Source of the DNA: an uncultured Selenomonadales bacterium
Lineage (GTDB): Bacteria > Bacillota > Negativicutes > Selenomonadales > Selenomonadaceae
DNA length: 64,000 nt
Assembly: GCA_947165295.1 (NCBI GenBank)
Contig: CAMUZU010000006.1
Span: forward strand, 20,358 to 84,357
Direction of reading: 5' to 3'
Shown here piece by piece: positions 1 to 64,000 of the stretch. Position numbers and translations under genes: made by a program. The notes beneath the pieces are model-generated. The model made no database searches and was not told the origin of the DNA. It saw only the letters and a list, made by a program, of their open reading frames with translations. Positions within the stretch are counted from its first letter, which is position 1, and each line of letters begins with the position of its first letter.

Positions 1-10
1 TTGGCTCAAG

Positions 11-322
11 ATGGAACAAAGCCGCAAAGACATGCTCCTCGACCAAAACAAAACTCAACAAAGCTTGACCGACCAAGACCGTCAAAAAATTGCCGACTTG
101 CAACGGCGCGCTCAAAACGCCTCTTCGCCCGAAGAAATTGCGCAGATCAAAGCGGAGTTCAAGCAACTCAACGACAATTATCTTGCGCTGCAAAAATACA
201 TTTCCGCCAACGAATTTTTTTCGCACAATCGGTTTGACGACGCGCTGAAACTTTACGACGAAGCCGTTGCGCTCAATCCGAATTTCACTTACGCGTACAA
301 CAATCGCGGCAACGCTTATTAA
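11..322 (+). CDS. TPR-repeat protein, N-terminal part; the frame breaks at 318-322 and continues in the next ORF
   Basis: 103-aa ORF ending ...ALNPNFTYAYNNRGNAY-TAA, which stops in the middle of a 34-aa TPR unit. The repeat register resumes one frame over. Confidence 0.6.
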   Translation: MEQSRKDMLLDQNKTQQSLTDQDRQKIADLQRRAQNASSPEEIAQIKAEFKQLNDNYLALQKYISANEFFSHNRFDDALKLYDEAVALNPNFTYAYNNRGNAY

Positions 323-1211
323 CAAAGCCGTCGAACTCAAACCCGATTATGTCAACGCGTACAACGGGCGCGGTTGGGCTTGTTTCTACTTGAAGAATTA
401 CGAGACCGCGCTTGCCGACTTCAACAAAGCCGTCGAACTCGACCCGAATTATGTCAACGCGTACAACGGGCGCGCCGGAGCGCATTTCTACATGAAAAAT
501 TACGAATCCGCGCTTGCTGATTACAACAAAGTCATTGCGCTCAATCCGAACAATGCGGAGGCACATTACAATCGCGGCGTTTGTTTCCTGCGACTGGGTG
601 ACAAGTCCAAAGCTCTGGACGACTTCCTTAAAACCGTCGAACTCAATCCGAATTACATTGACGCTTACAGCGGGATAATTTCACTCGTGCCGAATTTAGC
701 GGATGCGTATAACGAACGCGGCAACGCTTACTTCAACTTGAAAAAGTATGACCTTGCGCTTGCCGACTACAACAGAGCTTTGGATTTCAACCCGAATTAT
801 GCTGAAGCTTACAACAATCGCGGTAACGCTTACATCAAATTGCAAATTTTTGACTCCGCCTTTGACGACTATAACAAAGCGATTGAACTCAAACCCGATT
901 TTGCCGACGCGTACTACAATCGCGGCAACGCTTACTTGAACCGGCAGCAATACGACCGTGCGATTGCAAATTTCAGCAAAGTCATTGAACTCAAGCCCGA
1001 TTTTGCCGACGCGTACAATCAGCGCGGAATTGCTCTTGTCCTGAAGAAAAATTACGCGCAGGCAGTTGCCGACTTCGACAGGGTCATCCGACTTGTTCCA
1101 AACAATGCCGCTGCTTATTACGTACGCGGGCTTTGTTATCAGGAACTCGGCGATGGCGCACGCGCTCAAGCCGACATTGCCAAAGCCAAAGAACTCGGCT
1201 ACAAAGGTTGA
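267..1211 (+). CDS. TPR-repeat protein (about eight tandem 34-aa units), probably the continuation of 11..322
   Basis: 314-aa ORF with reiterated AY.NRG.AY..L..YD.A..DYNKAIEL.PN units. The TPR register starts at nt 318 (INKAVELKPDY...). Confidence 0.75.
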   Translation: MRSIRISLTRTTIAATLINKAVELKPDYVNAYNGRGWACFYLKNYETALADFNKAVELDPNYVNAYNGRAGAHFYMKNYESALADYNKVIALNPNNAEAHYNRGVCFLRLGDKSKALDDFLKTVELNPNYIDAYSGIISLVPNLADAYNERGNAYFNLKKYDLALADYNRALDFNPNYAEAYNNRGNAYIKLQIFDSAFDDYNKAIELKPDFADAYYNRGNAYLNRQQYDRAIANFSKVIELKPDFADAYNQRGIALVLKKNYAQAVADFDRVIRLVPNNAAAYYVRGLCYQELGDGARAQADIAKAKELGYKG

Positions 1212-1323
1212 CGCGCCGACATGAAAATTTTTGTCGCGCCCGCCGCACGTTGAAGGATTGAAAAATTTTTCGTCGAAAGTTTACGCATGAAAAATTACGC
1301 ATTGACTTTTGGAGGCGGATTTA

Positions 1324-2277
1324 ATGGCAAACGACAAAGCTCGAAAGGGCGACGAAACTATCGGCGACAAGAAAGGTATTCTGCTTGAAACCGGCACAAA
1401 CGAATTTGAAATAGTCGAGTTCAGTATCGGCAAGGTTAATTACGGGATAAACGTCGCCAAAGTTCGCGAAGTCATTCAGCGCGCACCCGTCACGGCAATG
1501 CCGCAGGCGCACCCGTACATCGACGGACTGTTCACTTTGCGCGGCAAGGCAATTCCGCTGGTCAATCTGCCGCGGTGTTTGAACGTTGCCAACGGCGACG
1601 ACGCGAAGAATATCATCGTCACGGAAATCAACAATTACGACATCGGCTTTCTTGTCGAAAACGTGTCGCGCATTCACCGCATCTCGTGGAAAGACATGGA
1701 GCCTTCGCCCGAAGTTGGCGACCAAAGCCGCGTCGTCGGCATAATCAAAATGCCCGACCGAATTGTTCTGCTTTTGGACTTCGAGACAATCATCGCGGAA
1801 ATCAACCCCGAAATTAACGCCAAACTCACAACCGTCGAAGACGCCGCCGCTGACGTTCGCGCTTTGCGTTCGGACGTGCATGTCGTCGTTGCGGAAGATT
1901 CGCCAATGCTTCGCGACTTGCTGGTCACCACGTTGCACGATTCGGGTTACAGATTCGTTCGCGACTTCGGCAACGGCGCGGACGCTTGGGAATATCTGCG
2001 CGGACTTGCCGCCAAAGAAGGCGACATTTCCGACCACGTCGGCATTATCGTTTCGGACGTCGAGATGCCCAAAATGGACGGTCACCGCCTGCTTAAACTT
2101 GTGCGCGCCAACGACAGGCTCGCCGAAGTGCCGCTCGTTTTGTTCTCGTCGCTCATCAACGACGAAATGCGCTTAAAGGGCGAATCACTCGGTGCCAGCG
2201 CGCAAATTTCAAAGCCGGAAATCGGACAACTTATCGGCTTGCTCGACAAACTCATCTTCGGCAAGACCATGAACTGA
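1324..2277 (+). CDS. cheV: Chemotaxis protein CheV (CheW-like domain fused to a receiver domain)
   Basis: N-terminal CheW-like segment (EFEIVEFSIG..YGINVAKVREV) and C-terminal receiver (VVVAEDSPMLR...SDVEMPKMDG...SKP). ATG 1324 follows GGAGG at 1311. Confidence 0.85.
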   Translation: MANDKARKGDETIGDKKGILLETGTNEFEIVEFSIGKVNYGINVAKVREVIQRAPVTAMPQAHPYIDGLFTLRGKAIPLVNLPRCLNVANGDDAKNIIVTEINNYDIGFLVENVSRIHRISWKDMEPSPEVGDQSRVVGIIKMPDRIVLLLDFETIIAEINPEINAKLTTVEDAAADVRALRSDVHVVVAEDSPMLRDLLVTTLHDSGYRFVRDFGNGADAWEYLRGLAAKEGDISDHVGIIVSDVEMPKMDGHRLLKLVRANDRLAEVPLVLFSSLINDEMRLKGESLGASAQISKPEIGQLIGLLDKLIFGKTMN

Positions 2278-2299
2278 ACTTTACGCGGCACGAAAAAAT

Positions 2300-2329
2300 T
2301 CCTCGTCGACTGTTGGCGGGGATTTTTTG
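2300..2329 (+). terminator. Probable intrinsic terminator after cheV
   Basis: TCCTCG/CGGGGA stem with an 11-nt loop, then TTTTTT. Confidence 0.45.
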
Positions 2330-2345
2330 TTGACGTAAACGCAAT

Positions 2346-2489
2346 CGCGACGGTAACCGACCGTCATGAACACGCGAAATTCCGGCCGTCACGGATGACG
2401 GCCGCAGTCGCCTGTCGCACGATACAGGATGTATCGTAGCAGGCGCAGTTTTCTTTGGTTACTTTCTTTTGCTGCCAAAAGAAAGTAAC
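2346..2489 (+). repeat. Mosaic three-hairpin intergenic repeat, copy 1
   Basis: CGCGACGGTAACCGACCGTCA..., HP1 CGGCCGTCA-cgga-TGACGGCCG, HP2 CGCCTG..ACGATAC-aggat-GTATCGT..CAGGCG, HP3 GTTACTTTCTTTTG-ctgc-CAAAAGAAAGTAAC. Confidence 0.75.
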
Positions 2490-2577
2490 GAACACACACG
2501 CGACGAAAGTAACTGTCGACGTTAAAAATCATTAATGCTATAATGCACACGAATTTTTTCAAAAGGAGGCTTGCGCG

Positions 2578-3408
2578 TTGCTGAAACAGCGAACTTTACG
2601 AAATAAAGTTTCCTGCGCGGGCGTCGGCTTGCATTCGGGTCAAAAAGTTCACCTTGAATTGAGGCCGGCCGACGTAGACAGCGGGATAATTTTTTTGCGA
2701 ACGGATTTGCCCGACAAGCCGAAGATTCACGCAACCGCCGACAAAGTCAGCGCGACGATTCGGGCGACGACTCTGTCACAGAACGGCGCGAAAGTTTTCA
2801 CGATTGAACACCTGATGAGCGCGCTAAACGTCTGCGGTGTCGACAACTGCGAAATTGTTTTGGACGCCGAAGAACCGCCCGTCTTAAACGGCAATTCAAT
2901 TGATTTCTTTCGCATGATTAAATCGGCGGGCGTCGTCGAACAAAATGCCGCACGCAACTTCACGCGTCTGAAAAAAATTTATCGCGTGGACGCCGACGAC
3001 AAACGTTTTGTAATGGCTCTGCCTTACGACGGTTTTCGCGTCAGCTTCGTGTCGGTCAATCCGCACCCGCTGATTGGCATTCAATACGCCGACTTCGAGA
3101 TAACCGAAGAAATTTACGCTGCCGAAATTGCCCCTGCGCGGACGATCGCTTACGAAAAGGAAGTTGACGCCTTGCACAAGATGGGTCTCGGTCTCGGCGG
3201 CACGCTCGAAAACGTCATTGTTTACAACGACTCAGGTTGGCTTAACAAACTCATTTATCCCGACGAACTTGTCCGCCACAAAATTTTGGACGTCATAGGC
3301 GATCTGCGGCTTGCGGGCATTTTTAATTGTCATGTCGTGGCGGCGGCGTCGGGACACGCGCTCAACACTCAACTCGCGAAAAAAATTTACGCGGACATCA
3401 GGCAATAA
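2578..3408 (+). CDS. lpxC: UDP-3-O-acyl-N-acetylglucosamine deacetylase
   Basis: 276 aa, LKQRTLRNKVSCAGVGLHSGQKVHLELRPA... is a typical LpxC N-terminus. TTG start follows AAAGGAGG. Confidence 0.9.
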   Translation: MLKQRTLRNKVSCAGVGLHSGQKVHLELRPADVDSGIIFLRTDLPDKPKIHATADKVSATIRATTLSQNGAKVFTIEHLMSALNVCGVDNCEIVLDAEEPPVLNGNSIDFFRMIKSAGVVEQNAARNFTRLKKIYRVDADDKRFVMALPYDGFRVSFVSVNPHPLIGIQYADFEITEEIYAAEIAPARTIAYEKEVDALHKMGLGLGGTLENVIVYNDSGWLNKLIYPDELVRHKILDVIGDLRLAGIFNCHVVAAASGHALNTQLAKKIYADIRQ

Positions 3409-3442
3409 CCTATTGCCTATTCCCTACAAAGGAGAGATACCG

Positions 3443-3883
3443 ATGATTTTGGAAATCGAAGACATCATGAAGATTTTGCCGCACCGCCCGCCCATGCTTT
3501 TGGTTGACAGGATTTTGGAGATCGATCCGTTCAAGTCCGCCACGGGGCTCAAAAACATCACCATGAACGAACCGCAATTCGCGGGACATTTCCCGAACCA
3601 TCCGATTATGCCGGGCGTGTTGCAACTCGAAGCAATGGCGCAAGTCGGCGGCGTGGCAATGCTGTACCCCGAAGAACACCGCGGCAAAATCGCGCTGTTC
3701 GGCGGCATGAACAACATCAAGTTCAAAAAGATGGTCGTGCCGGGCGACACTCTCATTACCAAAGCGGAAATCGTCAAAGTTCGCGGGCTTATCGGCGTGT
3801 TGCACACCGACGGTTACGTTGACGACAAACTTGTCGCAATGGCCGATTTTACTTTCGTACTCAAAGGACACGACGAGCTGTAA
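3443..3883 (+). CDS. fabZ: 3-hydroxyacyl-ACP dehydratase
   Basis: ILPHRPPMLLVDRI...GHFPNHPIMPGVLQLEAMAQVGG hot-dog motif. ATG 3443 follows AAAGGAGAG. Confidence 0.92.
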   Translation: MILEIEDIMKILPHRPPMLLVDRILEIDPFKSATGLKNITMNEPQFAGHFPNHPIMPGVLQLEAMAQVGGVAMLYPEEHRGKIALFGGMNNIKFKKMVVPGDTLITKAEIVKVRGLIGVLHTDGYVDDKLVAMADFTFVLKGHDEL

Positions 3884-4737
3884 TGTCTTCGGGAGTGGAG
3901 CAGATGATTAAATTAGATAACACAGGCGACCCGTCGACAAACGCCGACATTCACCCCAGCGCAATTGTTTCGCCGAGCGCACGATTGGGCACGAACGTCA
4001 CAATCGGTCCTTATTGCATAATCGGCGACGAAGTTGAAATCGGCGACGGCTCAGTTATCGGCCCGCACGCCGTTATCGAAAAGTGGACTTCTTTGGGCAA
4101 AGACTGCCGCGTTTATCAATTCGCCTCCGTCGGTGCCGCGCCGCAGGATTTGAAGTTCAAAGGCGAGCGCAGTTACACTTTCATTGGCGACAGGACGACA
4201 ATCCGCGAAGGCGCGACAATTCACCGTGCCACGGGCGAAGGCAACGAAACGCGAATCGGCAACGACTGCCTGCTTATGGCGTACATTCACGTCGCTCACA
4301 ACTGCACGCTTGGCAACCATGTCATAATGAGCAACCTGGCAAGCTGCGCGGGTCACGCGATTGTTGAAGACCGCGTGGTTATCGGCGGCATGGCGGGCGT
4401 TCACCAGTTCGTTAAAATCGGGCGCAACGCAATGGTCGGCGGCATGAGCAAACTTGTTCAAGACGTCGTGCCGTACACAATCGTCGACGGTCACCCGGCA
4501 AAGGTCGTCGGCTTGAACAACGTCGGCATTTCGCGGGCGGGCATTCCGCTTGAATCGCGCCGCTTAATCAAGAAGGCGTATCGGATTTTGTATCGTTCGG
4601 GCTTGAACCTTGCCGAAGCAATCGCCGTCATCGAACAGGAAGTTGATTCGTGCGAAGAGGTCGAACACTTCCTGCGCTTTTTACGCAACGCCGAACGGGG
4701 CATTTGCCGCGAACGCCGCGACTTTGAAAGCAACTGA
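3883..4737 (+). CDS. lpxA: Acyl-ACP--UDP-N-acetylglucosamine O-acyltransferase
   Basis: Left-handed beta-helix hexapeptide repeats (IHPSAIVSPSARLGTNVTIGPYCIIGDEVEIGDGSVIGPHAVI) and an LpxA-like C-terminus. Alternative start at ATG 3904. Confidence 0.9.
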   Translation: MSSGVEQMIKLDNTGDPSTNADIHPSAIVSPSARLGTNVTIGPYCIIGDEVEIGDGSVIGPHAVIEKWTSLGKDCRVYQFASVGAAPQDLKFKGERSYTFIGDRTTIREGATIHRATGEGNETRIGNDCLLMAYIHVAHNCTLGNHVIMSNLASCAGHAIVEDRVVIGGMAGVHQFVKIGRNAMVGGMSKLVQDVVPYTIVDGHPAKVVGLNNVGISRAGIPLESRRLIKKAYRILYRSGLNLAEAIAVIEQEVDSCEEVEHFLRFLRNAERGICRERRDFESN

Positions 4738-4752
4738 ACTTGAGGTGTCTTC

Positions 4753-5106
4753 ATGACCACGAAAGAAATCAACGAACTTGCCGCGTGGACTGCCCGCGAA
4801 ATCCGCAACACCGTCTTGCAGGAAGGCAGAACTTTCGACGCGCCCGGCGAAGACATTCTTTGCGAATACGTGCGCTCGTGTCTCGTCAGTCAAAATCGCG
4901 GCGACAAAATTTCGGCGGAACTGTGCGCGAAATTGGCAACGGAACTTTTCAACCGCCGTCAACACGAAACGCAAACTCAAACGGAAGTCATGAACGCAAT
5001 CGTCATTTTCGGCGCGAAGTTTCCCGCCTTCGTCGAAGAAGAACAACGCGCCCGCGACGCCGAAGCCGCACGAATCGCCGCGACTTTGCCCGCAATCAAA
5101 GTTTGA
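4753..5106 (+). CDS. Hypothetical protein between lpxA and lpxI
   Basis: 117-aa ORF with balanced composition. GAGGTG lies 6 nt upstream of the ATG. No motif recognised. Confidence 0.55.
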   Translation: MTTKEINELAAWTAREIRNTVLQEGRTFDAPGEDILCEYVRSCLVSQNRGDKISAELCAKLATELFNRRQHETQTQTEVMNAIVIFGAKFPAFVEEEQRARDAEAARIAATLPAIKV

Positions 5107-5134
5107 ACGAAAAATTTTATCGGAGGTTATCTTA

Positions 5135-5938
5135 ATGGAAAAGCTCGGTATTTTGGCCGGAACGGGAAAGCTGCCCGTCGAGTGCGCACGCGCCGCCAAA
5201 CAGCTCGGTTACGAAATTTACGCCGTCGGTTTGCTTGCGGACTCCGACCCGGCAATTGCTCAGTTCGCCAAAGATTATCAATTTATCAGCGTCGCACAGC
5301 TTGACGCGATTTTGAATTACCTGACGACCAATCAAGTGCAAAAGGTCACCATGATCGGCAAGGTCACCAAAGAGTTGCTTTTCAACGGCGCGGTTCAGCC
5401 CGACGCGCACATGTTGCAGTTAATCATGTCGTTGCCCGACCGCCGCGACGATACAATCATGATGGCGTTCGTGCGTGAACTGGCTCGTGCGGGAATTCAG
5501 GCTTTCGACCAAACCGCGCTGATTCGCAAGCTCATGCCGCGTCGCGGGACAATCACCAGACGTGAACCGACCGAAGTCGAACGTCAAGATATGGAATTCG
5601 GTTTCCGCATTGCCAAAGAACTCGGACGACTTGACATCGGTCAAACCGTCGTCGTCAAAAGCCGTGCGGTCATGGCGCTTGAGGCAATCGAAGGCACGGA
5701 CGCTTGTATCGAACGCGGCGGCAAGTTGGCCTGCGGAGGTGCCGTCGTCGCAAAAGTTTCCAAGCCGCAACAGGACAACCGCTTCGACGTGCCGACCGTC
5801 GGTTATCGCACGATTGAAAACATGGCAAAAGTTGGCGCGTCGGCTCTGGCGATTGAGGCGGGCAAAACTCTGCTCGTCGAACGCGAACGCATGATTCAGT
5901 TTGCCGACGACAACGGCATTTCAATCGTCGCTATGTGA
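5135..5938 (+). CDS. lpxI: UDP-2,3-diacylglucosamine diphosphatase LpxI (DUF1009 family)
   Basis: 267 aa with the DIGQTVVVK..AVMALEAIEGTDACI..G...VVAKVSKPQQDNRFDVPTVG pattern typical of LpxI, in a lipid-A gene context. Confidence 0.8.
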   Translation: MEKLGILAGTGKLPVECARAAKQLGYEIYAVGLLADSDPAIAQFAKDYQFISVAQLDAILNYLTTNQVQKVTMIGKVTKELLFNGAVQPDAHMLQLIMSLPDRRDDTIMMAFVRELARAGIQAFDQTALIRKLMPRRGTITRREPTEVERQDMEFGFRIAKELGRLDIGQTVVVKSRAVMALEAIEGTDACIERGGKLACGGAVVAKVSKPQQDNRFDVPTVGYRTIENMAKVGASALAIEAGKTLLVERERMIQFADDNGISIVAM

Positions 5939-5979
5939 ATCGGCGGTGAGTTGCCTCGCAACGAATTGCAATTAAAAAT

Positions 5980-6010
5980 CCCCGTCACAAGCGTGGCGGG
6001 TTTTATTTTT
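5980..6010 (+). terminator. Intrinsic terminator after lpxI
   Basis: CCCCGTCAC-AAGC-GTGGCGGG hairpin, then TTTTATTTTT. Confidence 0.6.
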
Positions 6011-6022
6011 GAGGTGAGCAAC

Positions 6023-6703
6023 GTGAAACTTCCGCAGTGTGAAATTCTTCCGTCGACGGACGCGCAAGAAATTTTGTTCGTCAGCGGAGGCAAAGCTCCC
6101 AACGTCGATTGGTTGTCGGACGTTGCCGACGGGCGAAAAATTTTCTGCGTCGACAAAGGCATCGAAGTTTGTCGGGCGTGCGAACTCGTCCCCGAAATTT
6201 TAATCGGCGACTTCGACAGCGCGAATCAAAGTTGCGTCGAGTGGGCGCGCACAAAAAAAATCCTCGTCGAACGGCACCCCGTTGACAAGGACTTGACCGA
6301 CACGCAACTTGCGCTTAATCGTGCGGCTGAACTTTTCGGCGAACACGTCGCGCTTGTGACCGGCTGTTTCGGCGGACGCGTCGACCACCTGTACAGCACG
6401 ATTTTTACTTGCGCGGCGTCGAGTCGAAAAATTTTTCTTGCCGACGAACGCGAAGTGATTTTCTTCGTGACTGGCGGCGAACAAGTTGACGTAATGTTTA
6501 ATCGCCGACCGCTTGCGTTGTCGCTGTTGCCCGTGAGTGAAACTTGTTCGGGCGTGACGATTAAAAATGTTCGCTGGGAACTTGACGGCGCGACTTTGAC
6601 GCAAAGTTTCCCGAACGCAATCAGCAACCGCGTCGAAGGCGACAAAGTTTCAATCGGCGTCGAAGTCGGCAAGCTCGCGGTGTACCTGTGCTTTACCGAA
6701 TAA
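6023..6703 (+). CDS. thiN: Thiamine pyrophosphokinase
   Basis: ILFVSGG...IGDFDS...HPVDKDLTDTQLAL motifs. GTG 6023 follows GAGGTG. The longer ORF start (5951) would overlap the lpxI terminator. Confidence 0.8.
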   Translation: MKLPQCEILPSTDAQEILFVSGGKAPNVDWLSDVADGRKIFCVDKGIEVCRACELVPEILIGDFDSANQSCVEWARTKKILVERHPVDKDLTDTQLALNRAAELFGEHVALVTGCFGGRVDHLYSTIFTCAASSRKIFLADEREVIFFVTGGEQVDVMFNRRPLALSLLPVSETCSGVTIKNVRWELDGATLTQSFPNAISNRVEGDKVSIGVEVGKLAVYLCFTE

Positions 6704-6894
6704 CGCGACCGCAATGGAAATTTGTTCGGGCGTAACGATTAAAAATGTTCGCTGGGAACTTGACGGCGCGACTTTGACGCAGAATTTCCCGAACGCAATC
6801 AGCAACCGCGTCGAAGGCGACAAAGTTTCAATCGGCGTCGAAGTCGGCAAGCTTGCGGTGTACCTGTGCTTTACCGAATAACACAACCGCGACG
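6539..6894 (+). repeat. Tandem duplication (2 x 178 bp) of the 3' end of the thiamine pyrophosphokinase gene plus about 13 nt of downstream sequence
   Basis: Copy 2 (6717-6894) differs from copy 1 at only a handful of positions and contains its own ATG (6714) and TAA. Confidence 0.85.
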
Positions 6895-7012
6895 GAAACT
6901 CCGGCCGTCATGGATGACGGCCGCGCCCGACGTGTTCGCTTCGATTGGCGAGGCGGTCAACCAACTGTTCCCCCGCTTTTAAAGCGGGTCTTTCGCGCCG
7001 AAAGAAAGTAAC
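6886..7012 (+). repeat. Mosaic intergenic repeat, copy 2 (partial, with a nested GCTTTAAAAGC element)
   Basis: HP1 CGGCCGTCA-tgga-TGACGGCCG at 6901-6923 and an HP3-like CTTTCG..CGAAAGAAAGTAAC at 6988-7012. Confidence 0.65.
6929..6988 (-). mobile_element. GCTTTAAAAGC-hairpin element, copy nested in the mosaic repeat
   Basis: The reverse complement reads CCCGCTTTAAAAGCGGGGGAACAGTTGG... Confidence 0.5.
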
Positions 7013-7016
7013 AAAC

Positions 7017-7493
7017 TCACAGCGGCAATTGCTTGACCCACTGATTCAACGAATCGTTGTCGACGTGCCCGCGGAAAACTCTGCCTTCAACCCACGTGAC
7101 CGACGGCGCGCAACTGGGCTTGAGTTCAGCCAACGTGTTGCCGAAGCCCGAACCGCCCGACGTGGCGAAAAGAACAATCGTCTTGCCCGCGAAGTCCGCG
7201 CTTTCAAGGTAGCTGTTGATAATATGCGGCGCGACGTACCACCAAATCGGAAAACCCAAAAAGATCGTGTCGTAAGCGGCGACGTCGGCACTTTCCGCCA
7301 AAGCGGGGCGCGAAGTCTTGTTCGCCATCTCTACGGAGCTGCGCGACTGTGAGTCGTTCCAGTTCAAATCTTTGCCGGTGTACGGCGTCTGCGGCTTAAT
7401 CTCGACAATGTCCGAGCCGAGGAACTTTGCCAGGTTGTTCGCAATCCTGCGCGTTGTGCCCGTGGCGGAAAAGTAAGCAACCAAATTTTTCAT
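7017..7493 (-). CDS. Flavodoxin
   Basis: 158 aa with MKNLVAYFSATGTTRRIA... and LFATSGGSG motifs. GGAGGT RBS. Confidence 0.85.
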   Translation of the reverse strand: MKNLVAYFSATGTTRRIANNLAKFLGSDIVEIKPQTPYTGKDLNWNDSQSRSSVEMANKTSRPALAESADVAAYDTIFLGFPIWWYVAPHIINSYLESADFAGKTIVLFATSGGSGFGNTLAELKPSCAPSVTWVEGRVFRGHVDNDSLNQWVKQLPL

Positions 7494-7684
7494 CGTAATA
7501 CCTCCGAATTTCCTTGTCGTGTGAATTCAAAATGAACCGCGTCGTCGCCGAAAGATTTCTTCGTGACTTCGTAGCGAATCGCCGCGTCGGGCACGGGACG
7601 ATTTTTTTTGTCGTCGTCTTTGTCCAAAGTCGGCGGCTTAAGGACATTGATGATGTCGTCGAGTTTCGCGCCGTCTTCAAACAT
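7490..7684 (-). CDS. Hypothetical small protein
   Basis: 64 aa from ATG 7684, 6 nt after GGAGGTG. Its stop overlaps the flavodoxin start (ATGA). Confidence 0.5.
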   Translation of the reverse strand: MFEDGAKLDDIINVLKPPTLDKDDDKKNRPVPDAAIRYEVTKKSFGDDAVHFEFTRQGNSEVLR

Positions 7685-7708
7685 TGCAAACACCTCCGTA
7701 GCAGAAAT

Positions 7709-8866
7709 TCAGTAGCCGAAGACTTCGGCCGCATGTTTCATGTTGTCGCGAATTTTGACGCCGAACGGACAACGCTTTTCGCACGCGCCGCATTGAATGC
7801 ACTCGCCCGCGTGATGTTTCAACGCCGCGTAATGTTCGCGCACGGTTTCGGGCACGGACTTTTGAGCCGCCGTCAAATGCAGGAACTTCGTCACGGACGC
7901 AATGTCAATCTTCTTGACGCACGGCGCGCAGTGACTGCAGTAGACGCAATGACCTTGCCAGCTGATCTTCGGGAACGTGGCGAACGTCGTCGCGAAATCT
8001 TTTTCGTCGTCGGAAGCGGTCTCGTAAGCGACGGACTGATTGAACTGTTCGACGGTGTGCGCGCCCGCCAACACGCAAGCGACACCCGGTCGGCTAAGCG
8101 CGTAATGAATGCATTGGTGCGCAGTCAACGCAACGCCCGCAGGTGAAAGTTCCGCGTCAAGCAAGTCACCGCCGCCAAAACATTTCATGACGGTAATTCC
8201 CACGCCGCGACGTTGACAAGTCTCGTAAAGCTTTTGACGGTCGGGGTCGACGTTGGTCAAGTTGCTCGCGTAATTTGCCTCGTTCCAAAGTTCGTTGACG
8301 TCTTCGGACGCGGGAAGCAAATCGTAGCACGGGTTGACGCTGAACATCAGAACTTCAATCGCGCCGCTTTCGACGGCCTTCAACGCGACTTGCGGATTGT
8401 GGCTGCTCATGCCGATATGACGAATCTTGCCGGCGGACTTCAGCTCGCGCACGTAATCCAAAATGCCGCCCGTTTCAATCGTGTGCCAATCGTCAAGCGC
8501 GTCGCAGTAGTGAATCGTGCCCACGTCGATATAATCGGTCTGCAACTGTTCAAGCGACAGCTCAAATTCGGCTTTGACCTCGGACAACTTGCGCGAACGT
8601 TTGTACTGCCCGTCCTGCCACACGGAACAGATGTGCGACTGCGCGATAAATTTTTCTCGACGCCCGCGCAGAGCCTCACCGACGGCCTTTCGCACGTCGG
8701 GGTTTGACGTGTACAAGTCGAAGTAATTCACGCCCGCAAGTTCCGCCGCGTCAAAAAGTTTCTTCGTCATGCGGCAGTTGTCCTCGGCGAAACCTTCGCA
8801 GCCCATGCCGATTTCGCTTACTTTCAATCCGGTTGAACCAAGTTCGCGATAAATCACGGCTAACAC
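7709..8866 (-). CDS. Aldo/keto reductase with a C-terminal 4Fe-4S cluster domain
   Basis: 385 aa. AKR N-terminus (YRELGSTGLKVSEIGMGCEGF) and a C-terminal Cys cluster (CVYCSHCAPC...CIQCGACEKRCPF). Confidence 0.8.
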   Translation of the reverse strand: MLAVIYRELGSTGLKVSEIGMGCEGFAEDNCRMTKKLFDAAELAGVNYFDLYTSNPDVRKAVGEALRGRREKFIAQSHICSVWQDGQYKRSRKLSEVKAEFELSLEQLQTDYIDVGTIHYCDALDDWHTIETGGILDYVRELKSAGKIRHIGMSSHNPQVALKAVESGAIEVLMFSVNPCYDLLPASEDVNELWNEANYASNLTNVDPDRQKLYETCQRRGVGITVMKCFGGGDLLDAELSPAGVALTAHQCIHYALSRPGVACVLAGAHTVEQFNQSVAYETASDDEKDFATTFATFPKISWQGHCVYCSHCAPCVKKIDIASVTKFLHLTAAQKSVPETVREHYAALKHHAGECIQCGACEKRCPFGVKIRDNMKHAAEVFGY

Positions 8867-8939
8867 TCTCCTTTCGATACGCGACGTAAGCTTTTGACGG
8901 CGACGGCAATTTTCCTGCCTGCAGTGGACTCCGAAGTCA

Positions 8940-10262
8940 CTACAGATTTTTTAACACGGGCGGGATTAAGTTTCGTTCGACAATCAACCGTTCAATCGCG
9001 TCAAGGACTCGTCGCGGGGAGATTTTTTTCTGACACTCAAATTCGCGTGACGTTCCGTTGTGTCGCGGACAACATTGCTCGACGAAATTGACGCGCACGT
9101 CGTTGAAGCAACCGTTGCACACCAGGCGATTGGCGACGCGCCACGGCGTGTCAAACTCGAACCAATCTTGCGAAAAACCGCAAATCATCACGACGGGACA
9201 GTTCACCGCGTCGGCAAGCCAAGCCAAGCCGCTGCCAAGCCCGATAAAAAATTCCGCGTGGTGCAACATGTTCGCCCTGTGCATGATTGAAAAGTCGCCC
9301 GTGAAGTCTTCGGCGTTGGCGGGCTTGCGAATCGTCATGCCGTCGTTCGTCTGCGAAGAATTTTTGTCGATGCAAAAGACGCGGTAGCCCAAACTTAGCA
9401 GGTAGTCGACGACAATGTTCCAACCGTTCGGATACAACCAAGCTTTGCGATTGAGCGAAGCTTGAACGGCAACGCAAACATACGGCGCGCTTGTGACGGG
9501 CTCCGCTGTCGGTGTGAACGTCGGCTTCGGCGCACGCGAAGTCAAGCCCAAAATCCTACACGCGACAAGTTCCATGGGCATGTTGCGAATGTCTGCGGGC
9601 ACGCTCGGACTTTCGCCGATACACATTGTCGCAAAGTACGTCGCGTAAGCGTCGAAGGTCAGCGCGTCGACGAACGTCAATTCGGGGTACAGGTGAGCCG
9701 CGAACTCGCGAAGATATTCGGGCAACAGAACCGACAACTTGCAACGGTGAAGTCTTTGGAATTCGGCGACGGCGGGCAATGTCGAAATCACGTCGCCCAA
9801 CGCGTTCAATCGCACGGCAATCGTCACGGGTTTGCCTTCAAGGTCAAGCTCGTGAGCAAAAATTTTTTCACCGCCGCTGAAGACTTCGACGCACCAACGT
9901 ATGAAACTTTTTTCAAACGACACAAGCCGCACGTCGGACAGCTCTTCGTCGAGGAAAGTTTTTCCGCCGACTTCGCCAATCTTCACGCGGAAATTTCCTT
10001 CGGGCACGTCGAGCCGCAAGCCGAAGTTGAAATCCAAACGCAAGCCGTCAATGCCCGTCAAGCCGACAACGGGCGCAGTCAAAGCTTCGTCGCGGTCGCT
10101 GAAGAAGTGCAACTTGCGATACAAAAAGTCTTGAATGAAGTCGCCGTTCAACACGTCGCGCATGACGGCTTCGGGCTGAGCCGCACGTTCCGCCGCGTCG
10201 CGATAAGTCAACAAGTCTCTGAAATCTCCCGCGCAGAAAGTTGCAATCTTCAATGCCGACAC
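8940..10262 (-). CDS. TibC/Aah-like protein O-heptosyltransferase (GT9 family)
   Basis: 440 aa. By-eye alignment to E. coli Aah/TibC: APYVCVAVQAS..., GYRVFCIDKN, AEDFTG, FFIGLGSGLAWLA, PVVMICGFS..FEFDTPWRV, CNGCFND...CPRHNGTSREFEC. Confidence 0.75.
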   Translation of the reverse strand: MSALKIATFCAGDFRDLLTYRDAAERAAQPEAVMRDVLNGDFIQDFLYRKLHFFSDRDEALTAPVVGLTGIDGLRLDFNFGLRLDVPEGNFRVKIGEVGGKTFLDEELSDVRLVSFEKSFIRWCVEVFSGGEKIFAHELDLEGKPVTIAVRLNALGDVISTLPAVAEFQRLHRCKLSVLLPEYLREFAAHLYPELTFVDALTFDAYATYFATMCIGESPSVPADIRNMPMELVACRILGLTSRAPKPTFTPTAEPVTSAPYVCVAVQASLNRKAWLYPNGWNIVVDYLLSLGYRVFCIDKNSSQTNDGMTIRKPANAEDFTGDFSIMHRANMLHHAEFFIGLGSGLAWLADAVNCPVVMICGFSQDWFEFDTPWRVANRLVCNGCFNDVRVNFVEQCCPRHNGTSREFECQKKISPRRVLDAIERLIVERNLIPPVLKNL

Positions 10263-10396
10263 CGTCCCGAAAAGTTTTTCGTCAATGATAACGAATCGGC
10301 AGTTGCAAGTAAAGCGTCGTCGTGCGCGGGAACTTTTTATTGCGCGTCAAATTCTTGCGTGATAGAATTCGTCAAAACTTTGTTGGAGGTGGCGCG

Positions 10397-11884
10397 TTGG
10401 ACAACAACGACAACCCGAAGTCCAAAACAAGCATCTGGTCAATAATCCTCCTTGTGGCGTGCTTTATCGGAGCGGCCGTCGCGGGCGCAATGTTCGCCGA
10501 ATCAACTTTGTTCGACGGCAACGACCCGCCGCGACGAATCGTCAGCACGAACGAAAACGCGGAGGAACTCATAAAGGCACGCGACAAGTCGACAATTTTG
10601 ATTATGGGCGTGGACAAGCGCGAAGACGACGTCGGACGTTCCGATACGCTCATGATTGCAACCGTTGACCCGCGGCTTGATCGGGCGACGCTCTTGTCAA
10701 TTCCGCGTGACACTCGCGTAAGGATTTACGGTCTCGGCTACGACAAAATCAACGCGGCGTTCGCTTACGGCGGCGTCGAGCTTGCGGAGTCAACCGTTGA
10801 AAATTTTTTGGGCATCGACATCGACCATTATATTTTGATTGACACGGGCAGTTTCGTCAAAATCATCGACGCGATTGGCGGCGTGGACATTGACGTTGAA
10901 AAGCGCATGTTTTACGAAGACCCCTGGGACGACAACGGCGGGCTTGTGATTGACTTGTACCCCGGTCAACAGCACATGGACGGCAAAACCGCCGTGACTT
11001 ACGTGCGTTACCGCGACTCCGAAGGCGACATCGGGCGCGTCAAACGTCAGCAAGCGTTCATGGCGGCTTGTTTGGACAAAGTCACCTCGCCCGAAATCGT
11101 TCCGCGAATCCCGAAAATTCTGCGCGAAGTGATTGACGCCGTCGAAACGGACATGTCGCTGCGTCAGCTGTTGGAAGTTGCCGGCGCGCTCAAAGCCGCT
11201 CAACAGAACGGACTTGAAACGGACATGGTGCCCGGTTACCCGCTGTACATCGACGATATCAGCTATTGGATACCCGACGTCGAACAGCTGAGAATTTCCG
11301 TTGCCGACGCGCTGGGCATTACCGTTGACCCGCTGCTTCGTGAACGTTTCGAGCGGGCGGCGCGTGAGTACAGCAATTCAATTCCCGACGGCGCACGCGA
11401 CGTGCCCGAAGACGACGACTCAATCGGGCGACCCGTGCGCGACAGCCGCGAAACCCGCCGACGTTTGGAAGACCGCACGACCGTCAACGAACGGCGAACT
11501 TACGACGAAGACCGCAGGACTTCAATCGACGAACGCACGCATACAAACGACCGCAGAACTTCAATCGACGAGCGAACGACCGTCAACGGCCGCCGGACTT
11601 CCGACGACGACCGAACGCGTACAGACGACCGCAGAACTTCAGTTGACGAACGCACGAATTCAATCGACGACAACGAACGTGCGCGCTACGAAGATCGACG
11701 CTCCTCAATCGAGGACGACCGAACCCGTCACGAAGACCGACGCTCTTCAATCGAGGACGAACGCGACCGAACCGACGACATCGGGCGAATGTCCGACACG
11801 TCGCAGATTGAACGGCGCACTGTTCCCGAAACGACTTTCGACGAACCGTCACGCAACGACAACTCACCGAAGACGAGGTATTGA
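10397..11884 (+). CDS. LytR-CpsA-Psr (LCP) family protein with a long charged repeat tail
   Basis: N-terminal TM helix, then an LCP core (ILIMGVDKREDDVGRSDTLMIATVD...LSIPRDT...KINAAFAYGG). The C-terminal ~150 aa is a D/E/R/S/T repeat region. TTG 10397 follows GGAGGTGG. Confidence 0.8.
   Translation: MDNNDNPKSKTSIWSIILLVACFIGAAVAGAMFAESTLFDGNDPPRRIVSTNENAEELIKARDKSTILIMGVDKREDDVGRSDTLMIATVDPRLDRATLLSIPRDTRVRIYGLGYDKINAAFAYGGVELAESTVENFLGIDIDHYILIDTGSFVKIIDAIGGVDIDVEKRMFYEDPWDDNGGLVIDLYPGQQHMDGKTAVTYVRYRDSEGDIGRVKRQQAFMAACLDKVTSPEIVPRIPKILREVIDAVETDMSLRQLLEVAGALKAAQQNGLETDMVPGYPLYIDDISYWIPDVEQLRISVADALGITVDPLLRERFERAAREYSNSIPDGARDVPEDDDSIGRPVRDSRETRRRLEDRTTVNERRTYDEDRRTSIDERTHTNDRRTSIDERTTVNGRRTSDDDRTRTDDRRTSVDERTNSIDDNERARYEDRRSSIEDDRTRHEDRRSSIEDERDRTDDIGRMSDTSQIERRTVPETTFDEPSRNDNSPKTRY
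11510..11665 (+). repeat. Four tandem 39-nt units inside the LCP gene (13-aa DRRTSIDERT..N repeats), with degenerate copies out to about 11775
   Basis: Units start at 11510, 11549, 11588 and 11627. Confidence 0.8.
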
Positions 11885-11885
11885 C

Positions 11886-12500
11886 ATGGACAAAATCATT
11901 TTGACCGACGAACTGTTTCTTGGCGACGGCAACCACAAAATCGTTTACGCGCACCCGACCGACAAAAATCTTTGCGTGAAACTTCTTCGCACGCCCGACG
12001 ACCCCGACTTTGCAAAAGAAATGCGCTACCGAAAAGCTTTGGGCGACCGCGCAAATTCAATGACGCTCTTGACGAAATATTTCGGGCAGGTGGAAACCAA
12101 TCGCGGCGACGGTTACTTGTTCGAGCGCGTGATTGACTTCGACGGCAAGTCTTCGCCGACAATGCTAAACGTTTTGGCGGACACCGTCGTTTACCGCGAC
12201 CGCTTGCCCGCGACGGAAGAACTGTTGCTTGACTTCAAGCGCGCTTACTTCGACGAAAAGTTTCTGCTTGCGGGCGTCGACCCCGACAATTATCTTGTGC
12301 AACGAATTTCGCCGACGGAGCGACGCGTCCGAATCATCGACAACATCGGCATTGCGACGTTCGTGCCGCTTGCGTACTGGTTTGACGCCTTCGCAGTCAA
12401 GCGCGCTAAAAAATATTGGCGGCGGTTTGTCGACCTGATGCGCACTGATTACGCGAACATCTTCACGCCCGAATTCCTGAACAAGCTTGCCGACGTGTAA
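11886..12500 (+). CDS. YrbL-family (PhoP regulatory network) kinase-fold protein
   Basis: 204 aa. Aligns by eye to E. coli YrbL (GDGNHKIVYAHP..., GQVETNRGDGYLFERVIDFDGKSSPT, DNIGIATFVPLAYW...KYWRRF). Confidence 0.8.
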   Translation: MDKIILTDELFLGDGNHKIVYAHPTDKNLCVKLLRTPDDPDFAKEMRYRKALGDRANSMTLLTKYFGQVETNRGDGYLFERVIDFDGKSSPTMLNVLADTVVYRDRLPATEELLLDFKRAYFDEKFLLAGVDPDNYLVQRISPTERRVRIIDNIGIATFVPLAYWFDAFAVKRAKKYWRRFVDLMRTDYANIFTPEFLNKLADV

Positions 12501-12505
12501 AAAAA

Positions 12506-12533
12506 TCCCCGTCACCGACGACGGGGATTTTTT
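12506..12533 (+). terminator. Intrinsic terminator after the yrbL-like gene
   Basis: TCCCCGTC/GACGGGGA hairpin plus TTTTTT. Confidence 0.8.
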
Positions 12534-12594
12534 GTTGCGCAAAGCCGACGTTTGCTGTATGATTCGCTTGATTTTTTCGGAAGGCGGAGACTTG

Positions 12595-13086
12595 ATGAAT
12601 CGAACGACACGCACGGTTGTAAAAATTTTTTTTATCGCGGCGGTGACTGTCGCCTGTATCGCGCCGGCTTATTACCTCGGCTCGAACTTGACGGGGCACG
12701 CGCTGGCGACGGCCTCGGACAACATGAACTATTCGCGGTGGCTGGAAAAATATTTCGTCTTGACGCGGGCGACGGGCTTGCTCAACGGACTTTGCGCACT
12801 GAGCTGGTTCCTTGCGGCAAGATTTTTTTTCGCGGTTGACGACGTGACAAGCGCGGGCAAACGAATCTTCTGGACGGGACTGTTGACGGCGTCGCTTGCG
12901 ATAAGTTTGGGTGTGCCGCACGTTTACGCGCCAATGCTCGGAATCAAACTCAACGGAATTGTCTTCGCGCTGTTCGCAGGCATCTTCACGGGCTTGGGCT
13001 ACTGGCTGTTGACGATTTTCACGTCGCCGCTTGCGTTCAAGTACACACCGCTCGGCGCACAACTTTTCGGGAGGCGTCGCGCATGA
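12595..13086 (+). CDS. Integral membrane protein (about four TM helices)
   Basis: 163 aa and hydrophobic. RBS GAAGGCGGAG. Its stop overlaps the next ATG (ATGA). Confidence 0.65.
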   Translation: MNRTTRTVVKIFFIAAVTVACIAPAYYLGSNLTGHALATASDNMNYSRWLEKYFVLTRATGLLNGLCALSWFLAARFFFAVDDVTSAGKRIFWTGLLTASLAISLGVPHVYAPMLGIKLNGIVFALFAGIFTGLGYWLLTIFTSPLAFKYTPLGAQLFGRRRA

Positions 13087-14468
13087 GTTATCTTTTCGTT
13101 TCAATCGGCGGCACGGGCGCGAAAGTCATGGAGGCGTTGACGCACCTTTGTATCGCGGGCGGCTTGTCGGGCGACGAACGACTTTATATCGCGGCGATTG
13201 ACCCCGATGTCGGCAACGGCAACTTGGAACGCACGTCGACCGCGCTAAACAATTTCGCCGTGTTTCAAAATCTTTCCGTCGGCATGGACACCGCGCTGTT
13301 CAAGAACAAAGTTTCGATCCTGCGACCGTTTCCGTGGAACCCGACCGGCCACGACAAGACGCTTGACGACCTGATCGAATTTCATCATCACAGCAATACG
13401 CCCGTCGGTGAACTGTACGAAACTTTGTACACGCGACGCGAACGCGACACGACGCTCAACGAAGGCTTTCGCGGACACCCGTCGATTGGCGCGGCGGTTT
13501 TGGCGAAGAAATTCGACGACGGCTCGAAACTCACCGCGCAGATTGAAAAAATTCTCGGCGAAGGCGACAGCGTCAAAATTTTTCTTGCAGGCTCGGTCTT
13601 CGGCGGCACGGGCGCGGCGGGTCTTCCGACCGTTGCTCGACTGCTCAAAAACAATCTTGCCGATTACGCGGACAGGATTTCCGTCGGCGGCGTATTGATG
13701 TTGCCGTACTTCAGCTTCACGCCCGACCCGAACGTCGACGAACTTTTTGCCCGCAGTGAAAACTTTTTGGCGAACACGAAGGCGGCTCTGCGTTACTATT
13801 CCGAACGCGAAAATCTCTTCGACGCGGTTTACTTCGTCGGCGATTCGGTCATGACGCCCGTCGCGGAATTTTCCGTGGGCGCGGCGAATCAGCGCAATGA
13901 AGCTCACGTCGCCGAACTTTACGCGGCATTGGCGGCGGCTGATTTCTTCGCGCAACCGTTGCATTCGCCGAAAACTTTCAAGTACATTTGCCGTCACGCG
14001 CCGAACAAATTTTCGTGGGACGACCTGCCGACTTCGCGGGAACGTTTCGCGCAGTTCGCCCGATTTATCTTCGCGTTCGTGCATTTGATTAAGCCTGTGC
14101 TGAGCGACTTGTCGGCGGGCAACGCGAAGGCTTACAAATATCCGTGGTTCGTCGATTATCTCGACGGCGTGGACGTGACGGCTCCCGACGCGGTGAACTT
14201 CAGCTTTTACGCGGAGGCGTTCGCGGCGTGGCTCAAACAACTTGAAACTCTCGACGGGCGCGAAGTCTTCTTGATTGACCCGTCGATGTTCGATGCGAAT
14301 CCTGCGCGGCTTGTCGACAAGAAACTTTTCGCGTCAATCGACGGCAACAAGTCAAAGTTGACCGTGCACGAAGTTTGGTATCGGTTGACGGAGCCCGCGA
14401 AGTTTGATTCGACGGTTAAAGGTTTCGGCAAGTTTCTGCGGCGGCTGTACGATTGTTGCGCGGTGTAA
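13083..14468 (+). CDS. FtsZ/tubulin-superfamily-like protein (Tubulin_2-type)
   Basis: 461 aa. N-terminal [15 protein letters not shown] and [22 protein letters not shown] resemble the FtsZ T4 loop AGMGGGTGTGAAPVIA. Confidence 0.55.
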
Positions 14469-14567
14469 ATTTTTTCCGCGTCGACAACGTTTGACTTGCG
14501 ATAACGTTGCGGGTCGCTCCCGTTGGATGCAACGTCACGTTGCCGGCGGCTGTACGATTGTTGCGCG
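14439..14567 (-). mobile_element. 81-nt insert flanked by 24-bp direct repeats at the tubulin-like/ABC junction (partial relative of the hairpin-element family)
   Basis: DR CGGCGGCTGTACGATTGTTGCGCG at 14439-14462 and 14544-14567. The insert reverse complement shares CCGCAACGTT.TCGCAAG with the cobU copy. Confidence 0.6.
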
Positions 14568-14586
14568 ATTTAAAGGCGGTGAAGTT

Positions 14587-15297
14587 ATGTCGAACGTCGT
14601 CACAATCACGGGCGTCAAAAAGCTCTACAAGATGGGTTCCGAAACTGTCGCGGCACTCAATGGCGTCGACCTCAAGATTGACGCGGGCGAATTCGTCGCG
14701 CTCATGGGTCCTTCGGGCAGCGGTAAATCAACGCTGATGAACATCCTCGGTTGCCTCGACCGCCCGACCGTCGGCTCGTATAAATTGCTCGGACAGGAAG
14801 TCAGCGGTTTGGGCGACGACGAACTTGCGCGCATTCGCAACAAGACAATCGGTTTCGTGTTTCAGAACTTCAACCTGTTGCCGAAATTGACAAGCCTTGA
14901 AAACGTCGCGTTGCCTGCCGTGTACGCGGGTATCGGCTCAAGCAAGCGGCTTGAATTGGCAATGGCGGCACTCAAGAAAGTTTCGCTCGACGACCGCGCA
15001 CAACATTTGCCAAGCGAACTGTCGGGCGGTCAACGTCAACGCGTGGCGATAGCGCGGGCAATCGCAATGCACCCCGCGATTTTGATGGCGGACGAACCGA
15101 CGGGCAACCTCGACACGAAGTCCACGGGCGAAATAATGCAGATCTTTCGCGACCTGCACGCGGCGGGCTCGACGATAATTTTAGTCACGCACGAACCCGA
15201 CATTGCGCAGGCCGCCGACCGTCAAATTCTCGTCAAGGACGGGCAGATAACCAAAGACATTTCACGCGGCTCCGACGAAATTATCGACATTGTTTAA
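14587..15297 (+). CDS. ABC transporter ATP-binding protein, MacB/LolD type
   Basis: Walker [10 protein letters not shown], signature [14 protein letters not shown], and the typical MacB-family N-terminus ([21 protein letters not shown]). Confidence 0.88.
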
Positions 15298-15309
15298 CGG
15301 GGTGTCGAC

Positions 15310-16527
15310 ATGCTTTTTACCGAACTTCTGAAGATGGCGGCGTTGAGTCTCGTCGCCAACAAAATGCGCACGCTGTTGACGATGCTCGGAATAATTATCG
15401 GCGTCGCGGCGGTTATCGCAATGGTTTCCGTCGGCATGGGCGTCAAGAAAAACGTCGTCGACTCAATATCGCGGCTCGGCTCGAACATGCTTGTCATAAT
15501 GTCGGGCAGCTCCAATCGCGGCGGCATGAGAGGCGCGGCGGGCTCCGTGACGACTTTGACTTACGCGGACGCCGAAGCGATTAAAGACAAAATCAAATAC
15601 GTTGCCCACGTGTCGCCGACCGTGCAGGGCAGTTATCAAGTTGTCTACGGCCACGAGAACTGGAACACGACGGTCACGGGCGTTATCCCCGAATACGTGT
15701 CGGTTCAGTCGCTCGAAGTCCAAAACGGGCTTTTCTTCGGCGAACACGATGTTGACGTTCGCAACCGCGTGGCAGTTATCGGCGCGACGGTGGCGACAAA
15801 TTTGTTCGACAGCGTTAATCCCGTCGGCAAGAAAATTCGTATCGGCAACGCGCCGTACACGATTATCGGCGTGCTGAAAAGCAAAGGTCAATCCGCCGGC
15901 GGACAAGACCAGGACGACGTTGTTTTGATTCCCTTGACGACCGCGCAGGAACGCTTGCTCGGCATTACTCACGTGCGCTCAATCAACGTTCAAGTCACCG
16001 ACGCGGACAAGATGAACGAAGTTCAATCGAACATTGAAAAACTTTTGCGGCAACGTCACCGAATCCGCGCAGGTGCCGAAGACGACTTCAACGTTCGCAA
16101 CCTGACCAGCATAATGGAAACGATGTCTTCGACGACGACGATGATAACGCTTTTGCTCGGCTCAATCGCGGGCATTTCGCTTATCGTCGGCGGTATCGGC
16201 ATTATGAATATCATGATGGTTTCGGTAACCGAACGCACGCGGGAGATTGGCATTCGCAAGGCGATTGGCGCGACGTACAACTCAATCATGATGCAATTCC
16301 TGATTGAATCGACGATGATTAGCATAATCGGCGGACTTATCGGCATTGTGATTGGCGTCGGTGTCGCGCAGGCAATTTCCAAGTTCGGCAACTTCACGAC
16401 GGTTATCAGCGGGCTGAGCATTGCGGCAAGTTTCGGGTTTTCGCTGTTCGTCGGGATATTCTTCGGGATGTTGCCCGCACGCAAGGCCGCACGACTTGAC
16501 CCGATTGACGCGCTGCGTTACGAGTGA
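15310..16527 (+). CDS. ABC transporter permease, MacB/FtsX type
   Basis: 405 aa. N-terminal TM, a large periplasmic domain, then three C-terminal TMs and the conserved end ...RKAARLDPIDALRYE. Confidence 0.88.
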   Translation: MLFTELLKMAALSLVANKMRTLLTMLGIIIGVAAVIAMVSVGMGVKKNVVDSISRLGSNMLVIMSGSSNRGGMRGAAGSVTTLTYADAEAIKDKIKYVAHVSPTVQGSYQVVYGHENWNTTVTGVIPEYVSVQSLEVQNGLFFGEHDVDVRNRVAVIGATVATNLFDSVNPVGKKIRIGNAPYTIIGVLKSKGQSAGGQDQDDVVLIPLTTAQERLLGITHVRSINVQVTDADKMNEVQSNIEKLLRQRHRIRAGAEDDFNVRNLTSIMETMSSTTTMITLLLGSIAGISLIVGGIGIMNIMMVSVTERTREIGIRKAIGATYNSIMMQFLIESTMISIIGGLIGIVIGVGVAQAISKFGNFTTVISGLSIAASFGFSLFVGIFFGMLPARKAARLDPIDALRYE

Positions 16528-16533
16528 CGTTTC

Positions 16534-16639
16534 GTTACTTTTCTTTTGGCGCAAAAGAAAAGTAACCAAAAGAAAACAGCCCGCAGGTGAAACATCCTGT
16601 TTCAACCGCGGGCGTGCGGCCGTCATCCATGACGGCCGG
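16534..16639 (-). repeat. Mosaic three-hairpin intergenic repeat, copy 3 (inverted)
   Basis: The reverse complement gives HP1 CGGCCGTCA-tgga-TGACGGCCG, HP2 GCCCGC..TGAAAC-aggat-GTTTCA..GCGGGC and HP3 GTTACTTTTCTTTTG-cgc-CAAAAGAAAAGTAAC. Confidence 0.75.
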
Positions 16640-16709
16640 ATTTTCGTTGAGCGTGTCGAGTTTGTAACCAAGACCAACGAAATTTTCCGATAGTAATCAG
16701 ATGGGCGGT

Positions 16710-16738
16710 TTGATTTGCGTTTCGACGTGCTGTATACT
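16710..16738 (+). promoter_or_regulatory. Sigma-70-type promoter of the Sel1 cluster
   Basis: TTGATT-17 nt-TATACT. Confidence 0.5.
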
Positions 16739-16845
16739 GCGCAAGCCGCAATTAGTCTGGTTGCGAATCGTAAAAACTTAATATTGTGGTCGTCAAACGA
16801 CCGAGCCGTAAACGTCAACGTTCATTTTCGAGAGGAGGAATTTTC

Positions 16846-17640
16846 GTGGCGTTTTTTTATTTTGTTGTCCGCGACACCAACGAGCAAAATCCGCCGCGTG
16901 ACAGCGAAGACTTGAAGCGTCGCCTTGACGAAATTCGGGCGTGGATTCCGCAACCGCCAAAACGTCAGCGCGATAACAACATGATCTTCGCGTCAAAGGC
17001 CTTTGAGCTGTTCAAAGACTGCGGGCTTATCAGCCGAGACAATCTCGAACTTTTGAACGACAAGGAGTGGTGCGACGAAAACATTGACTTTATCCGAATT
17101 GCGGGCGAAAAAGCTTGCAGTCAAATTAATCCGTTGGGCGGCGTCGTGCGGCGTGAAGATTTGCCGATGTGCGACAAGTCAATCTTGCGCTATTACTGTC
17201 CGCGTGACGAGCTGAAACTTGATTCCGACATTGAGGTTGCCGCAAAAAGTTTCGGCGGCGCGAGCAAGTTGGCGGTCGTTTGCGAAGGCGTGACGTATTA
17301 CATTTCCAACGATTGGTTCAGCGACGACAAAATCCGTCCGACGAAAAAGGCGTTCACCAACTGGCTGGTTTTTTGGGCAGTTATGGCTTGCGACAAAAGC
17401 CGGAAAGCTGAATCGGATAAAATTTCGTCGACAACGCTGACCGACATGCGCGCAAGTCACGTTGCCCCGAACATCGAGCTTGAACTCAAACCTACCGACG
17501 AACTTCAACCCGAAGTCGAACCCGTCACGGTCGACAAGCCCGAAGACTCAGCCGAAGTTATCGAGTCGCTGAAAAGTTTGCACGCAAAAGTTGACAAACT
17601 CACCGCTGAGATTGAAGAAATCAAAAAACTTTGGAGGTAA
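16846..17640 (+). CDS. Hypothetical protein (first gene of the Sel1-repeat cluster)
   Basis: ORF with GTG 16846 after GAGGAGGA and a C-terminal coiled coil. The start is uncertain (ATG 16981 is an alternative). Confidence 0.5.
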   Translation: MAFFYFVVRDTNEQNPPRDSEDLKRRLDEIRAWIPQPPKRQRDNNMIFASKAFELFKDCGLISRDNLELLNDKEWCDENIDFIRIAGEKACSQINPLGGVVRREDLPMCDKSILRYYCPRDELKLDSDIEVAAKSFGGASKLAVVCEGVTYYISNDWFSDDKIRPTKKAFTNWLVFWAVMACDKSRKAESDKISSTTLTDMRASHVAPNIELELKPTDELQPEVEPVTVDKPEDSAEVIESLKSLHAKVDKLTAEIEEIKKLWR

Positions 17641-17645
17641 AACTT

Positions 17646-18146
17646 ATGATTGACAAACTGACCGAATGGGCGCAGGCGGGCGACGGACACGCGATGTATA
17701 AGCTTGCCGTTATGGAGCGCGACGAAAATAATTTTCCGCAGTACGAACATTGGCTTGAAAAATCCGCCGAAGCCAAACACTTCGACGCTATGAAAGAATT
17801 CGCAAACCTTCTGCGCGACAAAGCCGACTACGCGACGGCTCTTGCGCTGTACAAAGAACTTGCTAAAGATCTTCTCGACGTTGAATCAATGGAAATTATT
17901 GTTGACATGTGCGCACAAAGTCAAGGCGTTCCGAAAAACGACGCCGACACGCTCAACTTTGTGCTTAAAATTATCGACGGTATTTATAACGAAATTTATC
18001 TGATTGACCGCGGTCATATTTTGATGCGAACGCTGATATTCGACACACGCCGACACGACGAATGCACGATGCGTTATCTTGAAGCGATTGAACGACGAAG
18101 AATCGCAAGCCGTATCCGTAAAATTTTGTCGACTGCGGAGGTTTGA
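17646..18146 (+). CDS. Sel1-like repeat protein
   Basis: AQAGDGHAMYKLAV...WLEKSAEAKHFDAM repeats. ATG follows GGAGGT. Confidence 0.65.
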   Translation: MIDKLTEWAQAGDGHAMYKLAVMERDENNFPQYEHWLEKSAEAKHFDAMKEFANLLRDKADYATALALYKELAKDLLDVESMEIIVDMCAQSQGVPKNDADTLNFVLKIIDGIYNEIYLIDRGHILMRTLIFDTRRHDECTMRYLEAIERRRIASRIRKILSTAEV

Positions 18147-18149
18147 ATC

Positions 18150-19057
18150 ATGAACGAACAGCAACTGATTGACGCGGCAGAAAACGGCGACGTTTCCGCC
18201 ATGAAAACTCTTGCGAAATTTTACGCGCAACAATCAAGAGGCGGCAACGACGACAAAGTCGGTGACGTTGTTTCCTTTGATTCGATTTTTAAAGAGCCGA
18301 AACGCAAGCCCGAACTTGAAGCGAAGGTTTACAAATATTATCGCATGGCGGCCGAAGCAGGCGACGCCGAATCAATGACCGAGACCGCGAGTCGAATTTA
18401 TGACGATATCGGTACCGAACAAAATCGGCAGAATACGAAATGTGGTATCGTCGCGGAGCCGAAGCGGGCGACCCTGTTGCAATGCGCGTTGTGGCGTTCA
18501 GTTCCGGTGACCCCGTCGAAAAATTTAAGTGGTACGAACTCAACGCCAAACTCGACAAGCCCGGTTTGAATAAACAGAACTCAATCAAGGAAACTGCCAT
18601 AAATTACGCGGCGGGACGCGGCACCGATGTAAATCTTGAACGCGCCGAACATTGGCTTGCCCAACTCGACGAAAAAGACGCCGCTCGATTACAACATGGC
18701 GGCGATCAAAACGTGCGCTGATGATTTATCGCGGGCTTGGCGTCGAACGCGATGTTGACGAAGCATTTTCGTTGTTCGGCAACATTGAAGGTCGTCGCGA
18801 AAAGTTTCCGATGGTTTACAGATTTAACAGCGTCGCCCGATATTACGTCGCAAAAATCATGGAAGAAACTTCCGGCATGGACGAGGCAACCGTCAATCGA
18901 AGGCAATTTTCCTTACAGAATTGAAGCGGCAAAAAAACTCATGTGGATGTACGACATTGGCGAAGGCGTTTGCCGCGACGAAATCGAAGCGGACAGGTGG
19001 CGCAACAAAGCGAACGACCTTGTCAATCAAAGTAAGATGTTTATCAATCAAGACTGA
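18150..19057 (+). pseudogene. Sel1-repeat protein gene disrupted by three frameshifts
   Basis: Four overlapping ORFs (18150, 18440, 18652, 18737) in frames 0/2/1/2 together spell continuous Sel1 units (WYRRGAEAGDPVAM..., LMIYRGLGVERDVDEAF..., KKLMWMYDIGEGVCRDEIEADRW). Confidence 0.7.
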
Positions 19058-19138
19058 GCGTTAAATATTCGGTTGAGCGTGTCGAATTTCTTGCGGACAA
19101 TTTGGCACGCTTGCTTTTTTCCGAAAGGAGCACGCGAC

Positions 19139-19885
19139 ATGAAACTTGCCGACATTGAAAAAAAAGTTGACGCGCTTGACGATGCCGACGCCGAAATCGA
19201 AAACGAAATTGCCGCGCTCAAAGACACTTACGAATTAATTTGTCGCGGTGAAGAATTTCAAAGCAACGGCAGAATTCGCCTTGCACTGAAATGTTTTTGG
19301 AGTGCCGGCTACGGCGACGGCTTTGTATCTGCGGCGAAAATTTTTTGCGATATTTTGTCCGACGGATACGCGGCTCTGCACCTTTACCGTTATGCAATTC
19401 GTGGTTTGTCGGAGTCTGTGGCGTTCACCGTCACGCCTGAAGAACAGCTTTTGCGGAAGATTTTCGGCGAAGAAGAACGGCCTGTTGAGCGGCAATATCC
19501 GTCCACATTTTATCTTGAGGCACTGCGCGGGCAGGCGGAAATTTTTCGTTTCGGCATTGTCGGCGTTCCCGCTGACGGACGCAAAGCTTTGAAATATTAC
19601 AAGCGAATCGTCGAAATTATTTTCGGCACGCTCGACATTCATTCGCTTGACGACGCCGAAAAATTTAAACGAATTCGCGCCGACGGTGAACGCGGTCATC
19701 AATACGCCGTACGTGCGCTTGGCGACATTGCGAACATTTATGGCAACGGTGAGGCGGGCATTCGTCCCAACCCGCGCAAAACCGAAAAATTTTACGAATT
19801 GGCAACTTACTTGGATCACGAGTATTTGCTTGATGAAAATTTTCGGAGTTGGCGGCGCAATGAATACGAACGAGAATTTGACTGA
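19139..19885 (+). CDS. Sel1/TPR-like repeat protein
   Basis: 248 aa from ATG 19139 after AAAGGAG, with degenerate Sel1-like units. Confidence 0.6.
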   Translation: MKLADIEKKVDALDDADAEIENEIAALKDTYELICRGEEFQSNGRIRLALKCFWSAGYGDGFVSAAKIFCDILSDGYAALHLYRYAIRGLSESVAFTVTPEEQLLRKIFGEEERPVERQYPSTFYLEALRGQAEIFRFGIVGVPADGRKALKYYKRIVEIIFGTLDIHSLDDAEKFKRIRADGERGHQYAVRALGDIANIYGNGEAGIRPNPRKTEKFYELATYLDHEYLLDENFRSWRRNEYEREFD

Positions 19886-20843
19886 CTGTCGACAACGGGC
19901 GAATCACGGCGACATTTCCGCCATGCGTGAACTTGGCTTTGAGTTGCGCAACGAGGCCGAACGAAATTATTCTGAAGCGTTCAAGTGGTTTATCAAAGCG
20001 GCAAATTTCGGCGACGCGTCGGCATTGCTGATTGTCGGCGACATGTGCCGTTTCGGGCAAGGCACGCCCCGCAGTCCGCAAAAAGCTTTGGATTGTTACA
20101 AAAAAGTCGCGAACAATTCCGGCGTCAATCTCCTTGCGCGACGAGAAGCCGTAAGTCGAATCGCGCATACTTACGAAAATGATTTGGCGAACGGAGCCAA
20201 AGCCGTGCGTTGGTTGAAAAGATTGATTCGTCTCGGTCAACCGGCGGCGCGTTTCAAAATCGCGGAAATTTATCGTGACGGACGCGGGCTTGCTCCTTCG
20301 GGCGAAAAAGCCGTGTATCATTTCACGCAGATAATTAACGACGAAACTTTGCCCGACGATTTGCGATATTCGGCGGCGTTGGAAGTCGGCAAAATTTTTC
20401 ACGCGGGCAAAATAATCGAACGCAACGACAAAATCGCGCTCCAATGTTTCAAAATTGCCGCATGTGCCGACAAACCGATTTCGGCTGAGTCGCTCATTTA
20501 CATTGCCGAAATTTGCAGCGACGAAACCGATCCGAACGTCGAAAAAGTTGAAGTTTTGAGCGCGGCAGCCGAGGCGGGCAGTCACCGAGCGACGCGAATT
20601 CTTTCGGATATTTTTCGCGACGGAAAATTTGGCGTCAATCAAAATTACGAGCGGGCACTTGAGCTGTTGGCGAAAGATATTGCCAACGATTTCAGCATCG
20701 TTGACAAAATCATTGCTTTGCGCAAGTCGGCGACGATTTATCGCGAACTTGACCCTGCCAAAGCGGACGAACTTTCACGCGAAGCCGAACGCCTGAGCCG
20801 CGATTGGACGCGAAATTTCGACGTGTTGCAAACAAATGATTAG
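19860..20843 (+). CDS. Sel1-repeat protein
   Basis: 327 aa. HGDISAMRELGF..., KWFIKAANFGDASALLIVGDMCRFGQGTPRSPQKALDCYKKVA canonical Sel1 units. The start overlaps the previous gene. Confidence 0.75.
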   Translation: MNTNENLTDCRQRANHGDISAMRELGFELRNEAERNYSEAFKWFIKAANFGDASALLIVGDMCRFGQGTPRSPQKALDCYKKVANNSGVNLLARREAVSRIAHTYENDLANGAKAVRWLKRLIRLGQPAARFKIAEIYRDGRGLAPSGEKAVYHFTQIINDETLPDDLRYSAALEVGKIFHAGKIIERNDKIALQCFKIAACADKPISAESLIYIAEICSDETDPNVEKVEVLSAAAEAGSHRATRILSDIFRDGKFGVNQNYERALELLAKDIANDFSIVDKIIALRKSATIYRELDPAKADELSREAERLSRDWTRNFDVLQTND

Positions 20844-20854
20844 CCATTTTTTTG

Positions 20855-20885
20855 CGCACAAAAAATCCCCGTCAATCGGCGGGGA
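20855..20885 (-). terminator. Intrinsic terminator of cobQ
   Basis: TCCCCG/CGGGGA hairpin followed on the minus strand by TTTTTTG. Confidence 0.6.
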
Positions 20886-20890
20886 CAACT

Positions 20891-22342
20891 TCACGACATG
20901 ATGTCGGCAAGCAATTGCATATTTAAACTTTTGCGAACGACTGCGGCAAGGCGGTCGTAATTTTTTTGTCTTTCGGCACGAAGATTGCGCGTCGAGGCAA
21001 GCGGCGGCAAATTTTTCTTCGCACGCACGGCGTTGATAAATTGTCGGCGGAAGTCGTCGTTGTCGAAAATCCCGTGCACGTAAGTCCCGAACACCTCGCC
21101 CGTCGAAATAATCTTACGTCCGCGCAGGTTGGTCGTGCCGCTGTGAATTTCGTAGCCGTCAAGATTTTTGCCGACGATTCGGCTGTCAAGAAAGTTAAAG
21201 TCAACGTCGAGCTGAACTTGTCGCGTGAACTTTTCTGCGGCGAACGTCGTTTCGAGCGGCAAAAGTCCCAGCCCGTCAAGTTCAACGTGCGTCGATTCGG
21301 TTTTGAGCGGATCGAAAAGTTTTTCGCCCAACATTTGGAAACCGCCGCAAATTCCGACAATCGCCGCGCCGCCTGAGTGACGTTGCAAAATCTTGTCGAC
21401 GAAGTGATTTTGTCGCAGGGCAAGCAGGTCTTCGGAAGTGTTCTTGCTGCCCGGCAAGATGATGACGTCCGCCGCGTCGAGTTCGTCGGGCGTCGTCGCG
21501 TAAAAAAGTTTGACGTCCGACTCACCCGCGAGACTGTCAAAGTCCGTGAAGTTCGACAGCTTGCCGAGGCGAATCACCGCGATTGAAACGTCGCCCGCGT
21601 CCGAAGAAATTTTATCGTCGAGCGACACGCTGTCTTCGTCGTCGACGCCGAGCTTGTCAATGTACGGGACAATTCCAAGCACGGGTTTTTGAGTTTTGCG
21701 TTCAAGGAATTCGACGGCGGGCAAAAACAAATTCACGTCGCCGCGAAACTTGTTGACAATCAAACCTTTGACCAGTTCGCGTTCGTCGTCGTCCAAAAGT
21801 TCGAGCGTGCCGACGATTGACGCCAAACAACCGCCGCGGTCGATGTCGGCAACGAGAATCACGGGCGCATTGAGATGTTTGGCGACGCGCATGTTGACAA
21901 TGTCGTTCGCCTTGAGGTTGACTTCGGCGGGCGAGCCGGCACCTTCAATGATGAGCGTGTCGAATTCGGCGGACAGCTTGTCGAGCGCAACTTTGACCGC
22001 GTCGAAAGCTTTGAGCGCGTAACCCGTGTGATATTCGGCCGCACTCATGACGCCGACAGCCCGACCGTTGATGATGACCTGCGACGTTTGGTTGCCCGTC
22101 GGCTTGAGCAAAACGGGATTCATTTCGACACGCGGAGCAAGTCCGGCGGCTTCGGCTTGAGCAACTTGAGCGCGACCCATTTCGAGTCCGTCCGCCGTCA
22201 CGAAGGAATTCAACGCCATGTTTTGCGCCTTGAACGGAGCGACGCGTCGACCTTCGCGGAAAAAAATTCGGCACAGTGCCGCCGTCAAGATACTTTTGCC
22301 GACGTGCGAGCTTGTGCCTTGAAACATTAAATATTTCGTCAT
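20891..22342 (-). CDS. cobQ: Cobyric acid synthase
   Basis: 483 aa. MFQGTSSHVGKSILTAALCRIF..., NMALNS, and a C-terminal glutamine amidotransferase domain (ICGGFQMLG). Confidence 0.9.
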   Translation of the reverse strand: MTKYLMFQGTSSHVGKSILTAALCRIFFREGRRVAPFKAQNMALNSFVTADGLEMGRAQVAQAEAAGLAPRVEMNPVLLKPTGNQTSQVIINGRAVGVMSAAEYHTGYALKAFDAVKVALDKLSAEFDTLIIEGAGSPAEVNLKANDIVNMRVAKHLNAPVILVADIDRGGCLASIVGTLELLDDDERELVKGLIVNKFRGDVNLFLPAVEFLERKTQKPVLGIVPYIDKLGVDDEDSVSLDDKISSDAGDVSIAVIRLGKLSNFTDFDSLAGESDVKLFYATTPDELDAADVIILPGSKNTSEDLLALRQNHFVDKILQRHSGGAAIVGICGGFQMLGEKLFDPLKTESTHVELDGLGLLPLETTFAAEKFTRQVQLDVDFNFLDSRIVGKNLDGYEIHSGTTNLRGRKIISTGEVFGTYVHGIFDNDDFRRQFINAVRAKKNLPPLASTRNLRAERQKNYDRLAAVVRKSLNMQLLADIMS

Positions 22343-22824
22343 GACTTCATAACCTTTTCAAAACGGAAGAAATAATCGCCGCCCGTGTCCGCTGCGGGAT
22401 GATGCGGGTTGAAAAATTCCACGGCGTGAAAGCCGCATTTGTTGATGTAAAAATGCAGGTTGCGTTTGGCAAAGTAAGGCGTCGCGGTCTCCCAAACTTG
22501 AGTATCGGGGTAACGCGCTTCAATCGCCTGCCACGCCGCAAAGCCGATGTCCTTGCCGAGCAAGTCGACGTTCACGAAGAACAACAGCAGTTCATTGCGA
22601 TTGTCGGGGCGAATCACGACGACAGCTCCGCCGACGATTTTTCCCGCACGAACGATGTTCAAAACTTGCGCACCGTCCGCGTTGAAACTTTCCAAAATGT
22701 CTTCGCGGGAAATAATTTCGTCGTCGTCGCAGAAACCGGCGGCACCTTTTTGGAACGACGCCTGCAGATTGACGATAAAATCTTCGCGTTCGGCGTCACT
22801 CGTCGGGACAAGTTCAATCTTCAT
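22339..22824 (-). CDS. GNAT-family N-acetyltransferase
   Basis: 161 aa with a GNAT-like core (IVGGAVVVI...LLFFVNVDLLGKDIGFAAW). Overlaps both cob neighbours by 4 nt. Confidence 0.65.
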   Translation of the reverse strand: MKIELVPTSDAEREDFIVNLQASFQKGAAGFCDDDEIISREDILESFNADGAQVLNIVRAGKIVGGAVVVIRPDNRNELLLFFVNVDLLGKDIGFAAWQAIEARYPDTQVWETATPYFAKRNLHFYINKCGFHAVEFFNPHHPAADTGGDYFFRFEKVMKS

Positions 22825-23381
22825 TCAATCACCTCTGCAAGTTTGCGCACGTCGACGGCAAGACCCGCGACGGTCAAGAAAACTTTTTCGGCTTCGGCGG
22901 CGAGCATTTGGTTGGCAATTCCCGCCAAGTCACGGAAACGGCGCGCAAGTTTGTTGTCGGGGACGATGCCGTTGCCTACTTCGTTCGTGACGAAAATCGT
23001 CGTCGCGTCGGAAGACTTCGCCGCGTCAATCAGCTTTTGAATCAGCCGGCGCAGTTCGTCGCAAAGAATTTTTTCGTCGTCGACAACTGCCGCGCAAAGA
23101 AAGTTGCTCACGTAAAGCGTCACGCAGTCGAACAAGATCGCGTCGAAAGTTTCGGCGGCTTCGGAAATTTTTTCTTCCGCGCAGAAAGGAGCCTCGAACG
23201 TCCGCCAATTCACGCCGCGACGACTTTGGTGAAGTTTGACGCGGAAAATCATTTCGTCATCAAAAACTTGCGCGGTGGCAATGTAAGCCGCCCGACCGTT
23301 GCCGATTTTGAGCGCGAGTTTTTCGGCGAAAGAACTTTTGCCGCTGCGTGCGCCGCCCGTCACAAGAATAATTTTGCCCAC
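22821..23381 (-). CDS. cobU: Adenosylcobinamide kinase / adenosylcobinamide-phosphate guanylyltransferase
   Basis: 186 aa with P-loop ILVTGGARSGKSSFAE, YIATA and WRTFE motifs. GTG start follows GGAGG. Confidence 0.88.
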   Translation of the reverse strand: MGKIILVTGGARSGKSSFAEKLALKIGNGRAAYIATAQVFDDEMIFRVKLHQSRRGVNWRTFEAPFCAEEKISEAAETFDAILFDCVTLYVSNFLCAAVVDDEKILCDELRRLIQKLIDAAKSSDATTIFVTNEVGNGIVPDNKLARRFRDLAGIANQMLAAEAEKVFLTVAGLAVDVRKLAEVIE

Positions 23382-23533
23382 GATGTCAACCTCCGTTCAA
23401 GTCGGCGCGTTCAACCGTAACATCGCGGCTTGCGAAAACGTTGCGGATTACACCAAGAGTTCTCCCGCTTTTAAAGCGGGTGCCGCTGCGTGCGCCGCCC
23501 GTCACAAGAATAATTTTGCCCACGATGTCAACC
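23339..23533 (-). mobile_element. GCTTTAAAAGC-hairpin element (89 nt) flanked by perfect 53-bp direct repeats at the cobU start
   Basis: DRs 23339-23391 and 23481-23533 are identical. Insert 23392-23480 ends in CCCGCTTTTAAAGCGGG. Confidence 0.7.
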
Positions 23534-23594
23534 GCCAAAAAAAAGTTTTATTCTACTTGAGTGGCGATAATCCCTACTTCGCGTCGGAAAAAAT

Positions 23595-23623
23595 TTGACT
23601 AAGATTAAGCCGTGAAGTATAAT
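23595..23623 (+). promoter_or_regulatory. Sigma-70-type promoter of sigH
   Basis: TTGACT-17 nt-TATAAT. Confidence 0.6.
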
Positions 23624-23650
23624 CAGCGCGTAAAAATTGGAGGGCGCGAC

Positions 23651-24397
23651 ATGAAATCGAACGTTGAAAATTCATTTGAAGCCGAAATCGCCAACGAGTA
23701 CGCCAAGTACGAGACGCTCACGGACGAACAACTCATCGTCGAGTTCAAGGAACACGAAAACACTTCCGCGCTTGATTATCTGATTCACCGCTACCGAAGT
23801 TTTGTGCGGGCGAAGGCGCGTTCGTATTTTTTAATCGGCGCCGACCGCGAAGACATCATCCAGGAAGGCATGATCGGTTTTTACAAGGCGGTGCGCGACT
23901 TCAAGAGCGACAAGCTGTCGAGCTTTCACGCCTTCGCCGAGCTGTGCGTCACGCGCCAAATTATCACGGCGATTAAAACCGCCACGCGTCAAAAGCACAT
24001 CCCGCTGAACTCCTACATTTCGCTTAACAAACCGATTTACGACGAAGACTCCGACCGCACGCTTTTGGACGTGATAAGCGGCGTCAAAGTTGCCGACCCC
24101 GAAGAATTAATCATCAGCCGCGAAGAGTTTCTGGCTATCGAAAAGAAAATGTCCGAAATCCTCAGCGAACTTGAGTGGCAAGTTTTAATGGCTTACCTTG
24201 ACGGCAAGTCGTATCAGGAAATTGCGGCGAGCTTGAATCGTCACGTCAAGTCAATCGACAACGCGCTCCAACGGGTCAAACGCAAACTCGAACGCTACGT
24301 TGCCAGCCGCGGCGAAACGATTGACATCACCACGGTTTATCGCGGGCTGTCCACGCTTGACCGTCGGATAAAAGCGCCCGCCGTCGCACACCGCTAG
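23651..24397 (+). CDS. sigH: RNA polymerase sigma factor SigH (sigma-70 family)
   Basis: LIHRYRSFVRAKARSYFLIGADREDIIQEGMIGFYKAVRDF...FAELCVTRQIITAIKTATRQKH...LDGKSYQEIA resembles Firmicute SigH. Confidence 0.85.
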   Translation: MKSNVENSFEAEIANEYAKYETLTDEQLIVEFKEHENTSALDYLIHRYRSFVRAKARSYFLIGADREDIIQEGMIGFYKAVRDFKSDKLSSFHAFAELCVTRQIITAIKTATRQKHIPLNSYISLNKPIYDEDSDRTLLDVISGVKVADPEELIISREEFLAIEKKMSEILSELEWQVLMAYLDGKSYQEIAASLNRHVKSIDNALQRVKRKLERYVASRGETIDITTVYRGLSTLDRRIKAPAVAHR

Positions 24398-24423
24398 ACG
24401 TTCACCGCGAACGTCTTTTTTCT
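24396..24423 (+). terminator. Intrinsic terminator after sigH
   Basis: AGACGTTC-ACCGC-GAACGTCT plus TTTTTTT. Confidence 0.75.
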
Positions 24424-24439
24424 TTGGGAGGCAACGCAC

Positions 24440-25093
24440 ATGAACTTCGCGAACAAACGATTTAACGTCGCCAAAACTTTGAACTGCGGCTTCAAGCGCG
24501 ACGGTAAACTTTTCGTGCGCCGCGACGAAATTGTCAACGGCTTCACGGCGGAAATTATAATCGACGCGGGCGGCTCTGTCACGACAAAAATTTTCGACGC
24601 GGACGGCGAACCTTACACGCTTCACCTTGTCGAAGGCGCAAGCGGAAGTTTCGTCGGCAGTGTCAAAGCTGCTCACGAAAAACTTTTGACCGAAGTCGCC
24701 GCGAACTGTTTCGACGAACAAATTTATTCGAGCGCGCAGGCTTTGAAGGTCGTCGCTCACATCCGCGAAAAATTTTCGGACGCGCCGGAATTTCTTTGGG
24801 ACAAGTTCCCGAACTTCGCGGTCTTTCGTCGTGCGGACAATCGCAAGTGGTACGCCGTGATTATGGTTTTGCCGCGAAACAAGTTGCAGTTGACGGGCAC
24901 CGACGAGCTTGAGATTTTGAATCTGCGCGCCTTGCCCGACGAGTTGGACGCGTTGATTGACGGCGAGAAATATTTTCGCGGCTGGCACATGAACAAGCGG
25001 CATTGGTTGACGCTCACGCTTGACGATACGCTTGCCGACGAAGAAATTTTTTCGCGGCTTGAGCAAAGTTATCGCCTTGCCGCACGCAAATAA
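24440..25093 (+). CDS. MmcQ/YjbR-family protein
   Basis: C-terminal ...FRGWHMNKRHWLTLTLDDTLADEEIFSRLEQSYRLA is typical of YjbR/MmcQ. Confidence 0.7.
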   Translation: MNFANKRFNVAKTLNCGFKRDGKLFVRRDEIVNGFTAEIIIDAGGSVTTKIFDADGEPYTLHLVEGASGSFVGSVKAAHEKLLTEVAANCFDEQIYSSAQALKVVAHIREKFSDAPEFLWDKFPNFAVFRRADNRKWYAVIMVLPRNKLQLTGTDELEILNLRALPDELDALIDGEKYFRGWHMNKRHWLTLTLDDTLADEEIFSRLEQSYRLAARK

Positions 25094-25096
25094 TCC

Positions 25097-25125
25097 TTGC
25101 CAAAAGCTTGCCCGTCGCGTATAAT
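25097..25125 (+). promoter_or_regulatory. Promoter of the candidate antisense RNA
   Basis: TTGCCA-17 nt-TATAAT. Confidence 0.6.
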
Positions 25126-25131
25126 TTCGTC

Positions 25132-25260
25132 GACAAACAAAAATGCCCCGACCGAAGTCGAGGCGAAGTGCTTGAAGGCGGTTTTGCCCCCGGATATATA
25201 GGAAACGCAGGTTAAACCTTTTGACAGTCGCCTAAAGTGGGGACTCAGGCGGCTGTTTTG
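25132..25260 (+). ncRNA. Candidate antisense (antitoxin) sRNA, convergent with the peptide mRNA
   Basis: Starts about 7 nt after the TTGCCA-17-TATAAT promoter. Possible end at hairpin ACAGTCGCC/GGCGGCTGT plus TTTT (25224-25259), or read-through to the 25410-25443 terminator. Confidence 0.3.
25135..25164 (-). terminator. Terminator of the candidate toxin mRNA
   Basis: GCCTCGAC-TTCG-GTCGGGGC hairpin, then ATTTTTGTTTG on the minus strand. Confidence 0.5.
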
Positions 25261-25325
25261 CTGAGCAGAAGCAGAATCGCTCCAGTAAGCAATGTCACGC
25301 GGATTATGATTCTAATCACACGCAT
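25245..25325 (-). CDS. Candidate type I toxin: 26-aa hydrophobic peptide MRVIRIIIRVTLLTGAILLLLSKTAA
   Basis: My own translation; the ORF is too short for the supplied track. SD AAGGGGG lies 8 nt upstream and is paired in a CCCCC/GGGGG hairpin. The gene has its own consensus promoter and terminator. Confidence 0.45.
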   Translation of the reverse strand: MRVIRIIIRVTLLTGAILLLLSKTAA

Positions 25326-25397
25326 CGTCGTCGCCCCCTTTCTCGGGGGACTTCGAGATTCAAACCGCCCTTGCCGCGAAGGCTTCAAGCAAGACCG

Positions 25398-25426
25398 ATT
25401 ATAGCAGTTGCGTCGCCCGAATTCAA
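25398..25426 (-). promoter_or_regulatory. Promoter of the candidate toxin mRNA
   Basis: On the minus strand, TTGAAT-17 nt-(TGc)TATAAT. Confidence 0.6.
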
Positions 25427-25443
25427 GGCGGCGTTATTTTTTT
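25410..25443 (+). terminator. Plus-strand terminator upstream of hypC
   Basis: CGTCGCC/GGCGGCG stem (one G-U pair), then TTATTTTTTT. Its loop contains the -35 box of the minus-strand promoter. Confidence 0.55.
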
Positions 25444-25470
25444 GCGAACGCGTCGACACGTCAAGAAACT

Positions 25471-25499
25471 TTGCAATGCGCGGGCAAGTGGTGTATTAT
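25471..25499 (+). promoter_or_regulatory. Promoter of hypC
   Basis: TTGCAA-17 nt-TATTAT. Confidence 0.55.
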
Positions 25500-25517
25500 C
25501 TGCGCGAGGTGATAAAA

Positions 25518-25766
25518 ATGTGTTTGGCATTTCCCGCGAAGGTCGTGGCGATTGACGGCGACTTGGCGACGGTCGAGCGTGCGGGCGTGAAACGTTCGGC
25601 AAGCTTAATGCTGTTGCCCGAAGCGAAAGTCGGCGACTTCGTGCTGATTCACGCGGGTTTCGCAATGCAAACGATTGACGAGAGCGAAGTTCAAATCCGC
25701 GACGCACTTGTTGCCGAAATGAACGGAGCACCGCGCACGGTCGAAAGTCTGTCGGAGGTCTCGTGA
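25518..25766 (+). CDS. hypC: Hydrogenase maturation protein HypC
   Basis: 82 aa beginning MCLAFPAKVV, the canonical HypC N-terminus. Confidence 0.9.
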   Translation: MCLAFPAKVVAIDGDLATVERAGVKRSASLMLLPEAKVGDFVLIHAGFAMQTIDESEVQIRDALVAEMNGAPRTVESLSEVS

Positions 25767-25940
25767 TGACCGACACGTTGAAGTTGGTCAAAAAAATTTC
25801 GGTCGCTTTAAAAGCGACGGAACAGTTGACGCGTTGCGGTCGTTCAACTTTCAAGTTTGTTGCCGCGTGCGGACGTCACAAAAATTTTTACGGGAGCTTG
25901 ACAAATGGCTGATACGTTGAAACTCGTCAAAAAAATTTCG
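25766..25940 (+). mobile_element. GCTTTAAAAGC-hairpin element (103 nt) flanked by diverged 36-bp direct repeats at the hypC/hypD junction
   Basis: DR1 ATGACCGACACGTTGAAGTTGGTCAAAAAAATTTCG, DR2 ATGGCTGATACGTTGAAACTCGTCAAAAAAATTTCG. The insert starts GTCGCTTTAAAAGCGACGGAACAGTTGAC. Confidence 0.65.
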
Positions 25941-26981
25941 CGGCTGTCGGCGGGCAAGCCTCGTCTGCGGTTCATGGAAGTTTGCGGCACGCACACCGTC
26001 GCGATTTTCCGTTCGGGCATTCGGCAAATCCTTCCCGAAAACGTCGAGCTTGTGTCGGGGCCCGGCTGTCCCGTTTGCGTCACCGACGACGATTTTGTCG
26101 ACAAGGCGATCGCTTACGCACGCAAGAAAAATTTCATCGTGGCGACGTTCGGCGACATGCTCAAAGTTCCCGGCACGCGTTCGACATTGGCACGGGAAGT
26201 AGCGAACGGCGCACGCGTCGAGGTCGTTTATTCGCCGCTGGACTGCCTGGACATCGCGAAGAAACATCCGCGCAAGTCGGTAATTTTTTTGGCGGTCGGT
26301 TTCGAGACGACGGCTCCGACGCAAGCGGCGACGGTCTTGGCGGCACGGGCTCACGGCGTGAAAAATTTGTTCATGCTGTCGGCGCAGAAACTTGTTCCGC
26401 CCGCGTTGAAATTTTTGCTTGACGACGCGGCTGTCAACGTCGACGGATTTTTGTTGCCGGGACATGTGGCGGTTGTCACGGGCGCGGACGAATTCAACTT
26501 CCTTGCGGACGAATTCAAAATCCCGTCGGCTGTCAGCGGCTTCGAGGCGGACGAAATTTTGACGGCGTTGACGAGTCTGCTTGAACAGGTCGACACGGGT
26601 CAAGTTCGCGTCGCCAACGATTATCGCAAGGTCGTCACAGCTCAAGGCAACGTCACCGCGAAAAAAATTCTCGCGCAGGTTTACGAGGTCACGGACGCTT
26701 CGTGGCGCGGCATGGGCATGATTGCGAATTCGGGTCTGAAGTTGCGCGACGAATTTGCCGACTTCGACATTGAACGCGTCGAGCCGATTGAAGTTGAACG
26801 CGTCGAAAAGAAGTCCGCCTGTCGTTGCGGTGAAGTTCTGCGCGGCATCGTCAAGCCGACGGATTGTCCGCTGTTCGGCAAGGTCTGTCAGCCGCTTCAC
26901 GCCATCGGCGCGTGCATGGTTTCCGTCGAAGGCGTCTGCGCGACCTGGTTCAAGTACGGCGGCGGGAAATTTAATTTTTGA
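25905..26981 (+). CDS. hypD: Hydrogenase maturation protein HypD
   Basis: 358 aa with FMEVCGTHT, GPGCPVCVT and the C-terminal ...CACGEVL-like Cys motif. Confidence 0.92.
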   Translation: MADTLKLVKKISRLSAGKPRLRFMEVCGTHTVAIFRSGIRQILPENVELVSGPGCPVCVTDDDFVDKAIAYARKKNFIVATFGDMLKVPGTRSTLAREVANGARVEVVYSPLDCLDIAKKHPRKSVIFLAVGFETTAPTQAATVLAARAHGVKNLFMLSAQKLVPPALKFLLDDAAVNVDGFLLPGHVAVVTGADEFNFLADEFKIPSAVSGFEADEILTALTSLLEQVDTGQVRVANDYRKVVTAQGNVTAKKILAQVYEVTDASWRGMGMIANSGLKLRDEFADFDIERVEPIEVERVEKKSACRCGEVLRGIVKPTDCPLFGKVCQPLHAIGACMVSVEGVCATWFKYGGGKFNF

Positions 26982-27017
26982 TTCGGCGACATCGTTTCAA
27001 TTCTCGACAACAAAAAA

Positions 27018-27049
27018 GCGCGTCTCCAAACTCGGAGGCGTGCTTTTTG
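27018..27049. terminator. Bidirectional terminator between hypD and the JAB gene
   Basis: 10-bp stem GCGCGTCTCC/GGAGGCGTGC flanked by A6 and T5. Confidence 0.6.
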
Positions 27050-27053
27050 TTTG

Positions 27054-27428
27054 TCACAGGACGTATTGAAAAAATTTGTCTTCGTCGGGCAGGTAGAGCA
27101 ACATCAAAATTTCGGGCAACGCGCAAGTTTCTTTGATTTTTTTCGCGTAACTCACGTCACAGGAAGACAACCGAGCGTCACCTTTCGGATGAGTATGCAC
27201 GAAGCCGACGAAGGCAATTCCTTCCGCCGCCCACTCGCGAATTACTTCGTTGAGCTTGCGAACGTCGGGAATGTAATTGTTTTCCGTCGTGGTTCCCGTA
27301 ATATCGGGATAAAATTTCGTCACGACGCCTCTGCCGTCAACACCAAGGATACCGCCTGTTTCCCGGAGGCACAAAGTTTTTTTGATCTCATCGAGCACCG
27401 ATTTTTCAGTCGGAATTTCTTCTGCCAT
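27054..27428 (-). CDS. JAB/MPN (JAMM) metalloprotease domain protein
   Basis: 124 aa. Upstream Glu (RETGGILG) and a complete JAMM motif HTHPKGDARLSSCD (H.H.7.S..D). Confidence 0.75.
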   Translation of the reverse strand: MAEEIPTEKSVLDEIKKTLCLRETGGILGVDGRGVVTKFYPDITGTTTENNYIPDVRKLNEVIREWAAEGIAFVGFVHTHPKGDARLSSCDVSYAKKIKETCALPEILMLLYLPDEDKFFQYVL

Positions 27429-27609
27429 AGTCGCAGGAATCGTTGCCGTCCACCCAACGGCCGTAATGACCGCAGTAATATTGGTTTCGGCTGCTGTTGT
27501 ATTCGCCGCGGTAACTGCAGTCGGCGCAACAAAACCGAGCGAACTTGCCTTCGGGAATCGTCACAGGGACGACTTTTTTGACTTCAACTTTCTGCTCAAC
27601 ATCTTTCAT
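27406..27609 (-). CDS. Small Cys-rich protein (67 aa)
   Basis: GGGAGGT RBS. Sequence ...FCCADCSYRGEYNSSRNQYYCGHYGRWVDGNDSCDY. The 3' end overlaps the JAB start by 23 nt. Confidence 0.55.
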   Translation of the reverse strand: MKDVEQKVEVKKVVPVTIPEGKFARFCCADCSYRGEYNSSRNQYYCGHYGRWVDGNDSCDYGRRNSD

Positions 27610-27716
27610 GAATTATCAACCTCCCAAAACACAATAAACGCTTGAACCGAAAACTTTATCAACCTCCCTTCGTCGAAAGAAATTTTATATCGCACCGCAA
27701 ATCACATGTGCGCAAT

Positions 27717-28037
27717 TCAATCGTATGTGTTCAGTTTGCCGCTCAAAAGTTCTGCGTTGTACTTGTTGATTTTTACGTATGCCCAAGCCATGCAAATCAG
27801 GTTTACGGTCGGAATTGTTATAAACAAGCTGAATCCGAAAGTAAAAAGTCCGATGAGGGCGAATACGCAGTCCACGGCAATCATGATTATACCGCCGGAA
27901 ATAGTGGCATAAAGCAAACCGATCGGACCGAAAAGCAAGGTCAACATCAAGCCGATACCCATGCTTTTGGGCGAGCGGGCAATGATATATTTTTGTTCGC
28001 CTTGCACGTTCGGAGGAAGATTTTGATTTTCGTTCAA
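27717..28037 (-). CDS. Small integral membrane protein
   Basis: 106 aa with 2-3 TM helices. TTG start lies 8 nt after AAAGGAG. Confidence 0.6.
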   Translation of the reverse strand: MNENQNLPPNVQGEQKYIIARSPKSMGIGLMLTLLFGPIGLLYATISGGIIMIAVDCVFALIGLFTFGFSLFITIPTVNLICMAWAYVKINKYNAELLSGKLNTYD

Positions 28038-28067
28038 ATCAAAGACTCCTTTCGCTGAAAGAAATTT

Positions 28068-29078
28068 TTACGCTTCCCGCCACGAAGAAGTTTCGCGGTT
28101 GTAGACGTAACTTTGACCGCTTGCAAGTTTGAAAGTCGGCGAAATGTTGTCGCTTAAGGAAACCATTGCAACTTCGCCCGTGTTGAATTCGATTGCGATT
28201 GAATTGTCGCTTACCGACGTCGAAACAATGTCGCTCAAGGCCGCGTCGTAAAAGTGAACAGTGTCCGCGCCGTCGGTGTCGAAGACCAGGTCGTTGCCGT
28301 CGGTTCGGCTGACGAAAATGTTATCCGCCTGCGCCGTGCCGAAAAATTCGTTCGCGTTGCTCCAAGTTTCGTCTGAAGCCATGTCGTAAGATGAAGTCGA
28401 AATTCCGAGTGCCGTCTTGTAGTTGGCGATAAGTTCTTCAAAGGCGGCTTGCGATTCGTTGGAGGTGAACACGTTGACGCCCGTAAGCGCGCCGTTTTCC
28501 ACAATGACAACGTCGCCGTATATGCTTGAAAACATTACGTGATTTTCGATGACTTGTCCCGTCCATTCGGCAATGGAACCGTAGATGTAAATGACGTCTT
28601 GAGCTTTGTGGTCACGAATTTCATCATAACCGCAGTATGGAGCGATTTCAAAAATATCGACACCGTCACCGCTGACCAGTCTGTCGTAAGAAAAATCCAT
28701 GCTGCCGCCGTTTAAAGTTGCCATGCCGGAAGCGAAATTTGCAACGATATCTGAACCACCGTCGCCGCTCAAATAAACAGCAGAAGCGTTATCGGATATG
28801 TTAGCGACAATGTCGTCTCCCGCGCCGCCGAATAAAAATCCCATACTCGACATATTGCTCAGCGTATCATTGCCATCGCCTCCCGCTAAAAATGCGGGCA
28901 CAATATTCATCATTGTATCATCGCCGATACCGCCGTCAGTATAAGAAAGAAAGCCAGCTGTAAAGATGGTGTCGTTGCCACCGTAGCCGTAGACGTATCC
29001 TGAGTTGACGTAGTTTTCGATATAGTCGGCGTCTGCGGTACCTTCGACGGTGTTCAACGTCGTGTTGTAAATGTCCAT
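28068..29078 (-). CDS. RTX-like calcium-binding repeat protein
   Basis: 336 aa with repeated GG.G.D nonapeptide-type motifs (GGNDTIF, GGIGDDTM, GGDGNDTL, GGAGDDIV, GDGGSDIV). No N-terminal signal peptide. AAGGAGAG RBS. Confidence 0.7.
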   Translation of the reverse strand: MDIYNTTLNTVEGTADADYIENYVNSGYVYGYGGNDTIFTAGFLSYTDGGIGDDTMMNIVPAFLAGGDGNDTLSNMSSMGFLFGGAGDDIVANISDNASAVYLSGDGGSDIVANFASGMATLNGGSMDFSYDRLVSGDGVDIFEIAPYCGYDEIRDHKAQDVIYIYGSIAEWTGQVIENHVMFSSIYGDVVIVENGALTGVNVFTSNESQAAFEELIANYKTALGISTSSYDMASDETWSNANEFFGTAQADNIFVSRTDGNDLVFDTDGADTVHFYDAALSDIVSTSVSDNSIAIEFNTGEVAMVSLSDNISPTFKLASGQSYVYNRETSSWREA

Positions 29079-29182
29079 AAACTCTCTCCTTCCGAAAACA
29101 ACAATCGAACTGCCGCAAAACTTGTTACGCCATAAGCCTCATCTCTTTCCGAAAGTTAAAGACAACTTCAAAACCTGCGGCG

Positions 29183-29215
29183 ATTATACACAAATTAACC
29201 CCCCCCCCGTGTCAA
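29183..29215 (-). promoter_or_regulatory. Promoter of the RTX-like gene with a G10 tract in a 21-nt spacer
   Basis: On the minus strand, TTGACA-cGGGGGGGGGGttaatttgtg-TATAAT. Confidence 0.45.
29199..29208. repeat. Homopolymer C10 (G10 on the minus strand)
   Basis: Counted in ...caaattaaCCCCCCCCCCgtgtcaag... Confidence 0.9.
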
Positions 29216-29267
29216 GAGTTATTTTAAAATCACGGCGACAAACTCAATGCGGCGAAGTCACTGCGCA

Positions 29268-29296
29268 TTGATATTTTCACGGCGGGGATATATAAT
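29268..29296 (+). promoter_or_regulatory. Promoter of hypE
   Basis: TTGATA-17 nt-TATAAT. Confidence 0.6.
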
Positions 29297-29325
29297 TCCG
29301 CAAAAAAATTAACGGAGAACTTTTT

Positions 29326-30321
29326 ATGGACGACAAAATTTTGGCGGCACACGGCGCGGGCGGCAAGTTGAGTTCGCAGCTGTTGCACGAAGTGATTCTG
29401 CCCGCCTTCGACAACGAAATTTTAAACGAGCTTCACGACGGCGCGAAAATCGGTCGACTTGCAATGACGACGGACAGTTACGTCGTGCGGCCGATTTTTT
29501 TTCGCGGCGGAAACATCGGCAAACTCGCGATTTGCGGCACGGTCAACGATTTGGCCGTCACGGGCGCAATTCCAAAATTTATTTCCGTCGGCTTGATTAT
29601 CGAAGAAGGCTTCGACATCTCCGCGCTGAAAAAAATCGTCGGCTCAATGGCAGATGCGGCGCGTGAGTCCGGCGTCAAAATCGTCACCGGCGACACAAAA
29701 GTTGTCGGCAAAGGTCAGGCGGACGGAATTTTTATCAACACCGCAGGCGTCGGCGAACTGATTAACGGCGTCGATATTTCTGCAAAAAACGTTCGCGCAG
29801 GCATGAAAGTTCTAATTTCGGGCACAATCGGCGACCACGCAACGACAATTCTCGCAGGAAGACACGGTTTACAGCTTCCCGACAGCGTAAAATCCGATTG
29901 TGCGCCCTTAAACGGCCTGATTAAAGAAATTTTGACCGTCGAACCGCAAATTTCTATGCTTCGTGACGCTACTCGCGGCGGAATTGCCGCTGTGTTGAAC
30001 GAAATTGCCCAATCAGCGCACGTCGGCATACTGATTGACGAAAAAAACATCCCCGTGCATGATGAAATTCGCGGCGTGTGCGATATTTTGGGCTTCGACG
30101 TGCTTGAACTCGCCAATGAAGGCAAATTTATCGCGATTGTGCCCGAAAATTCCGCCGAAAACGTTCTTTCGGTCATGCACAAGCACATTTACGGCAAAAA
30201 CGCGGCCATTATCGGCGAAATCACGTCGAATTCGCCCGAAAAAGTCGGTTTGAAGACTTTAATCGGCGGTGTACGCATTGTTGACATGCCTGCAGGCGAA
30301 CTTGTGCCGCGAATTTGCTGA
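29326..30321 (+). CDS. hypE: Hydrogenase maturation protein HypE
   Basis: 331 aa, AIR-synthase-like fold, with the HypE C-terminal ...PRIC. Confidence 0.92.
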   Translation: MDDKILAAHGAGGKLSSQLLHEVILPAFDNEILNELHDGAKIGRLAMTTDSYVVRPIFFRGGNIGKLAICGTVNDLAVTGAIPKFISVGLIIEEGFDISALKKIVGSMADAARESGVKIVTGDTKVVGKGQADGIFINTAGVGELINGVDISAKNVRAGMKVLISGTIGDHATTILAGRHGLQLPDSVKSDCAPLNGLIKEILTVEPQISMLRDATRGGIAAVLNEIAQSAHVGILIDEKNIPVHDEIRGVCDILGFDVLELANEGKFIAIVPENSAENVLSVMHKHIYGKNAAIIGEITSNSPEKVGLKTLIGGVRIVDMPAGELVPRIC

Positions 30322-30334
30322 GGAGGCGACCTTC

Positions 30335-32428
30335 ATGGAGCAACGAACGCGTGAAATCTTGAAATTTCTGCTTCGCGAACAAGATTTTCGCACAACAGCC
30401 GAGGTTGCGGCTCAAATTTCCGTCAGCGCAAAGACTATTTCGCGTCAACTGCCCAAAGTTGAGCAAGTTTTGAACTCCGCAGGCCTAAAACTCGAAAAAA
30501 AGTCCGGCGCAGGCCTCTTAATCGTCGGAAGTGAGGTCAAACGCTACGCTTTGGCCGCTCATTTGAAGTCAATCGACAAAAAAGAGTACACTCCGAGCGA
30601 AAGACGGTCGATTATCATCAGTAAATTGCTTTCAAGCCGCGAACCGATTAAACTTTTCGTGCTTTCAAGCGCAGTTCACGTCACTGATTCGACGATTAGC
30701 AACGATTTGGACAAGTTGGAGCCCTGGTTTCGCGAACAAAGCCTTAAACTTTTGCGAAAACCGGGTCTCGGAGTCAGTTTGCTCGGCGATGAACGCGATT
30801 TTCGACGCGCAATCGTGCGTTATATCTATAATCACGTCGGCGAAGAGCGTTTGCTCGGCCTTTTGCAGGACAATTTGCCCGAAAATGACGACGCATCGGT
30901 CGCTCAAGTGTCAAAATTCCTGCTTGAACTCATTGATGCGGGCGAATGGCGGCGTTTGGAGCAACTTATTCGCGTCACGGAGGCCGATTTGGGCTGCAGA
31001 TTGTCCGATAATGCCTTTATCGGGCTTGTTGTGCACCTTTCGTTGGCACTTCGACGCATAAAACACCACGAATCTATCACTTTGGACAACGAAATCACCG
31101 TTCGACTGCGTGAAACTCGCGAATTTGCCGCCGCGAAGAAACTTTCAAGCAAAATTTCGGAGATTTTCGGCGTCGAAATGCCCGAAAGCGAAATTTTTTA
31201 CATCACAATGCACATTTTGGGCGCACGAAGCCGTTTCAGCTCCGCAAATTTGGGAAATATCTCCATGATGGACAATTTTCGGCTCGTTACGTTGGCAAAA
31301 AAGGTCATGAAACACGCCGCGAACATCACCGGACGCGATATTGATAAGAATCAGAGCCTTTTGGCGGGTCTCGTGAACCATCTTGCGCCCACAATCAGCC
31401 GTTTAAAGCTCAATATGGACATCCGCAACCCACTTTTGAACGAAATTCGCACGCATTACCCCGAATTAATGAGTTTAACGCGCCGTTGCGTCGCAGAAAT
31501 TGAGTCTGAAGTCGGAAAAACGCTCCCCGAAGCCGAAATTGCCTACATTGCAATGCATTTGGGCGCGGCTTTGTCCGACAGTGAGAAGTTTTTGCACGCA
31601 ATTCACCGCGTTGTTGTCGTTTGTCCGACCGGAATGGGCACTTCAAGGCTTTTGGCAAGCCGTTTGCGCGCAAATTTCCCCACGATCAAGATTGTAGACG
31701 AAATTCCCGTGCTTGAATTGACTTCCGACTACATTTCAAGCAAAGATTTCGACTTTATCGTCTCGACTGTGCCGATTTCGCGGGCAAAACGACCCGTTAT
31801 CGTCGTCAGTGCCGCGTTAATCGACTCAGATAAGCAAAAAATCGACGCCGAACTGTCCCGACAGAACAAAAATTTCCTCGCAAGTGCCGAAGAACCCGAA
31901 TGGAGGCCGCAATTTTTCGATGCAATGACGAAAATCACCGCTTACGGCCGCACAATCGCCGAATTGATGACGAATTTCTTCTTTGTACGCGAAAAAATCG
32001 ACTCAATCAACGCCGCGTGCGAACTTGCGGGCAATTTGGCGGGCGAAAACCCCGAAAATCGCCAAGAAATTGCCAAATCGTTGCTTTTGCGCGAAGATGA
32101 AGGCTCAACTTTGATTGTCGGGCGGCATATGATACTTTTACACTGCAAAAGTGCCGCCGTGAAGGCCGCTTCGTTCGGAATTTTGCAACTCGGCGACGGT
32201 TTTTGCTATCCTGCGGGCTCTGAAGTCGTAAAAACTGCGATTGTTTTGCTTGCGCCGGCCGATTCCGACGAATGCGCGCTCGAAACTATCGGTCATATCG
32301 CTTCCGTGCTCTTGGATCGCTGGGGATTTATCGAAATTCTTCACGAAGGCGACGGAAATGAGATTCGCAGCGAGATTTTGAAGATTTTTGAGGACTTCTA
32401 TCGAACGCGCCTGAAGGAACTGCTGTAA
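30335..32428 (+). CDS. PRD-domain transcriptional regulator with PTS EIIB-like and EIIA-like modules (MtlR/LicR type)
   Basis: 697 aa. N-terminal wHTH (ILKFLLREQDFRTTAEVAAQISVSAKTISRQL), PRD segments (YITMHILGA, YIAMHLGAA), EIIB-like VVVCPTGMGTSRLLASRLR and a C-terminal EIIA-like domain. Confidence 0.8.
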   Translation: MEQRTREILKFLLREQDFRTTAEVAAQISVSAKTISRQLPKVEQVLNSAGLKLEKKSGAGLLIVGSEVKRYALAAHLKSIDKKEYTPSERRSIIISKLLSSREPIKLFVLSSAVHVTDSTISNDLDKLEPWFREQSLKLLRKPGLGVSLLGDERDFRRAIVRYIYNHVGEERLLGLLQDNLPENDDASVAQVSKFLLELIDAGEWRRLEQLIRVTEADLGCRLSDNAFIGLVVHLSLALRRIKHHESITLDNEITVRLRETREFAAAKKLSSKISEIFGVEMPESEIFYITMHILGARSRFSSANLGNISMMDNFRLVTLAKKVMKHAANITGRDIDKNQSLLAGLVNHLAPTISRLKLNMDIRNPLLNEIRTHYPELMSLTRRCVAEIESEVGKTLPEAEIAYIAMHLGAALSDSEKFLHAIHRVVVVCPTGMGTSRLLASRLRANFPTIKIVDEIPVLELTSDYISSKDFDFIVSTVPISRAKRPVIVVSAALIDSDKQKIDAELSRQNKNFLASAEEPEWRPQFFDAMTKITAYGRTIAELMTNFFFVREKIDSINAACELAGNLAGENPENRQEIAKSLLLREDEGSTLIVGRHMILLHCKSAAVKAASFGILQLGDGFCYPAGSEVVKTAIVLLAPADSDECALETIGHIASVLLDRWGFIEILHEGDGNEIRSEILKIFEDFYRTRLKELL

Positions 32429-32436
32429 ATTTTCAC

Positions 32437-32464
32437 CCCGTCAACCGTGACGGGAATTTTTTTT
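32437..32464 (+). terminator. Intrinsic terminator after the PRD regulator
   Basis: CCCGTCA-ACCG-TGACGGG plus a T8 run. Confidence 0.8.
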
Positions 32465-32555
32465 GCGACAACGTCACGACGTGAAAACTGTACTCGACAG
32501 ACGGTTACGCGCCCGAAAAAATTGTGTTACACTTGCGACGAAAGGAGGCACGTCC

Positions 32556-33455
32556 ATGAAAGATTATGTCGCTGAATTCCGACAAGCCGTCGCCGCCATT
32601 GACGCCGACGCGCAACGGGTCAACATCATCAACGCCGGCATCATGAATCACGGCAAAAGTTCGCTGCTTAATTCGTTGCTCGACAAAGTTGTTTTCGCCG
32701 AACAAGACGTGCGCACGACGATTGCAGTTCAAGCCGAACATTGGCGCGACAACGTTTATTTAATTGACACGCCCGGTCTTGACGCGAAATCCGAAGACGA
32801 CACCGCCGCTTACGAGGCCTATCGACGCGCCAACGTTATTTTGTTCGTCCACCGCGTCGACACGGGCGAATTGCACAGGGACGAAATCGACGGTCTCAAT
32901 CGAATCAAAAACATTTTCGCAGGCGGAAACTTCGTCGAACATTTTTGCTTGATTTTTACTGTCACCGATTCAAAGGAAACGCCCGAAGATCTCAAAGTCA
33001 TTTGCGACAAATCGCTTGCCGACATCAAAAATCACTGCGGACTGTCGGGCTTCAGAAATTTTTGCGTGTCGAATTCGCTGTACAGGCAGGGCAAAGACGA
33101 ACACGAAGATTTATTCGTCGAGGACAGCGGCGTCCTTGAACTGCGCGAATATCTCGAACGAAATTTCGACAAGTGGCGCGGAGAAAATCAAGCCGTCCGC
33201 AACGCCCGAATTGCCCGCGAAAAAGACGACTTCATTTCGCGACTGCAACGGGAGCGTTCCGACGTTCAAGCGCGTATTCAGTCGAAAAGCGAACGAATTC
33301 GGCAGCGTCAACAAAATTTTTTGCACAAAGTCGAAACGGCGTTAAGTCAGCGGCGCGACGACGAATCACGTTACAATTCCGAATCACGGCGGCTTGACGA
33401 AATGCGTCGCGAACTGCAAAATCTGCGTGACCGTTGGAACCGCGAACGTTACTGA
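32556..33455 (+). CDS. GTPase (dynamin/Era-like G domain) with a C-terminal coiled coil
   Basis: 300 aa. G1 AGIMNHGKSS, G3 DTPGL. The R/E/Q-rich C-terminal ~100 aa is heptad-like. AAAGGAGG RBS. Confidence 0.75.
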   Translation: MKDYVAEFRQAVAAIDADAQRVNIINAGIMNHGKSSLLNSLLDKVVFAEQDVRTTIAVQAEHWRDNVYLIDTPGLDAKSEDDTAAYEAYRRANVILFVHRVDTGELHRDEIDGLNRIKNIFAGGNFVEHFCLIFTVTDSKETPEDLKVICDKSLADIKNHCGLSGFRNFCVSNSLYRQGKDEHEDLFVEDSGVLELREYLERNFDKWRGENQAVRNARIAREKDDFISRLQRERSDVQARIQSKSERIRQRQQNFLHKVETALSQRRDDESRYNSESRRLDEMRRELQNLRDRWNRERY

Positions 33456-33474
33456 AATTTTCGGAGGTGATTTT

Positions 33475-33876
33475 ATGGCGTTCATTTGGGCTGTACCTGC
33501 GGGCGCGCTCGTTTACAAAGCCGCTCACGGCGATTATTCCGACCACAGCAGACACAGCAGGTATCACGAATACGGCGATTCGGCTTTGCGTGAACAAATT
33601 CGTCGCAAGGAGACCGACATCAGCCGCAAAGAATCCGACGTTGAAACTGCGCGTCGACGCATGGAAGACAATTTCAATTCGCGTGTCAATGAACTTAAGC
33701 GCGAACGAAATTATTCGGGCTTGAATTACGTGCCGAACATGATGGTTTCCGAAGTCAAAGACAACATGCGCCGCGAACTTGACAACGAACTCAAGCACGA
33801 CCGCGACGAACTTGCCGCCATTGACGATATGATTAGCCGAATTAACGAACTTGAATTGCAGGTGAAGCGCAAATGA
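33475..33876 (+). CDS. Coiled-coil protein, paralog 1 (hydrophobic N-terminus plus His/Ser/Tyr-rich patch)
   Basis: 133 aa. MAFIWAVPAGALVYKAAHGDYSDHSRHSRYHEYGDS..., then a coiled coil. GGAGGTG RBS. Confidence 0.65.
   Translation: MAFIWAVPAGALVYKAAHGDYSDHSRHSRYHEYGDSALREQIRRKETDISRKESDVETARRRMEDNFNSRVNELKRERNYSGLNYVPNMMVSEVKDNMRRELDNELKHDRDELAAIDDMISRINELELQVKRK
33764..33836 (+). repeat. 73-nt segment identical to 34192-34264 (3' ends of the two coiled-coil paralogs)
   Basis: Compared base by base by eye. Confidence 0.85.
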
Positions 33877-34301
33877 GCGACCTTGAAGATTATTACTACG
33901 AAAGGTTTGCAGAAGCTTTTAATTGTGAAAATGTAGCGCGTACAATATTTCGTTCAATTGCGGGAGCTACGGGTCTTGCCGTCAAAGGTGTCAACGACAA
34001 ACTCGCCGAAATTCGTTGGGCGATTGAAGACAAAGAAAAATTGATTCGCCGCAAAGAATTCGACGTTGAAAATCTTCGGCGTTGCGTCGACGAAAATTTT
34101 TCGACACGAATCAACGAACTTCGTCGCGAAAAATTTTATCCCGCGTTTAACTACTCGACGACCGCGAATTTGTTGACGAACATCAAAGCCGACATGCGCC
34201 GCGAACTTGACAACGAACTCAAGCACGACCGCGACGAACTTGCCGCCATTGACGATATGATTAGTCGGATTAACGAATTGGAACTTCAAAGCACAAGGTG
34301 A
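33873..34301 (+). CDS. Coiled-coil protein, paralog 2
   Basis: 142 aa with an ATGA overlap with paralog 1. The C-terminal 35 aa is identical to paralog 1 (MRRELDNELKHDRDELAAIDDMISRINELELQ). Confidence 0.65.
   Translation: MSDLEDYYYERFAEAFNCENVARTIFRSIAGATGLAVKGVNDKLAEIRWAIEDKEKLIRRKEFDVENLRRCVDENFSTRINELRREKFYPAFNYSTTANLLTNIKADMRRELDNELKHDRDELAAIDDMISRINELELQSTR
34192..34264 (+). repeat. 73-nt segment identical to 33764-33836
   Basis: Compared base by base by eye. Confidence 0.85.
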
Positions 34302-34305
34302 TTTT

Positions 34306-36069
34306 ATGAGCTACATTACGCAGACCGTCGACGAATTTTTTATCAAGCTCGACAAGATGCAACGCGACCTTGACAAATTTTCGCAGAACCTTGACCGTCG
34401 CAGCGAACAAATTCCGTCGCTGTTGAAAACTTTTGAGCAGACCGTTTTCACTGCGAGCGGCAAAAAAATTTCGGGCAATAACGCCGTCGAACGCGCCGCT
34501 CAAAAATCGTTGGACAACATGCGCGCCGTCGTCGAAAGTTGGCGTGACAAAATCGAAGCCGACCGCAAAGGCAAACAGTTTATCGCGAAGAACGAAAAAT
34601 TTCTCGTCGTGATGGTTTTCGGTGCAGTCAAAGCCGGCAAGTCGACACTCGGAAATTTCTTCGCGGGCAAAAATTTTCTCAACGCGCCGTTCGATAACCG
34701 TTACAAACAAATTTCCAAGCCGATTTTCGAGACCGAAGAGAGCGGCCGCGACACGGGCGGAATTGAAACCGATTCAAGCGGCGACACCTGGTTTAAAGAA
34801 GGTCACGTCGACACGACGGGCGCGATTCAATTTTTCACGCTCAGCGGACTGCGCTGGATTGATTCGCCCGGCACGGGAGCCGTCGGCAAGTCGGGCGACA
34901 GCAAAGACATGACCGCGCTCGTCGAAGAATATTTGCGATATACCGACATGTGCATTTTCCTGATGAACAGCGGCTCGCCCGGACTGCAAGACGACATGCG
35001 ATATATTCAAAAACTCAGCCGCGACGGGCAGGACGCCTTGATTGTCATCACGCGCTCCGACAAAAACAAAGCCGTAATTTTGCGCGACGAAAACGGCAAC
35101 AAGCAACGCGGTTCCGTGCTTGTCCCGAAAGACGACGCGACCCGCAAACTTCAAGAGGACGACATCTGCAAGCGCGTCAAGGAAGAATATCCCGAAGTCG
35201 ACGTGCAAAAGTTCCGCGCAATCAGCACGTCGACCGCGTTGGCATGTGAAGCCGTCAACGAACAGAGCGACGAAAAATTTCGTGACAGCGGTCTCGATAA
35301 GCTCATGCAGATTTTGGGCGACAAAGTCAGCGACAATGCCATTGCCCGTAAGCAGGAAAATCCGCGCAGGTTGCTCAACGGTTTCGTCGACACCATTGTT
35401 GACGACCTGAAAAATTTCGACAGCGACCTTGACGAAATGACCGCCGCCGTCGAAAAATACAAAGCCGACATGAAACGCTTGACGACGCTGATTGTCAGCA
35501 ATGTGAGCCGTGAAGTTCGGTCGGAAATTTCATCACGCGCCATTGATTGGAACCGTCAAGTCAACCGCGGCGGGAAAGTCGACAACGAGACAATCGCCGC
35601 CGCCGTCACCGAAATTTTGCGCGACAAACTTAACGCCGAAATCAATTCGCAGATGCGCCGCGTCATCGAAGATTTTCAGAGCAACGAACTCAAAACCGTC
35701 AAGGCGAACATTTCCGCCGCCGCGCTCGAAAAGAAAACCGTCGAAATTTCGCACACGTACACCGAAAGCTACACCGTCGAACGCGAACCCGAAGGCATCA
35801 TCGAAAACATTCGCGGCTTTTTCGGCAAGAAATATTACCGCCGCGAAGACGAGACGCGCACGAAAACGCAGACGATTGACTTGGGCACGAACCTCGACGA
35901 GTTTTTGGACAGCTTGACGCCGCAGGTTGAACGATACGCCAAAAGTCAAGCCGAAACGACTCTTGCCGAGTTGCGCGAAAAATATTTCGTCGAACGCGAA
36001 AATTTTGCCCGTCGGATGCGCGGCGCGATTGACAAACTTCGCGGCGAATTGCTTGCGTTGAAGTTTTGA
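34306..36069 (+). CDS. Dynamin-like GTPase (587 aa)
   Basis: G1 FGAVKAGKST, G3 DSPGTG, G4-like ITRSDK, followed by a long helical stalk-like region. Confidence 0.75.
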   Translation: MSYITQTVDEFFIKLDKMQRDLDKFSQNLDRRSEQIPSLLKTFEQTVFTASGKKISGNNAVERAAQKSLDNMRAVVESWRDKIEADRKGKQFIAKNEKFLVVMVFGAVKAGKSTLGNFFAGKNFLNAPFDNRYKQISKPIFETEESGRDTGGIETDSSGDTWFKEGHVDTTGAIQFFTLSGLRWIDSPGTGAVGKSGDSKDMTALVEEYLRYTDMCIFLMNSGSPGLQDDMRYIQKLSRDGQDALIVITRSDKNKAVILRDENGNKQRGSVLVPKDDATRKLQEDDICKRVKEEYPEVDVQKFRAISTSTALACEAVNEQSDEKFRDSGLDKLMQILGDKVSDNAIARKQENPRRLLNGFVDTIVDDLKNFDSDLDEMTAAVEKYKADMKRLTTLIVSNVSREVRSEISSRAIDWNRQVNRGGKVDNETIAAAVTEILRDKLNAEINSQMRRVIEDFQSNELKTVKANISAAALEKKTVEISHTYTESYTVEREPEGIIENIRGFFGKKYYRREDETRTKTQTIDLGTNLDEFLDSLTPQVERYAKSQAETTLAELREKYFVERENFARRMRGAIDKLRGELLALKF

Positions 36070-36078
36070 GGCAACGAC

Positions 36079-37260
36079 ATGCAAATCATTTTGAAATTGA
36101 CGACGGCTTGTAACCTGAACTGCGTCTACTGCAGCGAAGGCGACTTGCCCGCCGAAACTTTGCTGCAAGAAATTTTCTTCAAGCTGGTTGACGAACTGCC
36201 CGCGCTCCTTGACAATTTCGGTCAACGGGACGCGGAATTTTTGTTTCACGGCGGCGAACCCATGCTTTACGGGCAACAAAATTTGCGGACGCTGATCGAT
36301 TATGCGCGTGAAAATCTCGACGGTTACGACCTGCGATTTTTAATGCAGACGAACGGCACGTTGATTGACGACGCGTGGATAAATTTTTTCCGCGACGAAA
36401 AAATCTCCGTCGGCGTGTCGCTGGACGGTTATCCCGAACTTCACGACAAAAATCGCCGCACGAAGTCAAACGAGCCGACCGCCGAAAAAATTCTTTCCAA
36501 CCTGCGGAAAATGCGCGACGCGGGCTTGAGTGTCGGGACGCTGATGGTTTTCAATTCCGCCGCAACCGTCGACGCCGAAAAGCTTTTCGACTTCATTCAG
36601 GCGAACGAACTGCACCCGAAAATTCATTCGGTCGTGCCGTGCGGACGTGCTGCCGACGTGAAAAATTCCGCCGAAATTTACGACGCGTGGGTTGCGCTCA
36701 TGAAAAAACTGTTCGAGTTGTCGCTTGCCCGCGAAAGTTCAAAAGTCATTGAGCCGCTTGATGAACTTGTCGACGCGATTTTGGGTATTTCGCCGCTCCG
36801 CGAGTGTTCGTTCAACGGCACCTGCGGGAAAAATTTCGTCAGCGTTTATCCCGACGGCGAAGTCGGTTTCTGCGGACGTGACAACCTTGCACGTTGCTTG
36901 ACTTACGGCAACCTGCGCGAAAAAACGTTGCTTGAGCTGTACACGTCGACGAACGCGGAAAAAATTCGGGCGCGACAAGATTATCTTCAAACGCACGACT
37001 GCAAAAATTGTTCGGATTGGCAACTTTGTCACGGCGGCTGTGCTTTCGAGGCGGTCAACTTTTCGGGCACGCTTGAGGCGAAATATCCGCATTGTTCGGC
37101 GCGAAAAAATTTTCTGTCGTGGCTGCATGGTGACGGCTTGAAACTTTTGAAGACCGCACTTGTCCGCGAAAAGAAACGGCTTCGGCAGTCGATTCGCGTC
37201 AAAAAGCAACTGCGCGACGAAATTGAAAATCTTGGTGTTGACGATGCTTGCCCGCTTTAA
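36079..37260 (+). CDS. Radical SAM enzyme with SPASM domain (anSME/peptide-maturase-like)
   Basis: CNLNCVYC at 36109-36132. SPASM Cys motifs ECSFNGTCG...PDGEVGFCG and CKNCSDWQLCHGGC. Confidence 0.85.
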   Translation: MQIILKLTTACNLNCVYCSEGDLPAETLLQEIFFKLVDELPALLDNFGQRDAEFLFHGGEPMLYGQQNLRTLIDYARENLDGYDLRFLMQTNGTLIDDAWINFFRDEKISVGVSLDGYPELHDKNRRTKSNEPTAEKILSNLRKMRDAGLSVGTLMVFNSAATVDAEKLFDFIQANELHPKIHSVVPCGRAADVKNSAEIYDAWVALMKKLFELSLARESSKVIEPLDELVDAILGISPLRECSFNGTCGKNFVSVYPDGEVGFCGRDNLARCLTYGNLREKTLLELYTSTNAEKIRARQDYLQTHDCKNCSDWQLCHGGCAFEAVNFSGTLEAKYPHCSARKNFLSWLHGDGLKLLKTALVREKKRLRQSIRVKKQLRDEIENLGVDDACPL

Positions 37261-37326
37261 AAGCGGCGGAACAACTGGAGTTATCCGTGACGTTTTCTTG
37301 ACGATTGAGGTTTGCAACGATGCTTG
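37241..37326 (+). mobile_element. GCTTTAAAAGC-hairpin element (66 nt) flanked by 10-bp direct repeats at the radical SAM/radical SAM junction
   Basis: DR ACGATGCTTG at 37241-37250 and 37317-37326. The insert reads CCCGCTTTAAAAGCGGCGGAACAACTGGAGTTATCCGTGACGTTTTC... Confidence 0.65.
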
Positions 37327-39044
37327 ACATTCTATTTCTGAACATACACCGCCGGTATCTGAATTCTGCGCCTTCGCACGGCGGCTTTCTGGGCATTTAC
37401 CTGCTGTCGGCGTTTGTGCGTCGCGAAGGCTACGAGTCGAAAAGTTTTTCGGGCACATTGACGGCGGGACTTCAACACGTCGACGAACTTTGCGCGGCGG
37501 GCGAAGTCGACATGATCGGGCTGTATTGCGATTACGAGAACGTCACCGAAAATATTTTTTTGAGCCGACACGTCAAGCAAACGTACAACTTGCCCGTGAT
37601 TGTCGGCGGTCCTCAAGCGACGGCACTCGACGAAAAATTTCTGCGCGAATCGAAATGTTATGCCGTTGTTCGCGGCGAAGGCGAATTGACCGTGCTTGAG
37701 CTGATGAATTTTTTTCTGGAAGATGTCGGCTCGCTCGAAAAAATTTCGGGCATTGCTTACCTGCGCGGCGACAAGTTTGCGATTAATCCCGCTCGCCCGC
37801 CGATAAAAAATTTGGACGCCTTGCCTTTCGTCGACGAGGATTGTTACCTTGAGCCGGAAGATTTTTCACGCGACTTCAGCTTGATGACGGGTCGCGGCTG
37901 TCCGTTCAACTGCGCGTTTTGTCACGAAGGCATCGGACGCGGCGTGCGTTTTCGGTCGGCTGAAAACGTGCTTGCCGAGATTGACGAACGGCTGAAAAAT
38001 TTTCCGCCCGACGACGAACTTTACATTTTGTTCACGGACGACACGTTTACGCTCGACGGTGCACGCGTCAAAAAAATCTGCGACGGGCTTGCCGAACGCC
38101 GCAAGTCGCGCAGATTCAAATTTTTTTGCGAAGGTCACGTGCACACGCTGTACAAAAATCCCAAAATGATTCGCTGCCTTGCCGCGGGTGGTTGCGTGCG
38201 ACTTCAGCTCGGCATTGAGGCCGGCACCGAAAAAGTTTTGCGCGCTTACGTCAAGCAGTCGACGCCCGAAGAAATTTTCGCTGTCGTGCGGCTTTGTCGT
38301 GACGCGGGCATTGAGCAAGTTTACGGCAACATCATTTTGGGCGGCGCGAATTTTTCACGCGAAACTTTTGCGGCGGACAAAAAATTTGCGCACGAACTCA
38401 TTGCCGAAGGTCAAGGCGTCGTCGAACTCGGCGTTGTGACTTTTTGGCCGCTTGCCGAAACGAAAATGACTCGTTGCCCCGACGAATTCGGGATAAAAAT
38501 TTGCGACGCGGACTTTTTGACTTCGGTCGGCGACTTTCCGCAAGTCGAAACTTTCGAACTTGACCGCTTGACGATTTTGGAAATGCGCCGCGAACTCACC
38601 GACGAAATTTCCGCGCAGATGGTCGATATGCTTGAAAATTGGCGCGTGCCGACGGAAAAAATTTTGTCGTGGTTGCGTGAAGCTCGGCTCCGAAAAAATT
38701 ACAGCGCGTGGTTCACCGAACTTTTGCGACGGGAAATTTTGTTCGCCTACTATGAAATGCTCGAACGCGGCGAAGGATTTCACTCCGCACAGGTCGAAAA
38801 TTTGTCGACGGCACACCCGTTGCGCGTTGTCGAACTGGTCAAACATCTGCGGCGAATCGACGCGTCGACGGCTCAAATTTGCGGCGAAACTTTTTCGGGC
38901 GACGAACTTGAAATTTTATTGCTCACGACGGGCAAACTCAGCGTCGAAGAAATTTCCCGTCGCGTCAACCGAACAATTTCCGACGTGCTGAAAATTTTGG
39001 CGCGGCTTGAACGTCGACACCTAATCGTATACACTTTGCATTGA
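37320..39044 (+). CDS. B12-binding-domain radical SAM enzyme with a C-terminal winged-helix-like extension
   Basis: N-terminal Rossmann-like B12 domain (MIGLYCDY...PVIVGGPQAT) and GRGCPFNCAFCHEG at 37899-37922. The last ~55 aa (ELEILLLTTGKLSVEEISRRVNRTISDVLKILARLERRHLIV) look wHTH/PqqD-like. Confidence 0.8.
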   Translation: MLDILFLNIHRRYLNSAPSHGGFLGIYLLSAFVRREGYESKSFSGTLTAGLQHVDELCAAGEVDMIGLYCDYENVTENIFLSRHVKQTYNLPVIVGGPQATALDEKFLRESKCYAVVRGEGELTVLELMNFFLEDVGSLEKISGIAYLRGDKFAINPARPPIKNLDALPFVDEDCYLEPEDFSRDFSLMTGRGCPFNCAFCHEGIGRGVRFRSAENVLAEIDERLKNFPPDDELYILFTDDTFTLDGARVKKICDGLAERRKSRRFKFFCEGHVHTLYKNPKMIRCLAAGGCVRLQLGIEAGTEKVLRAYVKQSTPEEIFAVVRLCRDAGIEQVYGNIILGGANFSRETFAADKKFAHELIAEGQGVVELGVVTFWPLAETKMTRCPDEFGIKICDADFLTSVGDFPQVETFELDRLTILEMRRELTDEISAQMVDMLENWRVPTEKILSWLREARLRKNYSAWFTELLRREILFAYYEMLERGEGFHSAQVENLSTAHPLRVVELVKHLRRIDASTAQICGETFSGDELEILLLTTGKLSVEEISRRVNRTISDVLKILARLERRHLIVYTLH

Positions 39045-39058
39045 GGAGGTCACACGTT

Positions 39059-40753
39059 ATGAACGAGCTGAAAGATTATCAACAGATCTTGTCCGACAAG
39101 GCGACGCGTGCCGAAACTTTTTTCGCGAAATATCCCGACGCCGACGCGCTTGCCAAAAATTTCGCCGACATCAACGCGGGCAAAATTCGCAAAGTCGAGC
39201 CCGAAATCATGGTTTACGGCATTTACAACGCGGGCAAGTCCAGCATTTTGAACGAAGTTATCGGCGCGGACAAGGCAAAAGTCGCGGACGTGCCGACGAC
39301 CGACACGGTGACTTATTACGAGTGGAACGGCTACCGAATCGCCGACACGCCCGGCATTTTCGCGCCAATCGCTCACCAGAACGTTACGCAGGAACATCTC
39401 AAAAAAGCCGACATCGTCCTGTTCGTCATGAGCAACGACGGTCAATACGAGCGCAAAGAAAATTACCTGCGCATGAAAGACATCGCCGACGCGGGCAAAA
39501 AAGTTATCATCGTGCTCAACGACAAAGACGGCATGTTGGGCGAACGCAATGACGCGCTTCAAGACGTTAAGCGGAAAATCGCCGTGAACATGAAAACGGT
39601 CGGCATTGAAAACGTCGACGAAAAATATTGTATCGTCACGGTGAACGCGGATCTTGCGCATCAAGGTCGCCTGGAAAACGAACCGTTGTTTGTCGCCGAC
39701 AGCGGGCTTGATGAACTCAAAAGCGTCATCCTCAGCGAACTCAAACGCACGACTTCGTTCGTCCTGTTGCGCAACGGAATCACGCAACTCGAAGAAATTT
39801 TGACCGAATTCGTCGACCAACTCGAATCACGGGAAAGTTCCGCTCTGCTGCGTGAAATGAATCGCGTACTCGAAACCTTCAACCGACAAAAAATTTCCAT
39901 GCGCCGCGACATCAACGCGTTTATCGACCGGCAGGCGGACACTTTCGGCGCGACGTTGCCGCAGAAAATTTGGGACAACCGCGACAGTCAAGACCGCATC
40001 AACGAAGTTTTCGGCGCGGAAATCGAACGTTTCAACTCACGCGTTCAACAGGAAATTCAACGTCAAATTCAAGACGCGGCGACGATTTTGGAACTTGAAC
40101 TTAAATCCTTCACCGAAGTGAAACTCGACGCGTCAACCGTCGACACCGCAAGTTTCGGAAAAATTTTGTCGCGGCTCAACGAAGTCAACGCCTCGTCAAC
40201 TCAAGCACTTGTCGCACGTGACGGCGAATCGAAAGTTGACCCGCTGACAACGGGCTTGACGACGACATTTTTGGCAGACGGCGGCGCGATAATCGCCAAA
40301 GAAGTCGCCAAAACCGCGCTCGGCAAGGCGATAACCAATTCCGCGCTCGGAAAAATTTTAACTTCGGTCGTGCCCGCGCCGTTCGTGCCAATCACCGTGA
40401 TTGTCGGCGGAATTCTTTTGCTCAAAAAACTTTTCGGCGGCGACGACGGCAAGGAACTCAACGCGCAAGTCGACGCAAAAAACGAGGCGGAACGTCGACG
40501 CGTCGAGGCCGAAATGCAAGCGCGGCAGGAACTCAATCAGAAATGCCGTTACCTTGCCGAAGAACTTGCCGACGACTTGAAATCCGCCGCAGATTTGGGC
40601 ATCGCCGAAACTTTGGCAATGTACGAGGAGCCGTTCAAAGCCGAAATCGCCGCACGAAAATCCGAGACCGCGCAGGTTGCCGACGACGTTTTGAAGTTGC
40701 GCGAACTGCTCAACGAATACGATTTACTTCGCGTCGAATTGGGCGCACGATAA
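39059..40753 (+). CDS. Dynamin-like GTPase with a hydrophobic paddle/TM segment (564 aa)
   Basis: G1 YGIYNAGKSS, G3 DTPGIF, G4 LNDKD, helical stalk, and hydrophobic ILTSVVPAPFVPITVIVGGILLLKKLF (nt 40355-40432). Confidence 0.75.
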   Translation: MNELKDYQQILSDKATRAETFFAKYPDADALAKNFADINAGKIRKVEPEIMVYGIYNAGKSSILNEVIGADKAKVADVPTTDTVTYYEWNGYRIADTPGIFAPIAHQNVTQEHLKKADIVLFVMSNDGQYERKENYLRMKDIADAGKKVIIVLNDKDGMLGERNDALQDVKRKIAVNMKTVGIENVDEKYCIVTVNADLAHQGRLENEPLFVADSGLDELKSVILSELKRTTSFVLLRNGITQLEEILTEFVDQLESRESSALLREMNRVLETFNRQKISMRRDINAFIDRQADTFGATLPQKIWDNRDSQDRINEVFGAEIERFNSRVQQEIQRQIQDAATILELELKSFTEVKLDASTVDTASFGKILSRLNEVNASSTQALVARDGESKVDPLTTGLTTTFLADGGAIIAKEVAKTALGKAITNSALGKILTSVVPAPFVPITVIVGGILLLKKLFGGDDGKELNAQVDAKNEAERRRVEAEMQARQELNQKCRYLAEELADDLKSAADLGIAETLAMYEEPFKAEIAARKSETAQVADDVLKLRELLNEYDLLRVELGAR

Positions 40754-40772
40754 ATTTTTGGAGGTTTTAAAC

Positions 40773-41333
40773 TTGAGTACTTTGACTTTGGCTCGTGCGA
40801 AGGAAATTCTTCGCAAACACGTCACCGAACCGCATCTTTTCGTTCACGCGGCCGCCGTAAGCGCGTCAATGGGCGCGTTAGCCGATTTTTTCGGCGAAAA
40901 TAAGGATCATTGGGCTGCAATCGGCTATTTGCACGACGTTGACTTTGAAAAATTCCCAAATGAGCACTGTCAACACGTCAGAGAGCTGCTTGAACCCGAA
41001 AATATCGACGAAAACGACATCAAAACCATAATTTCGCACGGTTTTGGCCTCACGGGCGCGGAAATTAAGCCCGAAACCGTTTGTCAGAAGAGTTTATTCG
41101 CCGTCGACGAGCTTACGGGCATAATTCACGCTTACGCGCTCATGCGACCCGAAAAAATGGCCGGAATGTCCGTCAAAAGTCTCAAAAAGAAGTTCAAAGA
41201 CCGCCGATTTGCCGCAAAATGCAATCGCGACGTGATTCAGCGCGGCGCAGACGACCTCGGAGTCGATTTGGGCACGTTAATGGAGCTTTGCATACGCGGA
41301 ATGGCCGAAAATGCCGCCGAACTCGACTTGTAA
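40773..41333 (+). CDS. HD-domain phosphohydrolase
   Basis: HAAAVSASMGALA...IGYLHDVDFEKFPNEH HD motif. TTG 40773 lies 7 nt after GGAGGT. Last gene before the terminator. Confidence 0.7.
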   Translation: MSTLTLARAKEILRKHVTEPHLFVHAAAVSASMGALADFFGENKDHWAAIGYLHDVDFEKFPNEHCQHVRELLEPENIDENDIKTIISHGFGLTGAEIKPETVCQKSLFAVDELTGIIHAYALMRPEKMAGMSVKSLKKKFKDRRFAAKCNRDVIQRGADDLGVDLGTLMELCIRGMAENAAELDL

Positions 41334-41345
41334 ATCGATTTTGAG

Positions 41346-41385
41346 CAAAAAAATAGCCCCGTCAATCAATCGACGGGGTTTTTTC
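41346..41385. terminator. Bidirectional terminator closing the GTPase/radical-SAM operon and the U32 gene
   Basis: A-run, CCCCGTC/GACGGGG hairpin, T6. Confidence 0.8.
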
Positions 41386-41401
41386 GTGTCGAAAATGCAA
41401 T

Positions 41402-43777
41402 TTAAACGTCCGTTACGCCTCTAAAATAGTGTCCGCGAGTGAAATTTTCAATTTCGGAGCCGCCAAATTTGTACGAACGAACGATTTTCGCCGTTTCAGC
41501 GTCATTTAACGCCCGACAATCAATGCGAAGGCGCGAAATTCCTTCAAATTCGCCGCGATGGTCAATCATCGAAAGAATTTTAGCGTTTAAGATGTGCATT
41601 CGGCAAAATTGGTCGGTCACAACGGGAAAATTCGCGTTCAAACGGTCGCGCAAGTAAAAATTTCCCGTTTGACAGACGTTCGGACACGTTTTTTCGCCCA
41701 AATTGCCCAAAAAACTGCCCAAAACGCAGTAAGACGAAATCATAAGCTCTTGTCGGCCGTGAATTATGCATTCAACGGGCAAACTCGACGCTTTTGCAAG
41801 CATTTTGACCTGCGAAAGGCTCAATTCGGGCGATAAAGTCACTCCACGCACGCCAATTTCGCGCAAAAAGTTGATTGTCGCCGCGTTGAACACGATTAAC
41901 GAAAAATCCGTGCGAATTTCGGGCGAAAATTTCTTCGCAAGGCTCATCGTGCCCAAATTGTGAACATAAATCGCGTCAACTTCGTTCGTCAACAGCTTTT
42001 CGAGCTCAAAAAATTCATTTTCGCGGACTAAACGCGGCGTTCCGAGCGAAATTTGCTTTCCGCGGCCGTGAATCAGCGAAATTGCTTCCGAAATTTGCTT
42101 CGACGTGATTTTTTTGTGCGTAAACGTCTCTCCGCCGAATAAAATTTCATCCGCGCCGCTTTCGAGGGCGATTTTTGCTTTTTCGAGCGTGTCAACTTGC
42201 GCAACAAGCTTAGTTTCGTCGATTTTGCACGGCGAAAACGTTTTTAACGCGTTTGACGGCAAAATTTTCCGCGAAAATCGCTTCAAACGCAGATTTTCAA
42301 GCTCAGCGACGACTTTTCGGCGTAAATCGTTCATTTCGCTTATCGGAACCATCAAATTCGCGTCGATGTCCGCCGAAATTCCGTTTCGGAGCGCAAAAAT
42401 CGAATTTCCGAGCCGTCCGAATTGATTTTCGAGCATTTCAAGCGTCAACGGGCGATTTTTTGCCGCTTCGCAAAGAAATTTCGTGCTTGCAGTCGCCGAA
42501 TTGCCGTCCGAATCAGTGAAATTCAACGTCAAAGGCTCTCCGACGCGTGCAAAAACGCTTGCATCAACAAAAATCTTGCGTACAGGCGTTCCCGTGAAGT
42601 ATTTTCGCGCTTCGGATGTCAATTCAGCGTCGAAAATCTTAAAAACTCTGTCATGAACGCGAATTCCGCGAGTATTTTGGACTTGCAACGTGCATTTGTC
42701 GCCGTTAAACGTGAAATTTTCCGCCGTGAACGTCATTCGACCGCCGATTTTAACCCAAATTTCAATTTGATCGCCCATTTGAAGTGATTTTGCAAGCTTC
42801 ATGACGATTTTATCGCGAAAAACTTCAGTCACACGCCCGATTAACACGCCGCGATTGTTCGGACGCATGTCGCTGATTAAATTTTTGCCCGGATTTCGTT
42901 CCAAATAGGCCGTTGTGAAGTCTCGATTAAAAATTTGAGCCAATTTTTGCTGTCCGTCGCCCAAAATCGCCGATTTTTTGTCCAAAAAGTCCCGATAAAC
43001 CTTCACGACAGTCGCCACATATTCTGCGCGCTTCATTCGACCTTCGATTTTCAGCGAATTCACGCCCGTTTCAACGAGTTTCGGCAATATTTCAAGCGTA
43101 TTTAAGTCTTTCGGGCTCAAAATGAACTTTCCTGCGTCGTTTAAGACGATTTTTCCGCGTTCATCGACCAATTCGTAAGGCAAACGGCACGGCTGAGCGC
43201 ATTTTCCGCGATTTCCGGAGCGTCCGCCGATTAAAGAACTCATCAAACACTGTCCCGACCAGCAAATACACAGCGCACCGTGGATAAAAATCTCCGTTTC
43301 TATCGGTGATGCGTGACAAATCGTCGAAATTTCGTCCAAAGTAAGCTCTCGACTCAAAACTACGCGTGAAAATCCGAGTTTTGCGAGCATTTTTACGCCT
43401 GCGAGGTTGTGAATCGACATTTGCGTCGACGCGTGCAACGGAATTTCGGGCACAACGGCTTTCGCGACCGAAAAAACGCCCAAATCTTGAATTAAAAGCG
43501 CGTCCACGTTCGCCAAACGCAAAAATTTGAGATATTCGGCCAGATTTTCGAGTTCCGCGTCCGAAATTATCGTGTTTACGGTCACATGAACCGCAGTTCC
43601 GCGCAAATGAGCGAATTTTACCGCCTCAATCAGCGTTTCGCGTGAAAAATTATCCGCAAAAGCCCGCGCACCGAACTTTTCGCCCGCCAAATAGACCGCA
43701 TCGGCTCCCGATTCGACCGCAGCACGCAATGCATCGAAATTTCCGGCCGGCGCAAGCAATTCAACCACAAAAATCAC
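41402..43777 (-). CDS. Peptidase U32 family protein (long form)
   Basis: 791 aa. ELLAPAGNFDALRAAVESGADAVYLAG..., EIFIHGALCICWSGQCLMSS U32 signature. Alternative GTG start at 43768. Confidence 0.88.
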   Translation of the reverse strand: MIFVVELLAPAGNFDALRAAVESGADAVYLAGEKFGARAFADNFSRETLIEAVKFAHLRGTAVHVTVNTIISDAELENLAEYLKFLRLANVDALLIQDLGVFSVAKAVVPEIPLHASTQMSIHNLAGVKMLAKLGFSRVVLSRELTLDEISTICHASPIETEIFIHGALCICWSGQCLMSSLIGGRSGNRGKCAQPCRLPYELVDERGKIVLNDAGKFILSPKDLNTLEILPKLVETGVNSLKIEGRMKRAEYVATVVKVYRDFLDKKSAILGDGQQKLAQIFNRDFTTAYLERNPGKNLISDMRPNNRGVLIGRVTEVFRDKIVMKLAKSLQMGDQIEIWVKIGGRMTFTAENFTFNGDKCTLQVQNTRGIRVHDRVFKIFDAELTSEARKYFTGTPVRKIFVDASVFARVGEPLTLNFTDSDGNSATASTKFLCEAAKNRPLTLEMLENQFGRLGNSIFALRNGISADIDANLMVPISEMNDLRRKVVAELENLRLKRFSRKILPSNALKTFSPCKIDETKLVAQVDTLEKAKIALESGADEILFGGETFTHKKITSKQISEAISLIHGRGKQISLGTPRLVRENEFFELEKLLTNEVDAIYVHNLGTMSLAKKFSPEIRTDFSLIVFNAATINFLREIGVRGVTLSPELSLSQVKMLAKASSLPVECIIHGRQELMISSYCVLGSFLGNLGEKTCPNVCQTGNFYLRDRLNANFPVVTDQFCRMHILNAKILSMIDHRGEFEGISRLRIDCRALNDAETAKIVRSYKFGGSEIENFTRGHYFRGVTDV

Positions 43778-43786
43778 CCCGAAAAG

Positions 43787-44155
43787 TCAATTTTCGTCCA
43801 AAGGATCGCTTCCAAATTGATTCCAACCGACTTGACCGGGCGCGCAGAACAAATAAATCGAAAAAATCAGCCCGACGAACGGAATTAATGCCACCAACCA
43901 GAAAATTCCGTGCTTTCCGAGGTCGTGAAGGCGGCGAATCATCAACATTACGTTGCCCGCGCCCGCAATTAACGCCCACATCAGCGTTATCAGCTTGATT
44001 ATCGGCGCATTTGGGTCGCCCGTGAAGAAAGTTGCCATTGATGACATCACAAATGTCGACAAACCCGCGATTATCGCAAGCAAAATCATGTATTTTAGGT
44101 ACCGAAGGCGATTTAAACGCCCGTTTGTCGTAAAAATCTCGTCAAAAAGCCTCAT
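43787..44155 (-). CDS. DUF805-family inner membrane protein
   Basis: GRLNRLRYLKY..., IRRLHDLGKHGIFWL..., ...GSDPL pattern. Confidence 0.8.
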   Translation of the reverse strand: MRLFDEIFTTNGRLNRLRYLKYMILLAIIAGLSTFVMSSMATFFTGDPNAPIIKLITLMWALIAGAGNVMLMIRRLHDLGKHGIFWLVALIPFVGLIFSIYLFCAPGQVGWNQFGSDPLDEN

Positions 44156-44179
44156 AAACGTCCTCCAAAGCGAATTTTT

Positions 44180-44968
44180 TTACATGGATTTGGATTTTTC
44201 GGCCGCCGCAAGTACCGCTTCGATAAAATGACTGCGAATCGCGCCGCGTTCAAGCACTCGAATGCCTTCAATCGTCGTTCCGGCGGGACTTGTGACCTTG
44301 TCGCGCAAAATATCGGGGTGTTCGCCAGCCAAAACCATCTTCGCGGCACCAAAAATCGTCTGCGCGGCCAATTCAATCGCCATTTTTCGCGGTAAACCCG
44401 CCGCAACGCCGCCATCAGCAAGCGAATCGATGACTAAAAACGCAAAAGCGGGGCTCGAACCGCTCAAACCGGTCACTGCGTCCATAAAAACTTCGTCAAT
44501 TTCGATTACGCGCCCCAAATTCGACCAAAATTGCCTGATAATGTCCTTCGCACCGTCAAAAACACGCGAATTCGGCGCAAAAGCCGTCATACTTTCGCCG
44601 ACGGACACCGCAACGTTCGGCATGAGCCGCACAATCGCGTTTTCGGGCAAAAATTGTTCGACTTCGGCCAATTTCAGCCCCGCAACCGTGTAACTGACGA
44701 TTGTAAACGGCGAAATTCGATTTTTCAGCGACGAAAACACATTTTTAGCGTCTTTCGGCTTGACTGCGACGATTAAAAGCCCGATTTCGTTCAAAAAATC
44801 CGCCTCAAGCGAAGTTTTTACGCCAAAACGCTCCGAAAGTTCTTCGCAACGTGATTTTCGGCATTCCGCGACGAAAATATCACTCGCCGCGAACGTTTTT
44901 CCGCAAATTCCGCGAATAATCGCTTCAGCCAACGCTCCGCCGCCGATAATTCCGAGTTTGTAAGTCAT
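44180..44968 (-). CDS. proC: Pyrroline-5-carboxylate reductase
   Basis: 262 aa with LGIIGGGALAEAII..., VTSPAGTTIEG. Confidence 0.9.
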   Translation of the reverse strand: MTYKLGIIGGGALAEAIIRGICGKTFAASDIFVAECRKSRCEELSERFGVKTSLEADFLNEIGLLIVAVKPKDAKNVFSSLKNRISPFTIVSYTVAGLKLAEVEQFLPENAIVRLMPNVAVSVGESMTAFAPNSRVFDGAKDIIRQFWSNLGRVIEIDEVFMDAVTGLSGSSPAFAFLVIDSLADGGVAAGLPRKMAIELAAQTIFGAAKMVLAGEHPDILRDKVTSPAGTTIEGIRVLERGAIRSHFIEAVLAAAEKSKSM

Positions 44969-45153
44969 TTTTTCGTTCCTCCGTCCACAAATTCGATGCT
45001 CTCAAGCAAATTCGTCACCTGACCGCGAATTTCGGCCAAATAAATCGCGTAAAGTCGTTTTTGTTCGGCCAATTCGTCTTCAGAAAGCCCGATTGTGCGT
45101 TTTTTGCGCGCTAATTCGTTGATTCTGGCCAAAAGTTCGGGCGTTATCAACAA
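44965..45153 (-). CDS. DUF896 (UPF0291/YnzC-like) small protein
   Basis: LITPELLARINELARKKRTIGLSEDELAEQKRLYAIYLAEIRGQV. TTG start lies 5-8 nt after AAGGAG. Confidence 0.7.
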   Translation of the reverse strand: MLITPELLARINELARKKRTIGLSEDELAEQKRLYAIYLAEIRGQVTNLLESIEFVDGGTKK

Positions 45154-45223
45154 AATCACTCCTTCAAGCGAAAATTTTTCGTGCAAGTATAGCATGCGAA
45201 ACGTTTTTTGTCACTTGAAAAAA

Positions 45224-45250
45224 ATTTTATCCCCGATTGGGGCTTAAAAT
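45224..45250. promoter_or_regulatory. Dyad-symmetric motif ATTTTATCCCCGATTGGGGCTTAAAAT upstream of the substrate-binding protein gene
   Basis: Nearly the same 27-mer recurs at 50271-50297. Confidence 0.45.
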
Positions 45251-45290
45251 CGCGTCGAAAATCGATTAAAATCGCGTTCGAGGTGGTTTT

Positions 45291-46820
45291 ATGAAGAAAT
45301 TTCTTGCGATTTTATGTTCAGCGGGACTTTTTTTCGGCGGATGCGGCTCTCAAACGCAAAATTCAGCCGTCGAAAAGACTTTTACTTACGGAACTGTCGC
45401 TTACGGCGTCGCAATGGAGAATGTCGGCACGAATCCGCACGAAAATTACAGCGGATGGTCGACTTTGCGCTACGGAATTGGCGAAACGCTCTTCAAATTC
45501 GATGAAAACATGCAGTTGAAGCCGTGGTTGGCCGAAAATTTCGAGCAAATTGACGATTTCACCGTCAAAATCAAGATTAACGACTCCGCAAAGTTCTCAA
45601 ATGGCAAGAAAGTCGATGGTTTAGCCGTCAAAAAGTGCCTTGAAGCATTAATTTCGACGCACGATCGCGCTCCGAACGACTTAAAAATCGTTTCAATCGA
45701 TTCTGACGGGCAATTTGTGACGATTAAATCAGCCGAAAAGGTTCCCGCGCTGCTAAATTACCTGTCCGACCCTTACGGATGCATTATTGACGTTGATTCG
45801 GGCGTCAAAAACGGAATTGTCGTCGGCACCGGGGCTTACAAAGCCGTAAAAGTCACCGAAACCGGCCTCGAACTCGTCAAAAATGATAATTTTTGGGGTT
45901 CCGACAAGCCAAAACTCGATAAAATCGTCGTAAAAAGCATTTCTGACGGCGATACGCTCACGATGGCGATGCAAAACGGCGAATTGGACGCTGCGCAAGG
46001 CCTTCCGTACTCAAATTTGAAACTTTTCGGCGGAAATGACTTCAAAATCTCTCAAACGAACACTTCACGCGTCTATCAGGCGGCGTTTAACTTCAAAAAT
46101 CCGATTTTGCAAGACAAAAACGTTCGCAAAGCCATTTCGATGGCGATTGACAAGGAAAATTTCTGCAAAATCTTGCTCAACGGCAACGGAACGCCTGCGA
46201 TTAGCCCGTTTCCTGCAAATTTGACGTTCGGAGACGCGAATTTTAAGCCAATTCCGTTCGATTTGGACGCCGCGAAGCAAATTTTAGCCGATTCGGGCTG
46301 GATTGACACTGACGGCGACGGTTTTGTTGACAAAAACGGTCAAAATCTCGAATTACGCTGGCTAACTTACACTTCACGGCAAGAATTACCGCTTTTGGCC
46401 GAGTCTGCGCAGGCAAATTTGAAAAAAATCGGCATAAAACTCGACGTAAACGCCACCGACAACTACAAAAACTTCCTCAAGAGCGGCGAATACGATATTT
46501 TCGCGAAAGCGATTGTCACCGCGCCCACCGGCGACCCCGAATATTATTTCACGAGCCATATCGTCGCAAATGCCGTCGATAATGCCGGTTTTTACGACAA
46601 TCCGACGATTTTTGCGCTTGAAAACGAACTTCACAACACTTTTGGAGCCGAAAAACGCTCAAAACTCGCGATTCAGATGTCAAAATTGATTTTAGACGAC
46701 TACGCGCTGATTTATGCGTCGCATTTGAAGATGTCGTTCGTTATGAAGCCGAATATCGAAGGTTTTAACGCTCATCCGTCCGATTATTACGAAATTACGG
46801 CCGCTCTCGACAAAAAATAG
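45291..46820 (+). CDS. ABC transporter substrate-binding lipoprotein, family 5 (peptide/nickel type)
   Basis: 509 aa with lipobox LFFGGCGS and an overall DppA/NikA-like pattern. Confidence 0.85.
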   Translation: MKKFLAILCSAGLFFGGCGSQTQNSAVEKTFTYGTVAYGVAMENVGTNPHENYSGWSTLRYGIGETLFKFDENMQLKPWLAENFEQIDDFTVKIKINDSAKFSNGKKVDGLAVKKCLEALISTHDRAPNDLKIVSIDSDGQFVTIKSAEKVPALLNYLSDPYGCIIDVDSGVKNGIVVGTGAYKAVKVTETGLELVKNDNFWGSDKPKLDKIVVKSISDGDTLTMAMQNGELDAAQGLPYSNLKLFGGNDFKISQTNTSRVYQAAFNFKNPILQDKNVRKAISMAIDKENFCKILLNGNGTPAISPFPANLTFGDANFKPIPFDLDAAKQILADSGWIDTDGDGFVDKNGQNLELRWLTYTSRQELPLLAESAQANLKKIGIKLDVNATDNYKNFLKSGEYDIFAKAIVTAPTGDPEYYFTSHIVANAVDNAGFYDNPTIFALENELHNTFGAEKRSKLAIQMSKLILDDYALIYASHLKMSFVMKPNIEGFNAHPSDYYEITAALDKK

Positions 46821-46821
46821 C

Positions 46822-46860
46822 AAAAAAAATCGCCCCGACACGTCGTCGAGGCTTTTTTTG
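46822..46860. terminator. Bidirectional terminator (substrate-binding protein gene / brnA)
   Basis: A8, GCCCCGAC/GTCGAGGC hairpin, T7. Confidence 0.65.
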
Positions 46861-47079
46861 TCAATCTTCAATGACTTTGACTCGAATTTTCTTCCAAAAA
46901 TTGGGTTTGTCGCGCAAACGCTTGTATTTTCCGCGTTCGTCTTCTCTGAGAGGCGGAATATCGCTGTAATCGATGTCTTCGTCACGCATTTCGCCCAATT
47001 TCGCGAGTTCTGCCTTTTGTTCGGGCGTCAATTCGGGAATTTGTCCCTTAAAAATCACCAAACTGCCCATAATAATCAT
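46861..47079 (-). CDS. brnA: BrnA-type antitoxin (DUF4415-like)
   Basis: ...MRDEDIDYSDIPPLREDE... motif. Overlaps the brnT stop. Confidence 0.65.
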   Translation of the reverse strand: MIIMGSLVIFKGQIPELTPEQKAELAKLGEMRDEDIDYSDIPPLREDERGKYKRLRDKPNFWKKIRVKVIED

Positions 47080-47350
47080 TCCTTTCGTGTTTATCGGCGT
47101 GTCGAGCGGAAATTATGCGATTTTTTTCGCCGCGTTCAGTATAAATCACGGTCAAAACATTTTCAATCATGCCGATGACTTTAATTCTGTCCTCGTCATC
47201 GCTGTGTTCGTCGTCGAAATAGTAAATCGCATTGTCGTCAAAGAAAATTCGCGCTGCCGTTTCAAACCTTATGCCGTGTTTTTTGACATTGAGCTGATAT
47301 TTTTCGTCGTCCCACTCAAAATTCACGCCTTCAATGCTGTATTCGCCCAT
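47048..47350 (-). CDS. brnT: BrnT-family toxin (DUF497)
   Basis: FEWDDEKYQLNVKKHGIRFETAARIFFD...EDRIKVIGMIENVLTVIYTERGEKNRIISARHA. ATG 47350 follows GAGGTG. Confidence 0.8.
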   Translation of the reverse strand: MGEYSIEGVNFEWDDEKYQLNVKKHGIRFETAARIFFDDNAIYYFDDEHSDDEDRIKVIGMIENVLTVIYTERGEKNRIISARHADKHERNDYYGQFGDF

Positions 47351-47399
47351 AAAATTCACCTCGCGGCCGATTTTAACACGAAAAATTAGCTCCGACAAG

Positions 47400-48599
47400 T
47401 CAAATTTTCGTTCGCGACAGGTCAAACAGGTCAGAATCGCGCACAATTATTCCGATAACGCCCGAAATGTTCACGATAAACACGTTTGACGCCATCATCA
47501 GGCCGATTGAGTCCATTGAAAAGCCAAATTGCGTCAACAAAAGCGTCATCGTCGCGATCATTCCGCCGTTTTCAGGCGGTGTGGCTATTGCGAACTGAAT
47601 TGACAGCAATGCGACGATTATCAGCTGCAAAATCGTTATTTCGACGCCAGAAAACTCCGCCGCGAAGAAAATACAGATGATTATTCCGATTGTCGACGGT
47701 ATCGGGCACAGCGCGTGCGATAACGGGATGTAAAAATCGCATAAATTCTCCTTGACGCCGAGTTTTTGCTTGCAAATTTCGAGATTTTTGGGCATAGACG
47801 CGCTTCCGCTGCCCGTTGTGAACGTAATCAGGCACGCAGGATAGATTTTTCGCATGAAATCGGCGATTTTTAGGCCGTGTTTGACCGAAATTCGCAAAAT
47901 CATCGCCGCAGGAACGATTGTGAACGCCAAATAGTTCGCCAAAACGATTTTCCACAGCGAAACGAACTCCGCGAACGAATAAACCAGCAAAGTCTTCACC
48001 ATGCTCAAGAAAATCACCGTCGGAATCAATTTCAGAACGATCGAAATCATTTTGAAGACGATTTGCTTGCTCTCGACGACAAATTTCTTTAAATCGGTGA
48101 CGCGATCGCCCAAAATCGTTATGCAAATGCCCGTCAGCAACGCCAAAACGACGATTTGCAGGATATTTCCTTTCAAAAACGGCTCAATAACGTTTTGAGG
48201 CACGATTGACAGCAGTAAATTGAAAATTTTCGCCGTTTCGTTCGCGTTTGAAGCCGAAATTTGCCCGTCGAAGCTGAAATTCACCACCGGAAAGAACATT
48301 TCGCCGATAAAAATCGTCACGACGACGATAAACAGCAGAATTTTGGCGAATCTGAGCAAAACCGTCGTGCCAATCGTGTTCAAAGTCACAACATTTTCCA
48401 TTGCGCAGATGCTTGCGACTATCGAAACGAACACAAACGGGATATTTATCGCGATAATCGCGCCGAAAAGCGTATTCAGTATCGGATTTATGATTTTCAC
48501 GATTAAATCTTGCGTTTCAGGCGAAAAATTGCCCGCAATCGCCGCAAAAACAATCGCAAACAGTATCGAAATCGTACTTGAGCCGCCCGGAATCTTCAA
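47400..48599 (-). CDS. Dicarboxylate/amino acid:cation symporter (DAACS) family transporter
   Basis: 399 aa, polytopic, with a GltP/SstT-like layout and the FTTGSGSASMP motif. TTG start, in frame with the upstream ORF. Confidence 0.8.
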   Translation of the reverse strand: MKIPGGSSTISILFAIVFAAIAGNFSPETQDLIVKIINPILNTLFGAIIAINIPFVFVSIVASICAMENVVTLNTIGTTVLLRFAKILLFIVVVTIFIGEMFFPVVNFSFDGQISASNANETAKIFNLLLSIVPQNVIEPFLKGNILQIVVLALLTGICITILGDRVTDLKKFVVESKQIVFKMISIVLKLIPTVIFLSMVKTLLVYSFAEFVSLWKIVLANYLAFTIVPAAMILRISVKHGLKIADFMRKIYPACLITFTTGSGSASMPKNLEICKQKLGVKENLCDFYIPLSHALCPIPSTIGIIICIFFAAEFSGVEITILQLIIVALLSIQFAIATPPENGGMIATMTLLLTQFGFSMDSIGLMMASNVFIVNISGVIGIIVRDSDLFDLSRTKI

Positions 48600-48626
48600 A
48601 TTTTTAATTTCACGCGGCGAAAACGC

Positions 48627-48980
48627 TCAAATTTCGTTGAAACCGCCTTCGTAACGGTAAATCACACGCGCTTTTTCGTAATTCAGCAGGTCGTGAATGA
48701 TATTTTCCGAAAAAATCTGTTCGTCGTCGTCATATTCAAGCGGATTGAACGGTTTGCCTTTGATTTTTATCGACACACGCGGCGTTCCGAACCATTTTCG
48801 CGTTAAAAACTCGAATTCTTGCGTCTCACCGAACTTTTCTTGACAACGAAGCAGCGATTCTTCAAGCAAAAGACAAATTTTGAGCTTATCTTTGTGCGGA
48901 ACGCCCGTTGAATCGAAGAATTTCTCGATTTTTTCCATGACGTGCGCGATATTTTGGTTGCTGAGCTTCAAAAACGTCAC
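48627..48980 (-). CDS. Hypothetical cytoplasmic protein, in frame with the downstream symporter across a single TGA
   Basis: 117 aa. Weak resemblance to an anti-sigma/kinase ATPase-like fold (LLLEESLLRC...VSIKIKGKPFNPLE). Confidence 0.5.
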   Translation of the reverse strand: MTFLKLSNQNIAHVMEKIEKFFDSTGVPHKDKLKICLLLEESLLRCQEKFGETQEFEFLTRKWFGTPRVSIKIKGKPFNPLEYDDDEQIFSENIIHDLLNYEKARVIYRYEGGFNEI

Positions 48981-48996
48981 CTCACAGCGATTTTTG

Positions 48997-49028
48997 CAAA
49001 AAAAATTGCCCCGACGCGCTTCCGAGGC
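48997..49028 (-). terminator. Terminator of the small-protein operon
   Basis: GCCTCGG/CGGGGC hairpin, then T8 on the minus strand. Confidence 0.5.
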
Positions 49029-49040
49029 TGAATTTTCGTT

Positions 49041-49289
49041 TCAAACCGACTCCAAATCAAGATAAACGGTCGTTGAGTTGCGTTTGACGACTTTTTTTAT
49101 CCGCCGAAAGTCCGAACCGTCGCGATCGCCTATTAAAATGTTGTTTTCGCGTATGAAAGTCTCCAATTCGGTGATTTTTGACGTCGAAATATCGTATCGC
49201 GGGTTTTTCAGCGTGATTGTTCGCGTGTCGCCGTCCAAAAACAGGCATTCGATGTTCAAAACGTGCTCATATTTGACCTTGTCGGGCAT
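49041..49289 (-). CDS. Small protein, DUF2922/DUF1659-like (82 aa)
   Basis: ...TITLKNPRYDISTSKITELETFIRENNILIGDRDGSDFRRIKKV pattern. TAATG overlap with the upstream gene. Confidence 0.5.
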   Translation of the reverse strand: MPDKVKYEHVLNIECLFLDGDTRTITLKNPRYDISTSKITELETFIRENNILIGDRDGSDFRRIKKVVKRNSTTVYLDLESV

Positions 49290-49480
49290 TAAATCACGTC
49301 TCCTTTTGTGATTTTCTTCGTCGAAACGTATGTATCGTCCGTCAAAGCGATTAATTTCTCTGCGAACTCGCGCAAAATCGCGTTTGGCGTTGCCGGATTG
49401 ATATAACTGACGTTCGTGACCTGTTTTTTGTCGCTTTGGTCGGTCGAAGTGATTGAAATCGTGATAACATCAGCTGCCAT
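49289..49480 (-). CDS. Small protein, DUF1659/DUF2922-like (63 aa)
   Basis: MAADVITISITSTDQSDKKQVTNVSYINPATPNAILREFAEKLIALTDDTYVS. ATG follows GAGGAGG. Confidence 0.5.
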   Translation of the reverse strand: MAADVITISITSTDQSDKKQVTNVSYINPATPNAILREFAEKLIALTDDTYVSTKKITKGDVI

Positions 49481-49724
49481 AGATAATTTCCTCCTCAATC
49501 GAGACGATTTTCGCGTCATCAATGCGCAAAACGGCGGCTCCGTCGTCGGAAACGAACGTTTGATAGAAATTTGCGTACTCATCGTTGGCATTCGCGTTGA
49601 TTTTGAGGATTTTTGCCTTCACAGCGGCCGCATCTTCGCTCGAAACGTTTTCAAAAGTGTATTTTCGCGTCGAATCGTCTTCGTAAAGCAGCGTTATGAC
49701 GACATTATTGCTGACTGACGACAT
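49470..49724 (-). CDS. Small protein, DUF2922/DUF1659-like (84 aa)
   Basis: VVITLLYEDDSTRKYTFENVSSEDAAAVKAKILKINA... AAAGGTG RBS. Overlaps neighbours on both sides. Confidence 0.5.
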   Translation of the reverse strand: MSSVSNNVVITLLYEDDSTRKYTFENVSSEDAAAVKAKILKINANANDEYANFYQTFVSDDGAAVLRIDDAKIVSIEEEIIYGS

Positions 49725-49932
49725 TTTGATTCACCTTTCTGACCAAATTTGTTGGTTCGTACTTGTTTTGGAAGTTCACAATACCGAGAAGTTGATTCAT
49801 CGCGCCGATTATGACGTTTGCATCGGAAATTTGCGCGTTTACGCCGTCGAATTTGAGCGTCGTGCCGTATGAACCGTTGAAATGTTGCAAAATGACGCTT
49901 CCGACCTTCGCATTCGTGAATTCGTAAGCCAT
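49705..49932 (-). CDS. Small protein (75 aa), first gene of the four-gene small-protein operon
   Basis: MAYEFTNAKVGSVILQHFNGSYGTTLKFDGVNAQISDANVIIGAMNQLLGI. ATG lies 6 nt after GAGGTG. Confidence 0.5.
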   Translation of the reverse strand: MAYEFTNAKVGSVILQHFNGSYGTTLKFDGVNAQISDANVIIGAMNQLLGIVNFQNKYEPTNLVRKVNQNVVSQQ

Positions 49933-49957
49933 ATTCATCACCTCAACGCCATTTTAA

Positions 49958-49986
49958 TTGACGAAAGCCAAAAAATCAACTAAAAT
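49958..49986 (+). promoter_or_regulatory. Promoter of the GG-leader peptide gene
   Basis: TTGACG-17 nt-TAAAAT. Confidence 0.5.
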
Positions 49987-50047
49987 CTGTAACGAAATCG
50001 ATTTTTGAACGTATAATTGACAGAAAACCGAAAGGAGACTGATAAAA

Positions 50048-50209
50048 ATGGCAACACGCGAAGAAAATCTTAAAAAAATCAATGCCGAACTCGAAAAACT
50101 CGACGATGAGGAACTCGAAAAGGTCGCGGGCGGAATATTAGTGAGGCAAATGCCGGATTCTGACACGAAAAATGAGCCGGAAAACAAGATAATTCACGTC
50201 ACAGCTTAA
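50048..50209 (+). CDS. Double-glycine-leader peptide precursor (53 aa): MATREENLKKINAELEKLDDEELEKVAGG / ILVRQMPDSDTKNEPENKIIHVTA
   Basis: My own translation; below the ORF-track cutoff. AAAGGAG RBS, TTGACG-17-TAAAAT promoter, and a strong terminator directly downstream. Confidence 0.55.
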   Translation: MATREENLKKINAELEKLDDEELEKVAGGILVRQMPDSDTKNEPENKIIHVTA

Positions 50210-50235
50210 AAACGTCGCGTCACAAGCAAAAAAAG

Positions 50236-50266
50236 CCCTTCGACAGCGTGTCGGAGGGTTTTTTTG
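50236..50266 (+). terminator. Intrinsic terminator after the GG-leader peptide gene
   Basis: CCCTTCGACA-GCG-TGTCGGAGGG plus T7. Confidence 0.8.
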
Positions 50267-50270
50267 TGCG

Positions 50271-50297
50271 ATTTTATCCCCGAACGGGGCTTAAATT
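50271..50297. promoter_or_regulatory. Dyad-symmetric motif ATTTTATCCCCGAACGGGGCTTAAATT upstream of the ABC ATPase genes
   Basis: Second copy of the 45224-45250 motif, at a similar distance (about 40-45 nt) from the start codon. Confidence 0.45.
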
Positions 50298-50337
50298 TTC
50301 GTTTACGACGATTTATAATTGATTTACAGGTGATTTT

Positions 50338-51102
50338 ATGGCTGAAAGTCTTTTGAGCGTCGAAAAATTGCGCGTTTCGTACTTTGAACGGGAGATTTTG
50401 CACGAAATCAGCTTTTCGGTCGCCGCAGGAGAAATTTTAATCGTTGCGGGCGAGTCCGGCAGCGGAAAATCGACGATTTTGAAGTCAATCGGCGGTTTAC
50501 TCGACAAAAATGCGTCTTTAAGCGGCAAAATTCTGTTTGACGGGCTTGAAATTACGAATTTAAGCGATTTTGAGCGTCGAAAACTTGCGGGAGAGGCAAT
50601 CGGATACATTTTTCAGAACGCAGGCGCGAGTTTTTGTCCGATACGCACTGTCGGAGAGCAAATTTTTGAGTCTGTGACGGCACATCGGGCTTGGAATTAT
50701 GAATTTTTCCGCGAACGAGCCGAAAAACTCATGCGAAAGCTAAATTTAGACGCAAAAACGCTTGACGAATACCCGTTTCGACTGTCGGGCGGCATGTCAC
50801 AGCGCGTCGGGATACTTGCGGCGACGATTTTGCGGCCGAAATTGCTTTTGGCGGACGAACCGACGAGCGCACTCGACCAAATCACGCGAAATGACGTTGT
50901 AAACGAGCTTTTGAGCCTGCGAAAGCGCGAAAATCTTGCAATAATCCTTGTCACGCACGATTTAAGCGTCGCAAAACGGCTTGCGGACAAAATTTTAGTC
51001 TTGAAACGCGGCAAAACGATTGAATTTGGCACGCGAGAGCAAATTTTTGATGCTCCGAAGGCGATTTACACGCGAGAATTGATTGAGGCGGCGAATTTAT
51101 GA
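50338..51102 (+). CDS. ABC transporter ATP-binding protein (DppD/OppD/NikD-like)
   Basis: Walker A GESGSGKST and signature LSGGMSQRV. Confidence 0.88.
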   Translation: MAESLLSVEKLRVSYFEREILHEISFSVAAGEILIVAGESGSGKSTILKSIGGLLDKNASLSGKILFDGLEITNLSDFERRKLAGEAIGYIFQNAGASFCPIRTVGEQIFESVTAHRAWNYEFFRERAEKLMRKLNLDAKTLDEYPFRLSGGMSQRVGILAATILRPKLLLADEPTSALDQITRNDVVNELLSLRKRENLAIILVTHDLSVAKRLADKILVLKRGKTIEFGTREQIFDAPKAIYTRELIEAANL

Positions 51103-51788
51103 CGATTTTAGACGTTCAACACGTTAAAAAACGTTTTGGAAGCCGAATTTTGCTGTCGGACGTGAATTTTTCGGTTGAATCGGGCGAAATTCTTGCGATA
51201 ATCGGTTTAAGCGGCTGTGGCAAGTCAACTTTGGCGAAAATCATTGCGCGATTGACCGATTTTGACGGCGGAAAGGTGATTTTGTGCGGAAAAGACATTT
51301 CAAACGCGGTTGGAAACGAATTTTATCGCGAAATGCAGATGATTTTTCAAAATCCGGAAGAATCTTTCGACCCGCGACGCACTTTGGGCGCGAGTATAGC
51401 CGAACCGATTAAAAATTTCGGCGTAAAAGCGTCCGTGAGCGAATTATTGACGCGTGTCGGGCTTAAAATCGAGTATTCTGAGCGTTTTCCGCATGAAATT
51501 TCGGGCGGAGAGTGTCAACGGGCGGCGATCGCACGTGCAATTTCGATAAATCCGAAGATTTTAATCTGCGACGAGGCAACAAGCGCGCTTGACGTGACGA
51601 TTCAAGCGAAAATCATTGCGTTGATTAAAAATTTGTGCGTTGAGCGGCGAATTTCATGCATTTTCATCACGCACGACCTAAAAATCGCAAAAAAAATCGC
51701 CAATCGGGTGCTTGTACTCGAAAATGGCGAGCTAAAAACGTTTTCGGCGTCAAATTTTGGGAGAAAACTTAGCGAAACCTCCGTTTGA
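51099..51788 (+). CDS. ABC transporter ATP-binding protein (DppF/OppF/NikE-like)
   Basis: Walker A GLSGCGKST and signature ISGGECQRAAIARA. 4-nt overlap with the previous gene. Confidence 0.88.
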   Translation: MTILDVQHVKKRFGSRILLSDVNFSVESGEILAIIGLSGCGKSTLAKIIARLTDFDGGKVILCGKDISNAVGNEFYREMQMIFQNPEESFDPRRTLGASIAEPIKNFGVKASVSELLTRVGLKIEYSERFPHEISGGECQRAAIARAISINPKILICDEATSALDVTIQAKIIALIKNLCVERRISCIFITHDLKIAKKIANRVLVLENGELKTFSASNFGRKLSETSV

Positions 51789-51816
51789 GCAAAAATTTTT
51801 ACGGGAGGCAACGTAA

Positions 51817-52518
51817 ATGGAGCAATTAAATCGACGAATTGAGGCGTATTGGGACTCACGAAGCGAAAATTTAAGCAAAACGCGGCGTTTGGAGCTGTCG
51901 GGCGTCGATTCTGACGCTTGGGAGGCGATTTTTCGTCGAAATTTGCCGGTCGGACGCTTAAAAATCCTCGATGTGGGCACGGGCGCAGGATTTTTCGCGG
52001 CGATTTTGTCAAAAATGGGTCACGAAGTCACGGGAATTGATATGTCGGCGAAAATGTTGCGTGAAGCGGAAAAAAACCTGCGCAAAATGAATTTGGCGGC
52101 GGATTTTCGCAAAATGAACGCTCAAACGCTGGATTTTGCGTCGGAAACGTTCGATGCGGTCGTCACACGCAATTTAACGTGGACTTTGCCCGACGTGAAG
52201 GCGGCATATCGCGAATGGCACCGAGTTTTGAAGCGTAACGGCGGAATTTTGATGAATTTCGACTCCGATTACGGCGAAAAAAGCTTTTCAGCGTGTTCGC
52301 GAACGAAAATTTCGGCCGAAATGGTCTCTGAATGCGATTTTATCAAAGATTCGTTGACGATCAGCACGAAAAGGCGGCCATTTTGGGACGCGGGCTTTCT
52401 CGAAGGCTTAAATTTCGCCTCCGTGACGCTTGACGAAGACATTTCGGGCGTTGTGCAACGAGATTCGCGCTGTAATTACGATTCTGTGCCGTTATTCGCG
52501 GTTTTTGCGACGAAATAA
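51817..52518 (+). CDS. Class I SAM-dependent methyltransferase
   Basis: Motif I ILDVGTGAGFFAAILSKMGHEVTGIDMS. Confidence 0.8.
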   Translation: MEQLNRRIEAYWDSRSENLSKTRRLELSGVDSDAWEAIFRRNLPVGRLKILDVGTGAGFFAAILSKMGHEVTGIDMSAKMLREAEKNLRKMNLAADFRKMNAQTLDFASETFDAVVTRNLTWTLPDVKAAYREWHRVLKRNGGILMNFDSDYGEKSFSACSRTKISAEMVSECDFIKDSLTISTKRRPFWDAGFLEGLNFASVTLDEDISGVVQRDSRCNYDSVPLFAVFATK

Positions 52519-52601
52519 GCTTGCGAAACGAATTTCAAGGCGATTTTTACGTCGTCGACAAAAAAAATCATGCACAAATTGCAAATAAATGCTATAATCC
52601 G

Positions 52602-52637
52602 GGCTGAAACTCAACGAGTTTCGGCCAAATTTTTTTC
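52602..52637 (+). terminator. Intrinsic terminator after the methyltransferase gene
   Basis: 10-bp stem GGCTGAAACT/AGTTTCGGCC plus T7. Confidence 0.6.
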
Positions 52638-52656
52638 CGAGAGCGAGGAAACCGCC

Positions 52657-55600
52657 ATGAAAAGCCATTTGCCGCTCGATACGTCGAAGTTTGACGAACT
52701 TACAATCGGCATAATCATCTGCGAGCCTGTTTTTTCGGGCAAAACACTGCGCGACTATCGAATTATCTTCGGCAATGAAGCTTTTTCGCGGCTTTGGCAC
52801 GCATTTGGGCGCGAAAATGACTTTAACGGCGCGTTTTTAATCGAAAACGGCCTGTCGAGCGAGGAAAATTTGACTTCAAACACGTTTACGAAGAGATTTT
52901 GCGATAAAATCAGCGTTCACATGCAAAAAATTGACGATTTGCCCGCGCCTTACGTCGGATTTTACGTTTTAGACGTGTCTGACGGCGAAAAAACGTCTGC
53001 ACGCGAAGATTTTTTAAATTCAGTCCGCAAAATCGAAGGATCGGCGGTTCTCATGCGCGAAAATTCCGCCGGACGCCTCGAAATTGTCTTTGTGAGCAAA
53101 AATTTCGCCCGAATGATGGAATGTTCGGTTGAAAACGCGTTAAAACACCTCGAAAACCACGGAATTATTGCTTTTACGCATCCCGACGACCGAATTGCGG
53201 TCAAAAGAATGCTTCGACGCCGCATTTCGGAGGAAAACACGCGAGATTTGACGATTCGGCAGGTAACTTTGCGCGAAAATGTCGTTTGGTGCAATGTAAA
53301 TTACGTTTTCATCGACGATTTCGGCGAACATTACGTTTACTGCACGTTTTTTGACGTTACGAGCCTGAAAATTTACGCTCAACGCCTTCAAACGACGTAT
53401 ATGGCCATCGGAGACAACTTTTATCGCGCAAATGAGCGAACTTTATCGCTGTTTCGAGTGAATTTGACCCGAAATAAAGTCGAAGACATCCAAGGACGCG
53501 ACCTTTTCGGCACAGATTCGGTGATTCGCCCGTATTCTGAGCTGATTAACCTGCGTGCGACGAATTATCCGATAGTTGAAGAGCAAAAAACCTTCCTTGA
53601 GACGTTCAATCGCGAAAAAATCATTGAAAAATTCCTTCGCGGCGACACGGGAACGGCAATTTATCTGTTTTCGCGGCGAAAAGACGGCCGATATTGCTAC
53701 GTTCGCTATCGTGCGGTGTTCACACGCCACCCGATCTCGAATGAAATCATCATTTTTATCGCTGAACAGGAGGCCGGCAAGGAAAAAGTCGAAGGTGCGC
53801 TGCTTGACAAGATTTTGGCGCGGCAATTTGACATGGTTGCGTACATTGCGAACGAAAAATACAGCGTTGTCGTCGGTGATTCGGCGTTAATCGGCAAAGG
53901 TTCGATATTTCCGCTCACTCGCGAAGGCATTTACGAAGAATATTTGCGCGACCAGGTGTATCCGGTGCTTGAAGGCGACCACGAAGTCAAAAAAAATATC
54001 CGCGAAGCGTTGTCCGTGGACACGATTAAGAAAAATCTTGCGCAATCTGAGCCGTATGTCGTCAATATTGCCTGCAATATCGGCGGCGAAACGTTTTACA
54101 AGCGGCTGGATTTTTATTCGATTGACCCGCGAGCGGATTTTTTTATTCTGCTCAAGAGCGACACGACGGAAATTCAGCGCAAGCAGATTGAACAGAATGC
54201 CCGATTGAAGGCCGCGTTGACCGAAGCCAAACAAGCCAACGTCGCGAAAACGGCATTTTTGTCGCGCATGAGCCACGAAATCCGCACGCCGATGAACGCG
54301 ATAATCGGGCTGGACAACATTGCCTTGCACGAAGAAAATCTTTCGCCGACGTTGAAAGACCACCTCGAAAAAATCGGCTCAAGCGCACGTTATCTGCTGT
54401 CAATCATCAACGACATTTTGGACATGAGCCGCATTGAAAGCGGTCGAATGACTTTCCGCAACGAAGAATTTTCGTTTCCGTCGTTCGTCGAACAAATTAC
54501 GACGCTCGTCGAAGGTCAATGCCGCGACAAAGGTTTGACGTTTGCTTGTGAAACACGCGGCGCAATCGGCAAATATTACATCGGCGACGACACGAAACTT
54601 GAGCAAGTTTTGATTAACATCTTGGGCAACGCGGTCAAATTCACGGACGCGGGCGGCAAAGTTTCGCTGTTGATTGAATGCACCGCGCAATACGACGGGC
54701 AATCGAACTTCCGTTTCACCGTCAAAGACACCGGCATCGGCATGAGCAAAGATTATCTGCCGAAAATTTTTGAACCGTTCACGCAGGAGGACGACACGAC
54801 GACTTCGCGCTACGGCGGCTCCGGTCTCGGCATGGCGATAACGCGCAACATTGTCCAGATGATGAACGGCTCGATAATCGTTGAGTCCGAAAAAGGCGTT
54901 GGCACGGAGTTTGTCGTCAATGTCCCGCTGAAAGATTCAAGCCGCAGCGACGACGACAATTCCGAAGAAATGCGCCCGCAAGATTTTTCCGTGCTGATTG
55001 TCGACGACGAACCGCTTGCCCGTCAACACGCGCAATCCGTGCTGGAGGAAGTCGGCATTGCGTCCGAAACCTGCGCGAGCGGCAAGGAAGCTCTCGAACT
55101 GATTCAACTGCGCCACGCCCGCCGCGAAGACTACAACTTGATTCTCGTCGATTGGCTCATGCCCGAACAGGACGGCATTGAGTTGACCCGCGAAATCCGA
55201 AAAGTTATCGGCAACGACATGGCGGTTATCGTGTTGACCGCTTACGACTGGTTTGAAGTCGAAGCCGACGCGATTAAAGCCGGCGTCGATACCTTCATGG
55301 CAAAACCGCTTGACGCCAACAACGTCCTGTACGAATTCCAACAGGCTTTCCACCGCAAGAAACAAATTCAGCCCGAAAAGAAACTTGCCGCGCTTGAAGG
55401 CAGAAAAATTCTCGTCGTCGAAGACATGCCCGTCAATGCCGAAATCATGATGATGATTCTTGAAATGCGCGGGATGATCTCCGACGTTGCCGAAAACGGG
55501 AAAATCGCCGTCGACAAATTTGCCGCCTCGCCGCCGAAACTTTACGACGCGATTTTGATGGACATCCGAATGCCCGTCATGGACGGATTGGCAGCCGCCG

Positions 55601-55779
55601 CCGCGATTCGCGAACTTGACCACCCCGACGCAAAAACCGTGCCGATTATCGCAATGACTGCCAACGCCTTCGACGAAGATGTTCAACGCTCACTCAAGGC
55701 CGGCATGAACGCGCACTTGACAAAGCCCGTCGACCCCGAACAACTTTACAAAACCTTGCAAGAACTTATTCGCGACTGA
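52657..55779 (+). CDS. Hybrid sensor histidine kinase with PAS-like sensor region and two receiver domains
   Basis: H-box FLSRMSHEIRTPMNAIIG, N/G boxes (GNAVKFT, GGSGLGMAI), REC1 VLIVDDEP...DWLMPEQDG, REC2 ILVVEDMP...DIRMPVMDG...TKP. Confidence 0.9.
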   Translation: MKSHLPLDTSKFDELTIGIIICEPVFSGKTLRDYRIIFGNEAFSRLWHAFGRENDFNGAFLIENGLSSEENLTSNTFTKRFCDKISVHMQKIDDLPAPYVGFYVLDVSDGEKTSAREDFLNSVRKIEGSAVLMRENSAGRLEIVFVSKNFARMMECSVENALKHLENHGIIAFTHPDDRIAVKRMLRRRISEENTRDLTIRQVTLRENVVWCNVNYVFIDDFGEHYVYCTFFDVTSLKIYAQRLQTTYMAIGDNFYRANERTLSLFRVNLTRNKVEDIQGRDLFGTDSVIRPYSELINLRATNYPIVEEQKTFLETFNREKIIEKFLRGDTGTAIYLFSRRKDGRYCYVRYRAVFTRHPISNEIIIFIAEQEAGKEKVEGALLDKILARQFDMVAYIANEKYSVVVGDSALIGKGSIFPLTREGIYEEYLRDQVYPVLEGDHEVKKNIREALSVDTIKKNLAQSEPYVVNIACNIGGETFYKRLDFYSIDPRADFFILLKSDTTEIQRKQIEQNARLKAALTEAKQANVAKTAFLSRMSHEIRTPMNAIIGLDNIALHEENLSPTLKDHLEKIGSSARYLLSIINDILDMSRIESGRMTFRNEEFSFPSFVEQITTLVEGQCRDKGLTFACETRGAIGKYYIGDDTKLEQVLINILGNAVKFTDAGGKVSLLIECTAQYDGQSNFRFTVKDTGIGMSKDYLPKIFEPFTQEDDTTTSRYGGSGLGMAITRNIVQMMNGSIIVESEKGVGTEFVVNVPLKDSSRSDDDNSEEMRPQDFSVLIVDDEPLARQHAQSVLEEVGIASETCASGKEALELIQLRHARREDYNLILVDWLMPEQDGIELTREIRKVIGNDMAVIVLTAYDWFEVEADAIKAGVDTFMAKPLDANNVLYEFQQAFHRKKQIQPEKKLAALEGRKILVVEDMPVNAEIMMMILEMRGMISDVAENGKIAVDKFAASPPKLYDAILMDIRMPVMDGLAAAAAIRELDHPDAKTVPIIAMTANAFDEDVQRSLKAGMNAHLTKPVDPEQLYKTLQELIRD

Positions 55780-55782
55780 CGC

Positions 55783-55955
55783 CGCGACGGTAACCGACCG
55801 TCAAACGTCAAACACACTAACGAGCAAATCTTAGCGACAACATTTCGGCAACGAGGCCGCACAGGACGTGCGGCCGCCCGACGTACGACGCGTGACGCGG
55901 AGTCCGTCGGGCTGTTTTCTTTTGCTACTTTTCTTTTGCGCCAAAAGAAAAGTAG
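55783..55955 (+). repeat. Mosaic three-hairpin intergenic repeat, copy 4 (diverged)
   Basis: Same 5' CGCGACGGTAACCGACCGTCA, HP1 GGCCGCAC-aggac-GTGCGGCC, HP2 GCCCGACG...CGTCGGGC, HP3 CTACTTTTCTTTTG-cgc-CAAAAGAAAAGTAG. Confidence 0.7.
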
Positions 55956-55963
55956 ATAAACCG

Positions 55964-56413
55964 CTACCAACGTAACTTGCGTTGCCAGGCAAGCAAATCT
56001 TTCTTGCTCAGCGGCAAATCAATCGACTGCCCGTTGTCATAATAAAATTTCACGCGCACTTCTTTGGCGACAAGCAAATCTTTCAAACTCGAACGCGGCA
56101 GATGCGTAAAAAATTTATTCTCGTTGCGCAAACCCTTCGATGTCTGCTTCGTGATGATGTCCAGCTCCCAGGGCGCGCCGTCGGTGAAAAGAATCGCCTT
56201 GTTCAAAAGCCGCGCATTGTCGTAACGATAATCCCACAGGCTCAGCGTCGCGCTCTCCCAGTTGCCGTCGCCGTCGCGTGCAACCTGAAACTCCGTCGCC
56301 GCGTACCTGTCCAAAGTTTCGGCTTCGCGGTGGTCGTGGTGCCAAGTGTAACTTGCGCCGAAAATGCCCAGCACAATCAGCGAAACGCCCACGCCGAACA
56401 AAATTTTTTGCAT
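55964..56413 (-). CDS. Hypothetical membrane-anchored protein
   Basis: 149 aa from ATG 56413 after GGAGGT, with a single N-terminal TM (ILFGVGVSLIVLGIFGA). Confidence 0.55.
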   Translation of the reverse strand: MQKILFGVGVSLIVLGIFGASYTWHHDHREAETLDRYAATEFQVARDGDGNWESATLSLWDYRYDNARLLNKAILFTDGAPWELDIITKQTSKGLRNENKFFTHLPRSSLKDLLVAKEVRVKFYYDNGQSIDLPLSKKDLLAWQRKLRW

Positions 56414-56507
56414 AACCGACCTCCGCTTGTGCTTTACATTTTGAGCGTTCTTATAGTACAATACACGCGGTGTATTTTTCAATAATTTTTTCGGGGGGAG
56501 TTTTCTT

Positions 56508-56891
56508 ATGCTCAGGCCGCGTTTTGAAGACGAAGACGAAGTTTATATTCCGGAGATAGGCGACGACAATTCCGACTTTAACAGCGTTCACGACAGAGTT
56601 CCGCATTCCAATGCGGGTGTCGCGCTCGGTTGGTCGGCTCTTGAACAGCAGATGTTCGACATGTTGCTGTTGAATCGTTTCGCCGCCGACGATCAGGAAT
56701 TGCTTGACGAAACGGCACGCACAATTTCCCGACTGGTTGAAACTTTCGAGGCTCACGAAATCGCCCGAATCATGGCGGTCGCAATGATGTCCTTCCAGCT
56801 TGCCGCGTCCGAAGAAAAATCTTTCGAGGACGAATACAACAAGTACCGCGATTATATCAAAAAGCACCCCGAAGACGTCGAAGAAATTTAA
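56508..56891 (+). CDS. Hypothetical acidic protein
   Basis: 127-aa ORF followed by a terminator. No motif recognised. Confidence 0.5.
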   Translation: MLRPRFEDEDEVYIPEIGDDNSDFNSVHDRVPHSNAGVALGWSALEQQMFDMLLLNRFAADDQELLDETARTISRLVETFEAHEIARIMAVAMMSFQLAASEEKSFEDEYNKYRDYIKKHPEDVEEI

Positions 56892-56917
56892 ACGTTCGAC
56901 AACACGATTGAACGCAA

Positions 56918-56946
56918 GGCCGCGACAGTTCGCGGTCAAATTTTTT
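56918..56946 (+). terminator. Intrinsic terminator after 56508..56891
   Basis: GGCCGCGA-CAGT-TCGCGGTC, then AAATTTTTT. Confidence 0.6.
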
Positions 56947-56958
56947 GGAGGTGTTACC

Positions 56959-58125
56959 TTGGCTTTACGTGAAGAAATGCTTGAGATGCTCTACTCAACC
57001 TGCGTCGAAGAAGAAGTTTGCGAAATCAGCGGCGATTTGACGGTTGCCTTTTCGCTGTGCAAGATGAATCGCTCAAACGTTTACATCGTCGCCGAAAACG
57101 ACTTGCACACTTACGTTAGACTGTTCAAAAGCTACGGTCTCAACGTTCACCGCGTCGTTTGCGCCCGGTCGAAAGAGTTTCAACGCGTCGACGACGTGGA
57201 CATTGTTTCGCCCGAAGATTTGCTGACGGACATGACGCCGCGAAAATTTTTCTTCGTCTTCCCCGACGCCGCCGACGGAAAATTTTTCGAGACACAAGCC
57301 GCCGATATTCCCGCCGCCGATATTCCGAACTTGAATTTTTTCGTCACGCCATACAACGCACAAAGGCTGAATTTAAATTCGGTTGAAAAATTCGATGCGA
57401 ACAGCATGTTTTACTATCAGTCGCACAAACGCGAACTTATGGAGTTGTTTGATTCGCTTGCCGACGAAACTTCCAAACGTGCGCTGTTTCATTACGTCGA
57501 AAGTTACGTGCGCAACTGCGTTTATCGCGGCGAACAAAATCCGACGATGTGCAAATACTTCTTCGGCAGCAAAAACGAGCAACTTTACAAGCACCTTGAC
57601 GGCGAAGTCTGGATTAATTGCGGCGCGAATACGGGCGACACGGTTTTTCAGTACTTGAGCTTCGACTTCAAGCCGAAAAAGATTTACGCTTTCGAGGGCG
57701 ACACGGAAATTTACGGCCGCATGTTGAACAACCTTAAACTTCTGCCGTCGGACAAACGTGCGCTTGTCGAGCCGATTAACAAATTCGTTGACGAGTCGAC
57801 CAACTTCAAGAAAATTTTGGCGGGCAACAAATGTACGTTGCTCAACGCCGACATCGAAGGCGCGGAGTTGCCGTTCCTGCACGCTACGGAAAGAATCATT
57901 CGTGCCGACCGCCCCGTCATTGCGATTTGTCTGTATCACCTCAAGGAAGACTTGTTGACCGTGCCGCAGTTCCTGCAGTCGATTTGCACCGATTATGTTT
58001 GGTACATGCGAAAGTACACGCCGTATGTCGGCAGTCTCAAAAAAGTTCATGAGTTGCTGTTCTACGCCGTGCCGGTTGAACGAAGTTTCATAACCCCCCC
58101 CGTTTCAGCAGATCGCGTCTCGTAA
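56959..58125 (+). CDS. FkbM-family methyltransferase with an N-terminal extension
   Basis: WINCGANTGDTVFQYL...IYAFEGD...LLNADIEGAELPFL pattern. TTG lies 7 nt after GGAGGT. Confidence 0.7.
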   Translation: MALREEMLEMLYSTCVEEEVCEISGDLTVAFSLCKMNRSNVYIVAENDLHTYVRLFKSYGLNVHRVVCARSKEFQRVDDVDIVSPEDLLTDMTPRKFFFVFPDAADGKFFETQAADIPAADIPNLNFFVTPYNAQRLNLNSVEKFDANSMFYYQSHKRELMELFDSLADETSKRALFHYVESYVRNCVYRGEQNPTMCKYFFGSKNEQLYKHLDGEVWINCGANTGDTVFQYLSFDFKPKKIYAFEGDTEIYGRMLNNLKLLPSDKRALVEPINKFVDESTNFKKILAGNKCTLLNADIEGAELPFLHATERIIRADRPVIAICLYHLKEDLLTVPQFLQSICTDYVWYMRKYTPYVGSLKKVHELLFYAVPVERSFITPPVSADRVS

Positions 58126-58171
58126 TCTTTCGGATTCGGGTTCGTGACAAACAAGTTCCACGTGTTATAAT

Positions 58172-58203
58172 GACCGCGTCAAATTCGCGGTCAATTTTTT
58201 TTT
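58172..58203 (+). terminator. Intrinsic terminator after the FkbM gene
   Basis: GACCGCG-7 nt-CGCGGTC plus T9. Confidence 0.75.
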
Positions 58204-58216
58204 GGAGGACAGCTGT

Positions 58217-59299
58217 ATGATTAGATTCACAAGCGGCGGCGAAAGTCACGGTTCGCGGCTCGTTTGCATTTTGGAAGGTCTGCCTGCGGGCGTCAAAGTT
58301 TCAAGCGATTTCGTCAACGGCGAACTCAAACGTCGGCAAGGCGGCTACGGACGCGGCGGGCGCATGAAAATCGAAAGCGACACCGTCGAATTTCTGTCGG
58401 GCGTGCGTTTCGGCGAAACGATTGGTTCACCGATAACTTTAAGCGTCATCAATCGCGATTGGGCGAATTGGTCACAGCGTATGAGCGCGGAAGGTCACGA
58501 ATTCGGCGAACGCGTCACCAATGCCCGACCCGGTCACGCGGACTTGACGGGCGCGGCGAAATTTGCCCGACGTGACGTGCGCGACATTTTGGAACGCTCC
58601 AGTGCCCGCGAAACGACAATGCGCGTTGCGGCGGGTGCCTTGTGCAAAATGTTTCTGCAAACGTGCGGCGTCGAAATTTCAAGCAAAGTTTTGACTGTCG
58701 GCGGCGTGTCGGGTGACGACGAAATTAAATCGCGCATTGACGAGGCGAAGTCACGCGGCGACACCGTCGGCGGCATTTTTGAAGTCACCGTCAAAGGCGT
58801 GCCCGCAGGTCTCGGCAGTCACATTCAATGGGACAGAAAACTCGACGCGAAATTTGCGGCGGCGTTCATGTCGATTCAGGCGGTCAAAGCTGTTGAACTC
58901 GGCGACGGTTTTGCCAACGCGTCAAAATTCGGCAGTCAAGTTCACGACGAAATTTTTCTGCGCGACGGCAAGATTTTTCGCGAAACGAATCGTGCGGGCG
59001 GCTTTGAAGGCGGCATGTCCAACGGCGAAGATTTAATTATCCGCGCCGCAATGAAACCGATTCCGACGTTGATGACTCCGCTTCGCACCGTCGACATTGC
59101 CACGCGTCAACCGACGACGGCCAGCAAAGAACGTTCCGACACCTGCGCGATTTGGGCGGCTGCGGTCGTCGGCGAGGCGATGGCGGCTATCGTCACGGCT
59201 GATGCGTTCGTCGAAAAATTCGGCGGCGACGCGCTTTGTGACACGTTGGCGAACCTGCAAACTTATCGCAAACGTTTGGCGGAGGACTTCGGCTTATGA
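58217..59299 (+). CDS. aroC: Chorismate synthase
   Basis: FTSGGESHGSRLVCILEGLPAG..., RPGHAD, GGMSNG. Confidence 0.93.
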   Translation: MIRFTSGGESHGSRLVCILEGLPAGVKVSSDFVNGELKRRQGGYGRGGRMKIESDTVEFLSGVRFGETIGSPITLSVINRDWANWSQRMSAEGHEFGERVTNARPGHADLTGAAKFARRDVRDILERSSARETTMRVAAGALCKMFLQTCGVEISSKVLTVGGVSGDDEIKSRIDEAKSRGDTVGGIFEVTVKGVPAGLGSHIQWDRKLDAKFAAAFMSIQAVKAVELGDGFANASKFGSQVHDEIFLRDGKIFRETNRAGGFEGGMSNGEDLIIRAAMKPIPTLMTPLRTVDIATRQPTTASKERSDTCAIWAAAVVGEAMAAIVTADAFVEKFGGDALCDTLANLQTYRKRLAEDFGL

Positions 59300-59817
59300 A
59301 AGACAACGTGATTTTGACCGGCTTCATGGGCACTGGCAAGACCAGTCTCGGCAAAGTTTTGGCGTCGAAACTCGGTCGCCCGTTCGTCGACATTGACCGC
59401 AAGATTGAGGCCGAACAGAAACTTTCCATCCCGAAAATTTTTGAGCAATTCGGCGAAGAACATTTCCGTGAACTTGAGCGTGCGGCAGTTCGTGAACTCA
59501 GCGAACGTCGCGGGCTTGTCATTGCCACGGGCGGCGGCACCGTCAAAGACGCGGAAAATCTTCGGCTGCTGAAAAATTCGGGCGTCGTCATCTGCTTGAC
59601 ATGTTCGCCCGAAGAAATTCTTTCGCGGACACAACGGCGCGGCGAACGTCCCGTGCTTGACGGCGGCGGCTCGGAGCGCTTGGAGACGATTAAACGCTTG
59701 CTTGCCGAACGCAAAGAATTTTATGACCGCGCAGATTATCAAGTCGATACAACGAATTGGTCGCCGCTGCAAATTGTCGACGACATCTGCAAACATCTGC
59801 GACAGTTCAGGAGTTGA
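59296..59817 (+). CDS. aroK: Shikimate kinase
   Basis: ILTGFMGTGKTSLGKVLA...FVDID. Confidence 0.92.
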   Translation: MKDNVILTGFMGTGKTSLGKVLASKLGRPFVDIDRKIEAEQKLSIPKIFEQFGEEHFRELERAAVRELSERRGLVIATGGGTVKDAENLRLLKNSGVVICLTCSPEEILSRTQRRGERPVLDGGGSERLETIKRLLAERKEFYDRADYQVDTTNWSPLQIVDDICKHLRQFRS

Positions 59818-59821
59818 CGAC

Positions 59822-60907
59822 ATGGACACGGTTAAAGTTAATCTCGGCGCGAACGCTTACGAAATTTTTATCGGCGCGGACATCTTGGGCAACGTCGGAA
59901 ATTTCGTCGCGAACAAGTTCACCAAAGCTCTGCTCGTCACGCAACAAAACATTTTCGACTTGCACGGGCGGACTTTGCTTGACGGGCTTGACGCGGCGAA
60001 AGTTTCTTACACGGTCGCCACAATTCCCGACGGCGAAACTTCCAAAAGTCTGCGCGAGGCGGAAAAACTTTACACGCGGGCGATTGAATTCGGGCTCGAC
60101 AGAAAATCCGTCGTGATTGCGTTCGGCGGCGGCGTTGTCGGTGACTTGGCGGGCTTCGTTGCGGCGACATTTCTGCGCGGCGTCGGGCTGATTCAAATTC
60201 CCACGACGTTGCTTGCTCAAGTTGACTCAAGCGTCGGCGGCAAGACGGCTGTCAATCACCCGCTCGGCAAAAATTTAATCGGCGCGTTTCACCAGCCGCG
60301 TGCGGTTTTCGCGGACTTGAATTGTTTGGCGACGCTCGACGCCCGCGAAATTAAATCCGGGCTCGGCGAAGTCGTCAAGTACGGCGTCATCAGCGACGAA
60401 AATTTTTTCGCGTACCTGGAAGTCAACGCCGATAAAATTCTGCGCGGCGACGTTCAAACTTTGGCGCACGTCGTCAAGCGTTCCTGCGAACTCAAGGCCG
60501 AAGTTGTCGCGGCGGACGAACGCGAATCAAACCTGCGGCGGATTTTGAATTTCGGTCACACGTTGGCACACGCCGTCGAAGAGCAAACCGCTTACGCGAA
60601 ATTTCGGCACGGTGAGGCTGTCGCAATCGGCATGGTTGCTGCGGCACGAATCAGTTGCGAACTCGGCAAAACTTCTGCGGCCAACGTCACGCGGCTCGAA
60701 AATCTTTTGCGGCGTTTGGACATGGTCACCACGTGCGACGGGCTTGACGCGGAGAATTTGTACGCCGTCACCTTCCGCGACAAAAAAACCGTCGGCGGCA
60801 AGGTCAACTGGGTGCTCATGAAAAATTTCGGCGACGTTGAAATTTGCGGCGACGTGCCCGCTTCCGTCGTCAAAAAAATATTCGGAGGTCTTTGCGGTGG
60901 ACATTGA
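59822..60907 (+). CDS. aroB: 3-dehydroquinate synthase
   Basis: GGGVVGDLAGFVAATFLRGV..IQIPTTLLAQVDSSVGGKT, LNFGHTLAHA. Confidence 0.93.
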   Translation: MDTVKVNLGANAYEIFIGADILGNVGNFVANKFTKALLVTQQNIFDLHGRTLLDGLDAAKVSYTVATIPDGETSKSLREAEKLYTRAIEFGLDRKSVVIAFGGGVVGDLAGFVAATFLRGVGLIQIPTTLLAQVDSSVGGKTAVNHPLGKNLIGAFHQPRAVFADLNCLATLDAREIKSGLGEVVKYGVISDENFFAYLEVNADKILRGDVQTLAHVVKRSCELKAEVVAADERESNLRRILNFGHTLAHAVEEQTAYAKFRHGEAVAIGMVAAARISCELGKTSAANVTRLENLLRRLDMVTTCDGLDAENLYAVTFRDKKTVGGKVNWVLMKNFGDVEICGDVPASVVKKIFGGLCGGH

Positions 60908-61724
60908 GATTCGTGACGACTTCGACTTGAAAAAAATCGTCAACAGCGGGCAATGTTTTCGCCCGACGGAAATTCGCGACGGTTGGTATCGCTTCGTCGT
61001 CGGCGAAAAAATTTTGCACATCCGTAAGCGCGGCGAAAATGTCTTCGAGGTTGACTGCACGGCGGACGATTGGCAACGCGTCTGGACGACTTACTTTGAC
61101 TTGACGACGAATTACGCGGACATTCGGCGCGACATTGAAACTTTTGCTCACGGCAGGACTTGCGAAAAATTTCTGCGCGACGCGGTGAATTTCGGCGCGG
61201 GCATTCGGATTCTGCGGCAAGCCCCGTTCGAGATGCTCATAAGCTACATCATCAGCCAACGCAAAAATATTCCCGCGATTCGTTCAAGCGTCGAAAAAAT
61301 TTGTGCGCGATTCGGGCGGAGCGTCGATACGAATTTCGGCGAAGTTCATCTGTTCCCGACCGTCGACGACATTTCTGCCGCGACGCTCGACGACTTGACG
61401 GGACTCGGTCTGGCTTACCGCAAAGCTTACATTTTGGACGCGGTGAAAAAAGTTTCTTCGGGCGAACTTGACTTGACCGCGCTTGAAAATTTTTCGGACA
61501 CGGAGCTTGTCGACACGCTCAAAAAAATTCACGGTGTCGGCGACAAAATTGCCAACTGCGTCGCGCTGTTCGCGTATCACCGCGTCGACCGTGCGCCCGT
61601 GGACGTGTGGATTAAGCGTGCGATTGAGCGGGACTTCGGCGGCGAAAATATTTTCGACACGTTCGGCGACAACGCGGGAATTCTTCAGCAATACGTTTTC
61701 CACTTCAAGCGGACACATCGCTGA
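60897..61724 (+). CDS. ogg: HhH-GPD DNA glycosylase (8-oxoguanine glycosylase-like)
   Basis: GIRILRQAPFEMLISYIISQRKNI..., HGVGDKIANCVALFAY...APVDVWI. GTG follows GGAGGT and overlaps the aroB end. Confidence 0.75.
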   Translation: MDIEIRDDFDLKKIVNSGQCFRPTEIRDGWYRFVVGEKILHIRKRGENVFEVDCTADDWQRVWTTYFDLTTNYADIRRDIETFAHGRTCEKFLRDAVNFGAGIRILRQAPFEMLISYIISQRKNIPAIRSSVEKICARFGRSVDTNFGEVHLFPTVDDISAATLDDLTGLGLAYRKAYILDAVKKVSSGELDLTALENFSDTELVDTLKKIHGVGDKIANCVALFAYHRVDRAPVDVWIKRAIERDFGGENIFDTFGDNAGILQQYVFHFKRTHR

Positions 61725-61731
61725 ACTGCGA

Positions 61732-61842
61732 CGGCAATCAAAAAGACGGGGTCGCTTTAAAAGCGACGGAACACTTGATGTTATCCGCGACGTTTCCACT
61801 GCCGAAGCAAATTCGCCGAACTTCGGCAATCAAAAAGACGGG
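61732..61842 (+). mobile_element. GCTTTAAAAGC-hairpin element (73 nt) flanked by 19-bp direct repeats downstream of ogg
   Basis: DR CGGCAATCAAAAAGACGGG at 61732-61750 and 61824-61842. The insert reads GTCGCTTTAAAAGCGACGGAACACTTGATGTTATCCGCGACGTTTCC... Confidence 0.65.
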
Positions 61843-61866
61843 CAACTTTTGGTTGCTCGCCTTTTA
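61832..61866. terminator. Bidirectional terminator (ogg / SH3 paralog 1)
   Basis: A5, GACGGGCAAC/GGTTGCTCGCC hairpin, T4. Confidence 0.45.
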
Positions 61867-61890
61867 AAGTGGCCGGGAGTCTGTCGAAAA

Positions 61891-62210
61891 GTTCATTTTT
61901 CGGCGTCGTCGAGGTACTTTTTCAAAACGTAGCCGTACACGCCGTTGTATCGAGTCGACACAAACTCGCCATCATCGTAGTCGTCGGTAATCAAAATCAC
62001 CGCACCGAGCGGAATTGTAGCGATACGCCTGGCGTCATAATCAGGAGATACCCACAACGAAATATACTCATTGCAGTAAGACACTTTGGCGTACCAAGAA
62101 GCTTCCGCAGTGTTGTCTTGCGCGCCGACAATGAGCACCGCCGCAATCAGCAGAAACGACGCAAGAAATTTTTTGAACATGTTAATCACCTCGTGCAGTG
62201 ATTATAATTG
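61891..62210. repeat. About 320-bp direct repeat, copy 1 (SH3 gene plus -10 region)
   Basis: Pairs with 63381-63702. The 3' (C-terminal coding) half is nearly identical and the 5' half has diverged. Confidence 0.8.
61893..62180 (-). CDS. Secreted SH3b-like domain protein (paralog 1)
   Basis: Signal peptide MFKKFLASFLLIAAVLIVGA, then YAKVSYCNEYISLWVSP...GEFVSTRYNGVYGYVLKKYL. Confidence 0.7.
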   Translation of the reverse strand: MFKKFLASFLLIAAVLIVGAQDNTAEASWYAKVSYCNEYISLWVSPDYDARRIATIPLGAVILITDDYDDGEFVSTRYNGVYGYVLKKYLDDAEK

Positions 62211-62291
62211 CTTTCGGGCGACAAACTCAATAATCACTTTTGGCATTTTGGTTGCACTTTTTCGGGCGAAGCGAATTCGCAAAACTTGTCG

Positions 62292-63362
62292 TCACTGAAA
62301 CTTCAAGTTGTAAGCCGTTGCATAAACGACATCTTTGTTGCGCGCCCAAATCGCATTGAACCGGCTTTGCGGCACGGGACAGAAATAATCGCCGTTTTCC
62401 GCGCCGACTTCGATTGTCAGGCTCGGCACACCAAGTTTGTAAACCGCCCAATCTTTGTAACCCGCCGCGTCAACGGCCGTGTAATCGTCGTCAAGCGGGT
62501 ATCTCGTCACGCGGGAAATTTCGTTCGCGAACTTTTCGGACTCCGCCAAAACCGCGCCGCTCTGCTTGAAGTACCAATAAATCAACGCGCCCGTCGTGTG
62601 ATAACTTATCGCCCGCTTGACGTGACAATCCTGCGTCAACCGAATCAACGCGGCGGTTTCGGGCTCGCTGCCGGGGAAGGTGCCCTTGTACCTTTCGGGC
62701 GACGGCGCGGGACTGCCGACGAATTCATACCAGTCCGCGTCGAAATTCCTGTTCAGGTCGACGCCGTTCGCGTTGGCCTTCCACTGTTCGAGGTCGTCGC
62801 TCAAAGCCGCAACTTTTTCGCGCAACGTCGGATTGTTGACGCCCTGCAAGCCGAATTGACTTATCGCGACGCCGTCGGGGTTGCTGTTCGGGACGAAATG
62901 AATCGTCAAGCCCTGCAACAGTTCAGCCGCAGAAACGCCGCGATAATTTTGCCCGTTGCCGTTGAGCGCGTCGAGACTTTCGCACAGTTGACGCATGACA
63001 ACCTGCGCGGTGATATATTCGCGGGCGTGCATCGCGCCGAAAATCAAAATTTGTTTGTCGCCGCTGATGTCGCCCAAAACAATGTCGAAGACGCCGCGCC
63101 CGTCGGCAGTGTCGCACAATTTGACGACTTGAACTTGTGACGGATAAGCTTCGCGCAGAATTTCCACGTCATGCAAAAGATTTTCGTACGAATACTTTTC
63201 GGGACTTGAATACACAATCAACTTTTGTCGCGGCAATGTCGTCGTGTCGGAAAAATTTTCGGGCGGAAGTTTTTCTGCCTCCGTCGCGCCGTCGGACGTG
63301 CAACCCATGCAAAAAAAAATCGCCGCAAACATCACGGCAAAGGTAAATTTCAATCCGTGCAA
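62292..63362 (-). CDS. M14-family zinc carboxypeptidase lipoprotein (gamma-D-Glu-DAP peptidase-like)
   Basis: Lipobox FFCMGC, with HAREY, NPDG and NANGVDLNRNF motifs. Confidence 0.85.
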   Translation of the reverse strand: MHGLKFTFAVMFAAIFFCMGCTSDGATEAEKLPPENFSDTTTLPRQKLIVYSSPEKYSYENLLHDVEILREAYPSQVQVVKLCDTADGRGVFDIVLGDISGDKQILIFGAMHAREYITAQVVMRQLCESLDALNGNGQNYRGVSAAELLQGLTIHFVPNSNPDGVAISQFGLQGVNNPTLREKVAALSDDLEQWKANANGVDLNRNFDADWYEFVGSPAPSPERYKGTFPGSEPETAALIRLTQDCHVKRAISYHTTGALIYWYFKQSGAVLAESEKFANEISRVTRYPLDDDYTAVDAAGYKDWAVYKLGVPSLTIEVGAENGDYFCPVPQSRFNAIWARNKDVVYATAYNLKFQ

Positions 63363-63380
63363 CTCAATTCATCTCCGAGC

Positions 63381-63702
63381 GTTCATTTTTCGGCGTCGTC
63401 GAGGTATTTTTTCAAAACGTAACCGTACACGCCGTTGTATCGAGTCGACACAAATTCGCCATCATCGTAGTCGTCGGTAATCAAAATCACCGCACCAAGC
63501 GGAATTGTGGCAAGACGCCTGGAGTCATAACTGGCATCTGCCCACAACGAAATCCATTCATTGCAGTAAGACACTCGTGCGTACCAGGAAGCCTCGACCT
63601 GATTGGTTTGTGCGCCGACGGTAAGCAACGCGGCAACGATAAGAAATGACGCAAAAAATTTTTTGAACATGTCAAACCACCTCCTGCGTGTCATTATAAT
63701 TG
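63381..63702. repeat. About 320-bp direct repeat, copy 2
   Basis: Pairs with 61891-62210. Confidence 0.8.
63383..63670 (-). CDS. Secreted SH3b-like domain protein (paralog 2)
   Basis: The C-terminal 46 aa is identical to paralog 1. ATG 63670 follows AGGAGGTG. Confidence 0.7.
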   Translation of the reverse strand: MFKKFFASFLIVAALLTVGAQTNQVEASWYARVSYCNEWISLWADASYDSRRLATIPLGAVILITDDYDDGEFVSTRYNGVYGYVLKKYLDDAEK

Positions 63703-63719
63703 TTTTTTTTTTTTGTCAA
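63693..63719 (-). promoter_or_regulatory. Promoter of SH3 paralog 2 with an A12 tract in a 15-nt spacer
   Basis: On the minus strand, TTGACA(AAAAAAAAAAA)caat-TATAAT. Confidence 0.5.
63703..63714. repeat. Homopolymer T12 (A12 on the minus strand)
   Basis: Counted in ...ataattgTTTTTTTTTTTTgtcaatt... Confidence 0.9.
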
Positions 63720-63765
63720 TTGCTCGCACGACAAATTACGCAAAAAATATTACCGTCGTCGTCGA

Positions 63766-63839
63766 AACGTCGCCATTTCGCATTGCAGTTCAATCGTCGC
63801 GAACGGTCATTGACGCGGGCAACGTCGCCATTTCGCATT
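63766..63839. repeat. Two copies of the 19-mer AACGTCGCCATTTCGCATT spaced 55 bp apart
   Basis: Copies at 63766-63784 and 63821-63839, upstream of the SH3 paralog 2 promoter. Confidence 0.7.
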
Positions 63840-63853
63840 ACGAATTATGCACG

Positions 63854-63888
63854 AAAAAAGACGAACAACTTTTGGTCGCTCGCCTTTT
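63854..63888. terminator. Terminator-like hairpin, a sequence relative of 61832-61866
   Basis: A6, GACGAACAAC/GGTCGCTCGCC, T4. Lies downstream of the partial minus-strand gene. Confidence 0.45.
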
Positions 63889-63918
63889 AAATTTGCGGGA
63901 GTCTGTCCGGATTGTCGA

Positions 63919-64000
63919 TTATTCTTCGGGCTGGTCGTATTGGCGGCGGCGGGAATTGCCTGCGCCTTCGCGTTTAGCACGATTAATCGACAGCGAAATA
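63919..64000 (-). CDS. 3' fragment of a gene, possibly an S1 RNA-binding-domain protein (runs off the window)
   Basis: My own translation: ...ISLSINRAKREGAGNSRRRQYDQPEE-stop. ISLS(I/M)K-like ends are typical of S1 domains. Confidence 0.3.
   Translation of the reverse strand, partial: ISLSINRAKREGAGNSRRRQYDQPEE

Follow-up and report, generated by a model that had tools for sequence, protein, structure and literature searches.

Among the described systems closest in form to the DNA reported here are the REP/BIME/REPIN-RAYT repeats: short GC-rich hairpin sequences, present in high copy number in extragenic space near gene ends, built of mosaic modules without terminal inverted repeats (TIRs), with most copies lacking a linked transposase and with cleavage expected at a dinucleotide by the foot of the hairpin. 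An insert in front of cobU, found in a 64,000-nucleotide stretch of DNA from an uncultured Selenomonadales bacterium (the window), and a family of sequences related to it share these features. The family nevertheless differs from REPs: these have no target duplication, whereas 48% of the copies described below have flush direct repeats; the GTAG or CGTC tag of REPs (PMC3733652) is missing from the family heads; only a 5' head is kept, followed by 30-100 nt of variable body; and neither the window nor the loci scanned yielded a RAYT gene. IS200/IS605 elements, which like REP-RAYT make no target duplication (PMC2817692), and PATEs resemble the family in having hairpin-defined ends, no TIRs and insertion 3' of a short specific single-stranded sequence, but they have two subterminal hairpins and a fixed tetra- or pentanucleotide target, where the family has a hairpin at the tip of one end only and a target that is simply C-purine.

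Long direct repeats (8-514 bp) are produced by IS1549 and IS1634, by a mechanism that is not known (PMC2266710). These are the only bacterial elements documented in our literature search with long duplications that, as in the family, vary from copy to copy; they are, however, autonomous ISs of 1.5-2 kb with TIRs and a transposase, whereas family members are 50-125 nt long, asymmetric and TIR-less. An initial annotation of the window, made from sequence alone (the first-pass annotation), had held long variable duplications to be unlike the products of known transposases, a claim that these two elements contradict. Target-primed reverse transcription of eukaryotic LINEs and SINEs likewise leaves an exact end opposite a variable one, with duplications of variable length, all of which the family shares, but the family has no poly(A) and no sign of an RNA intermediate, no reverse transcriptase (RT) was found in the window or the loci scanned, and we know of no retroposition of this kind in bacteria.

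Mycobacterial MIRUs, Correia elements of Neisseria and enterobacterial ERIC sequences are likewise small, occur at junctions between genes of an operon and form tandem copies. MIRUs contain small ORFs that overlap the flanking stop and start codons, and Correia elements affect expression of neighbouring genes; however, MIRUs belong to the minisatellites and show neither hairpin head nor target duplication, and Correia and ERIC sequences possess TIRs and duplicate a fixed TA. The family is MITE-like in being small, non-coding, multicopy and polymorphic for presence and absence, but it lacks the TIRs and the fixed short duplication of MITEs. Among bacterial small repeats, the combination of an exact hairpin head, absence of inverted repeats, a purine rule at the insertion point and duplications that range from 10 to more than 100 nt is a distinct architecture. 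No earlier description was found in the literature on Quinella repeats, Selenomonas REPs or long variable duplications, and the tiny mobile elements that we report from Quinella-like bacteria of the rumen apparently form a family not described before. The cobU insert is probably one copy of this lineage-specific, small, non-autonomous, head-first, duplication-making family of rumen Selenomonadaceae.

The insert in front of cobU

The leader of cobU is present twice (Table 1), its copies T1 and T2 being identical at 53/53 positions; the pair extends to 56 nt with one mismatch (GGAGG vs GGCGG). Each copy holds the spacer, the GTG start and 14 codons, and 89 nt (23392-23480) lie between them, in agreement with the first-pass annotation. 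On the minus (cobU) strand the insert begins with a hairpin, H1, with a predicted DNA fold of -6.9 kcal/mol. Exact-protein look-ups of the window CobU and CobQ returned no match, so close homologues were used instead: a 98%-identical homologue of CobU (P0001) carries PF02283. T1 is contiguous with the native promoter side, which the compact leaders without the element in L113 and L119 identify as ancestral.

Table 1. Coordinates of features at the cobU locus and of related copies in the window.
Feature	Position	Strand	Remarks
T1, upstream duplication copy	23481-23533	-	Relic cobU leader spacer, GTG 23523-23521, 14 codons
Head hairpin H1, CCCGCTTTAAAAGCGGG	23464-23480	-	7-bp stem, 3-nt loop; exact 5' end of element
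Element body	23392-23463	-	AGAACT, B-type motif GGTGTAATCCGCAACGTTT (23454-23436), variable tail ending ..GAACGGA
T2, downstream duplication copy	23339-23391	-	Functional spacer, GTG 23381, codons 1-14
cobU, adenosylcobinamide kinase/guanylyltransferase, 186 aa	22821-23381	-	ORF, and homologue with PF02283
Relic ORF, 45 codons	23386-23523	-	From duplicated GTG through element; TGA 4 nt before true GTG
A-type copy, hypC/hypD junction	25766-25940	+	T1 25766-25801; element 25802 to about 25877 (76 nt); diverged duplicated hypC end/SD 25878-25904; T2 25905-25940 (hypD start)
B-type copy between two radical-SAM genes	37241-37326	+	Element 37251-37316; 10-nt repeats ACGATGCTTG at 37241-37250 and 37317-37326
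B-type copy behind OGG-like gene	61732-61842	+	Element 61751-61823, 5' arm of bidirectional terminator; 19-nt repeats 61732-61750 and 61824-61842
H1-headed copy	6929-6988	-	Head 6972-6988; sits inside a different 3'-UTR repeat module
Sister-family (H3) copy	14439-14567	-	Element 14543-14463, starting with H3 GCAACGTGACGTTGC right after ..GCCG; 24-nt repeats 14439-14462 and 14544-14567

The duplication leaves the cobU start intact, as had been proposed. The promoter-proximal copy keeps a relic GTG, from which a predicted ORF of 45 codons, annotated as a 45-aa gene in L107, would end just before the true GTG. Because the true GTG lies behind GGAGG, cobU should still be translated from its own ribosome-binding site; termination-reinitiation possibly contributes as well. 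The suggestion that the element had itself converted GGCGG to GGAGG needs correction: relatives carry either form at this position, so the change is not assignable to the element. No intrinsic terminator or promoter was found inside the insert (the sole promoter-like site in the scan belongs to sigH), and the RNA fold of the whole cobU unit is not unusual (z -1.24).

Relatives show varied arrangements at this locus. The locus is a hotspot: L109 and L111 have tandem [target+element] units; L107 has a rearranged unit, with an insert body of identical sequence; and L108 contains the 3' 63 nt of the 'insert' but neither the hairpin nor the duplication. The cobU head is also the most deviant in the window, with AGAACT in place of GGAACA. 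As read from these alleles, the cobU locus is more than a simple one-step insertion, and although the first-pass annotation took it for the type copy, on sequence comparison it is a poor type specimen, the hypC/hypD copy being the clean case of the family. Assembly artefacts are excluded as the source of the duplications by identical structure in the independent assemblies L107, L109, L164 and L165.

Related copies in the window

All five related inserts of the first-pass annotation are present with the repeats given for them, those at hypC/hypD being 36 nt long and 83% identical. Two have altered the ends of neighbouring genes: the gene upstream of the 37251 element now ends at a TAA within the hairpin loop, and the H3 element at 14463-14543 supplies GTG TAA to gene 13083-14468, the last 8 codons of which form the flanking repeats. 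No flanking repeat was detected at the 6929-6988 copy. The 17-nt hairpin H1 occurs in five copies per 64 kb, all at gene borders. The head of hairpin plus GGAACA is found five times in the window against about 0.1 expected, and the 19-position head five times against 0.07 expected, with no degenerate copies.

Separately, a 178-nt tandem duplication at 6539-6894 has no element at its junction: gene-end duplications in this DNA can thus also arise without an element.

Distribution and anatomy of the family

The 13-nt core was found five times in the window against 0.43 expected, and a scan of a genome collection returned at least 106 stretches, with about 94 family copies at loci beyond the window among the matches listed, which bears out the earlier view of a dispersed repeat family. 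The hosts among the matches listed are all rumen Quinella-like Selenomonadaceae MAGs, including Quinella sp. 1Q7. Plasmid sequences gave no family match and four viral matches were chance hits to phage coding sequence: a plasmid or phage origin was accordingly rejected. A search for tRNA and tmRNA genes found none.

In every element an invariant head at the 5' end is followed by a body that varies. Heads are of type H1 (NNCGCTTTAAAAGCGNN, then GGAACA(G/A)TTG) or type H3 (GCAACGTGACGTTGC, then ATCCA(G/A)TTG) and begin with CC, GT or GC, after a purine that derives from the target. Bodies (A, B and short types) themselves form hairpins and have an imprecise 3' end; element length ranges from 49 to about 130 nt, with a floor of about 49 nt. 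Invariance among 53 aligned A-type copies is confined to the head, CGCG and CCGCG, no TIRs are present (the variable 3' end is not complementary to the head), and the outer two H1 stem pairs covary (GC 31 and CG 17; CG 33 and UA 18). Within one MAG, heads are perfect while identity between bodies at different loci does not exceed 79%. Near-identical copies were never seen at two loci of the same genome, by which a recent burst was rejected; this also counts against the explanation that we favor, and makes any activity today putative. Tandem arrays are frequent (L060, L049, L050, L051, L062, L070 and L093, in addition to cobU in L109 and L111).

A head far better conserved than the body, with a covarying stem, is also what a regulatory RNA acting in cis from a leader or 3' UTR, as an attenuator, a stabiliser or a site for protein binding, would present if conserved by selection on the host, and many copies do lie 15-30 nt 5' of Shine-Dalgarno (SD) sequences. 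However, the genes downstream are unrelated (recO, coaBC, thiC, purN, cobU, hypD, acrB-like, sufU-like), both orientations are found, and in near relatives the corresponding sites are free of the element. Rfam 15 gave no match at gathering score within the window, and at E<=1 there was none in the regions of cobU and hypD and none in a long A-type copy, by which a riboswitch or other known RNA was rejected. We regard regulatory conservation as an extremely improbable origin of the repeats; exaptation of single copies may have occurred.

Empty sites

Orthologous sites without the insert, the existence of which the first-pass annotation had anticipated, were found at eight loci, hypC/hypD and cobU among them, each with one uninterrupted target. 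At hypC/hypD the element is absent from L166, L167 and L168 but present in the window, L107, L164 and L165; apart from the compact cobU leaders, another six pairs are L006/L094, L012/L011, L079/L008, L051/L034, L036/L041 and L093/L071. Insertions in L017 and L037 are independent, at different positions of one junction.

Target duplications and insertion rules

Repeats flush with the hairpin (score >=10, ending exactly at hairpin base 1) accompany 48% of the 121 copies from which the family-wide rules were drawn, compared to 1% of 300 random positions. The duplicated stretch is the target 5' of the insertion point, present once on each side of the element. Its length, very variable as first noted, runs from 10 to over 110 nt (112), and tandem arrays occur in addition. 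What is repeated is the SD and start with 5-37 codons, the 3' end of a gene, or the A-tract of a terminator together with an arm. At the head the junction is exact, whereas no consensus marks the left edge of the repeat; the far edge of the duplication starts with A in 19/49 cases and with AAAA in about 11.

The base preceding the head (-1) is G in 33 and A in 20 of 53 sites, and never a pyrimidine (0/53); across 117 copies it is a purine in 95%. Position -2 is C in 64%. H3 heads follow the same rules, with a purine at -1 in 23/23 and flush repeats of 12-51 nt in seven. The -1 base is tied to the head variant (A before CC..GG, G before GT..AC), at a P of 2e-4 that is inflated by 12 composite copies. 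Guide-like pairing of the target end with GGAACA was considered and rejected, as the target (..G C R) is not complementary. Insertion points fall in the 5' arm of a predicted target hairpin in 48% of cases compared to 30% of controls, the figures for the 3' arm being 18% and 29%, a moderately significant preference (P about 0.01-0.03); the loop edge of target hairpins is also used. Orientation relative to the downstream gene is the same in 62 cases and opposite in 56, which rules out strict co-orientation.

Flush repeats, the purine rule and empty sites together argue that the family is one of small insertion elements headed by a hairpin and devoid of TIRs. As the repeats are read, the long variable duplications regenerate the gene starts, stops or terminators that were interrupted. 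The description of the family as junction-seeking therefore needs qualification: the location at gene borders stands, but insertion at purine sites in hairpin arms, followed by survival of those insertions that rebuild a signal, explains it better than an active preference, orientation being unbiased.

Could the same structures have arisen without mobility, by local tandem duplication, slippage or template switching at hairpins, or break repair filled from other copies? SbcCD-type nucleases cut hairpins on the 5' side of loops, and insertion points lie where such nucleases would cut; arrays are frequent, and the 178-nt duplication at 6539-6894 is element-free. However, one head and body recur at about 94 unrelated loci (among the matches listed) with an exact junction after a purine, which switching driven by microhomology should not yield, and orthologous empty sites have a single clean copy of the target. 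We give this non-mobile origin very little credence.

Search for a mobilising enzyme, and a possible mechanism

Absence of a transposase near the copies, as the first-pass annotation reported, was confirmed for the window proteins: Pfam searches of the 20 largest window ORFs identified no transposase, RT, integrase or HUH protein. In about 0.75-1 Mb of element-bearing loci, 959 ORFs were clustered by paralogy and 2830 ORFs scanned for motifs, with no recurrent paralogous transposase-like family and no HUH, HUH-Y, RT or YREK motif as the outcome. Inverted head pairs in L036 and L071 enclose housekeeping genes (ribE/ftsZ-type) and not RAYT.

Two described routes to long variable duplications bear comparison with these results. 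The elements could be miniature derivatives of an IS1634/IS1549-type DDE IS, mobilised in trans by a transposase making long variable staggered cuts: repeats of 10 to over 110 nt are within the 8-514 bp of those elements (PMC2266710). However, the 53 A-type copies lack TIRs, one element end is exact and the other fuzzy, no YREK-type transposase was present in the sequences scanned, and the remaining IS1634-family members make repeats of 5-6 bp; we think this derivation unlikely. SINE-like retroposition, in which a small RNA with the hairpin as its 3' end, complementary to the strand described here, is target-primed from a nick after the purine, would account for the contrast of exact and variable ends and, through incomplete copying and a staggered second nick, for the fuzzy far end and the varying duplication length; the A-runs at the far edge are in keeping with it, but are equally explained by selection that keeps terminators and SD enhancers intact. 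RT was absent from the window and the loci searched, the elements have no A-tail, the length floor of about 49 nt leaves no continuum down to the head, and orientation is unrelated to neighbouring transcription. Retroposition is, on balance, also improbable.

Returning to insertion elements mobilised in trans: because the window and the loci scanned yielded no gene for a transposase, RT or HUH protein, a polar head-first mechanism is something we infer. Insertion would be polar, with the head leading. A structure-specific trans-acting enzyme, at best guess an HUH/Y1-type single-strand nuclease, would cut the element where the head hairpin has its 5' foot, cut single-stranded target DNA after the equivalent purine, and then join both ends. 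Through its 3' end, which is free and imprecise, the transferred strand may pair further upstream and prime re-synthesis of the target, giving a long, variable duplication. The long repeats could later recombine to form tandem [target+element] arrays, and only those insertions would survive whose duplication rebuilds the interrupted signal. Known HUH/Y1 transposons make no target duplication, so the proposed resolution step is without precedent. That the family spreads by polar, hairpin-initiated copying new to bacteria, either by HUH strand transfer with microhomology-primed re-synthesis or by target-primed reverse transcription of a hairpin-ended RNA, is offered as a tentative and rather doubtful proposal. 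If true in either version, these would be the first bacterial 'one-ended' miniature elements to regenerate systematically, through long and variable target duplications, the gene end they hit. The origin of long variable duplications is unexplained even for IS1634/IS1549, and about 100 small insertions with empty sites provide a tractable data set.

Consequences at gene borders

Where the elements sit at the borders of housekeeping genes they give rise to relic starts, upstream ORFs, new C-termini and tandem arrays; gene calling and MAG assembly (contigs break in arrays) are thereby affected, and possibly expression. The host lineage comprises abundant, uncultured rumen bacteria linked to low methane emission. 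Relic ORFs read at most a few nt into the gene, and their stop lies within 7 nt of the true start in 4/15 cases, too few for general translational coupling, which was ruled out.

The two copies of a target also record allele history. Differences between repeats at third codon positions had raised programmed bypass or splicing of element plus repeat as a candidate. This was rejected by comparison of L079 with the outgroup L008, which places two derived changes in the relic copy and six in the functional copy: the functional copy is the one that diverged, as fits allelic replacement. The same comparison was taken to speak for the youth of the insertions. Relic copies are dated fossils of the resident allele, and show the pace at which functional alleles are replaced by recombination.

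An 89-nt insert flanked by a target duplication at cobU

The insert in front of cobU (adenosylcobinamide kinase) had been described as 89 nt bracketed by a perfect 53-nt duplication, and direct sequence comparison bears this out. On the minus strand the order from the promoter side is TTTTTTTTGGCGG, the upstream (relic) target copy T1, the insert, the downstream (functional) copy T2 and the remaining cobU. T1 comprises TTGACATC, GTG and 14 codons, ending ..AGCGGCA, and T2 is the identical 53 nt; the insertion site reads CGGCA/AAAG-TT-CTTTCGCCG. A head hairpin, H1 (CCCGCTTTAAAAGCGGG; 17 nt, 7-bp stem, -6.9 kcal/mol as a DNA fold), forms the 5' end of the insert and is followed first by AGAACT, next by the motif GGTGTAATCCGCAACGTTT and last by a tail. 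The 45-codon ORF reported earlier does start at the relic GTG, its TGA ending 4 nt short of the true GTG. The element had also been credited with turning GGCGG into a GGAGG Shine-Dalgarno sequence; since both forms occur in relatives, this credit is withdrawn. Near-neutral preservation of expression is the most likely reading of the element's function at cobU.

Related loci (L numbers; mostly rumen Selenomonadaceae MAGs) differ in this leader. L107 (98%) shares the element and T2 with the window, its T1 region being rearranged; in L109 (97%) and L111 (86%) repeats of at least 100-115 nt reach the contig start as tandem units, and the element of L111, again at codon 14, is of A type. In L108 (93%) a single start is preceded by 63 nt from the 3' end of the "insert", without H1, and in L110 a different insert follows codon 2-3. 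In L113 and L119 (79%) the leader is compact and lacks the element. Because the inserts of L107-L111 are tandem, rearranged, headless or differently placed, the cobU leader is a hotspot: it has been struck more than once, and recombination between units has reshaped it.

A family of elements with a conserved head

The first-pass annotation took the insert as one of a repeat family, and this main idea is upheld: the finding is real, and the five other inserts listed were all found with their repeats. The 13-nt core occurs five times in the window (0.43 expected), as does the 19-position head (0.07 expected; four perfect, the cobU copy with two mismatches); degenerate copies of the 19-position head are absent from the window. 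When the pattern CGCTTTAAAAGCGNNRGAAC was scanned against one genome per species, at least 106 stretches matched. Among the matches listed, about 94 are family copies, all from rumen Selenomonadaceae / Selenomonadales MAGs including Quinella sp. 1Q7, and the remaining 12 are unrelated coding sequence. Judged by its CobU and HypD homologues, the window's host is a Quinella relative among the rumen Selenomonadaceae; its HypD shares 75-78% identity with those of Quinella sp. 3Q1 and 1Q7. A plasmid search gave no match, a viral origin was rejected (four viral matches represent one phage gene), and a literature search found no earlier description of the family.

All H1 copies share H1 plus GGAACA(G/A)TTG. 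The outer stem pairs of H1 covary with compensation in 53 copies (GC 31 / CG 17; CG 33 / UA 18). A host regulatory RNA was considered as an explanation; Rfam gave no family match, even at E<=1. Behind the head lie several body types (table below), three window copies, that at cobU among them, being of B type. A second head, H3 (GCAACGTGACGTTGC plus ATCCA(G/A)TTG), occurs on the same kinds of body. Heads are perfect, bodies at different loci of one MAG are at most 79% identical, and terminal inverted repeats are absent from the elements. The family is best filed as small non-autonomous bacterial repeats with an unusual insertion signature.

Element forms of the family, and features in the window (coordinates refer to the window).
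Feature	Coordinates	Length	Remarks
cobU	22821-23381		minus strand
cobU duplication	23339-23391 / 23481-23533	53 nt	plus-strand comparison; 56 nt if one mismatch is allowed
A-type body		~76 nt	long hairpin closed by invariant CGCG...CCGCG
Long form		125 nt	extra hairpin GCAATGCnnnGCGCATTGC and CTAGYTTCRTAA
B-type body		60-75 nt	carries GGTGTTATCCGCGACGTTT
Short forms		~50 nt
Composite form			heads at both ends
H3-headed copy	14463-14543		read on minus strand
Gene-end repeat family	2371-2489 (+), 16534-16646 (-), 55853-55954 (+), 6894-6930		CCGGCCGTCAyGGATGACGGCCG, variable hairpin, long perfect hairpin GTTACTTTTCTTTTGc..gCAAAAGAAAAGTAAC
Tandem duplication	6539-6716 / 6717-6894	178 nt	95% identity; 3' end and stop of gene 5951-6703
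Perfect direct repeats	63766-63784 / 63821-63839	19 nt	around 36-nt insert GCAGTTCAATCGTCGCGAACGGTCATTGACGCGGGC, without hairpin head
Bidirectional terminator modules	61832-61870 / 63846-63885		near-identical, AAAAAGACGrrCAACTTTTGGTyGCTCGCCTTTTAAA; adjoin ends of paralogous small genes 61893-62189 (-), 63383-63694 (-)
Operon	32463-40753		three dynamin/GTPase-like and two radical-SAM proteins (one SPASM, one B12-binding)
Tubulin-like (Tubulin_2) gene	13083-14468		separate from operon
Coding tandem repeats	11468-11755	21/39-nt units	C-terminal part of LytR_cpsA_psr protein
Coding tandem repeats	321-1076	102-nt units	TPR-like; window's first gene

Flanking repeats and empty sites

A flush direct repeat (score >=10, upstream copy ending exactly at hairpin base 1) accompanies 48% of 121 H1 copies compared to 1% of 300 random positions, and H3-headed copies behave alike. 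The variable repeat lengths noted earlier extend, across the family, over a continuous range of 10-112 nt; ungapped lengths are underestimates, because long repeats frequently show divergence or indels in their upstream part. Tandem arrays of target plus element occur at about ten loci, that of L060 (1678-2170, minus-strand 3' end of a TatD-like gene) containing three elements and four target copies. The L060 TatD-like protein now takes its C-terminus, ..AANAMRLYDIFQKCTDAASG, from the element-side copy; the version in the relic copy is ..AANANELYKLF.

Orthologous loci lacking the insert, which the insertion reading predicts, exist: besides cobU in L113 and L119, they comprise the hypC/hypD junction and six more filled/empty pairs among MAG loci. 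At hypC/hypD, L166, L167 and L168 (HypD 85-86% identical) have a single ..GGGAGTTTTGTAA ATGGCTGACACG..AAATTTCG/CGGC, whereas in the window, L107 and L164/L165 (94%) an A-type element of 76 nt separates T1 from T2. The true extent of the duplication there is ~60 nt, made up of ~25 nt from the end of hypC and 36 nt of hypD. Judged by these orthologues, the junction is a clean case of insertion. L017 and L037 carry independent insertions in one junction at different positions.

Target choice and gene borders

Among 53 non-redundant sites, G immediately precedes the head at 33 and A at 20, with a pyrimidine at none; a purine precedes the head in 95% of all 117 copies. C occupies position -2 in 64% of sites, and G seldom follows the cut. 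The H1 variant tracks the preceding base (A before 32 of 43 CC..GG heads, G before 20 of 29 GT..AC heads), a link (chi-square p 2e-4; L001-L106 plus the window) partly due to 12 composite copies. Of the cuts in reconstructed empty sites, 48% fall in the 5' arm of a predicted hairpin (30% for random C-purine sites) and 18% in the 3' arm (29%), a skew with p about 0.01-0.03; terminator arms are a typical target, e.g. at window 61751. The non-head junction follows no rule of sequence, and elements of one type vary in length by ~10 nt; the element thus has one exact and one fuzzy end.

On crude gene calls, 62 elements point the same way as the next gene and 56 the opposite way, so orientation is unbiased. 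The repeats cover the Shine-Dalgarno sequence or start of a gene together with 5-37 codons, a gene's final codons (the element providing a stop or new tail), or a terminator A-tract plus left arm; in every case one complete functional signal remains. We read the gene-border bias as survivorship: a short duplication within a gene would be lost. ORFs from relic starts span 5-49 codons. Their stop is the TAA in the H1 loop in 6/15 and lies at most 7 nt from the true start in 4/15 (cobU, hypD, 37251, L012); none of the 15 enters the gene. From these stop positions translational coupling is plausible at cobU; as a design feature of the family it is rejected, only the four stopping so close.

Divergence between repeat copies

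T1 and T2 differ at L079, L042, L030, L012, L007, L071, L006, L017 and window 25766-25940. Coding differences fall at third codon positions in 28/33 cases (p 1.5e-9), with 25 codon differences synonymous vs 5 non-synonymous. In L079, with L008 as outgroup, six derived sites lie in the functional copy and only two in the relic, which is nearly frozen; in the hypD relic, non-synonymous changes do build up (e.g. L to P in L164). On the simplest reading, which we infer, the insertions would be young, and the functional copy would later be exchanged for diverged alleles through homologous recombination; the element, being a heterology, would force the crossover into T2. The pattern suggests that alleles are often replaced by recombination, which would halt at the element.

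A candidate mechanism

The observed basis consists of head junctions that are exact and follow a purine, duplications of long and variable length, empty sites and absent terminal inverted repeats. The reported lack of a nearby transposase extends further: no linked enzyme was found in the window or in related loci totalling roughly 1 Mb. The head might be joined to the cut target by a single-strand nuclease or transferase that acts in trans and is specific for hairpins; the loose 3' end would then pair upstream and prime re-copying of the target. Retroposition and repair-templated insertion were considered alongside, as was an IS1634-like DDE enzyme, IS1549 and IS1634 producing bacterial duplications of 8-514 bp (PMC2266710). 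IS200/IS605-type enzymes are the obvious hairpin readers, yet they make no target duplications (PMC2817692), whereas the elements described here do.

Other repeats and genes in the window

Transposition-related domains are absent from the proteins of the dynamin/radical-SAM operon and from the tubulin-like product. No element lies where the two units of the 178-nt tandem duplication meet; unrelated slippage, or the same process aborted, could account for it. The flank CATTTCGCATTGCAGTT of the headless 36-nt insert is found again in L104. The gene-end repeat family, always just past a gene end, also occurs in L031, L055, L098, L077 and L056, and the loop of its long hairpin seems to be where the double-headed composites lie.

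Follow-up and report, generated by a model that had tools for sequence, protein, structure and literature searches.

The 424-bp gap between a YjbR-domain gene and hypC in an uncultured Selenomonadales bacterium holds a 26-codon peptide gene and a facing antisense RNA gene, which together probably form a chromosomal type I toxin–antitoxin-like module of an unnamed family that functions as a toxin–antitoxin pair. We hold with greater confidence still the narrower reading that the small-protein gene is real and that the antisense RNA is dedicated to it. On the evidence of sequence comparison, the predicted organization is of the Gram-positive 3′-overlap class, and the module represents a new family of a known kind, set apart by the lack of a match to any profile or covariance model. 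A preliminary description of this DNA had put the gap forward as a candidate type I toxin–antitoxin locus. Its structural claims hold in the window (the whole 64,000-nt stretch of DNA that was analyzed, in whose numbering all positions are given) and appear conserved in 12 further copies.

The yjbR–hypC gap and its surroundings

The features of the locus are as follows.

24440–25093, plus strand: YjbR-domain gene, left flank of the gap
25097–25125, plus strand: antisense RNA promoter, TTGCCA-17-TATAAT, 11/12 matches, start at ~25132
25132–25261, plus strand: predicted antisense RNA of ~130 nt, with a 5′ hairpin, a mostly open middle containing GUGCUUGAAGGCGGUUUUGCCCCC, and a 3′ terminator hairpin
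25223–25259, plus strand: antisense terminator T1, stem of 25225–25233 with 25247–25255, then UUUU at 25256–25259
25410–25443, plus strand: distal terminator T2, GCGUCGCC / GGCGGCGU + UUAUUUUUUU, hairpin 25410–25433 and U-tract to 25443
25518–25766, plus strand: hypC, right flank of the gap
25426–25398, minus strand: peptide mRNA promoter, TTGAAT-17-TGcTATAAT, 10/12 matches plus an extended −10 TG, start at ~25391
25391–25135, minus strand: predicted peptide mRNA of ~257 nt, with a 5′ UTR of ~65 nt, the 26-codon ORF and a 3′ UTR of ~110 nt
25391–25362, minus strand: 5′ strand of a long-range helix, UGCUUGAAG ... GGGCGGUUU, in the minimum-free-energy fold
25349–25334, minus strand: Shine–Dalgarno (SD) hairpin, SD AAAGGGGG, C-run 25349–25345, loop GAGAAA, G-run 25338–25334
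25325–25245, minus strand: 26-codon ORF MRVIRIIIRVTLLTGAILLLLSKTAA, ATG 25325–25323, stop codon TGA 25247–25245
25186–25169, minus strand: 3′ strand of the long-range helix, CAAAACCGCCUUCAAGCA, immediately before the mRNA terminator
25164–25134, minus strand: mRNA terminator, GCCTCGAC-TTCG-GTCGGGGC plus U-tract, stem-loop 25164–25145 and U-tract 25144–25134

These features bear out what the preliminary description had reported of the gap, namely two near-consensus convergent promoters, a terminator belonging to each transcript (25164–25134 on the minus strand, 25410–25443 on the plus strand) and an ORF for a 26-residue hydrophobic peptide. A promoter scan of 24000–26500 returned seven promoter-like sites, compared with 0.9 ± 0.9 in shuffled sequences.

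The sigH–yjbR pair is kept in seven metagenome-assembled genomes (MAGs) of rumen or gut Selenomonadaceae, the YjbR proteins being 62–74% and the SigH proteins 90–94% identical to those of the window, and this flanking pair assigns the window to Selenomonadaceae. These seven MAGs carry different genes downstream of yjbR, and neither BLASTN nor nhmmer detected the intergenic element in them. Because other genes follow yjbR and the element is absent in all seven, the yjbR/hypC junction is a synteny break; the same absence, despite the kept sigH–yjbR pair, rules out a conserved intergenic region of the lineage. The junction is common to the window, a near-identical strain (L081) and two further strains (L082 and L084). 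Within the window, tBLASTN and BLASTN searches with the peptide and the intergenic region gave no second copy. Neither tBLASTN nor pattern scans matched the peptide to plasmids, phages or viral contigs, where the low-complexity filter may hide matches.

A match to the covariance model of a known housekeeping noncoding RNA had been named in the preliminary description as evidence that would count against it; Rfam gave no match at the gathering score anywhere in the window and only chance-level matches up to E = 10 in 24900–25700. A housekeeping or otherwise known small RNA was rejected, as there was no meaningful Rfam match. The Rfam antitoxin models without a match include RatA, the SR4 type, Fst RNAII, Sok, Sib, Rdl, IstR, OhsC and others. 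Similarly, the peptide (peptide A) belongs to no family in Pfam, NCBIfam or PADLOC at E values up to 10, and the toxin profiles that it does not match include Hok/Gef, Fst, Ldr, TisB, Ibs, ShoB, the TxpA/BsrG type and others. Our literature searches found no report of type I systems in Negativicutes, Selenomonas or Selenomonadaceae and no paper containing the peptide motif. To our knowledge, the type I toxin–antitoxin catalog comes almost entirely from Enterobacteria, Helicobacter, Bacillus, Staphylococcus, Enterococcus and Clostridioides. The family would thus fill a taxonomic gap, given that no earlier type I report was found for Negativicutes or Selenomonadaceae.

Coding selection and the spread of the module

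Searching other DNA for the peptide, as the preliminary description had suggested, recovered relatives through a protein search with the extended ORF (three) and a profile search of 1.84 billion representatives (seven more). In all, 13 copies of the module are present in rumen or gut metagenome contigs from independent metagenomes, the window and 12 others (L081, L085, L087, L088, L090, L094, L096, L097, L100, L101, L101b and L102b). Two further hits of the profile search, P0007 and P0011, were discarded as repeat-protein false positives, and two of the four metagenome matches to a 22-nt flank (L083 and L086) as chance matches inside unrelated coding sequence. All family members come from metagenomes, most copies are not called as genes, and no gene-called member has a name in any source.

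The variation among the copies is that of a coding sequence. The ORFs of the window and of its near-identical strain differ at five places, comprising four synonymous third-position changes and a TGA-to-TAA change of the stop codon, while the ~65 nt directly 3′ of the ORF are scrambled between the two. Across 12 full ORFs, variable sites number 16, 8 and 23 at the first, second and third codon positions, the amino acid changes are conservative (I/V/M/L/F), and all three types of stop codon are used at the same position; read in the other two frames, these ORFs contain 0 synonymous-only codons. The relatives become similar precisely at the ATG that opens the 26-codon frame, upstream of which the frame is not conserved, and mean pairwise identity is 76% in the ORF compared with 30% in the proximal 3′ UTR. 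Nine residues are invariant in the 12 ORFs (M1, R2, R9, T14, G15, I17, L18, A25 and A26). Peptide MRVIRIIIRVTLLTGAILLLLSKTAA has a cationic face in its N-terminal third (R2, R/K5 and R9), the remainder being hydrophobic. One of the hallmarks of type I systems, a small (fewer than ~60 residues) hydrophobic coding gene, is therefore found here, with 26 residues and a mean dN/dS of ~0.18 over the family copies. As judged from this pattern of substitution, the peptide is under purifying selection and the ORF is a genuine small-protein gene. A 26-codon gene under clear selection escapes standard gene callers.

The copies occupy at least five different gene neighborhoods: the yjbR–hypC gap; a site beside a Gate-domain transporter gene and a VitK2_biosynth gene, in both orientations; a site with an acyltransferase gene and an MmeI-type restriction gene; a position upstream of an MCP gene; and other flanks. 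Head-to-tail tandem arrays occur in L101 and L102, a 5′-truncated second copy persists as a remnant in L097–L099, the 3′ UTR is duplicated in L096, and in L103 the module is included in a segmental duplication.

The interior of the module can also be replaced. In the sister strains L082 and L084, the transcribed stretch between the same two promoters gives way to an unrelated cassette, cassette B, which has the same architecture as the peptide A module and encodes a 25-residue hydrophobic peptide, MDKINWFQLILSIIQTVLTLLMYLE (MDKINWF..MYLE), with its SD again in a hairpin. A cassette B homolog located elsewhere (L093) has a convergent antisense promoter, TTGAAA-17-TGaTATTAT. The cassette B peptide matches no family in Pfam, NCBIfam or PADLOC at E values up to 10. 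Unrelated neighborhoods, tandem arrays, truncated remnants and cassette replacement are typical of chromosomal type I loci. Rumen Selenomonadaceae carry these variable, mobile loci, which may matter for phage defense, island stabilization or persistence, and the 13 natural variants define the invariant residues, the ends of both RNAs and a natural cassette-swap site.

The two RNAs, their folds and a proposed mechanism

An equivalent mRNA promoter with a score of at least 9/12 is present in 12 of the 13 copies. The mRNA terminator (−15.1 kcal/mol, z −5.1) is kept with compensatory changes in the homologs, where its complement forms the 5′ hairpin of the antisense RNA. Folding of the predicted mRNA, 25391–25135, gives −101.4 kcal/mol (z −4.4, with none of 200 shuffles as good), and its minimum-free-energy fold is multibranched and closed by a terminal helix. 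Two elements of this fold had already been proposed, the locking of the SD in a CCCCC-GAGAAA-GGGGG hairpin and a pairing of ~15 bp between the 5′ end and a segment just upstream of the terminator, and both are recovered here. The SD, AAAGGGGGTGA compared with the consensus AAAGGAGGTGA, is near-perfect and lies 7–8 nt from the ATG. Its hairpin recurs as a C-run and G-run in 12 of 13 copies, with UUUCCU/AGGAGG in its place in L094, and partition functions predict an unpaired probability of the G-run of at most 0.025 (more than 97% paired) in 10 of 13.

The pairing of the two ends comprises 16 long-range pairs, nucleotides 7–36 with 214–229, in the minimum-free-energy fold. It is a two-part helix, GCUUG.. 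with ..CAAGC and GGCGGUU with AACCGCC. Of six copies folded over their full length, four have it in the minimum-free-energy fold, and in 10 of 13 copies it is the top-ranked intermolecular duplex. By eye, the helix in L094 is altered on both sides (GUGUCGAA/UUCGGCAC instead of GUGCUUG/CAAGCAC), and pairing in L100 and L101 is kept through one-sided G.U changes. Because the segments are GC-rich, the z-scores of the duplex against shuffles are modest, −3.3 to +0.8, and the case for a 5′/3′ clamp rests on the recurrence of the same helix and not on its energy. A structurally silenced toxin mRNA, a further hallmark of type I systems, is found in the form of the predicted SD hairpin and 5′/3′ helix. 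As modeled, the mRNA is built for poor translation, its SD being locked and its 5′ UTR clamped to its 3′ UTR.

The antisense RNA gene also belongs to the module. A convergent promoter scoring at least 9/12 lies directly beyond the mRNA terminator in all 13 copies, reaching 12/12 in L094. In 12 copies, the antisense RNA starts 84–127 nt beyond the stop codon of the ORF; the distance grows to 220 nt in L096 through the insertion of a degenerate extra 3′ UTR. In single-sequence folds, the 5′ hairpin of the RNA is the complement of the mRNA terminator; the RNAalifold consensus of 11 homologs shows this hairpin, a second, small one in the center and the terminator hairpin at the 3′ end.

The last of these is T1, closer to the antisense start and better conserved than T2, its 3′ half being the complement of the last ORF codons (T-A-A-stop) and its 5′ half the sole conserved island of the proximal 3′ UTR. 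All 13 copies have T1 as a hairpin with a U-tract, and in 11 of them folding is stronger on the antisense than on the sense strand, with −19.4 compared with −14.6 kcal/mol in the window and, in example copies, −20.9 compared with −10.5 and −17.4 compared with −4.4 kcal/mol. Each T1 hairpin holds one to six G.U pairs, in place of which the sense RNA would have C.A mismatches, and in the alignment U.G is the commonest type at two of the pairs. Ninety percent of the cells of the T1 alignment are paired, compared with 19–74% when the partner strand is slid. One compensatory pair, A-U to G-C, matches the synonymous ACA/ACG variation of codon 24; it is the only T1 pair with a double change, covariation being limited because the copies are closely related and represent few lineages. 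In copies whose peptide ends in S-N-T-A-A, the U-tract is interrupted (GUGUUG or GUAUUG).

Given T1 at this position, an antisense RNA of ~130 nt is predicted, overlapping approximately codons 22–26 of the ORF and the whole 3′ UTR. The preliminary description had the plus transcript fully antisense to the 3′ part and possibly to all of the mRNA; the first part of this claim stands, and the RNA most likely ends at 25223–25259, short of covering the whole mRNA. T2, whose 9-nt loop caused a simple scan to miss it, folds more stably on the plus than on the minus strand (−13.1 compared with −8.3 kcal/mol) and shares sequence with the −35 box of the mRNA promoter. Its counterparts in L085 and L096 also fold (z −3.0 and −5.3, respectively), and T2 is also found beside cassette B in L082 and L084. 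In our model, it would catch read-through of the antisense RNA or terminate a longer antisense form of ~310 nt. Sequence and comparison thus provide the third hallmark, a predicted cis antisense gene, complementary to the mRNA, with its own promoter and terminator.

We propose that the module works as follows. The sigma-70-type promoter at 25426–25398 would drive the mRNA for the 26-residue peptide, basal translation of which would be kept low by the SD hairpin and the 5′/3′ clamp. The convergent promoter at 25097–25125 would start the antisense RNA inside the U-tract of the mRNA terminator, most antisense transcripts would end at T1, and those that read through would end at 25410–25443. The ~130-nt RNA, whose full complementarity runs from about codon 22 of the mRNA to the 3′ end, would pair with the 3′ ~125 nt of the mRNA, including the 3′ clamp strand, the partner sequence of which occurs in the antisense RNA itself. 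The duplex would then be cut, with RNase III the likeliest enzyme, on the model of txpA/RatA and bsrG/SR4. Once antisense RNA levels drop, translation of the stable mRNA would follow, and the peptide would insert into the membrane and damage it. The sequence elements, their conservation, the selection on the ORF, the strand-specific hairpins and the mobility of the module are direct results of the comparison; we infer transcription, pairing of the RNAs in vivo, the RNase involved and toxicity from the computational analysis. A translational effect of the antisense RNA is unsupported because blocking its target in silico gives no consistent change in SD accessibility (a change in only 3 of 13 copies). 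The idea of an SD switch, in which a conserved 3′ GAGGGGC would compete with the SD for the C-run and binding of the antisense RNA would close the SD again, is likewise unsupported as a general mechanism, the SD being already closed in 10 of 13 copies.

It is possible, though we consider it rather unlikely, that the pair is not toxic at all and that the peptide is a small membrane protein, such as a stress-responsive modulator or an accessory subunit, tuned by its cis-antisense RNA. Coding selection and the antisense gene would fit such a pair equally well, the SD hairpin might merely attenuate translation, and the peptide has no homology to any proven toxin. However, no conserved partner gene accompanies the copies, whose neighborhoods are wholly different, and arrays, remnants and cassette swapping typify selfish type I loci and not subunits or dedicated regulators. 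The several layers of silencing, namely the SD hairpin, the 5′/3′ clamp and the antisense RNA, also suggest a dangerous product.

Two other explanations dispense with either the peptide or the antisense RNA. That the minus-strand transcript is a structured noncoding RNA with an incidental ORF would accord with its strong fold (z −4.4), terminal helix closure and multibranched shape. We regard this as highly improbable in view of the third-position-biased variation, the dN/dS of 0.18 and the frame-specific synonymous changes, together with the three stop codons at one position, conservation that starts at the ATG, the near-perfect SD 7–8 nt upstream of it and the lack of an Rfam family match. 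Just as improbable is that the plus promoter serves hypC, which it faces from 390 nt upstream, through a long leader or riboswitch, or that the promoter matches arise by chance. All 13 copies have the promoter at this position, and around most of them there are no hyp genes; two plus-strand terminators intervene between the promoter and hypC, which has a promoter-like site of its own (TTGCAA-17-TATTAT, 25471–25499); and no riboswitch family matches. A toxin–antitoxin pair remains the reading that we favor.

The replacement of cassette A by cassette B invites a bolder proposal, of which we are doubtful: that the module is a portable socket exchanging unrelated toxin cassettes and, together with this, that the antisense RNA neutralizes by displacing a clamp strand. 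One end of the socket may consist of the mRNA promoter and the T2 hairpin and the other of the antisense promoter and the first ~12 transcribed bases, inside which cassettes A (MRVI..SKTAA) and B (MDKINWF..MYLE) may be exchanged between strains. The 3′ strand of the 5′/3′ helix falls within the antisense-covered region, and the antisense RNA carries a copy of the 5′-UTR clamp strand, GUGCUUGAAGGCGGUUU. If the proposal is true, displacement of the clamp, rather than simple duplex formation, would expose the mRNA to decay.

Comparison with known type I systems

Like ShoB of Escherichia coli (MTDCRYLIKRVIKIIIAVLQLILLFL), the module peptide has 26 residues, its N-terminal part being cationic and its tail aliphatic. 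The L085 peptide, MRVIKIIIRVTLLTGAILLLLSKTAA, shares RVIKIII-V with ShoB (8/9 identical, pairwise E 0.002), a short, low-complexity match that has no profile support, and the C-terminal halves differ (LTGAILLLLSKTAA compared with LQLILLFL). The shoB and ohsC genes are divergent and nonoverlapping, the antisense RNA being encoded 5′ of the toxin gene (PMC8594479). In contrast, the genes of the module are convergent with a 3′ overlap.

A second comparison is with systems whose toxin mRNA is closed end to end. Base pairing between its 5′ and 3′ termini closes the full-length hok mRNA, which has its SD in local hairpins and is translationally inert as a primary transcript. The primary toxin mRNA of AapA1/IsoA1 in Helicobacter pylori is described as 5′/3′-closed and translationally inert (PMC6733600). 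The module mRNA resembles both in its predicted 5′/3′ fold-back and SD hairpin, a likeness that is an analogy and not evidence of homology. The antisense RNAs of hok/sok and AapA1/IsoA1 act on the 5′ portion of their mRNAs (PMC8594479), whereas the antisense gene of the module lies at the mRNA 3′ end. In addition, unlike hok/sok, the module has no conserved overlapping mok-like leader ORF (the upstream in-frame extension is not conserved), no Hok/Gef domain in its peptide and no sign of activation by 3′ processing. The preliminary description had called the fold-back hok-like, and the resemblance goes no further: because the predicted ~130-nt antisense RNA overlaps the last approximately five codons and the 3′ UTR, the layout is not that of hok/sok but the Gram-positive 3′-overlap type of txpA/RatA and bsrG/SR4.

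The latter two systems, both of Bacillus subtilis, are the BsrE-G-H and TxpA/RatA groups of T1TAdb, and the bsrG/SR4 and txpA/RatA peptides have 38 and 59 residues. From both, the module differs in the length of its peptide (26 residues, with no sequence similarity), in its long 5′/3′ clamp, in lacking a match to an Rfam antitoxin model and in its host, a diderm Firmicute (Selenomonadaceae). SR4 provides a precedent for an antisense RNA facing a toxin mRNA with a partly sequestered SD (PMC3834814); unlike SR4, antisense pairing in the module is predicted to have no effect on SD accessibility. In Gram-positive type I systems, an antisense RNA encoded on the 3′ side extends into the ORF end, and in bsrG/SR4 and txpA/RatA the genes are convergent, with an overlap of ~100–125 nt that includes the ORF end (PMC8594479). 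The module shares with these two systems a convergent arrangement with a predicted antisense RNA on the 3′ side overlapping the ORF end, a small hydrophobic peptide with a sequestered SD, and a chromosomal, island-like and variable location.

Surroundings of the module in the hyp region

A promoter-like site of its own lies ahead of hypC, just past the distal plus-strand terminator T2 of the antisense RNA. Expression of the hyp genes could be independent of the antisense promoter. Farther along, the hyp cluster is interrupted by a four-gene block.

25471-25499, plus strand: hypC promoter-like site, TTGCAA-17-TATTAT
25905-26981: hypD, on one side of the block
27054-29078, minus strand: four-gene block
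29326-30321: hypE-like AIRS protein, on the other side
30269-32428: PRD/PTS-EIIA/Mga-type regulator, upstream of the GTPase genes
32463-36069, plus strand: two dynamin-like or MMR_HSR1 GTPase genes side by side (330 and 587 residues)

The block encodes a 124-residue Prok-JAB/RadC-like protein that has JAB matches in PADLOC, a Cys-rich ORF of 67 residues, an ORF of 106 residues and a 336-residue protein with weak matches to RTX and calcium-binding-repeat models. It is also carried by the near-identical strain L081, and is possibly an inserted fragment of a defence or ubiquitin-like system.

Arrays, duplications and remnants of the module

The module is arrayed head-to-tail in two metagenome contigs (L101:1-973 and L102:1-751), in at least two or three copies, and the array peptides have diverged (MRMVKFIIRMT.., MRVIKFVVRVI.. 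and the 24-residue MFKIIIRVVILTGIILWALTKTAA). A segmental tandem duplication is found at L103:934-1256, where codon 26 of the putative toxin is joined in frame, at a GCCGCC microhomology, to internal sequence of the VitK2_biosynth gene that lies upstream. The resulting fusion ORF has 105 residues (P0013), and downstream of it comes a second copy of the module, which is intact. In L097-L099, a second, 5'-truncated copy lies downstream of the intact one (approximately 1800-1910). There, promoter-like sequence abuts approximately codon 6 (..IIIRVTVLTGAILLLLSNTAA, up to the stop), and both start codon and SD are missing; this copy is a decayed duplicate. In contig L096, the mRNA terminator is separated from the antisense promoter by an additional, degenerate copy of the 3' UTR inserted at approximately 660-800; the antisense RNA predicted there would be approximately 240 nt long.

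An alternative cassette between yjbR and hypC

The slot equivalent to window 25097-25443 corresponds to L082:1-402 and L084:1433-1913. In these two sister strains, an unrelated cassette substitutes for the inter-promoter interior. It encodes MDKINWFQLILSIIQTVLTLLMYLE, a peptide of 25 residues, and its SD sits inside a CCUCU-UUCG-AGAGG hairpin. The homologous peptide in L093 is MDKYDWLMLLLSLIQTVLTLLMYLNS, again with a convergent antisense promoter. The cassette of L082, L084 and L093 appears to form a second type I-like family, also unnamed.

Follow-up and report, generated by a model that had tools for sequence, protein, structure and literature searches.

A six-gene cassette of dynamin-like GTPases, radical SAM enzymes and a small triplet-repeat protein in gut and rumen anaerobes

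Results

Three dynamin-family GTPases, a pair of radical SAM enzymes and a small protein are always encoded side by side in a six-gene cassette of gut and rumen anaerobes. We put at roughly even chances the reading that it encodes a dynamin machine related to Eleos, with a membrane component that is RiPP-like and matured by the radical SAM enzymes. The preliminary description knew of no such system, and we likewise found no description in the searchable literature of dynamin GTPases combined with a radical SAM pair and a triplet protein. The window, that is, the whole stretch analyzed, covers 64,000 nt of an uncultured Selenomonadales bacterium (GCA_947165295.1, contig CAMUZU010000006.1, positions 20,358 to 84,357 of the forward strand). 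In it, eight open reading frames (g1 to g8) run in one direction between two terminator-like hairpins.

30269..32428, plus strand: PRD/Mga-HTH/EIIB/EIIA regulator, upstream context (Pfam PRD, 3.3e-44; PTS_EIIA_2; Mga; PTS_IIB)
32437..32464, plus strand: 5′ terminator-like hairpin (stem-loop 32437-32454, then a T run; 7-bp stem, 5 GC pairs)
32556..33455, plus strand: g1, short GTPase, 299 aa, core; GIMNHGKS (G1), DTPG (G3), possible G4 TVTD
33475..33876, plus strand: g2, small protein, 133 aa, core; hydrophobic N-terminus, six in-phase aromatic-X-X triplets, coiled coil
33526..33579, plus strand: g2 triplet-repeat segment, residues 18-35, HGD-YSD-HSR-HSR-YHE-YGD, from the translation
33873..34301, plus strand: g3, paralogue of g2, 142 aa, not core; 3′ 106 nt 92% identical to g2
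34306..36069, plus strand: g4, predicted LeoBC-like dynamin-family GTPase, 587 aa, core; GAVKAGKS, DSPG, TRSD
36079..37260, plus strand: g5, radical SAM/SPASM enzyme, 393 aa, core; Pfam Radical_SAM and SPASM
37320..39044, plus strand: g6, cobalamin-dependent (class B) radical SAM enzyme, 574 aa, core; Pfam B12-binding and Radical_SAM
39059..40753, plus strand: g7, predicted LeoA-like bacterial dynamin-like protein, 564 aa, core; GIYNAGKS, DTPG
40773..41333, plus strand: g8, HD-domain protein, about 186 aa, not core; Pfam HD 21.2 bits, cut-off 22
41355..41380, both strands: 3′ terminator-like hairpin (9-bp stem, 6 GC pairs, T runs on either side)

The first hairpin closes the upstream PRD-regulator gene and marks the 5′ boundary of the unit; the second, common to a convergent U32 peptidase gene, is the 3′ boundary. 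Terminator-like sites over the whole region (34) equaled the shuffle expectation (35), and thus only these two strong hairpins were counted. Eight genes between two terminators, with the gene content and motifs first quoted, were found as described. The gaps of 4 to 19 nt or overlaps between them hold except for g5-g6, where 44 to 59 nt intervene, depending on whether g6 begins at an alternative TTG (37305) or at 37320; the start was placed by alignment.

When about 25 further genomes and metagenome contigs were compared, the proposed eight-gene operon shrank to a conserved core, g1-g2-g4-g5-g6-g7, present in full at about 25 loci in three phyla. Carriers at 46 to 75% g6 identity include Selenomonadaceae, Quinella, Anaerovibrio lipolyticus An883, Megasphaera, Veillonella caviae DSM 20738, Succinimonas (Gammaproteobacteria) and a Lachnospiraceae metagenome-assembled genome; one lineage has the permuted order g5-g6-g1-cc-g4-g7. 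The synteny of the core is far above chance, and the flanks are unrelated in nearly every genome compared. The cassette appears to be an accessory, horizontally spread six-gene unit. Against the reading favored here, sequenced phages and IMG/VR contigs yielded no homologue, and plasmids no close one.

The remaining genes look lineage specific. g3 has neither the hydrophobic N-terminus nor the triplets of g2 and was not found in other cassette loci; with a single g3-like representative in the small-protein family (P0380), it is probably a lineage-specific duplicate. g8, for which a TTG at 40773 preceded by GGAGG is the most likely start, has homologues 3′ of g7 only in two relatives 82% and 94% identical (L091 and L092) and was not found beside any other cassette compared. 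Although probably cotranscribed with the cassette in the source genome, it seems to be a lineage-specific neighbor. The PRD activator noted immediately upstream is indeed present in the source, but it lies next to the cassette in none but the nearest relatives (L006, L021/L086); in the other genomes compared, an XRE-type HTH gene or no regulator is found there.

By profile matches, the GTPases are LeoA/LeoBC-like and related to the Eleos/LeoABC proteins. g1, with an AGGAGG 7 nt 5′ of its ATG and a coiled-coil C-terminal tail, is kept in all cassette loci compared; it is AIG1/GIMAP-like and LeoC-like, and related to LeoA/LeoBC (Pfam MMR_HSR1, 5e-13; AIG1, 1.9e-9; Dynamin_N, 4.8e-8; PADLOC LeoA, 3.4e-15). 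g4 matches PADLOC LeoBC (2.6e-18, model positions 23-430 of 601) and Pfam Dynamin_N (27.5 bits, cut-off 27); it has no hydrophobic segment and no match in a PDB sequence search. g7 matches LeoA over its full length (PADLOC, 2.2e-35), as well as Pfam MMR_HSR1 and Dynamin_N, and its AF2 model (pLDDT 72.8) has as top Foldseek matches BDLP (2j69), LeoA (4aur), IniA (6j72) and a Campylobacter DLP pair (5oxf). By hydropathy, the previously noted paddle spans aa 429-461 (nt 40343-40441) and is hydrophobic; the rest includes a helical stalk. Counting against a dynamin/Eleos assignment, the cut-off of the NCBIfam LeoA/HP0731 model was not reached. An Era, EngA or HydF identity was rejected, all ribosome-GTPase and HydF models scoring far under their cut-offs.

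The small protein g2 has no match in Pfam, NCBIfam or PADLOC. A search of 1.84 billion sequences gave 96 family representatives, and triplets were counted in 92. At least two [aromatic]-Ser-x triplets, the aromatic almost always H or Y, occur in 82 of these 92, and the narrower motif [HY]-S-[DNRKEQ] averages 3.22 per protein (0.24 in shuffles). Typically two to six triplets run in phase, head to tail, after the hydrophobic N-terminal segment, with a near-invariant Ser and a conserved Y-G/S-D-A/S junction following; of about 540 intervals between aromatic residues, 402 have a spacing of 3. When all open reading frames of 60 aa or more in 85 loci were examined, at least three triplets occurred in this family only. 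The most conserved part is the C-terminal helix (in g2, …AIDDMISRINELELQ). Two family members (Succinimonas L027 and P0398) keep the triplets and are missing the hydrophobic N-terminus. The triplets follow the aromatic-X-X pattern of cyclophane substrates (triceptide, darobactin and dynobactin); triceptide substrates are defined by an aromatic-X2-X3 motif, as in HTK, HAA, HNR and YDR (PMC11499958). g2 is more than a coiled coil, and its triplets look like the substrate of the radical SAM enzymes.

g5 carries its CX3CX2C motif at C11/15/18 (CNLNCVYC) and a full, two-cluster SPASM domain; the ORF check counts seven further SPASM-type cysteines, and the residue list for the auxiliary clusters gives eight (243, 249, 265, 308, 311, 317, 321 and 339). 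It has no RRE extension. Its best NCBIfam scores, each under its cut-off, are for DynA (196 bits), anSME (158), DarE (136) and YhhB (133); the PDB profile search gave anSME (146 bits), ChlB (99) and CteB (92), with viperin-type enzymes at only about 30, and the PADLOC pVip models matched at 1.2e-14. g6 (GRGCPFNCAFC) is modeled with a class B radical SAM fold (AF2, pLDDT 80.6) that matches OxsB, TsrM, CysS, TokK and the protein methylase MgmA, the last among its top Foldseek matches. Its C-terminal ~190 aa form a helical and winged-helix-like domain (Pfam TrmB-like at residues 538-574), and its top NCBIfam match is HpnJ (109 bits, cut-off 577.6). Because g5 and g6 fall under every curated family cut-off, their chemistry cannot be assigned.

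Relatives of g6 outside the cassette (30 to 38% identity, mostly in tandem arrays) adjoin precursors that have hydrophobic cores and match the Nif11 leader (58.8 bits, cut-off 32.3) or the NHLP leader (54.8 bits, cut-off 50.9). In L033 to L047, the g6 match extends into or through the C-terminal domain, and in a neighbor-joining tree these relatives form the sister and next-outer groups to the clade of g6. Closer homologues (46 to 63%) pair with PDC-M09A/B membrane proteins, a PADLOC candidate defense system, and one such locus adjoins a type III CRISPR-Cas locus. The PDC-M09 cassette contains neither g5 nor the triplet protein, which counts against the favored reading.

Discussion

We imagine that g2 is matured in RiPP fashion yet remains a protein, since no protease or exporter is encoded in the cassette. 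g5 would act on the triplets, most likely cross-linking the aromatic residue to a C-beta as in triceptides, darobactin and dynobactin, or else oxidizing the near-invariant Ser as an anSME does; either reaction would remove 2 Da per site, and cyclophane and formylglycine formation appear indistinguishable by sequence. g6 probably C-methylates a membrane-inserting hydrophobic segment. This target is the least certain step, weakened by the two family members without the hydrophobic N-terminus. The membrane-anchored product might then dock onto the GTPases through its C-terminal helix and work for them as an adaptor to the membrane, a trigger or an effector.

One can also envision a nonimmune housekeeping or stress machinery for membrane remodeling and repair, akin to mycobacterial IniBAC or Bacillus DynA, in which the matured protein is a structural anchor and the cassette answers envelope damage in anaerobes. 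The iniBAC operon, which responds to cell-wall stress, likewise joins a small accessory protein to two DLPs. IniA also ranks high among the structural matches of g7, housekeeping genes (RuvB, HypD, transketolase, PNPase) make up most of the flanks, and no defense gene lies near the cassette in the 64-kb source window. However, the spread is sporadic and takes in three phyla, and the insertion site changes from nearly every genome to the next, which suits an accessory, mobile trait better than housekeeping. Clear defense neighborhoods surround some of the loci, and members of the g6 clade are paired with PADLOC defense-candidate proteins as well. We consider this unlikely, though the least so of the alternatives.

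Somewhat less probable is a RiPP cluster with a released product, in which a protease encoded elsewhere, perhaps at the Y-G/S-D-A/S junction, cuts off the hydrophobic and triplet part of g2. The cleaved part would act as a membrane-active peptide, e.g., a bacteriocin, and the three dynamins would protect the producer or export the peptide in vesicles, a role of the kind proposed for LeoABC in the release of toxin by ETEC. Precursor-modifying enzyme types, a substrate with repeated aromatic-X-X motifs, and the Nif11/NHLP precursors beside g6 relatives are all consistent with this, but none of about 25 cassettes encodes a protease, transporter or recognizable leader. The putative core is N-terminal and followed by ~90 aa of conserved coiled coil, unlike known leader-core layouts, and the strong conservation of the C-terminal helix argues for a function of the whole protein. 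Least probable, and improbable in our view, is action on small molecules (viperin-like on nucleotides or HpnJ/HpnR/ladderane-like on lipids) with g2 as a scaffold, which takes in the nucleotide and lipid hypotheses of the preliminary description. The pVip and HpnJ matches that suggest it stem from nothing more than the radical SAM core common to these enzymes, far under cut-offs, whereas peptide- and protein-modifying families score much higher for g5, with its full SPASM domain; viperin-type enzymes trail anSME widely in the PDB profiles. Moreover, the g6 C-terminal domain is common only to relatives adjoining RiPP precursors, and the HD hydrolase is not kept with the cassette.

The original observation is confirmed and its interpretation partly supported. 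An Eleos-like module stands, but its suggested HD arm is not conserved and nothing points to nucleotide modification; lipid modification found no support, the nearest outside relatives of g6 adjoining RiPP precursor genes. The hypothesis that a RiPP-like pathway modifies one of the coiled-coil proteins gained support from the tandem triplets, a kind of motif on which radical SAM/SPASM cross-linkers act. The two coiled-coil proteins are paralogous but not equivalent, and the small-protein architecture with tandem His/Tyr-Ser-x triplets is new relative to the earlier reading.

Conflict systems offer a precedent in the FxSxx peptide, which is also modified by a radical SAM/SPASM enzyme (PMC7159879). 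In some genomes, the defense context of the cassette includes GmrSD (three times), DUF927, a toxin-antitoxin pair or a NERD-helicase, and WYL, Cas6f, ShosA and PsyrA matches are among 115 flanking ORFs. Because flanks are mostly housekeeping, a role against phage, though plausible, is unproven. For the Eleos-related machine that we favor, the role would most likely be protection at the level of the membrane, either against phage, as for Eleos, or against envelope damage.

Results

Six of the eight genes form a conserved cassette

All eight plus-strand ORFs claimed in a preliminary description of this locus (g1 to g8) are present at the positions described, every motif quoted for them was found in the translations, and the domain calls were upheld by Pfam, NCBIfam and PADLOC profile searches. 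The genes g1, g4 and g7 encode dynamin-family GTPases; g2 and g3 encode small paralogous proteins of 133 and 142 aa, g5 a radical SAM/SPASM enzyme, and g6 a B12 radical SAM enzyme. The HD assignment of the last gene, g8, is borderline, its Pfam HD match lying just below threshold (21.2 vs 22 bits). Gaps of 4-19 nt or overlapping stop and start codons had been claimed throughout, which does not hold for g5-g6, where the gap is 44-59 nt. Translation of g8 probably starts at TTG 40773, preceded by GGAGG, and g1 has AGGAGG located 7 nt 5′ of its ATG. Since terminator-like sites across the region are no commoner than in shuffled sequence, weight was given only to the two strong hairpins listed here together with the neighboring features.

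25905-26981, HypD-like ORF, assigned by position
28068-29078, minus strand, 336-aa repeat ORF
29326-30321, HypE-like protein with an AIRS domain
32437-32454, hairpin with a T run, ending the upstream PRD-regulator gene
32556-41333, plus strand, g1 to g8
41355-41380, bidirectional hairpin, 3′ of g8

To ask how much of the operon is held in common with other genomes, g6 homologues were collected, their alignment was used to scan one genome per GTDB species, and all ORFs of the fetched loci were then searched with the window proteins. Of the proposed eight-gene operon, six genes proved to be conserved as a unit, with g3 and g8 outside the core. The intact block of g1, one small protein, g4, g5, g6 and g7 (here called the cassette) occurs in many Selenomonadaceae and Quinella, in Anaerovibrio lipolyticus An883, Megasphaera and Veillonella caviae DSM 20738, in Succinimonas and another member of the Succinivibrionaceae (Gammaproteobacteria), and in one Lachnospiraceae MAG. 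One lineage (L001, L012) has a circular permutation, g5-g6-g1-small protein-g4-g7. Contigs picked from the bottom of both match lists, for g5 and for g6 (52-55% identity), still had the same six genes. All carriers are anaerobes. The nearest homologues are annotated as Selenomonadaceae sampled from rumen and gut, which are likewise the probable source of the window. The flanks differ in nearly every genome, which fits an accessory, horizontally moved unit. Carriage on plasmids or phages found no backing: no relatives were found on sequenced phages or IMG/VR contigs, and the plasmid search returned only distant matches (25-29% identity) and no close copies. Nor does base composition give a clear sign of foreign origin, the cassette (50-52% GC) falling within the range of its flanks (43-57%).

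The genes at the edges of the operon behave differently from the core. g3 was absent from all other fetched cassette loci. The HD gene follows g7 in only two contigs, which are 82% and 94% identical and have the same downstream U32-peptidase/DUF805/P5CR synteny; we rejected it as an effector, as it is missing from every other cassette and is confined to the lineage of the window at the same chromosomal position. The PRD regulator is likewise not supported as a component, being kept only in the closest relatives with the same upstream HypCDE synteny, and in two other genomes an XRE-type HTH gene stands upstream of the cassette instead. In the window, the PRD regulator is preceded by hydrogenase-maturation genes (25905-30321), and the order HypC-HypD-HypE-PRD-cassette recurs in L086/L021 and probably in L006. 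The 336-aa ORF at 28068-29078 carries many GGxGxD-like repeats (GNDTI, GDGNDTL, GAGDDIV, GDGGSDIV), reminiscent of RTX calcium-binding repeats, and had no Pfam match. Rfam returned zero matches to riboswitches or other RNA elements in the window.

A few loci depart from the standard arrangement. In an unclassified MAG (L022:5505-11752), the order is a 585-aa P-loop GTPase, g1, small protein, g5 and g6; the 585-aa protein has no detectable similarity to g4 or g7, no homologues of these two were detected in this variant, and its small protein has just two aromatic-X-X triplets. In a 2.79-Mb Selenomonas MAG contig (L031:6991-11763), the g4, g5 and g6 homologues are broken into several ORFs, reflecting either cassette decay or indel errors in long-read assembly. 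A 326-aa tubulin/FtsZ-family GTPase lies directly upstream of g1 in A. lipolyticus (L017:2964-5439), after three small unknown proteins, and a protein with an FtsZ C-terminal domain is found just downstream of the PDC-M09/B12 cassette described below (L036:12671-13402); these may represent a recurring association or a coincidence.

Three dynamin-like GTPases related to Eleos

All three GTPases reach or exceed the Pfam Dynamin_N cut-off and have the GTPase-domain motifs of dynamin-like proteins (DLPs), namely G1 GxxxxGK[ST], G3 DxxG and a G4-type motif: GIMNHGKS, DTPG and a possible G4, TVTD, in g1; GAVKAGKS, DSPG and TRSD in g4; GIYNAGKS and DTPG in g7, in which the G4 (LNDKD) is not a strict match. 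An ordinary Era, EngA or HydF identity was rejected; models for these and for ribosome-assembly GTPases scored far under their cut-offs and covered the G domain only. An analogy with [FeFe]-hydrogenase maturation by HydE/HydF/HydG was rejected on the same grounds: the HydF model, whose cut-off is 325 bits, gave the three GTPases 42.6, 17.7 and 21.1, and there was no match to HydE or HydG.

Modelled with AlphaFold2 (pLDDT 72.8), g7 shows a G domain and long paired helices, with a hydrophobic loop of low confidence at 381-465; within this loop, residues 429-461 form the sole strongly hydrophobic segment (mean hydropathy 2.33). g7 thus has a candidate membrane paddle or hydrophobic hairpin; g1, with only a short coiled-coil tail, and g4 have no such segment. 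The best Foldseek matches of this model were BDLP (2j69, 6e-10), LeoA (4aur), IniA (6j72) and the Campylobacter Cj-DLP pair (5oxf), followed by dynamin, OPA1 and Mx. Alignments exceeded 600 columns, and TM-scores were low (about 0.3), as expected for a flexible multidomain fold. A BDLP-like helical neck/trunk stalk is therefore predicted by the model.

Eleos is a two-gene dynamin-like anti-phage system (LeoA/LeoBC), in which LeoBC is related to GIMAP/AIG1 GTPases (bioRxiv 10.1101/2022.12.12.520048). PADLOC LeoA matched g7 over its full length (2.2e-35), PADLOC LeoBC matched g4 (2.6e-18, model positions 23-430 of 601), and g1 matched PADLOC LeoA and Pfam AIG1. Like Eleos and the LeoABC proteins of ETEC, the cassette encodes several dynamin-family GTPases together, and the LeoA structure is among the best fold matches of g7. 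Unlike Eleos, it comprises six genes instead of two, with two radical SAM enzymes and a triplet protein as obligatory parts; it is confined to anaerobes and remains below the NCBIfam LeoA/HP0731 cut-off of 325 (g1, 18 bits; g7, no match). A phmmer search gave no sequence similarity to the LeoA of the PDB. Judged by sequence, the trio appears to be Eleos-related, yet it departs from Eleos in both the LeoA/HP0731 model and the two-gene architecture.

The small protein carries tandem His/Tyr-Ser-x triplets

The g2 protein matched nothing in Pfam, NCBIfam or PADLOC. We aligned the copies from the loci with 92 family representatives, obtained by searching 1.84 billion cluster representatives exhaustively. 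Members of this family begin with a hydrophobic, Gly/Ala/Val-rich stretch of about 16-20 residues, followed by head-to-tail [His/Tyr]-Ser-[Asp/Asn/Arg/Gln/Glu/Lys] triplets, a Y-(G/S)-D-(A/S) junction, a coiled coil and a strongly conserved C-terminal helix (E-L-x-x-I-D-x-M-I-x-R-I-N-E-[IL]-E-L-Q). The triplets of the window protein read HGD-YSD-HSR-HSR-YHE-YGD; across the family the counts are YSD 89, HSN 55, HSR 32, HSD 29, YSE 26 and HSQ 20. At least two [aromatic]-S-x triplets are found in 82 of the 92 representatives. Under the narrower definition [HY]-S-[DNRKEQ], the mean is 3.22 per protein vs 0.24 in composition-preserving shuffles (about 13-fold), and of about 540 intervals between successive aromatic residues, 402 have a spacing of exactly 3. 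A search for three or more triplets within 30 residues, covering every ORF of 60 aa or longer in 85 loci, picked out g2-family proteins only.

The paralogue g3 has neither the hydrophobic N terminus nor the triplets. The 3′ 106 nt of g2 (33755-33860) and g3 (34183-34288) are 92% identical, while their 5′ halves are completely different, and the ribosome-binding and start context of g2, AGGTGATTTTATG (33465-33486), is repeated at the start of g4 (34296-34317) with 82% identity over 22 nt. Judging from this pattern, g3 probably arose recently, through gene conversion or tandem duplication.

The SPASM enzyme and the triplets

The product of g5 has the Pfam Radical_SAM and SPASM domains, a CX3CX2C motif and the full set of auxiliary-cluster cysteines; an N-terminal RRE extension is absent. 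In the cassette loci, it is always within three genes of the small protein. Its best NCBIfam scores were for DynA (196 bits, cut-off 450), anSME (158, cut-off 349), DarE (136, cut-off 650) and YhhB (133, cut-off 445); those for other cyclophane-type models were 98 bits for GrrM/OscB (310), 89 for FxsB (370) and 76 for XyeB (450), so that g5 reaches the cut-off of no characterized cyclophane-synthase family in NCBIfam. Against the PDB, a profile of the g5 family gave 146 bits for anSME (full length), 99 for ChlB and 92 for CteB. A PADLOC match to prokaryotic viperin (pVip, 1.2e-14) covers the radical SAM core only (residues 4-208); we rejected this identity, given the SPASM domain and the 29-32 bits for viperin-type PDB enzymes vs 146 for anSME.

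We infer that g5 would cross-link the triplets of the g2 family in a cyclophane-type reaction. Serine is the middle ring residue in both darobactin (W-S-K) and dynobactin (H-S-Y). ChlB, the second-best PDB match of the family, is a triceptide synthase with the native motif YDR. In triceptides, the ring of the aromatic residue in an aromatic-X2-X3 motif is cross-linked to the C-beta of X3, and the His/Tyr motifs HTK, HAA, HNR and YDR are established substrates, often in several copies per precursor (PMC11499958). Such repeated motifs are present in g2, and, as in the triceptide, DarE and DynA pathways, an RRE-less SPASM enzyme is paired with a ribosomal candidate substrate that carries them. 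Unlike the precursors of those pathways, this one would be a membrane-anchored coiled-coil protein of about 135 aa with an N-terminal "core" and no leader, encoded in a GTPase operon that does not resemble a natural-product cluster, by the side of an enzyme that scores below the family cut-offs.

Alternatively, g5 may oxidize the near-invariant serine of the triplets to formylglycine. anSME, its closest solved structure, has the same two-auxiliary-cluster SPASM architecture and acts on Ser or Cys of a protein substrate. The sulfatase substrate motif of anSME is C/S-x-P/A-x-R, whereas the target of g5 would be [H/Y]-S-x. An anSME proper was rejected: TIGR03942 gives 158 vs 349 bits, the cassette has no sulfatase, and C/S-x-P/A-x-R is absent from g2. 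Cross-linking and formylglycine formation, each a loss of 2 Da per site, are indistinguishable from sequence.

The B12 enzyme belongs to a clade found in a second membrane-protein module

In Pfam, the g6 protein reaches 36.7 bits with B12-binding, whose cut-off is 32.1, and also matches Radical_SAM; the cysteines of its CxxxCxxC motif are C194/198/201, and the best Foldseek matches of its model were OxsB, the protein methylase MgmA, TsrM, CysS and TokK (E, 1e-13 to 1e-16). By domains and predicted fold, it is a class B radical SAM enzyme. The NCBIfam model TIGR03975 scored 61 bits against a cut-off of 282.

Homologues of g6 with 46-63% identity are found in a second cassette, at the following loci.

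L003:7358-13046
L004
L016:7107-11731
L020:1556-7248
L036:7111-11731

This second cassette encodes two helical glycine-zipper membrane proteins, a CxxCxxCC protein of about 90 aa and the B12 enzyme, with a protein of about 170 aa in some loci and a vWA protein in L003 and L020. The membrane proteins match the PADLOC candidate defence proteins PDC-M09A (1e-29) and PDC-M09B (4e-12), and the M09A-like protein of L016 has a weak match to the C-terminal part of LeoBC (1.2e-6). The copy in L003 sits between type III CRISPR-Cas genes and cas1/cas2. It has in common with the dynamin cassette a B12 enzyme of the g6 clade, here accompanied by the helical, glycine-rich membrane proteins; it differs in having no GTPase, SPASM enzyme or triplet protein, and in having the CxxCxxCC and vWA proteins.

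More distant homologues (30-38% identity) mostly form tandem arrays, each with 2-7 paralogues; the arrays occur in Sporomusa, Synergistia, Vulcanimicrobiota, Wallbacteria and UBP16, and Oscillospiraceae loci have one copy each. These homologues adjoin precursors with Nif11 or NHLP leaders, GG cleavage sites and cores rich in Val, Ala, Thr, Gly and Ile (L033, L034-L047, L049 and L050; e.g., L043:3738-15324 and L050:6629-11614), and these loci look like uncharacterized proteusin-like RiPP clusters. In L050, there are nine precursor genes in tandem, with AACGL or ACGI at their ends. In L033-L047, the match to g6 extends into or through a C-terminal domain of about 190 aa that generic B12 radical SAM enzymes do not have. 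In a neighbor-joining tree, built with no support values, the enzymes from dynamin and M09 cassettes share one clade, inside which M09 is nested twice; the sister of this clade is the NHLP pair of Sporomusa, and the Nif11 arrays branch next.

These nearest relatives outside the two cassettes recall proteusin/polytheonamide clusters, in which Nif11 or NHLP precursors go with several B12 radical SAM C-methyltransferases. The hydrophobic cores encoded beside the relatives are similar in composition to the N terminus of the g2 family and to the glycine-zipper segments of PDC-M09. Unlike such clusters, the dynamin cassette has a single B12 enzyme instead of an array, and the window has no Nif11 or NHLP leader. 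Methyl transfer by g6 to a peptide or protein carbon is suggested only by analogy with these relatives beside RiPP precursor genes. We infer that the substrate of g6 is a peptide or protein, with a hydrophobic membrane-inserting segment as the probable site. Its target is the weakest link, given that two g2-family members retain triplets but have no hydrophobic N terminus, and that the M09 cassette has no triplet protein; no triplet protein was found adjoining g6 homologues in non-dynamin contexts.

Discussion

Each part of the cassette is of a known kind, be it the Eleos-like dynamins, the cyclophane/anSME-type SPASM enzyme or the class B radical SAM enzyme. What is new is that they are obligatorily joined, and that the substrate appears to be a full-length membrane protein. 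Full-text literature searches found no description of dynamins, Eleos or LeoA combined with radical SAM, SPASM, RiPP or triceptide chemistry, and PADLOC v2 models neither g5 nor g6 specifically and does not cover the small protein at all. Conceptually, the closest precedent comes from the VMAP ternary conflict systems, where modification of the FxSxx motif of a co-encoded peptide by a radical SAM/SPASM enzyme has been predicted (PMC7159879). FxsA/FxsB offer an example of RiPP chemistry within NTPase-based, immune-type operons; they differ from the cassette in using vWA-MoxR and AP-ATPases instead of dynamins, in motif and peptide architecture, and in the presence of a peptidase.

What, then, might the cassette be for? 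We consider a role in anti-phage defence moderately probable. In its favor are the resemblance of the GTPases to LeoA and LeoBC, the partnership of the g6 clade with the PDC-M09 candidate defence proteins, and the sporadic distribution and differing insertion sites. Some neighborhoods point the same way: L001 has three GmrSD genes, DUF927 and a PhdYeFM/PIN pair, L086 has BrnT and IS605, and V. caviae has a NERD-UvrD helicase. Among 115 flanking ORFs of 13 loci, strong PADLOC matches were to WYL (three), Cas6f, ShosA, PsyrA, a DRT helicase, PDC-M33 and PDC-M37, the flank scans with PADLOC and Pfam being counts pooled per family and not assigned to individual loci. Against defence, most flanks are housekeeping, those of the window included, and neither a phage or IMG/VR copy nor a close plasmid copy was found. 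A non-immune function in membrane repair, of the IniBAC/DynA kind, is a rival explanation; IniA is among the best fold matches of g7, as is LeoA. The other rival is a RiPP cluster with a released peptide, to which the repeated triplets and the precursor genes beside the relatives of g6 could be referred; no protease and no transporter or exporter is encoded in any cassette examined.

One can envision, as a possible but rather unlikely reading, that RiPP chemistry has been built into a dynamin-like immune machine. The two radical SAM enzymes would add cross-links, and possibly C-methyl groups, to a membrane-anchored ribosomal protein; so matured, the g2 protein would become the trigger or effector, active on membranes, with which the three GTPases act against phage, and the B12 enzyme would be a portable "arming" module common to the cassette and the PDC-M09 candidate system.

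To our knowledge, how bacterial dynamin-like proteins and Eleos recognize and act on membranes is largely unknown, and GTPases tied to an obligatory membrane partner that appears to be chemically matured offer an experimental handle on this action. The system is tractable, with cassettes in the cultured V. caviae DSM 20738 and A. lipolyticus An883. For radical SAM enzymology, it provides a candidate for a new class of substrate, in which tandem His/Tyr-Ser-x triplets are part of a full-length membrane protein, and an uncharacterized clade of B12 enzymes moving between two membrane-protein modules. For RiPP genome mining, it indicates that precursor-like motifs can occur in structural proteins outside natural-product clusters. 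If the matured g2 protein does arm the GTPases against phage, it would represent a new class of posttranslationally matured immune effector and would, for the first time, connect bacterial dynamins functionally with protein modification by radical SAM enzymes.
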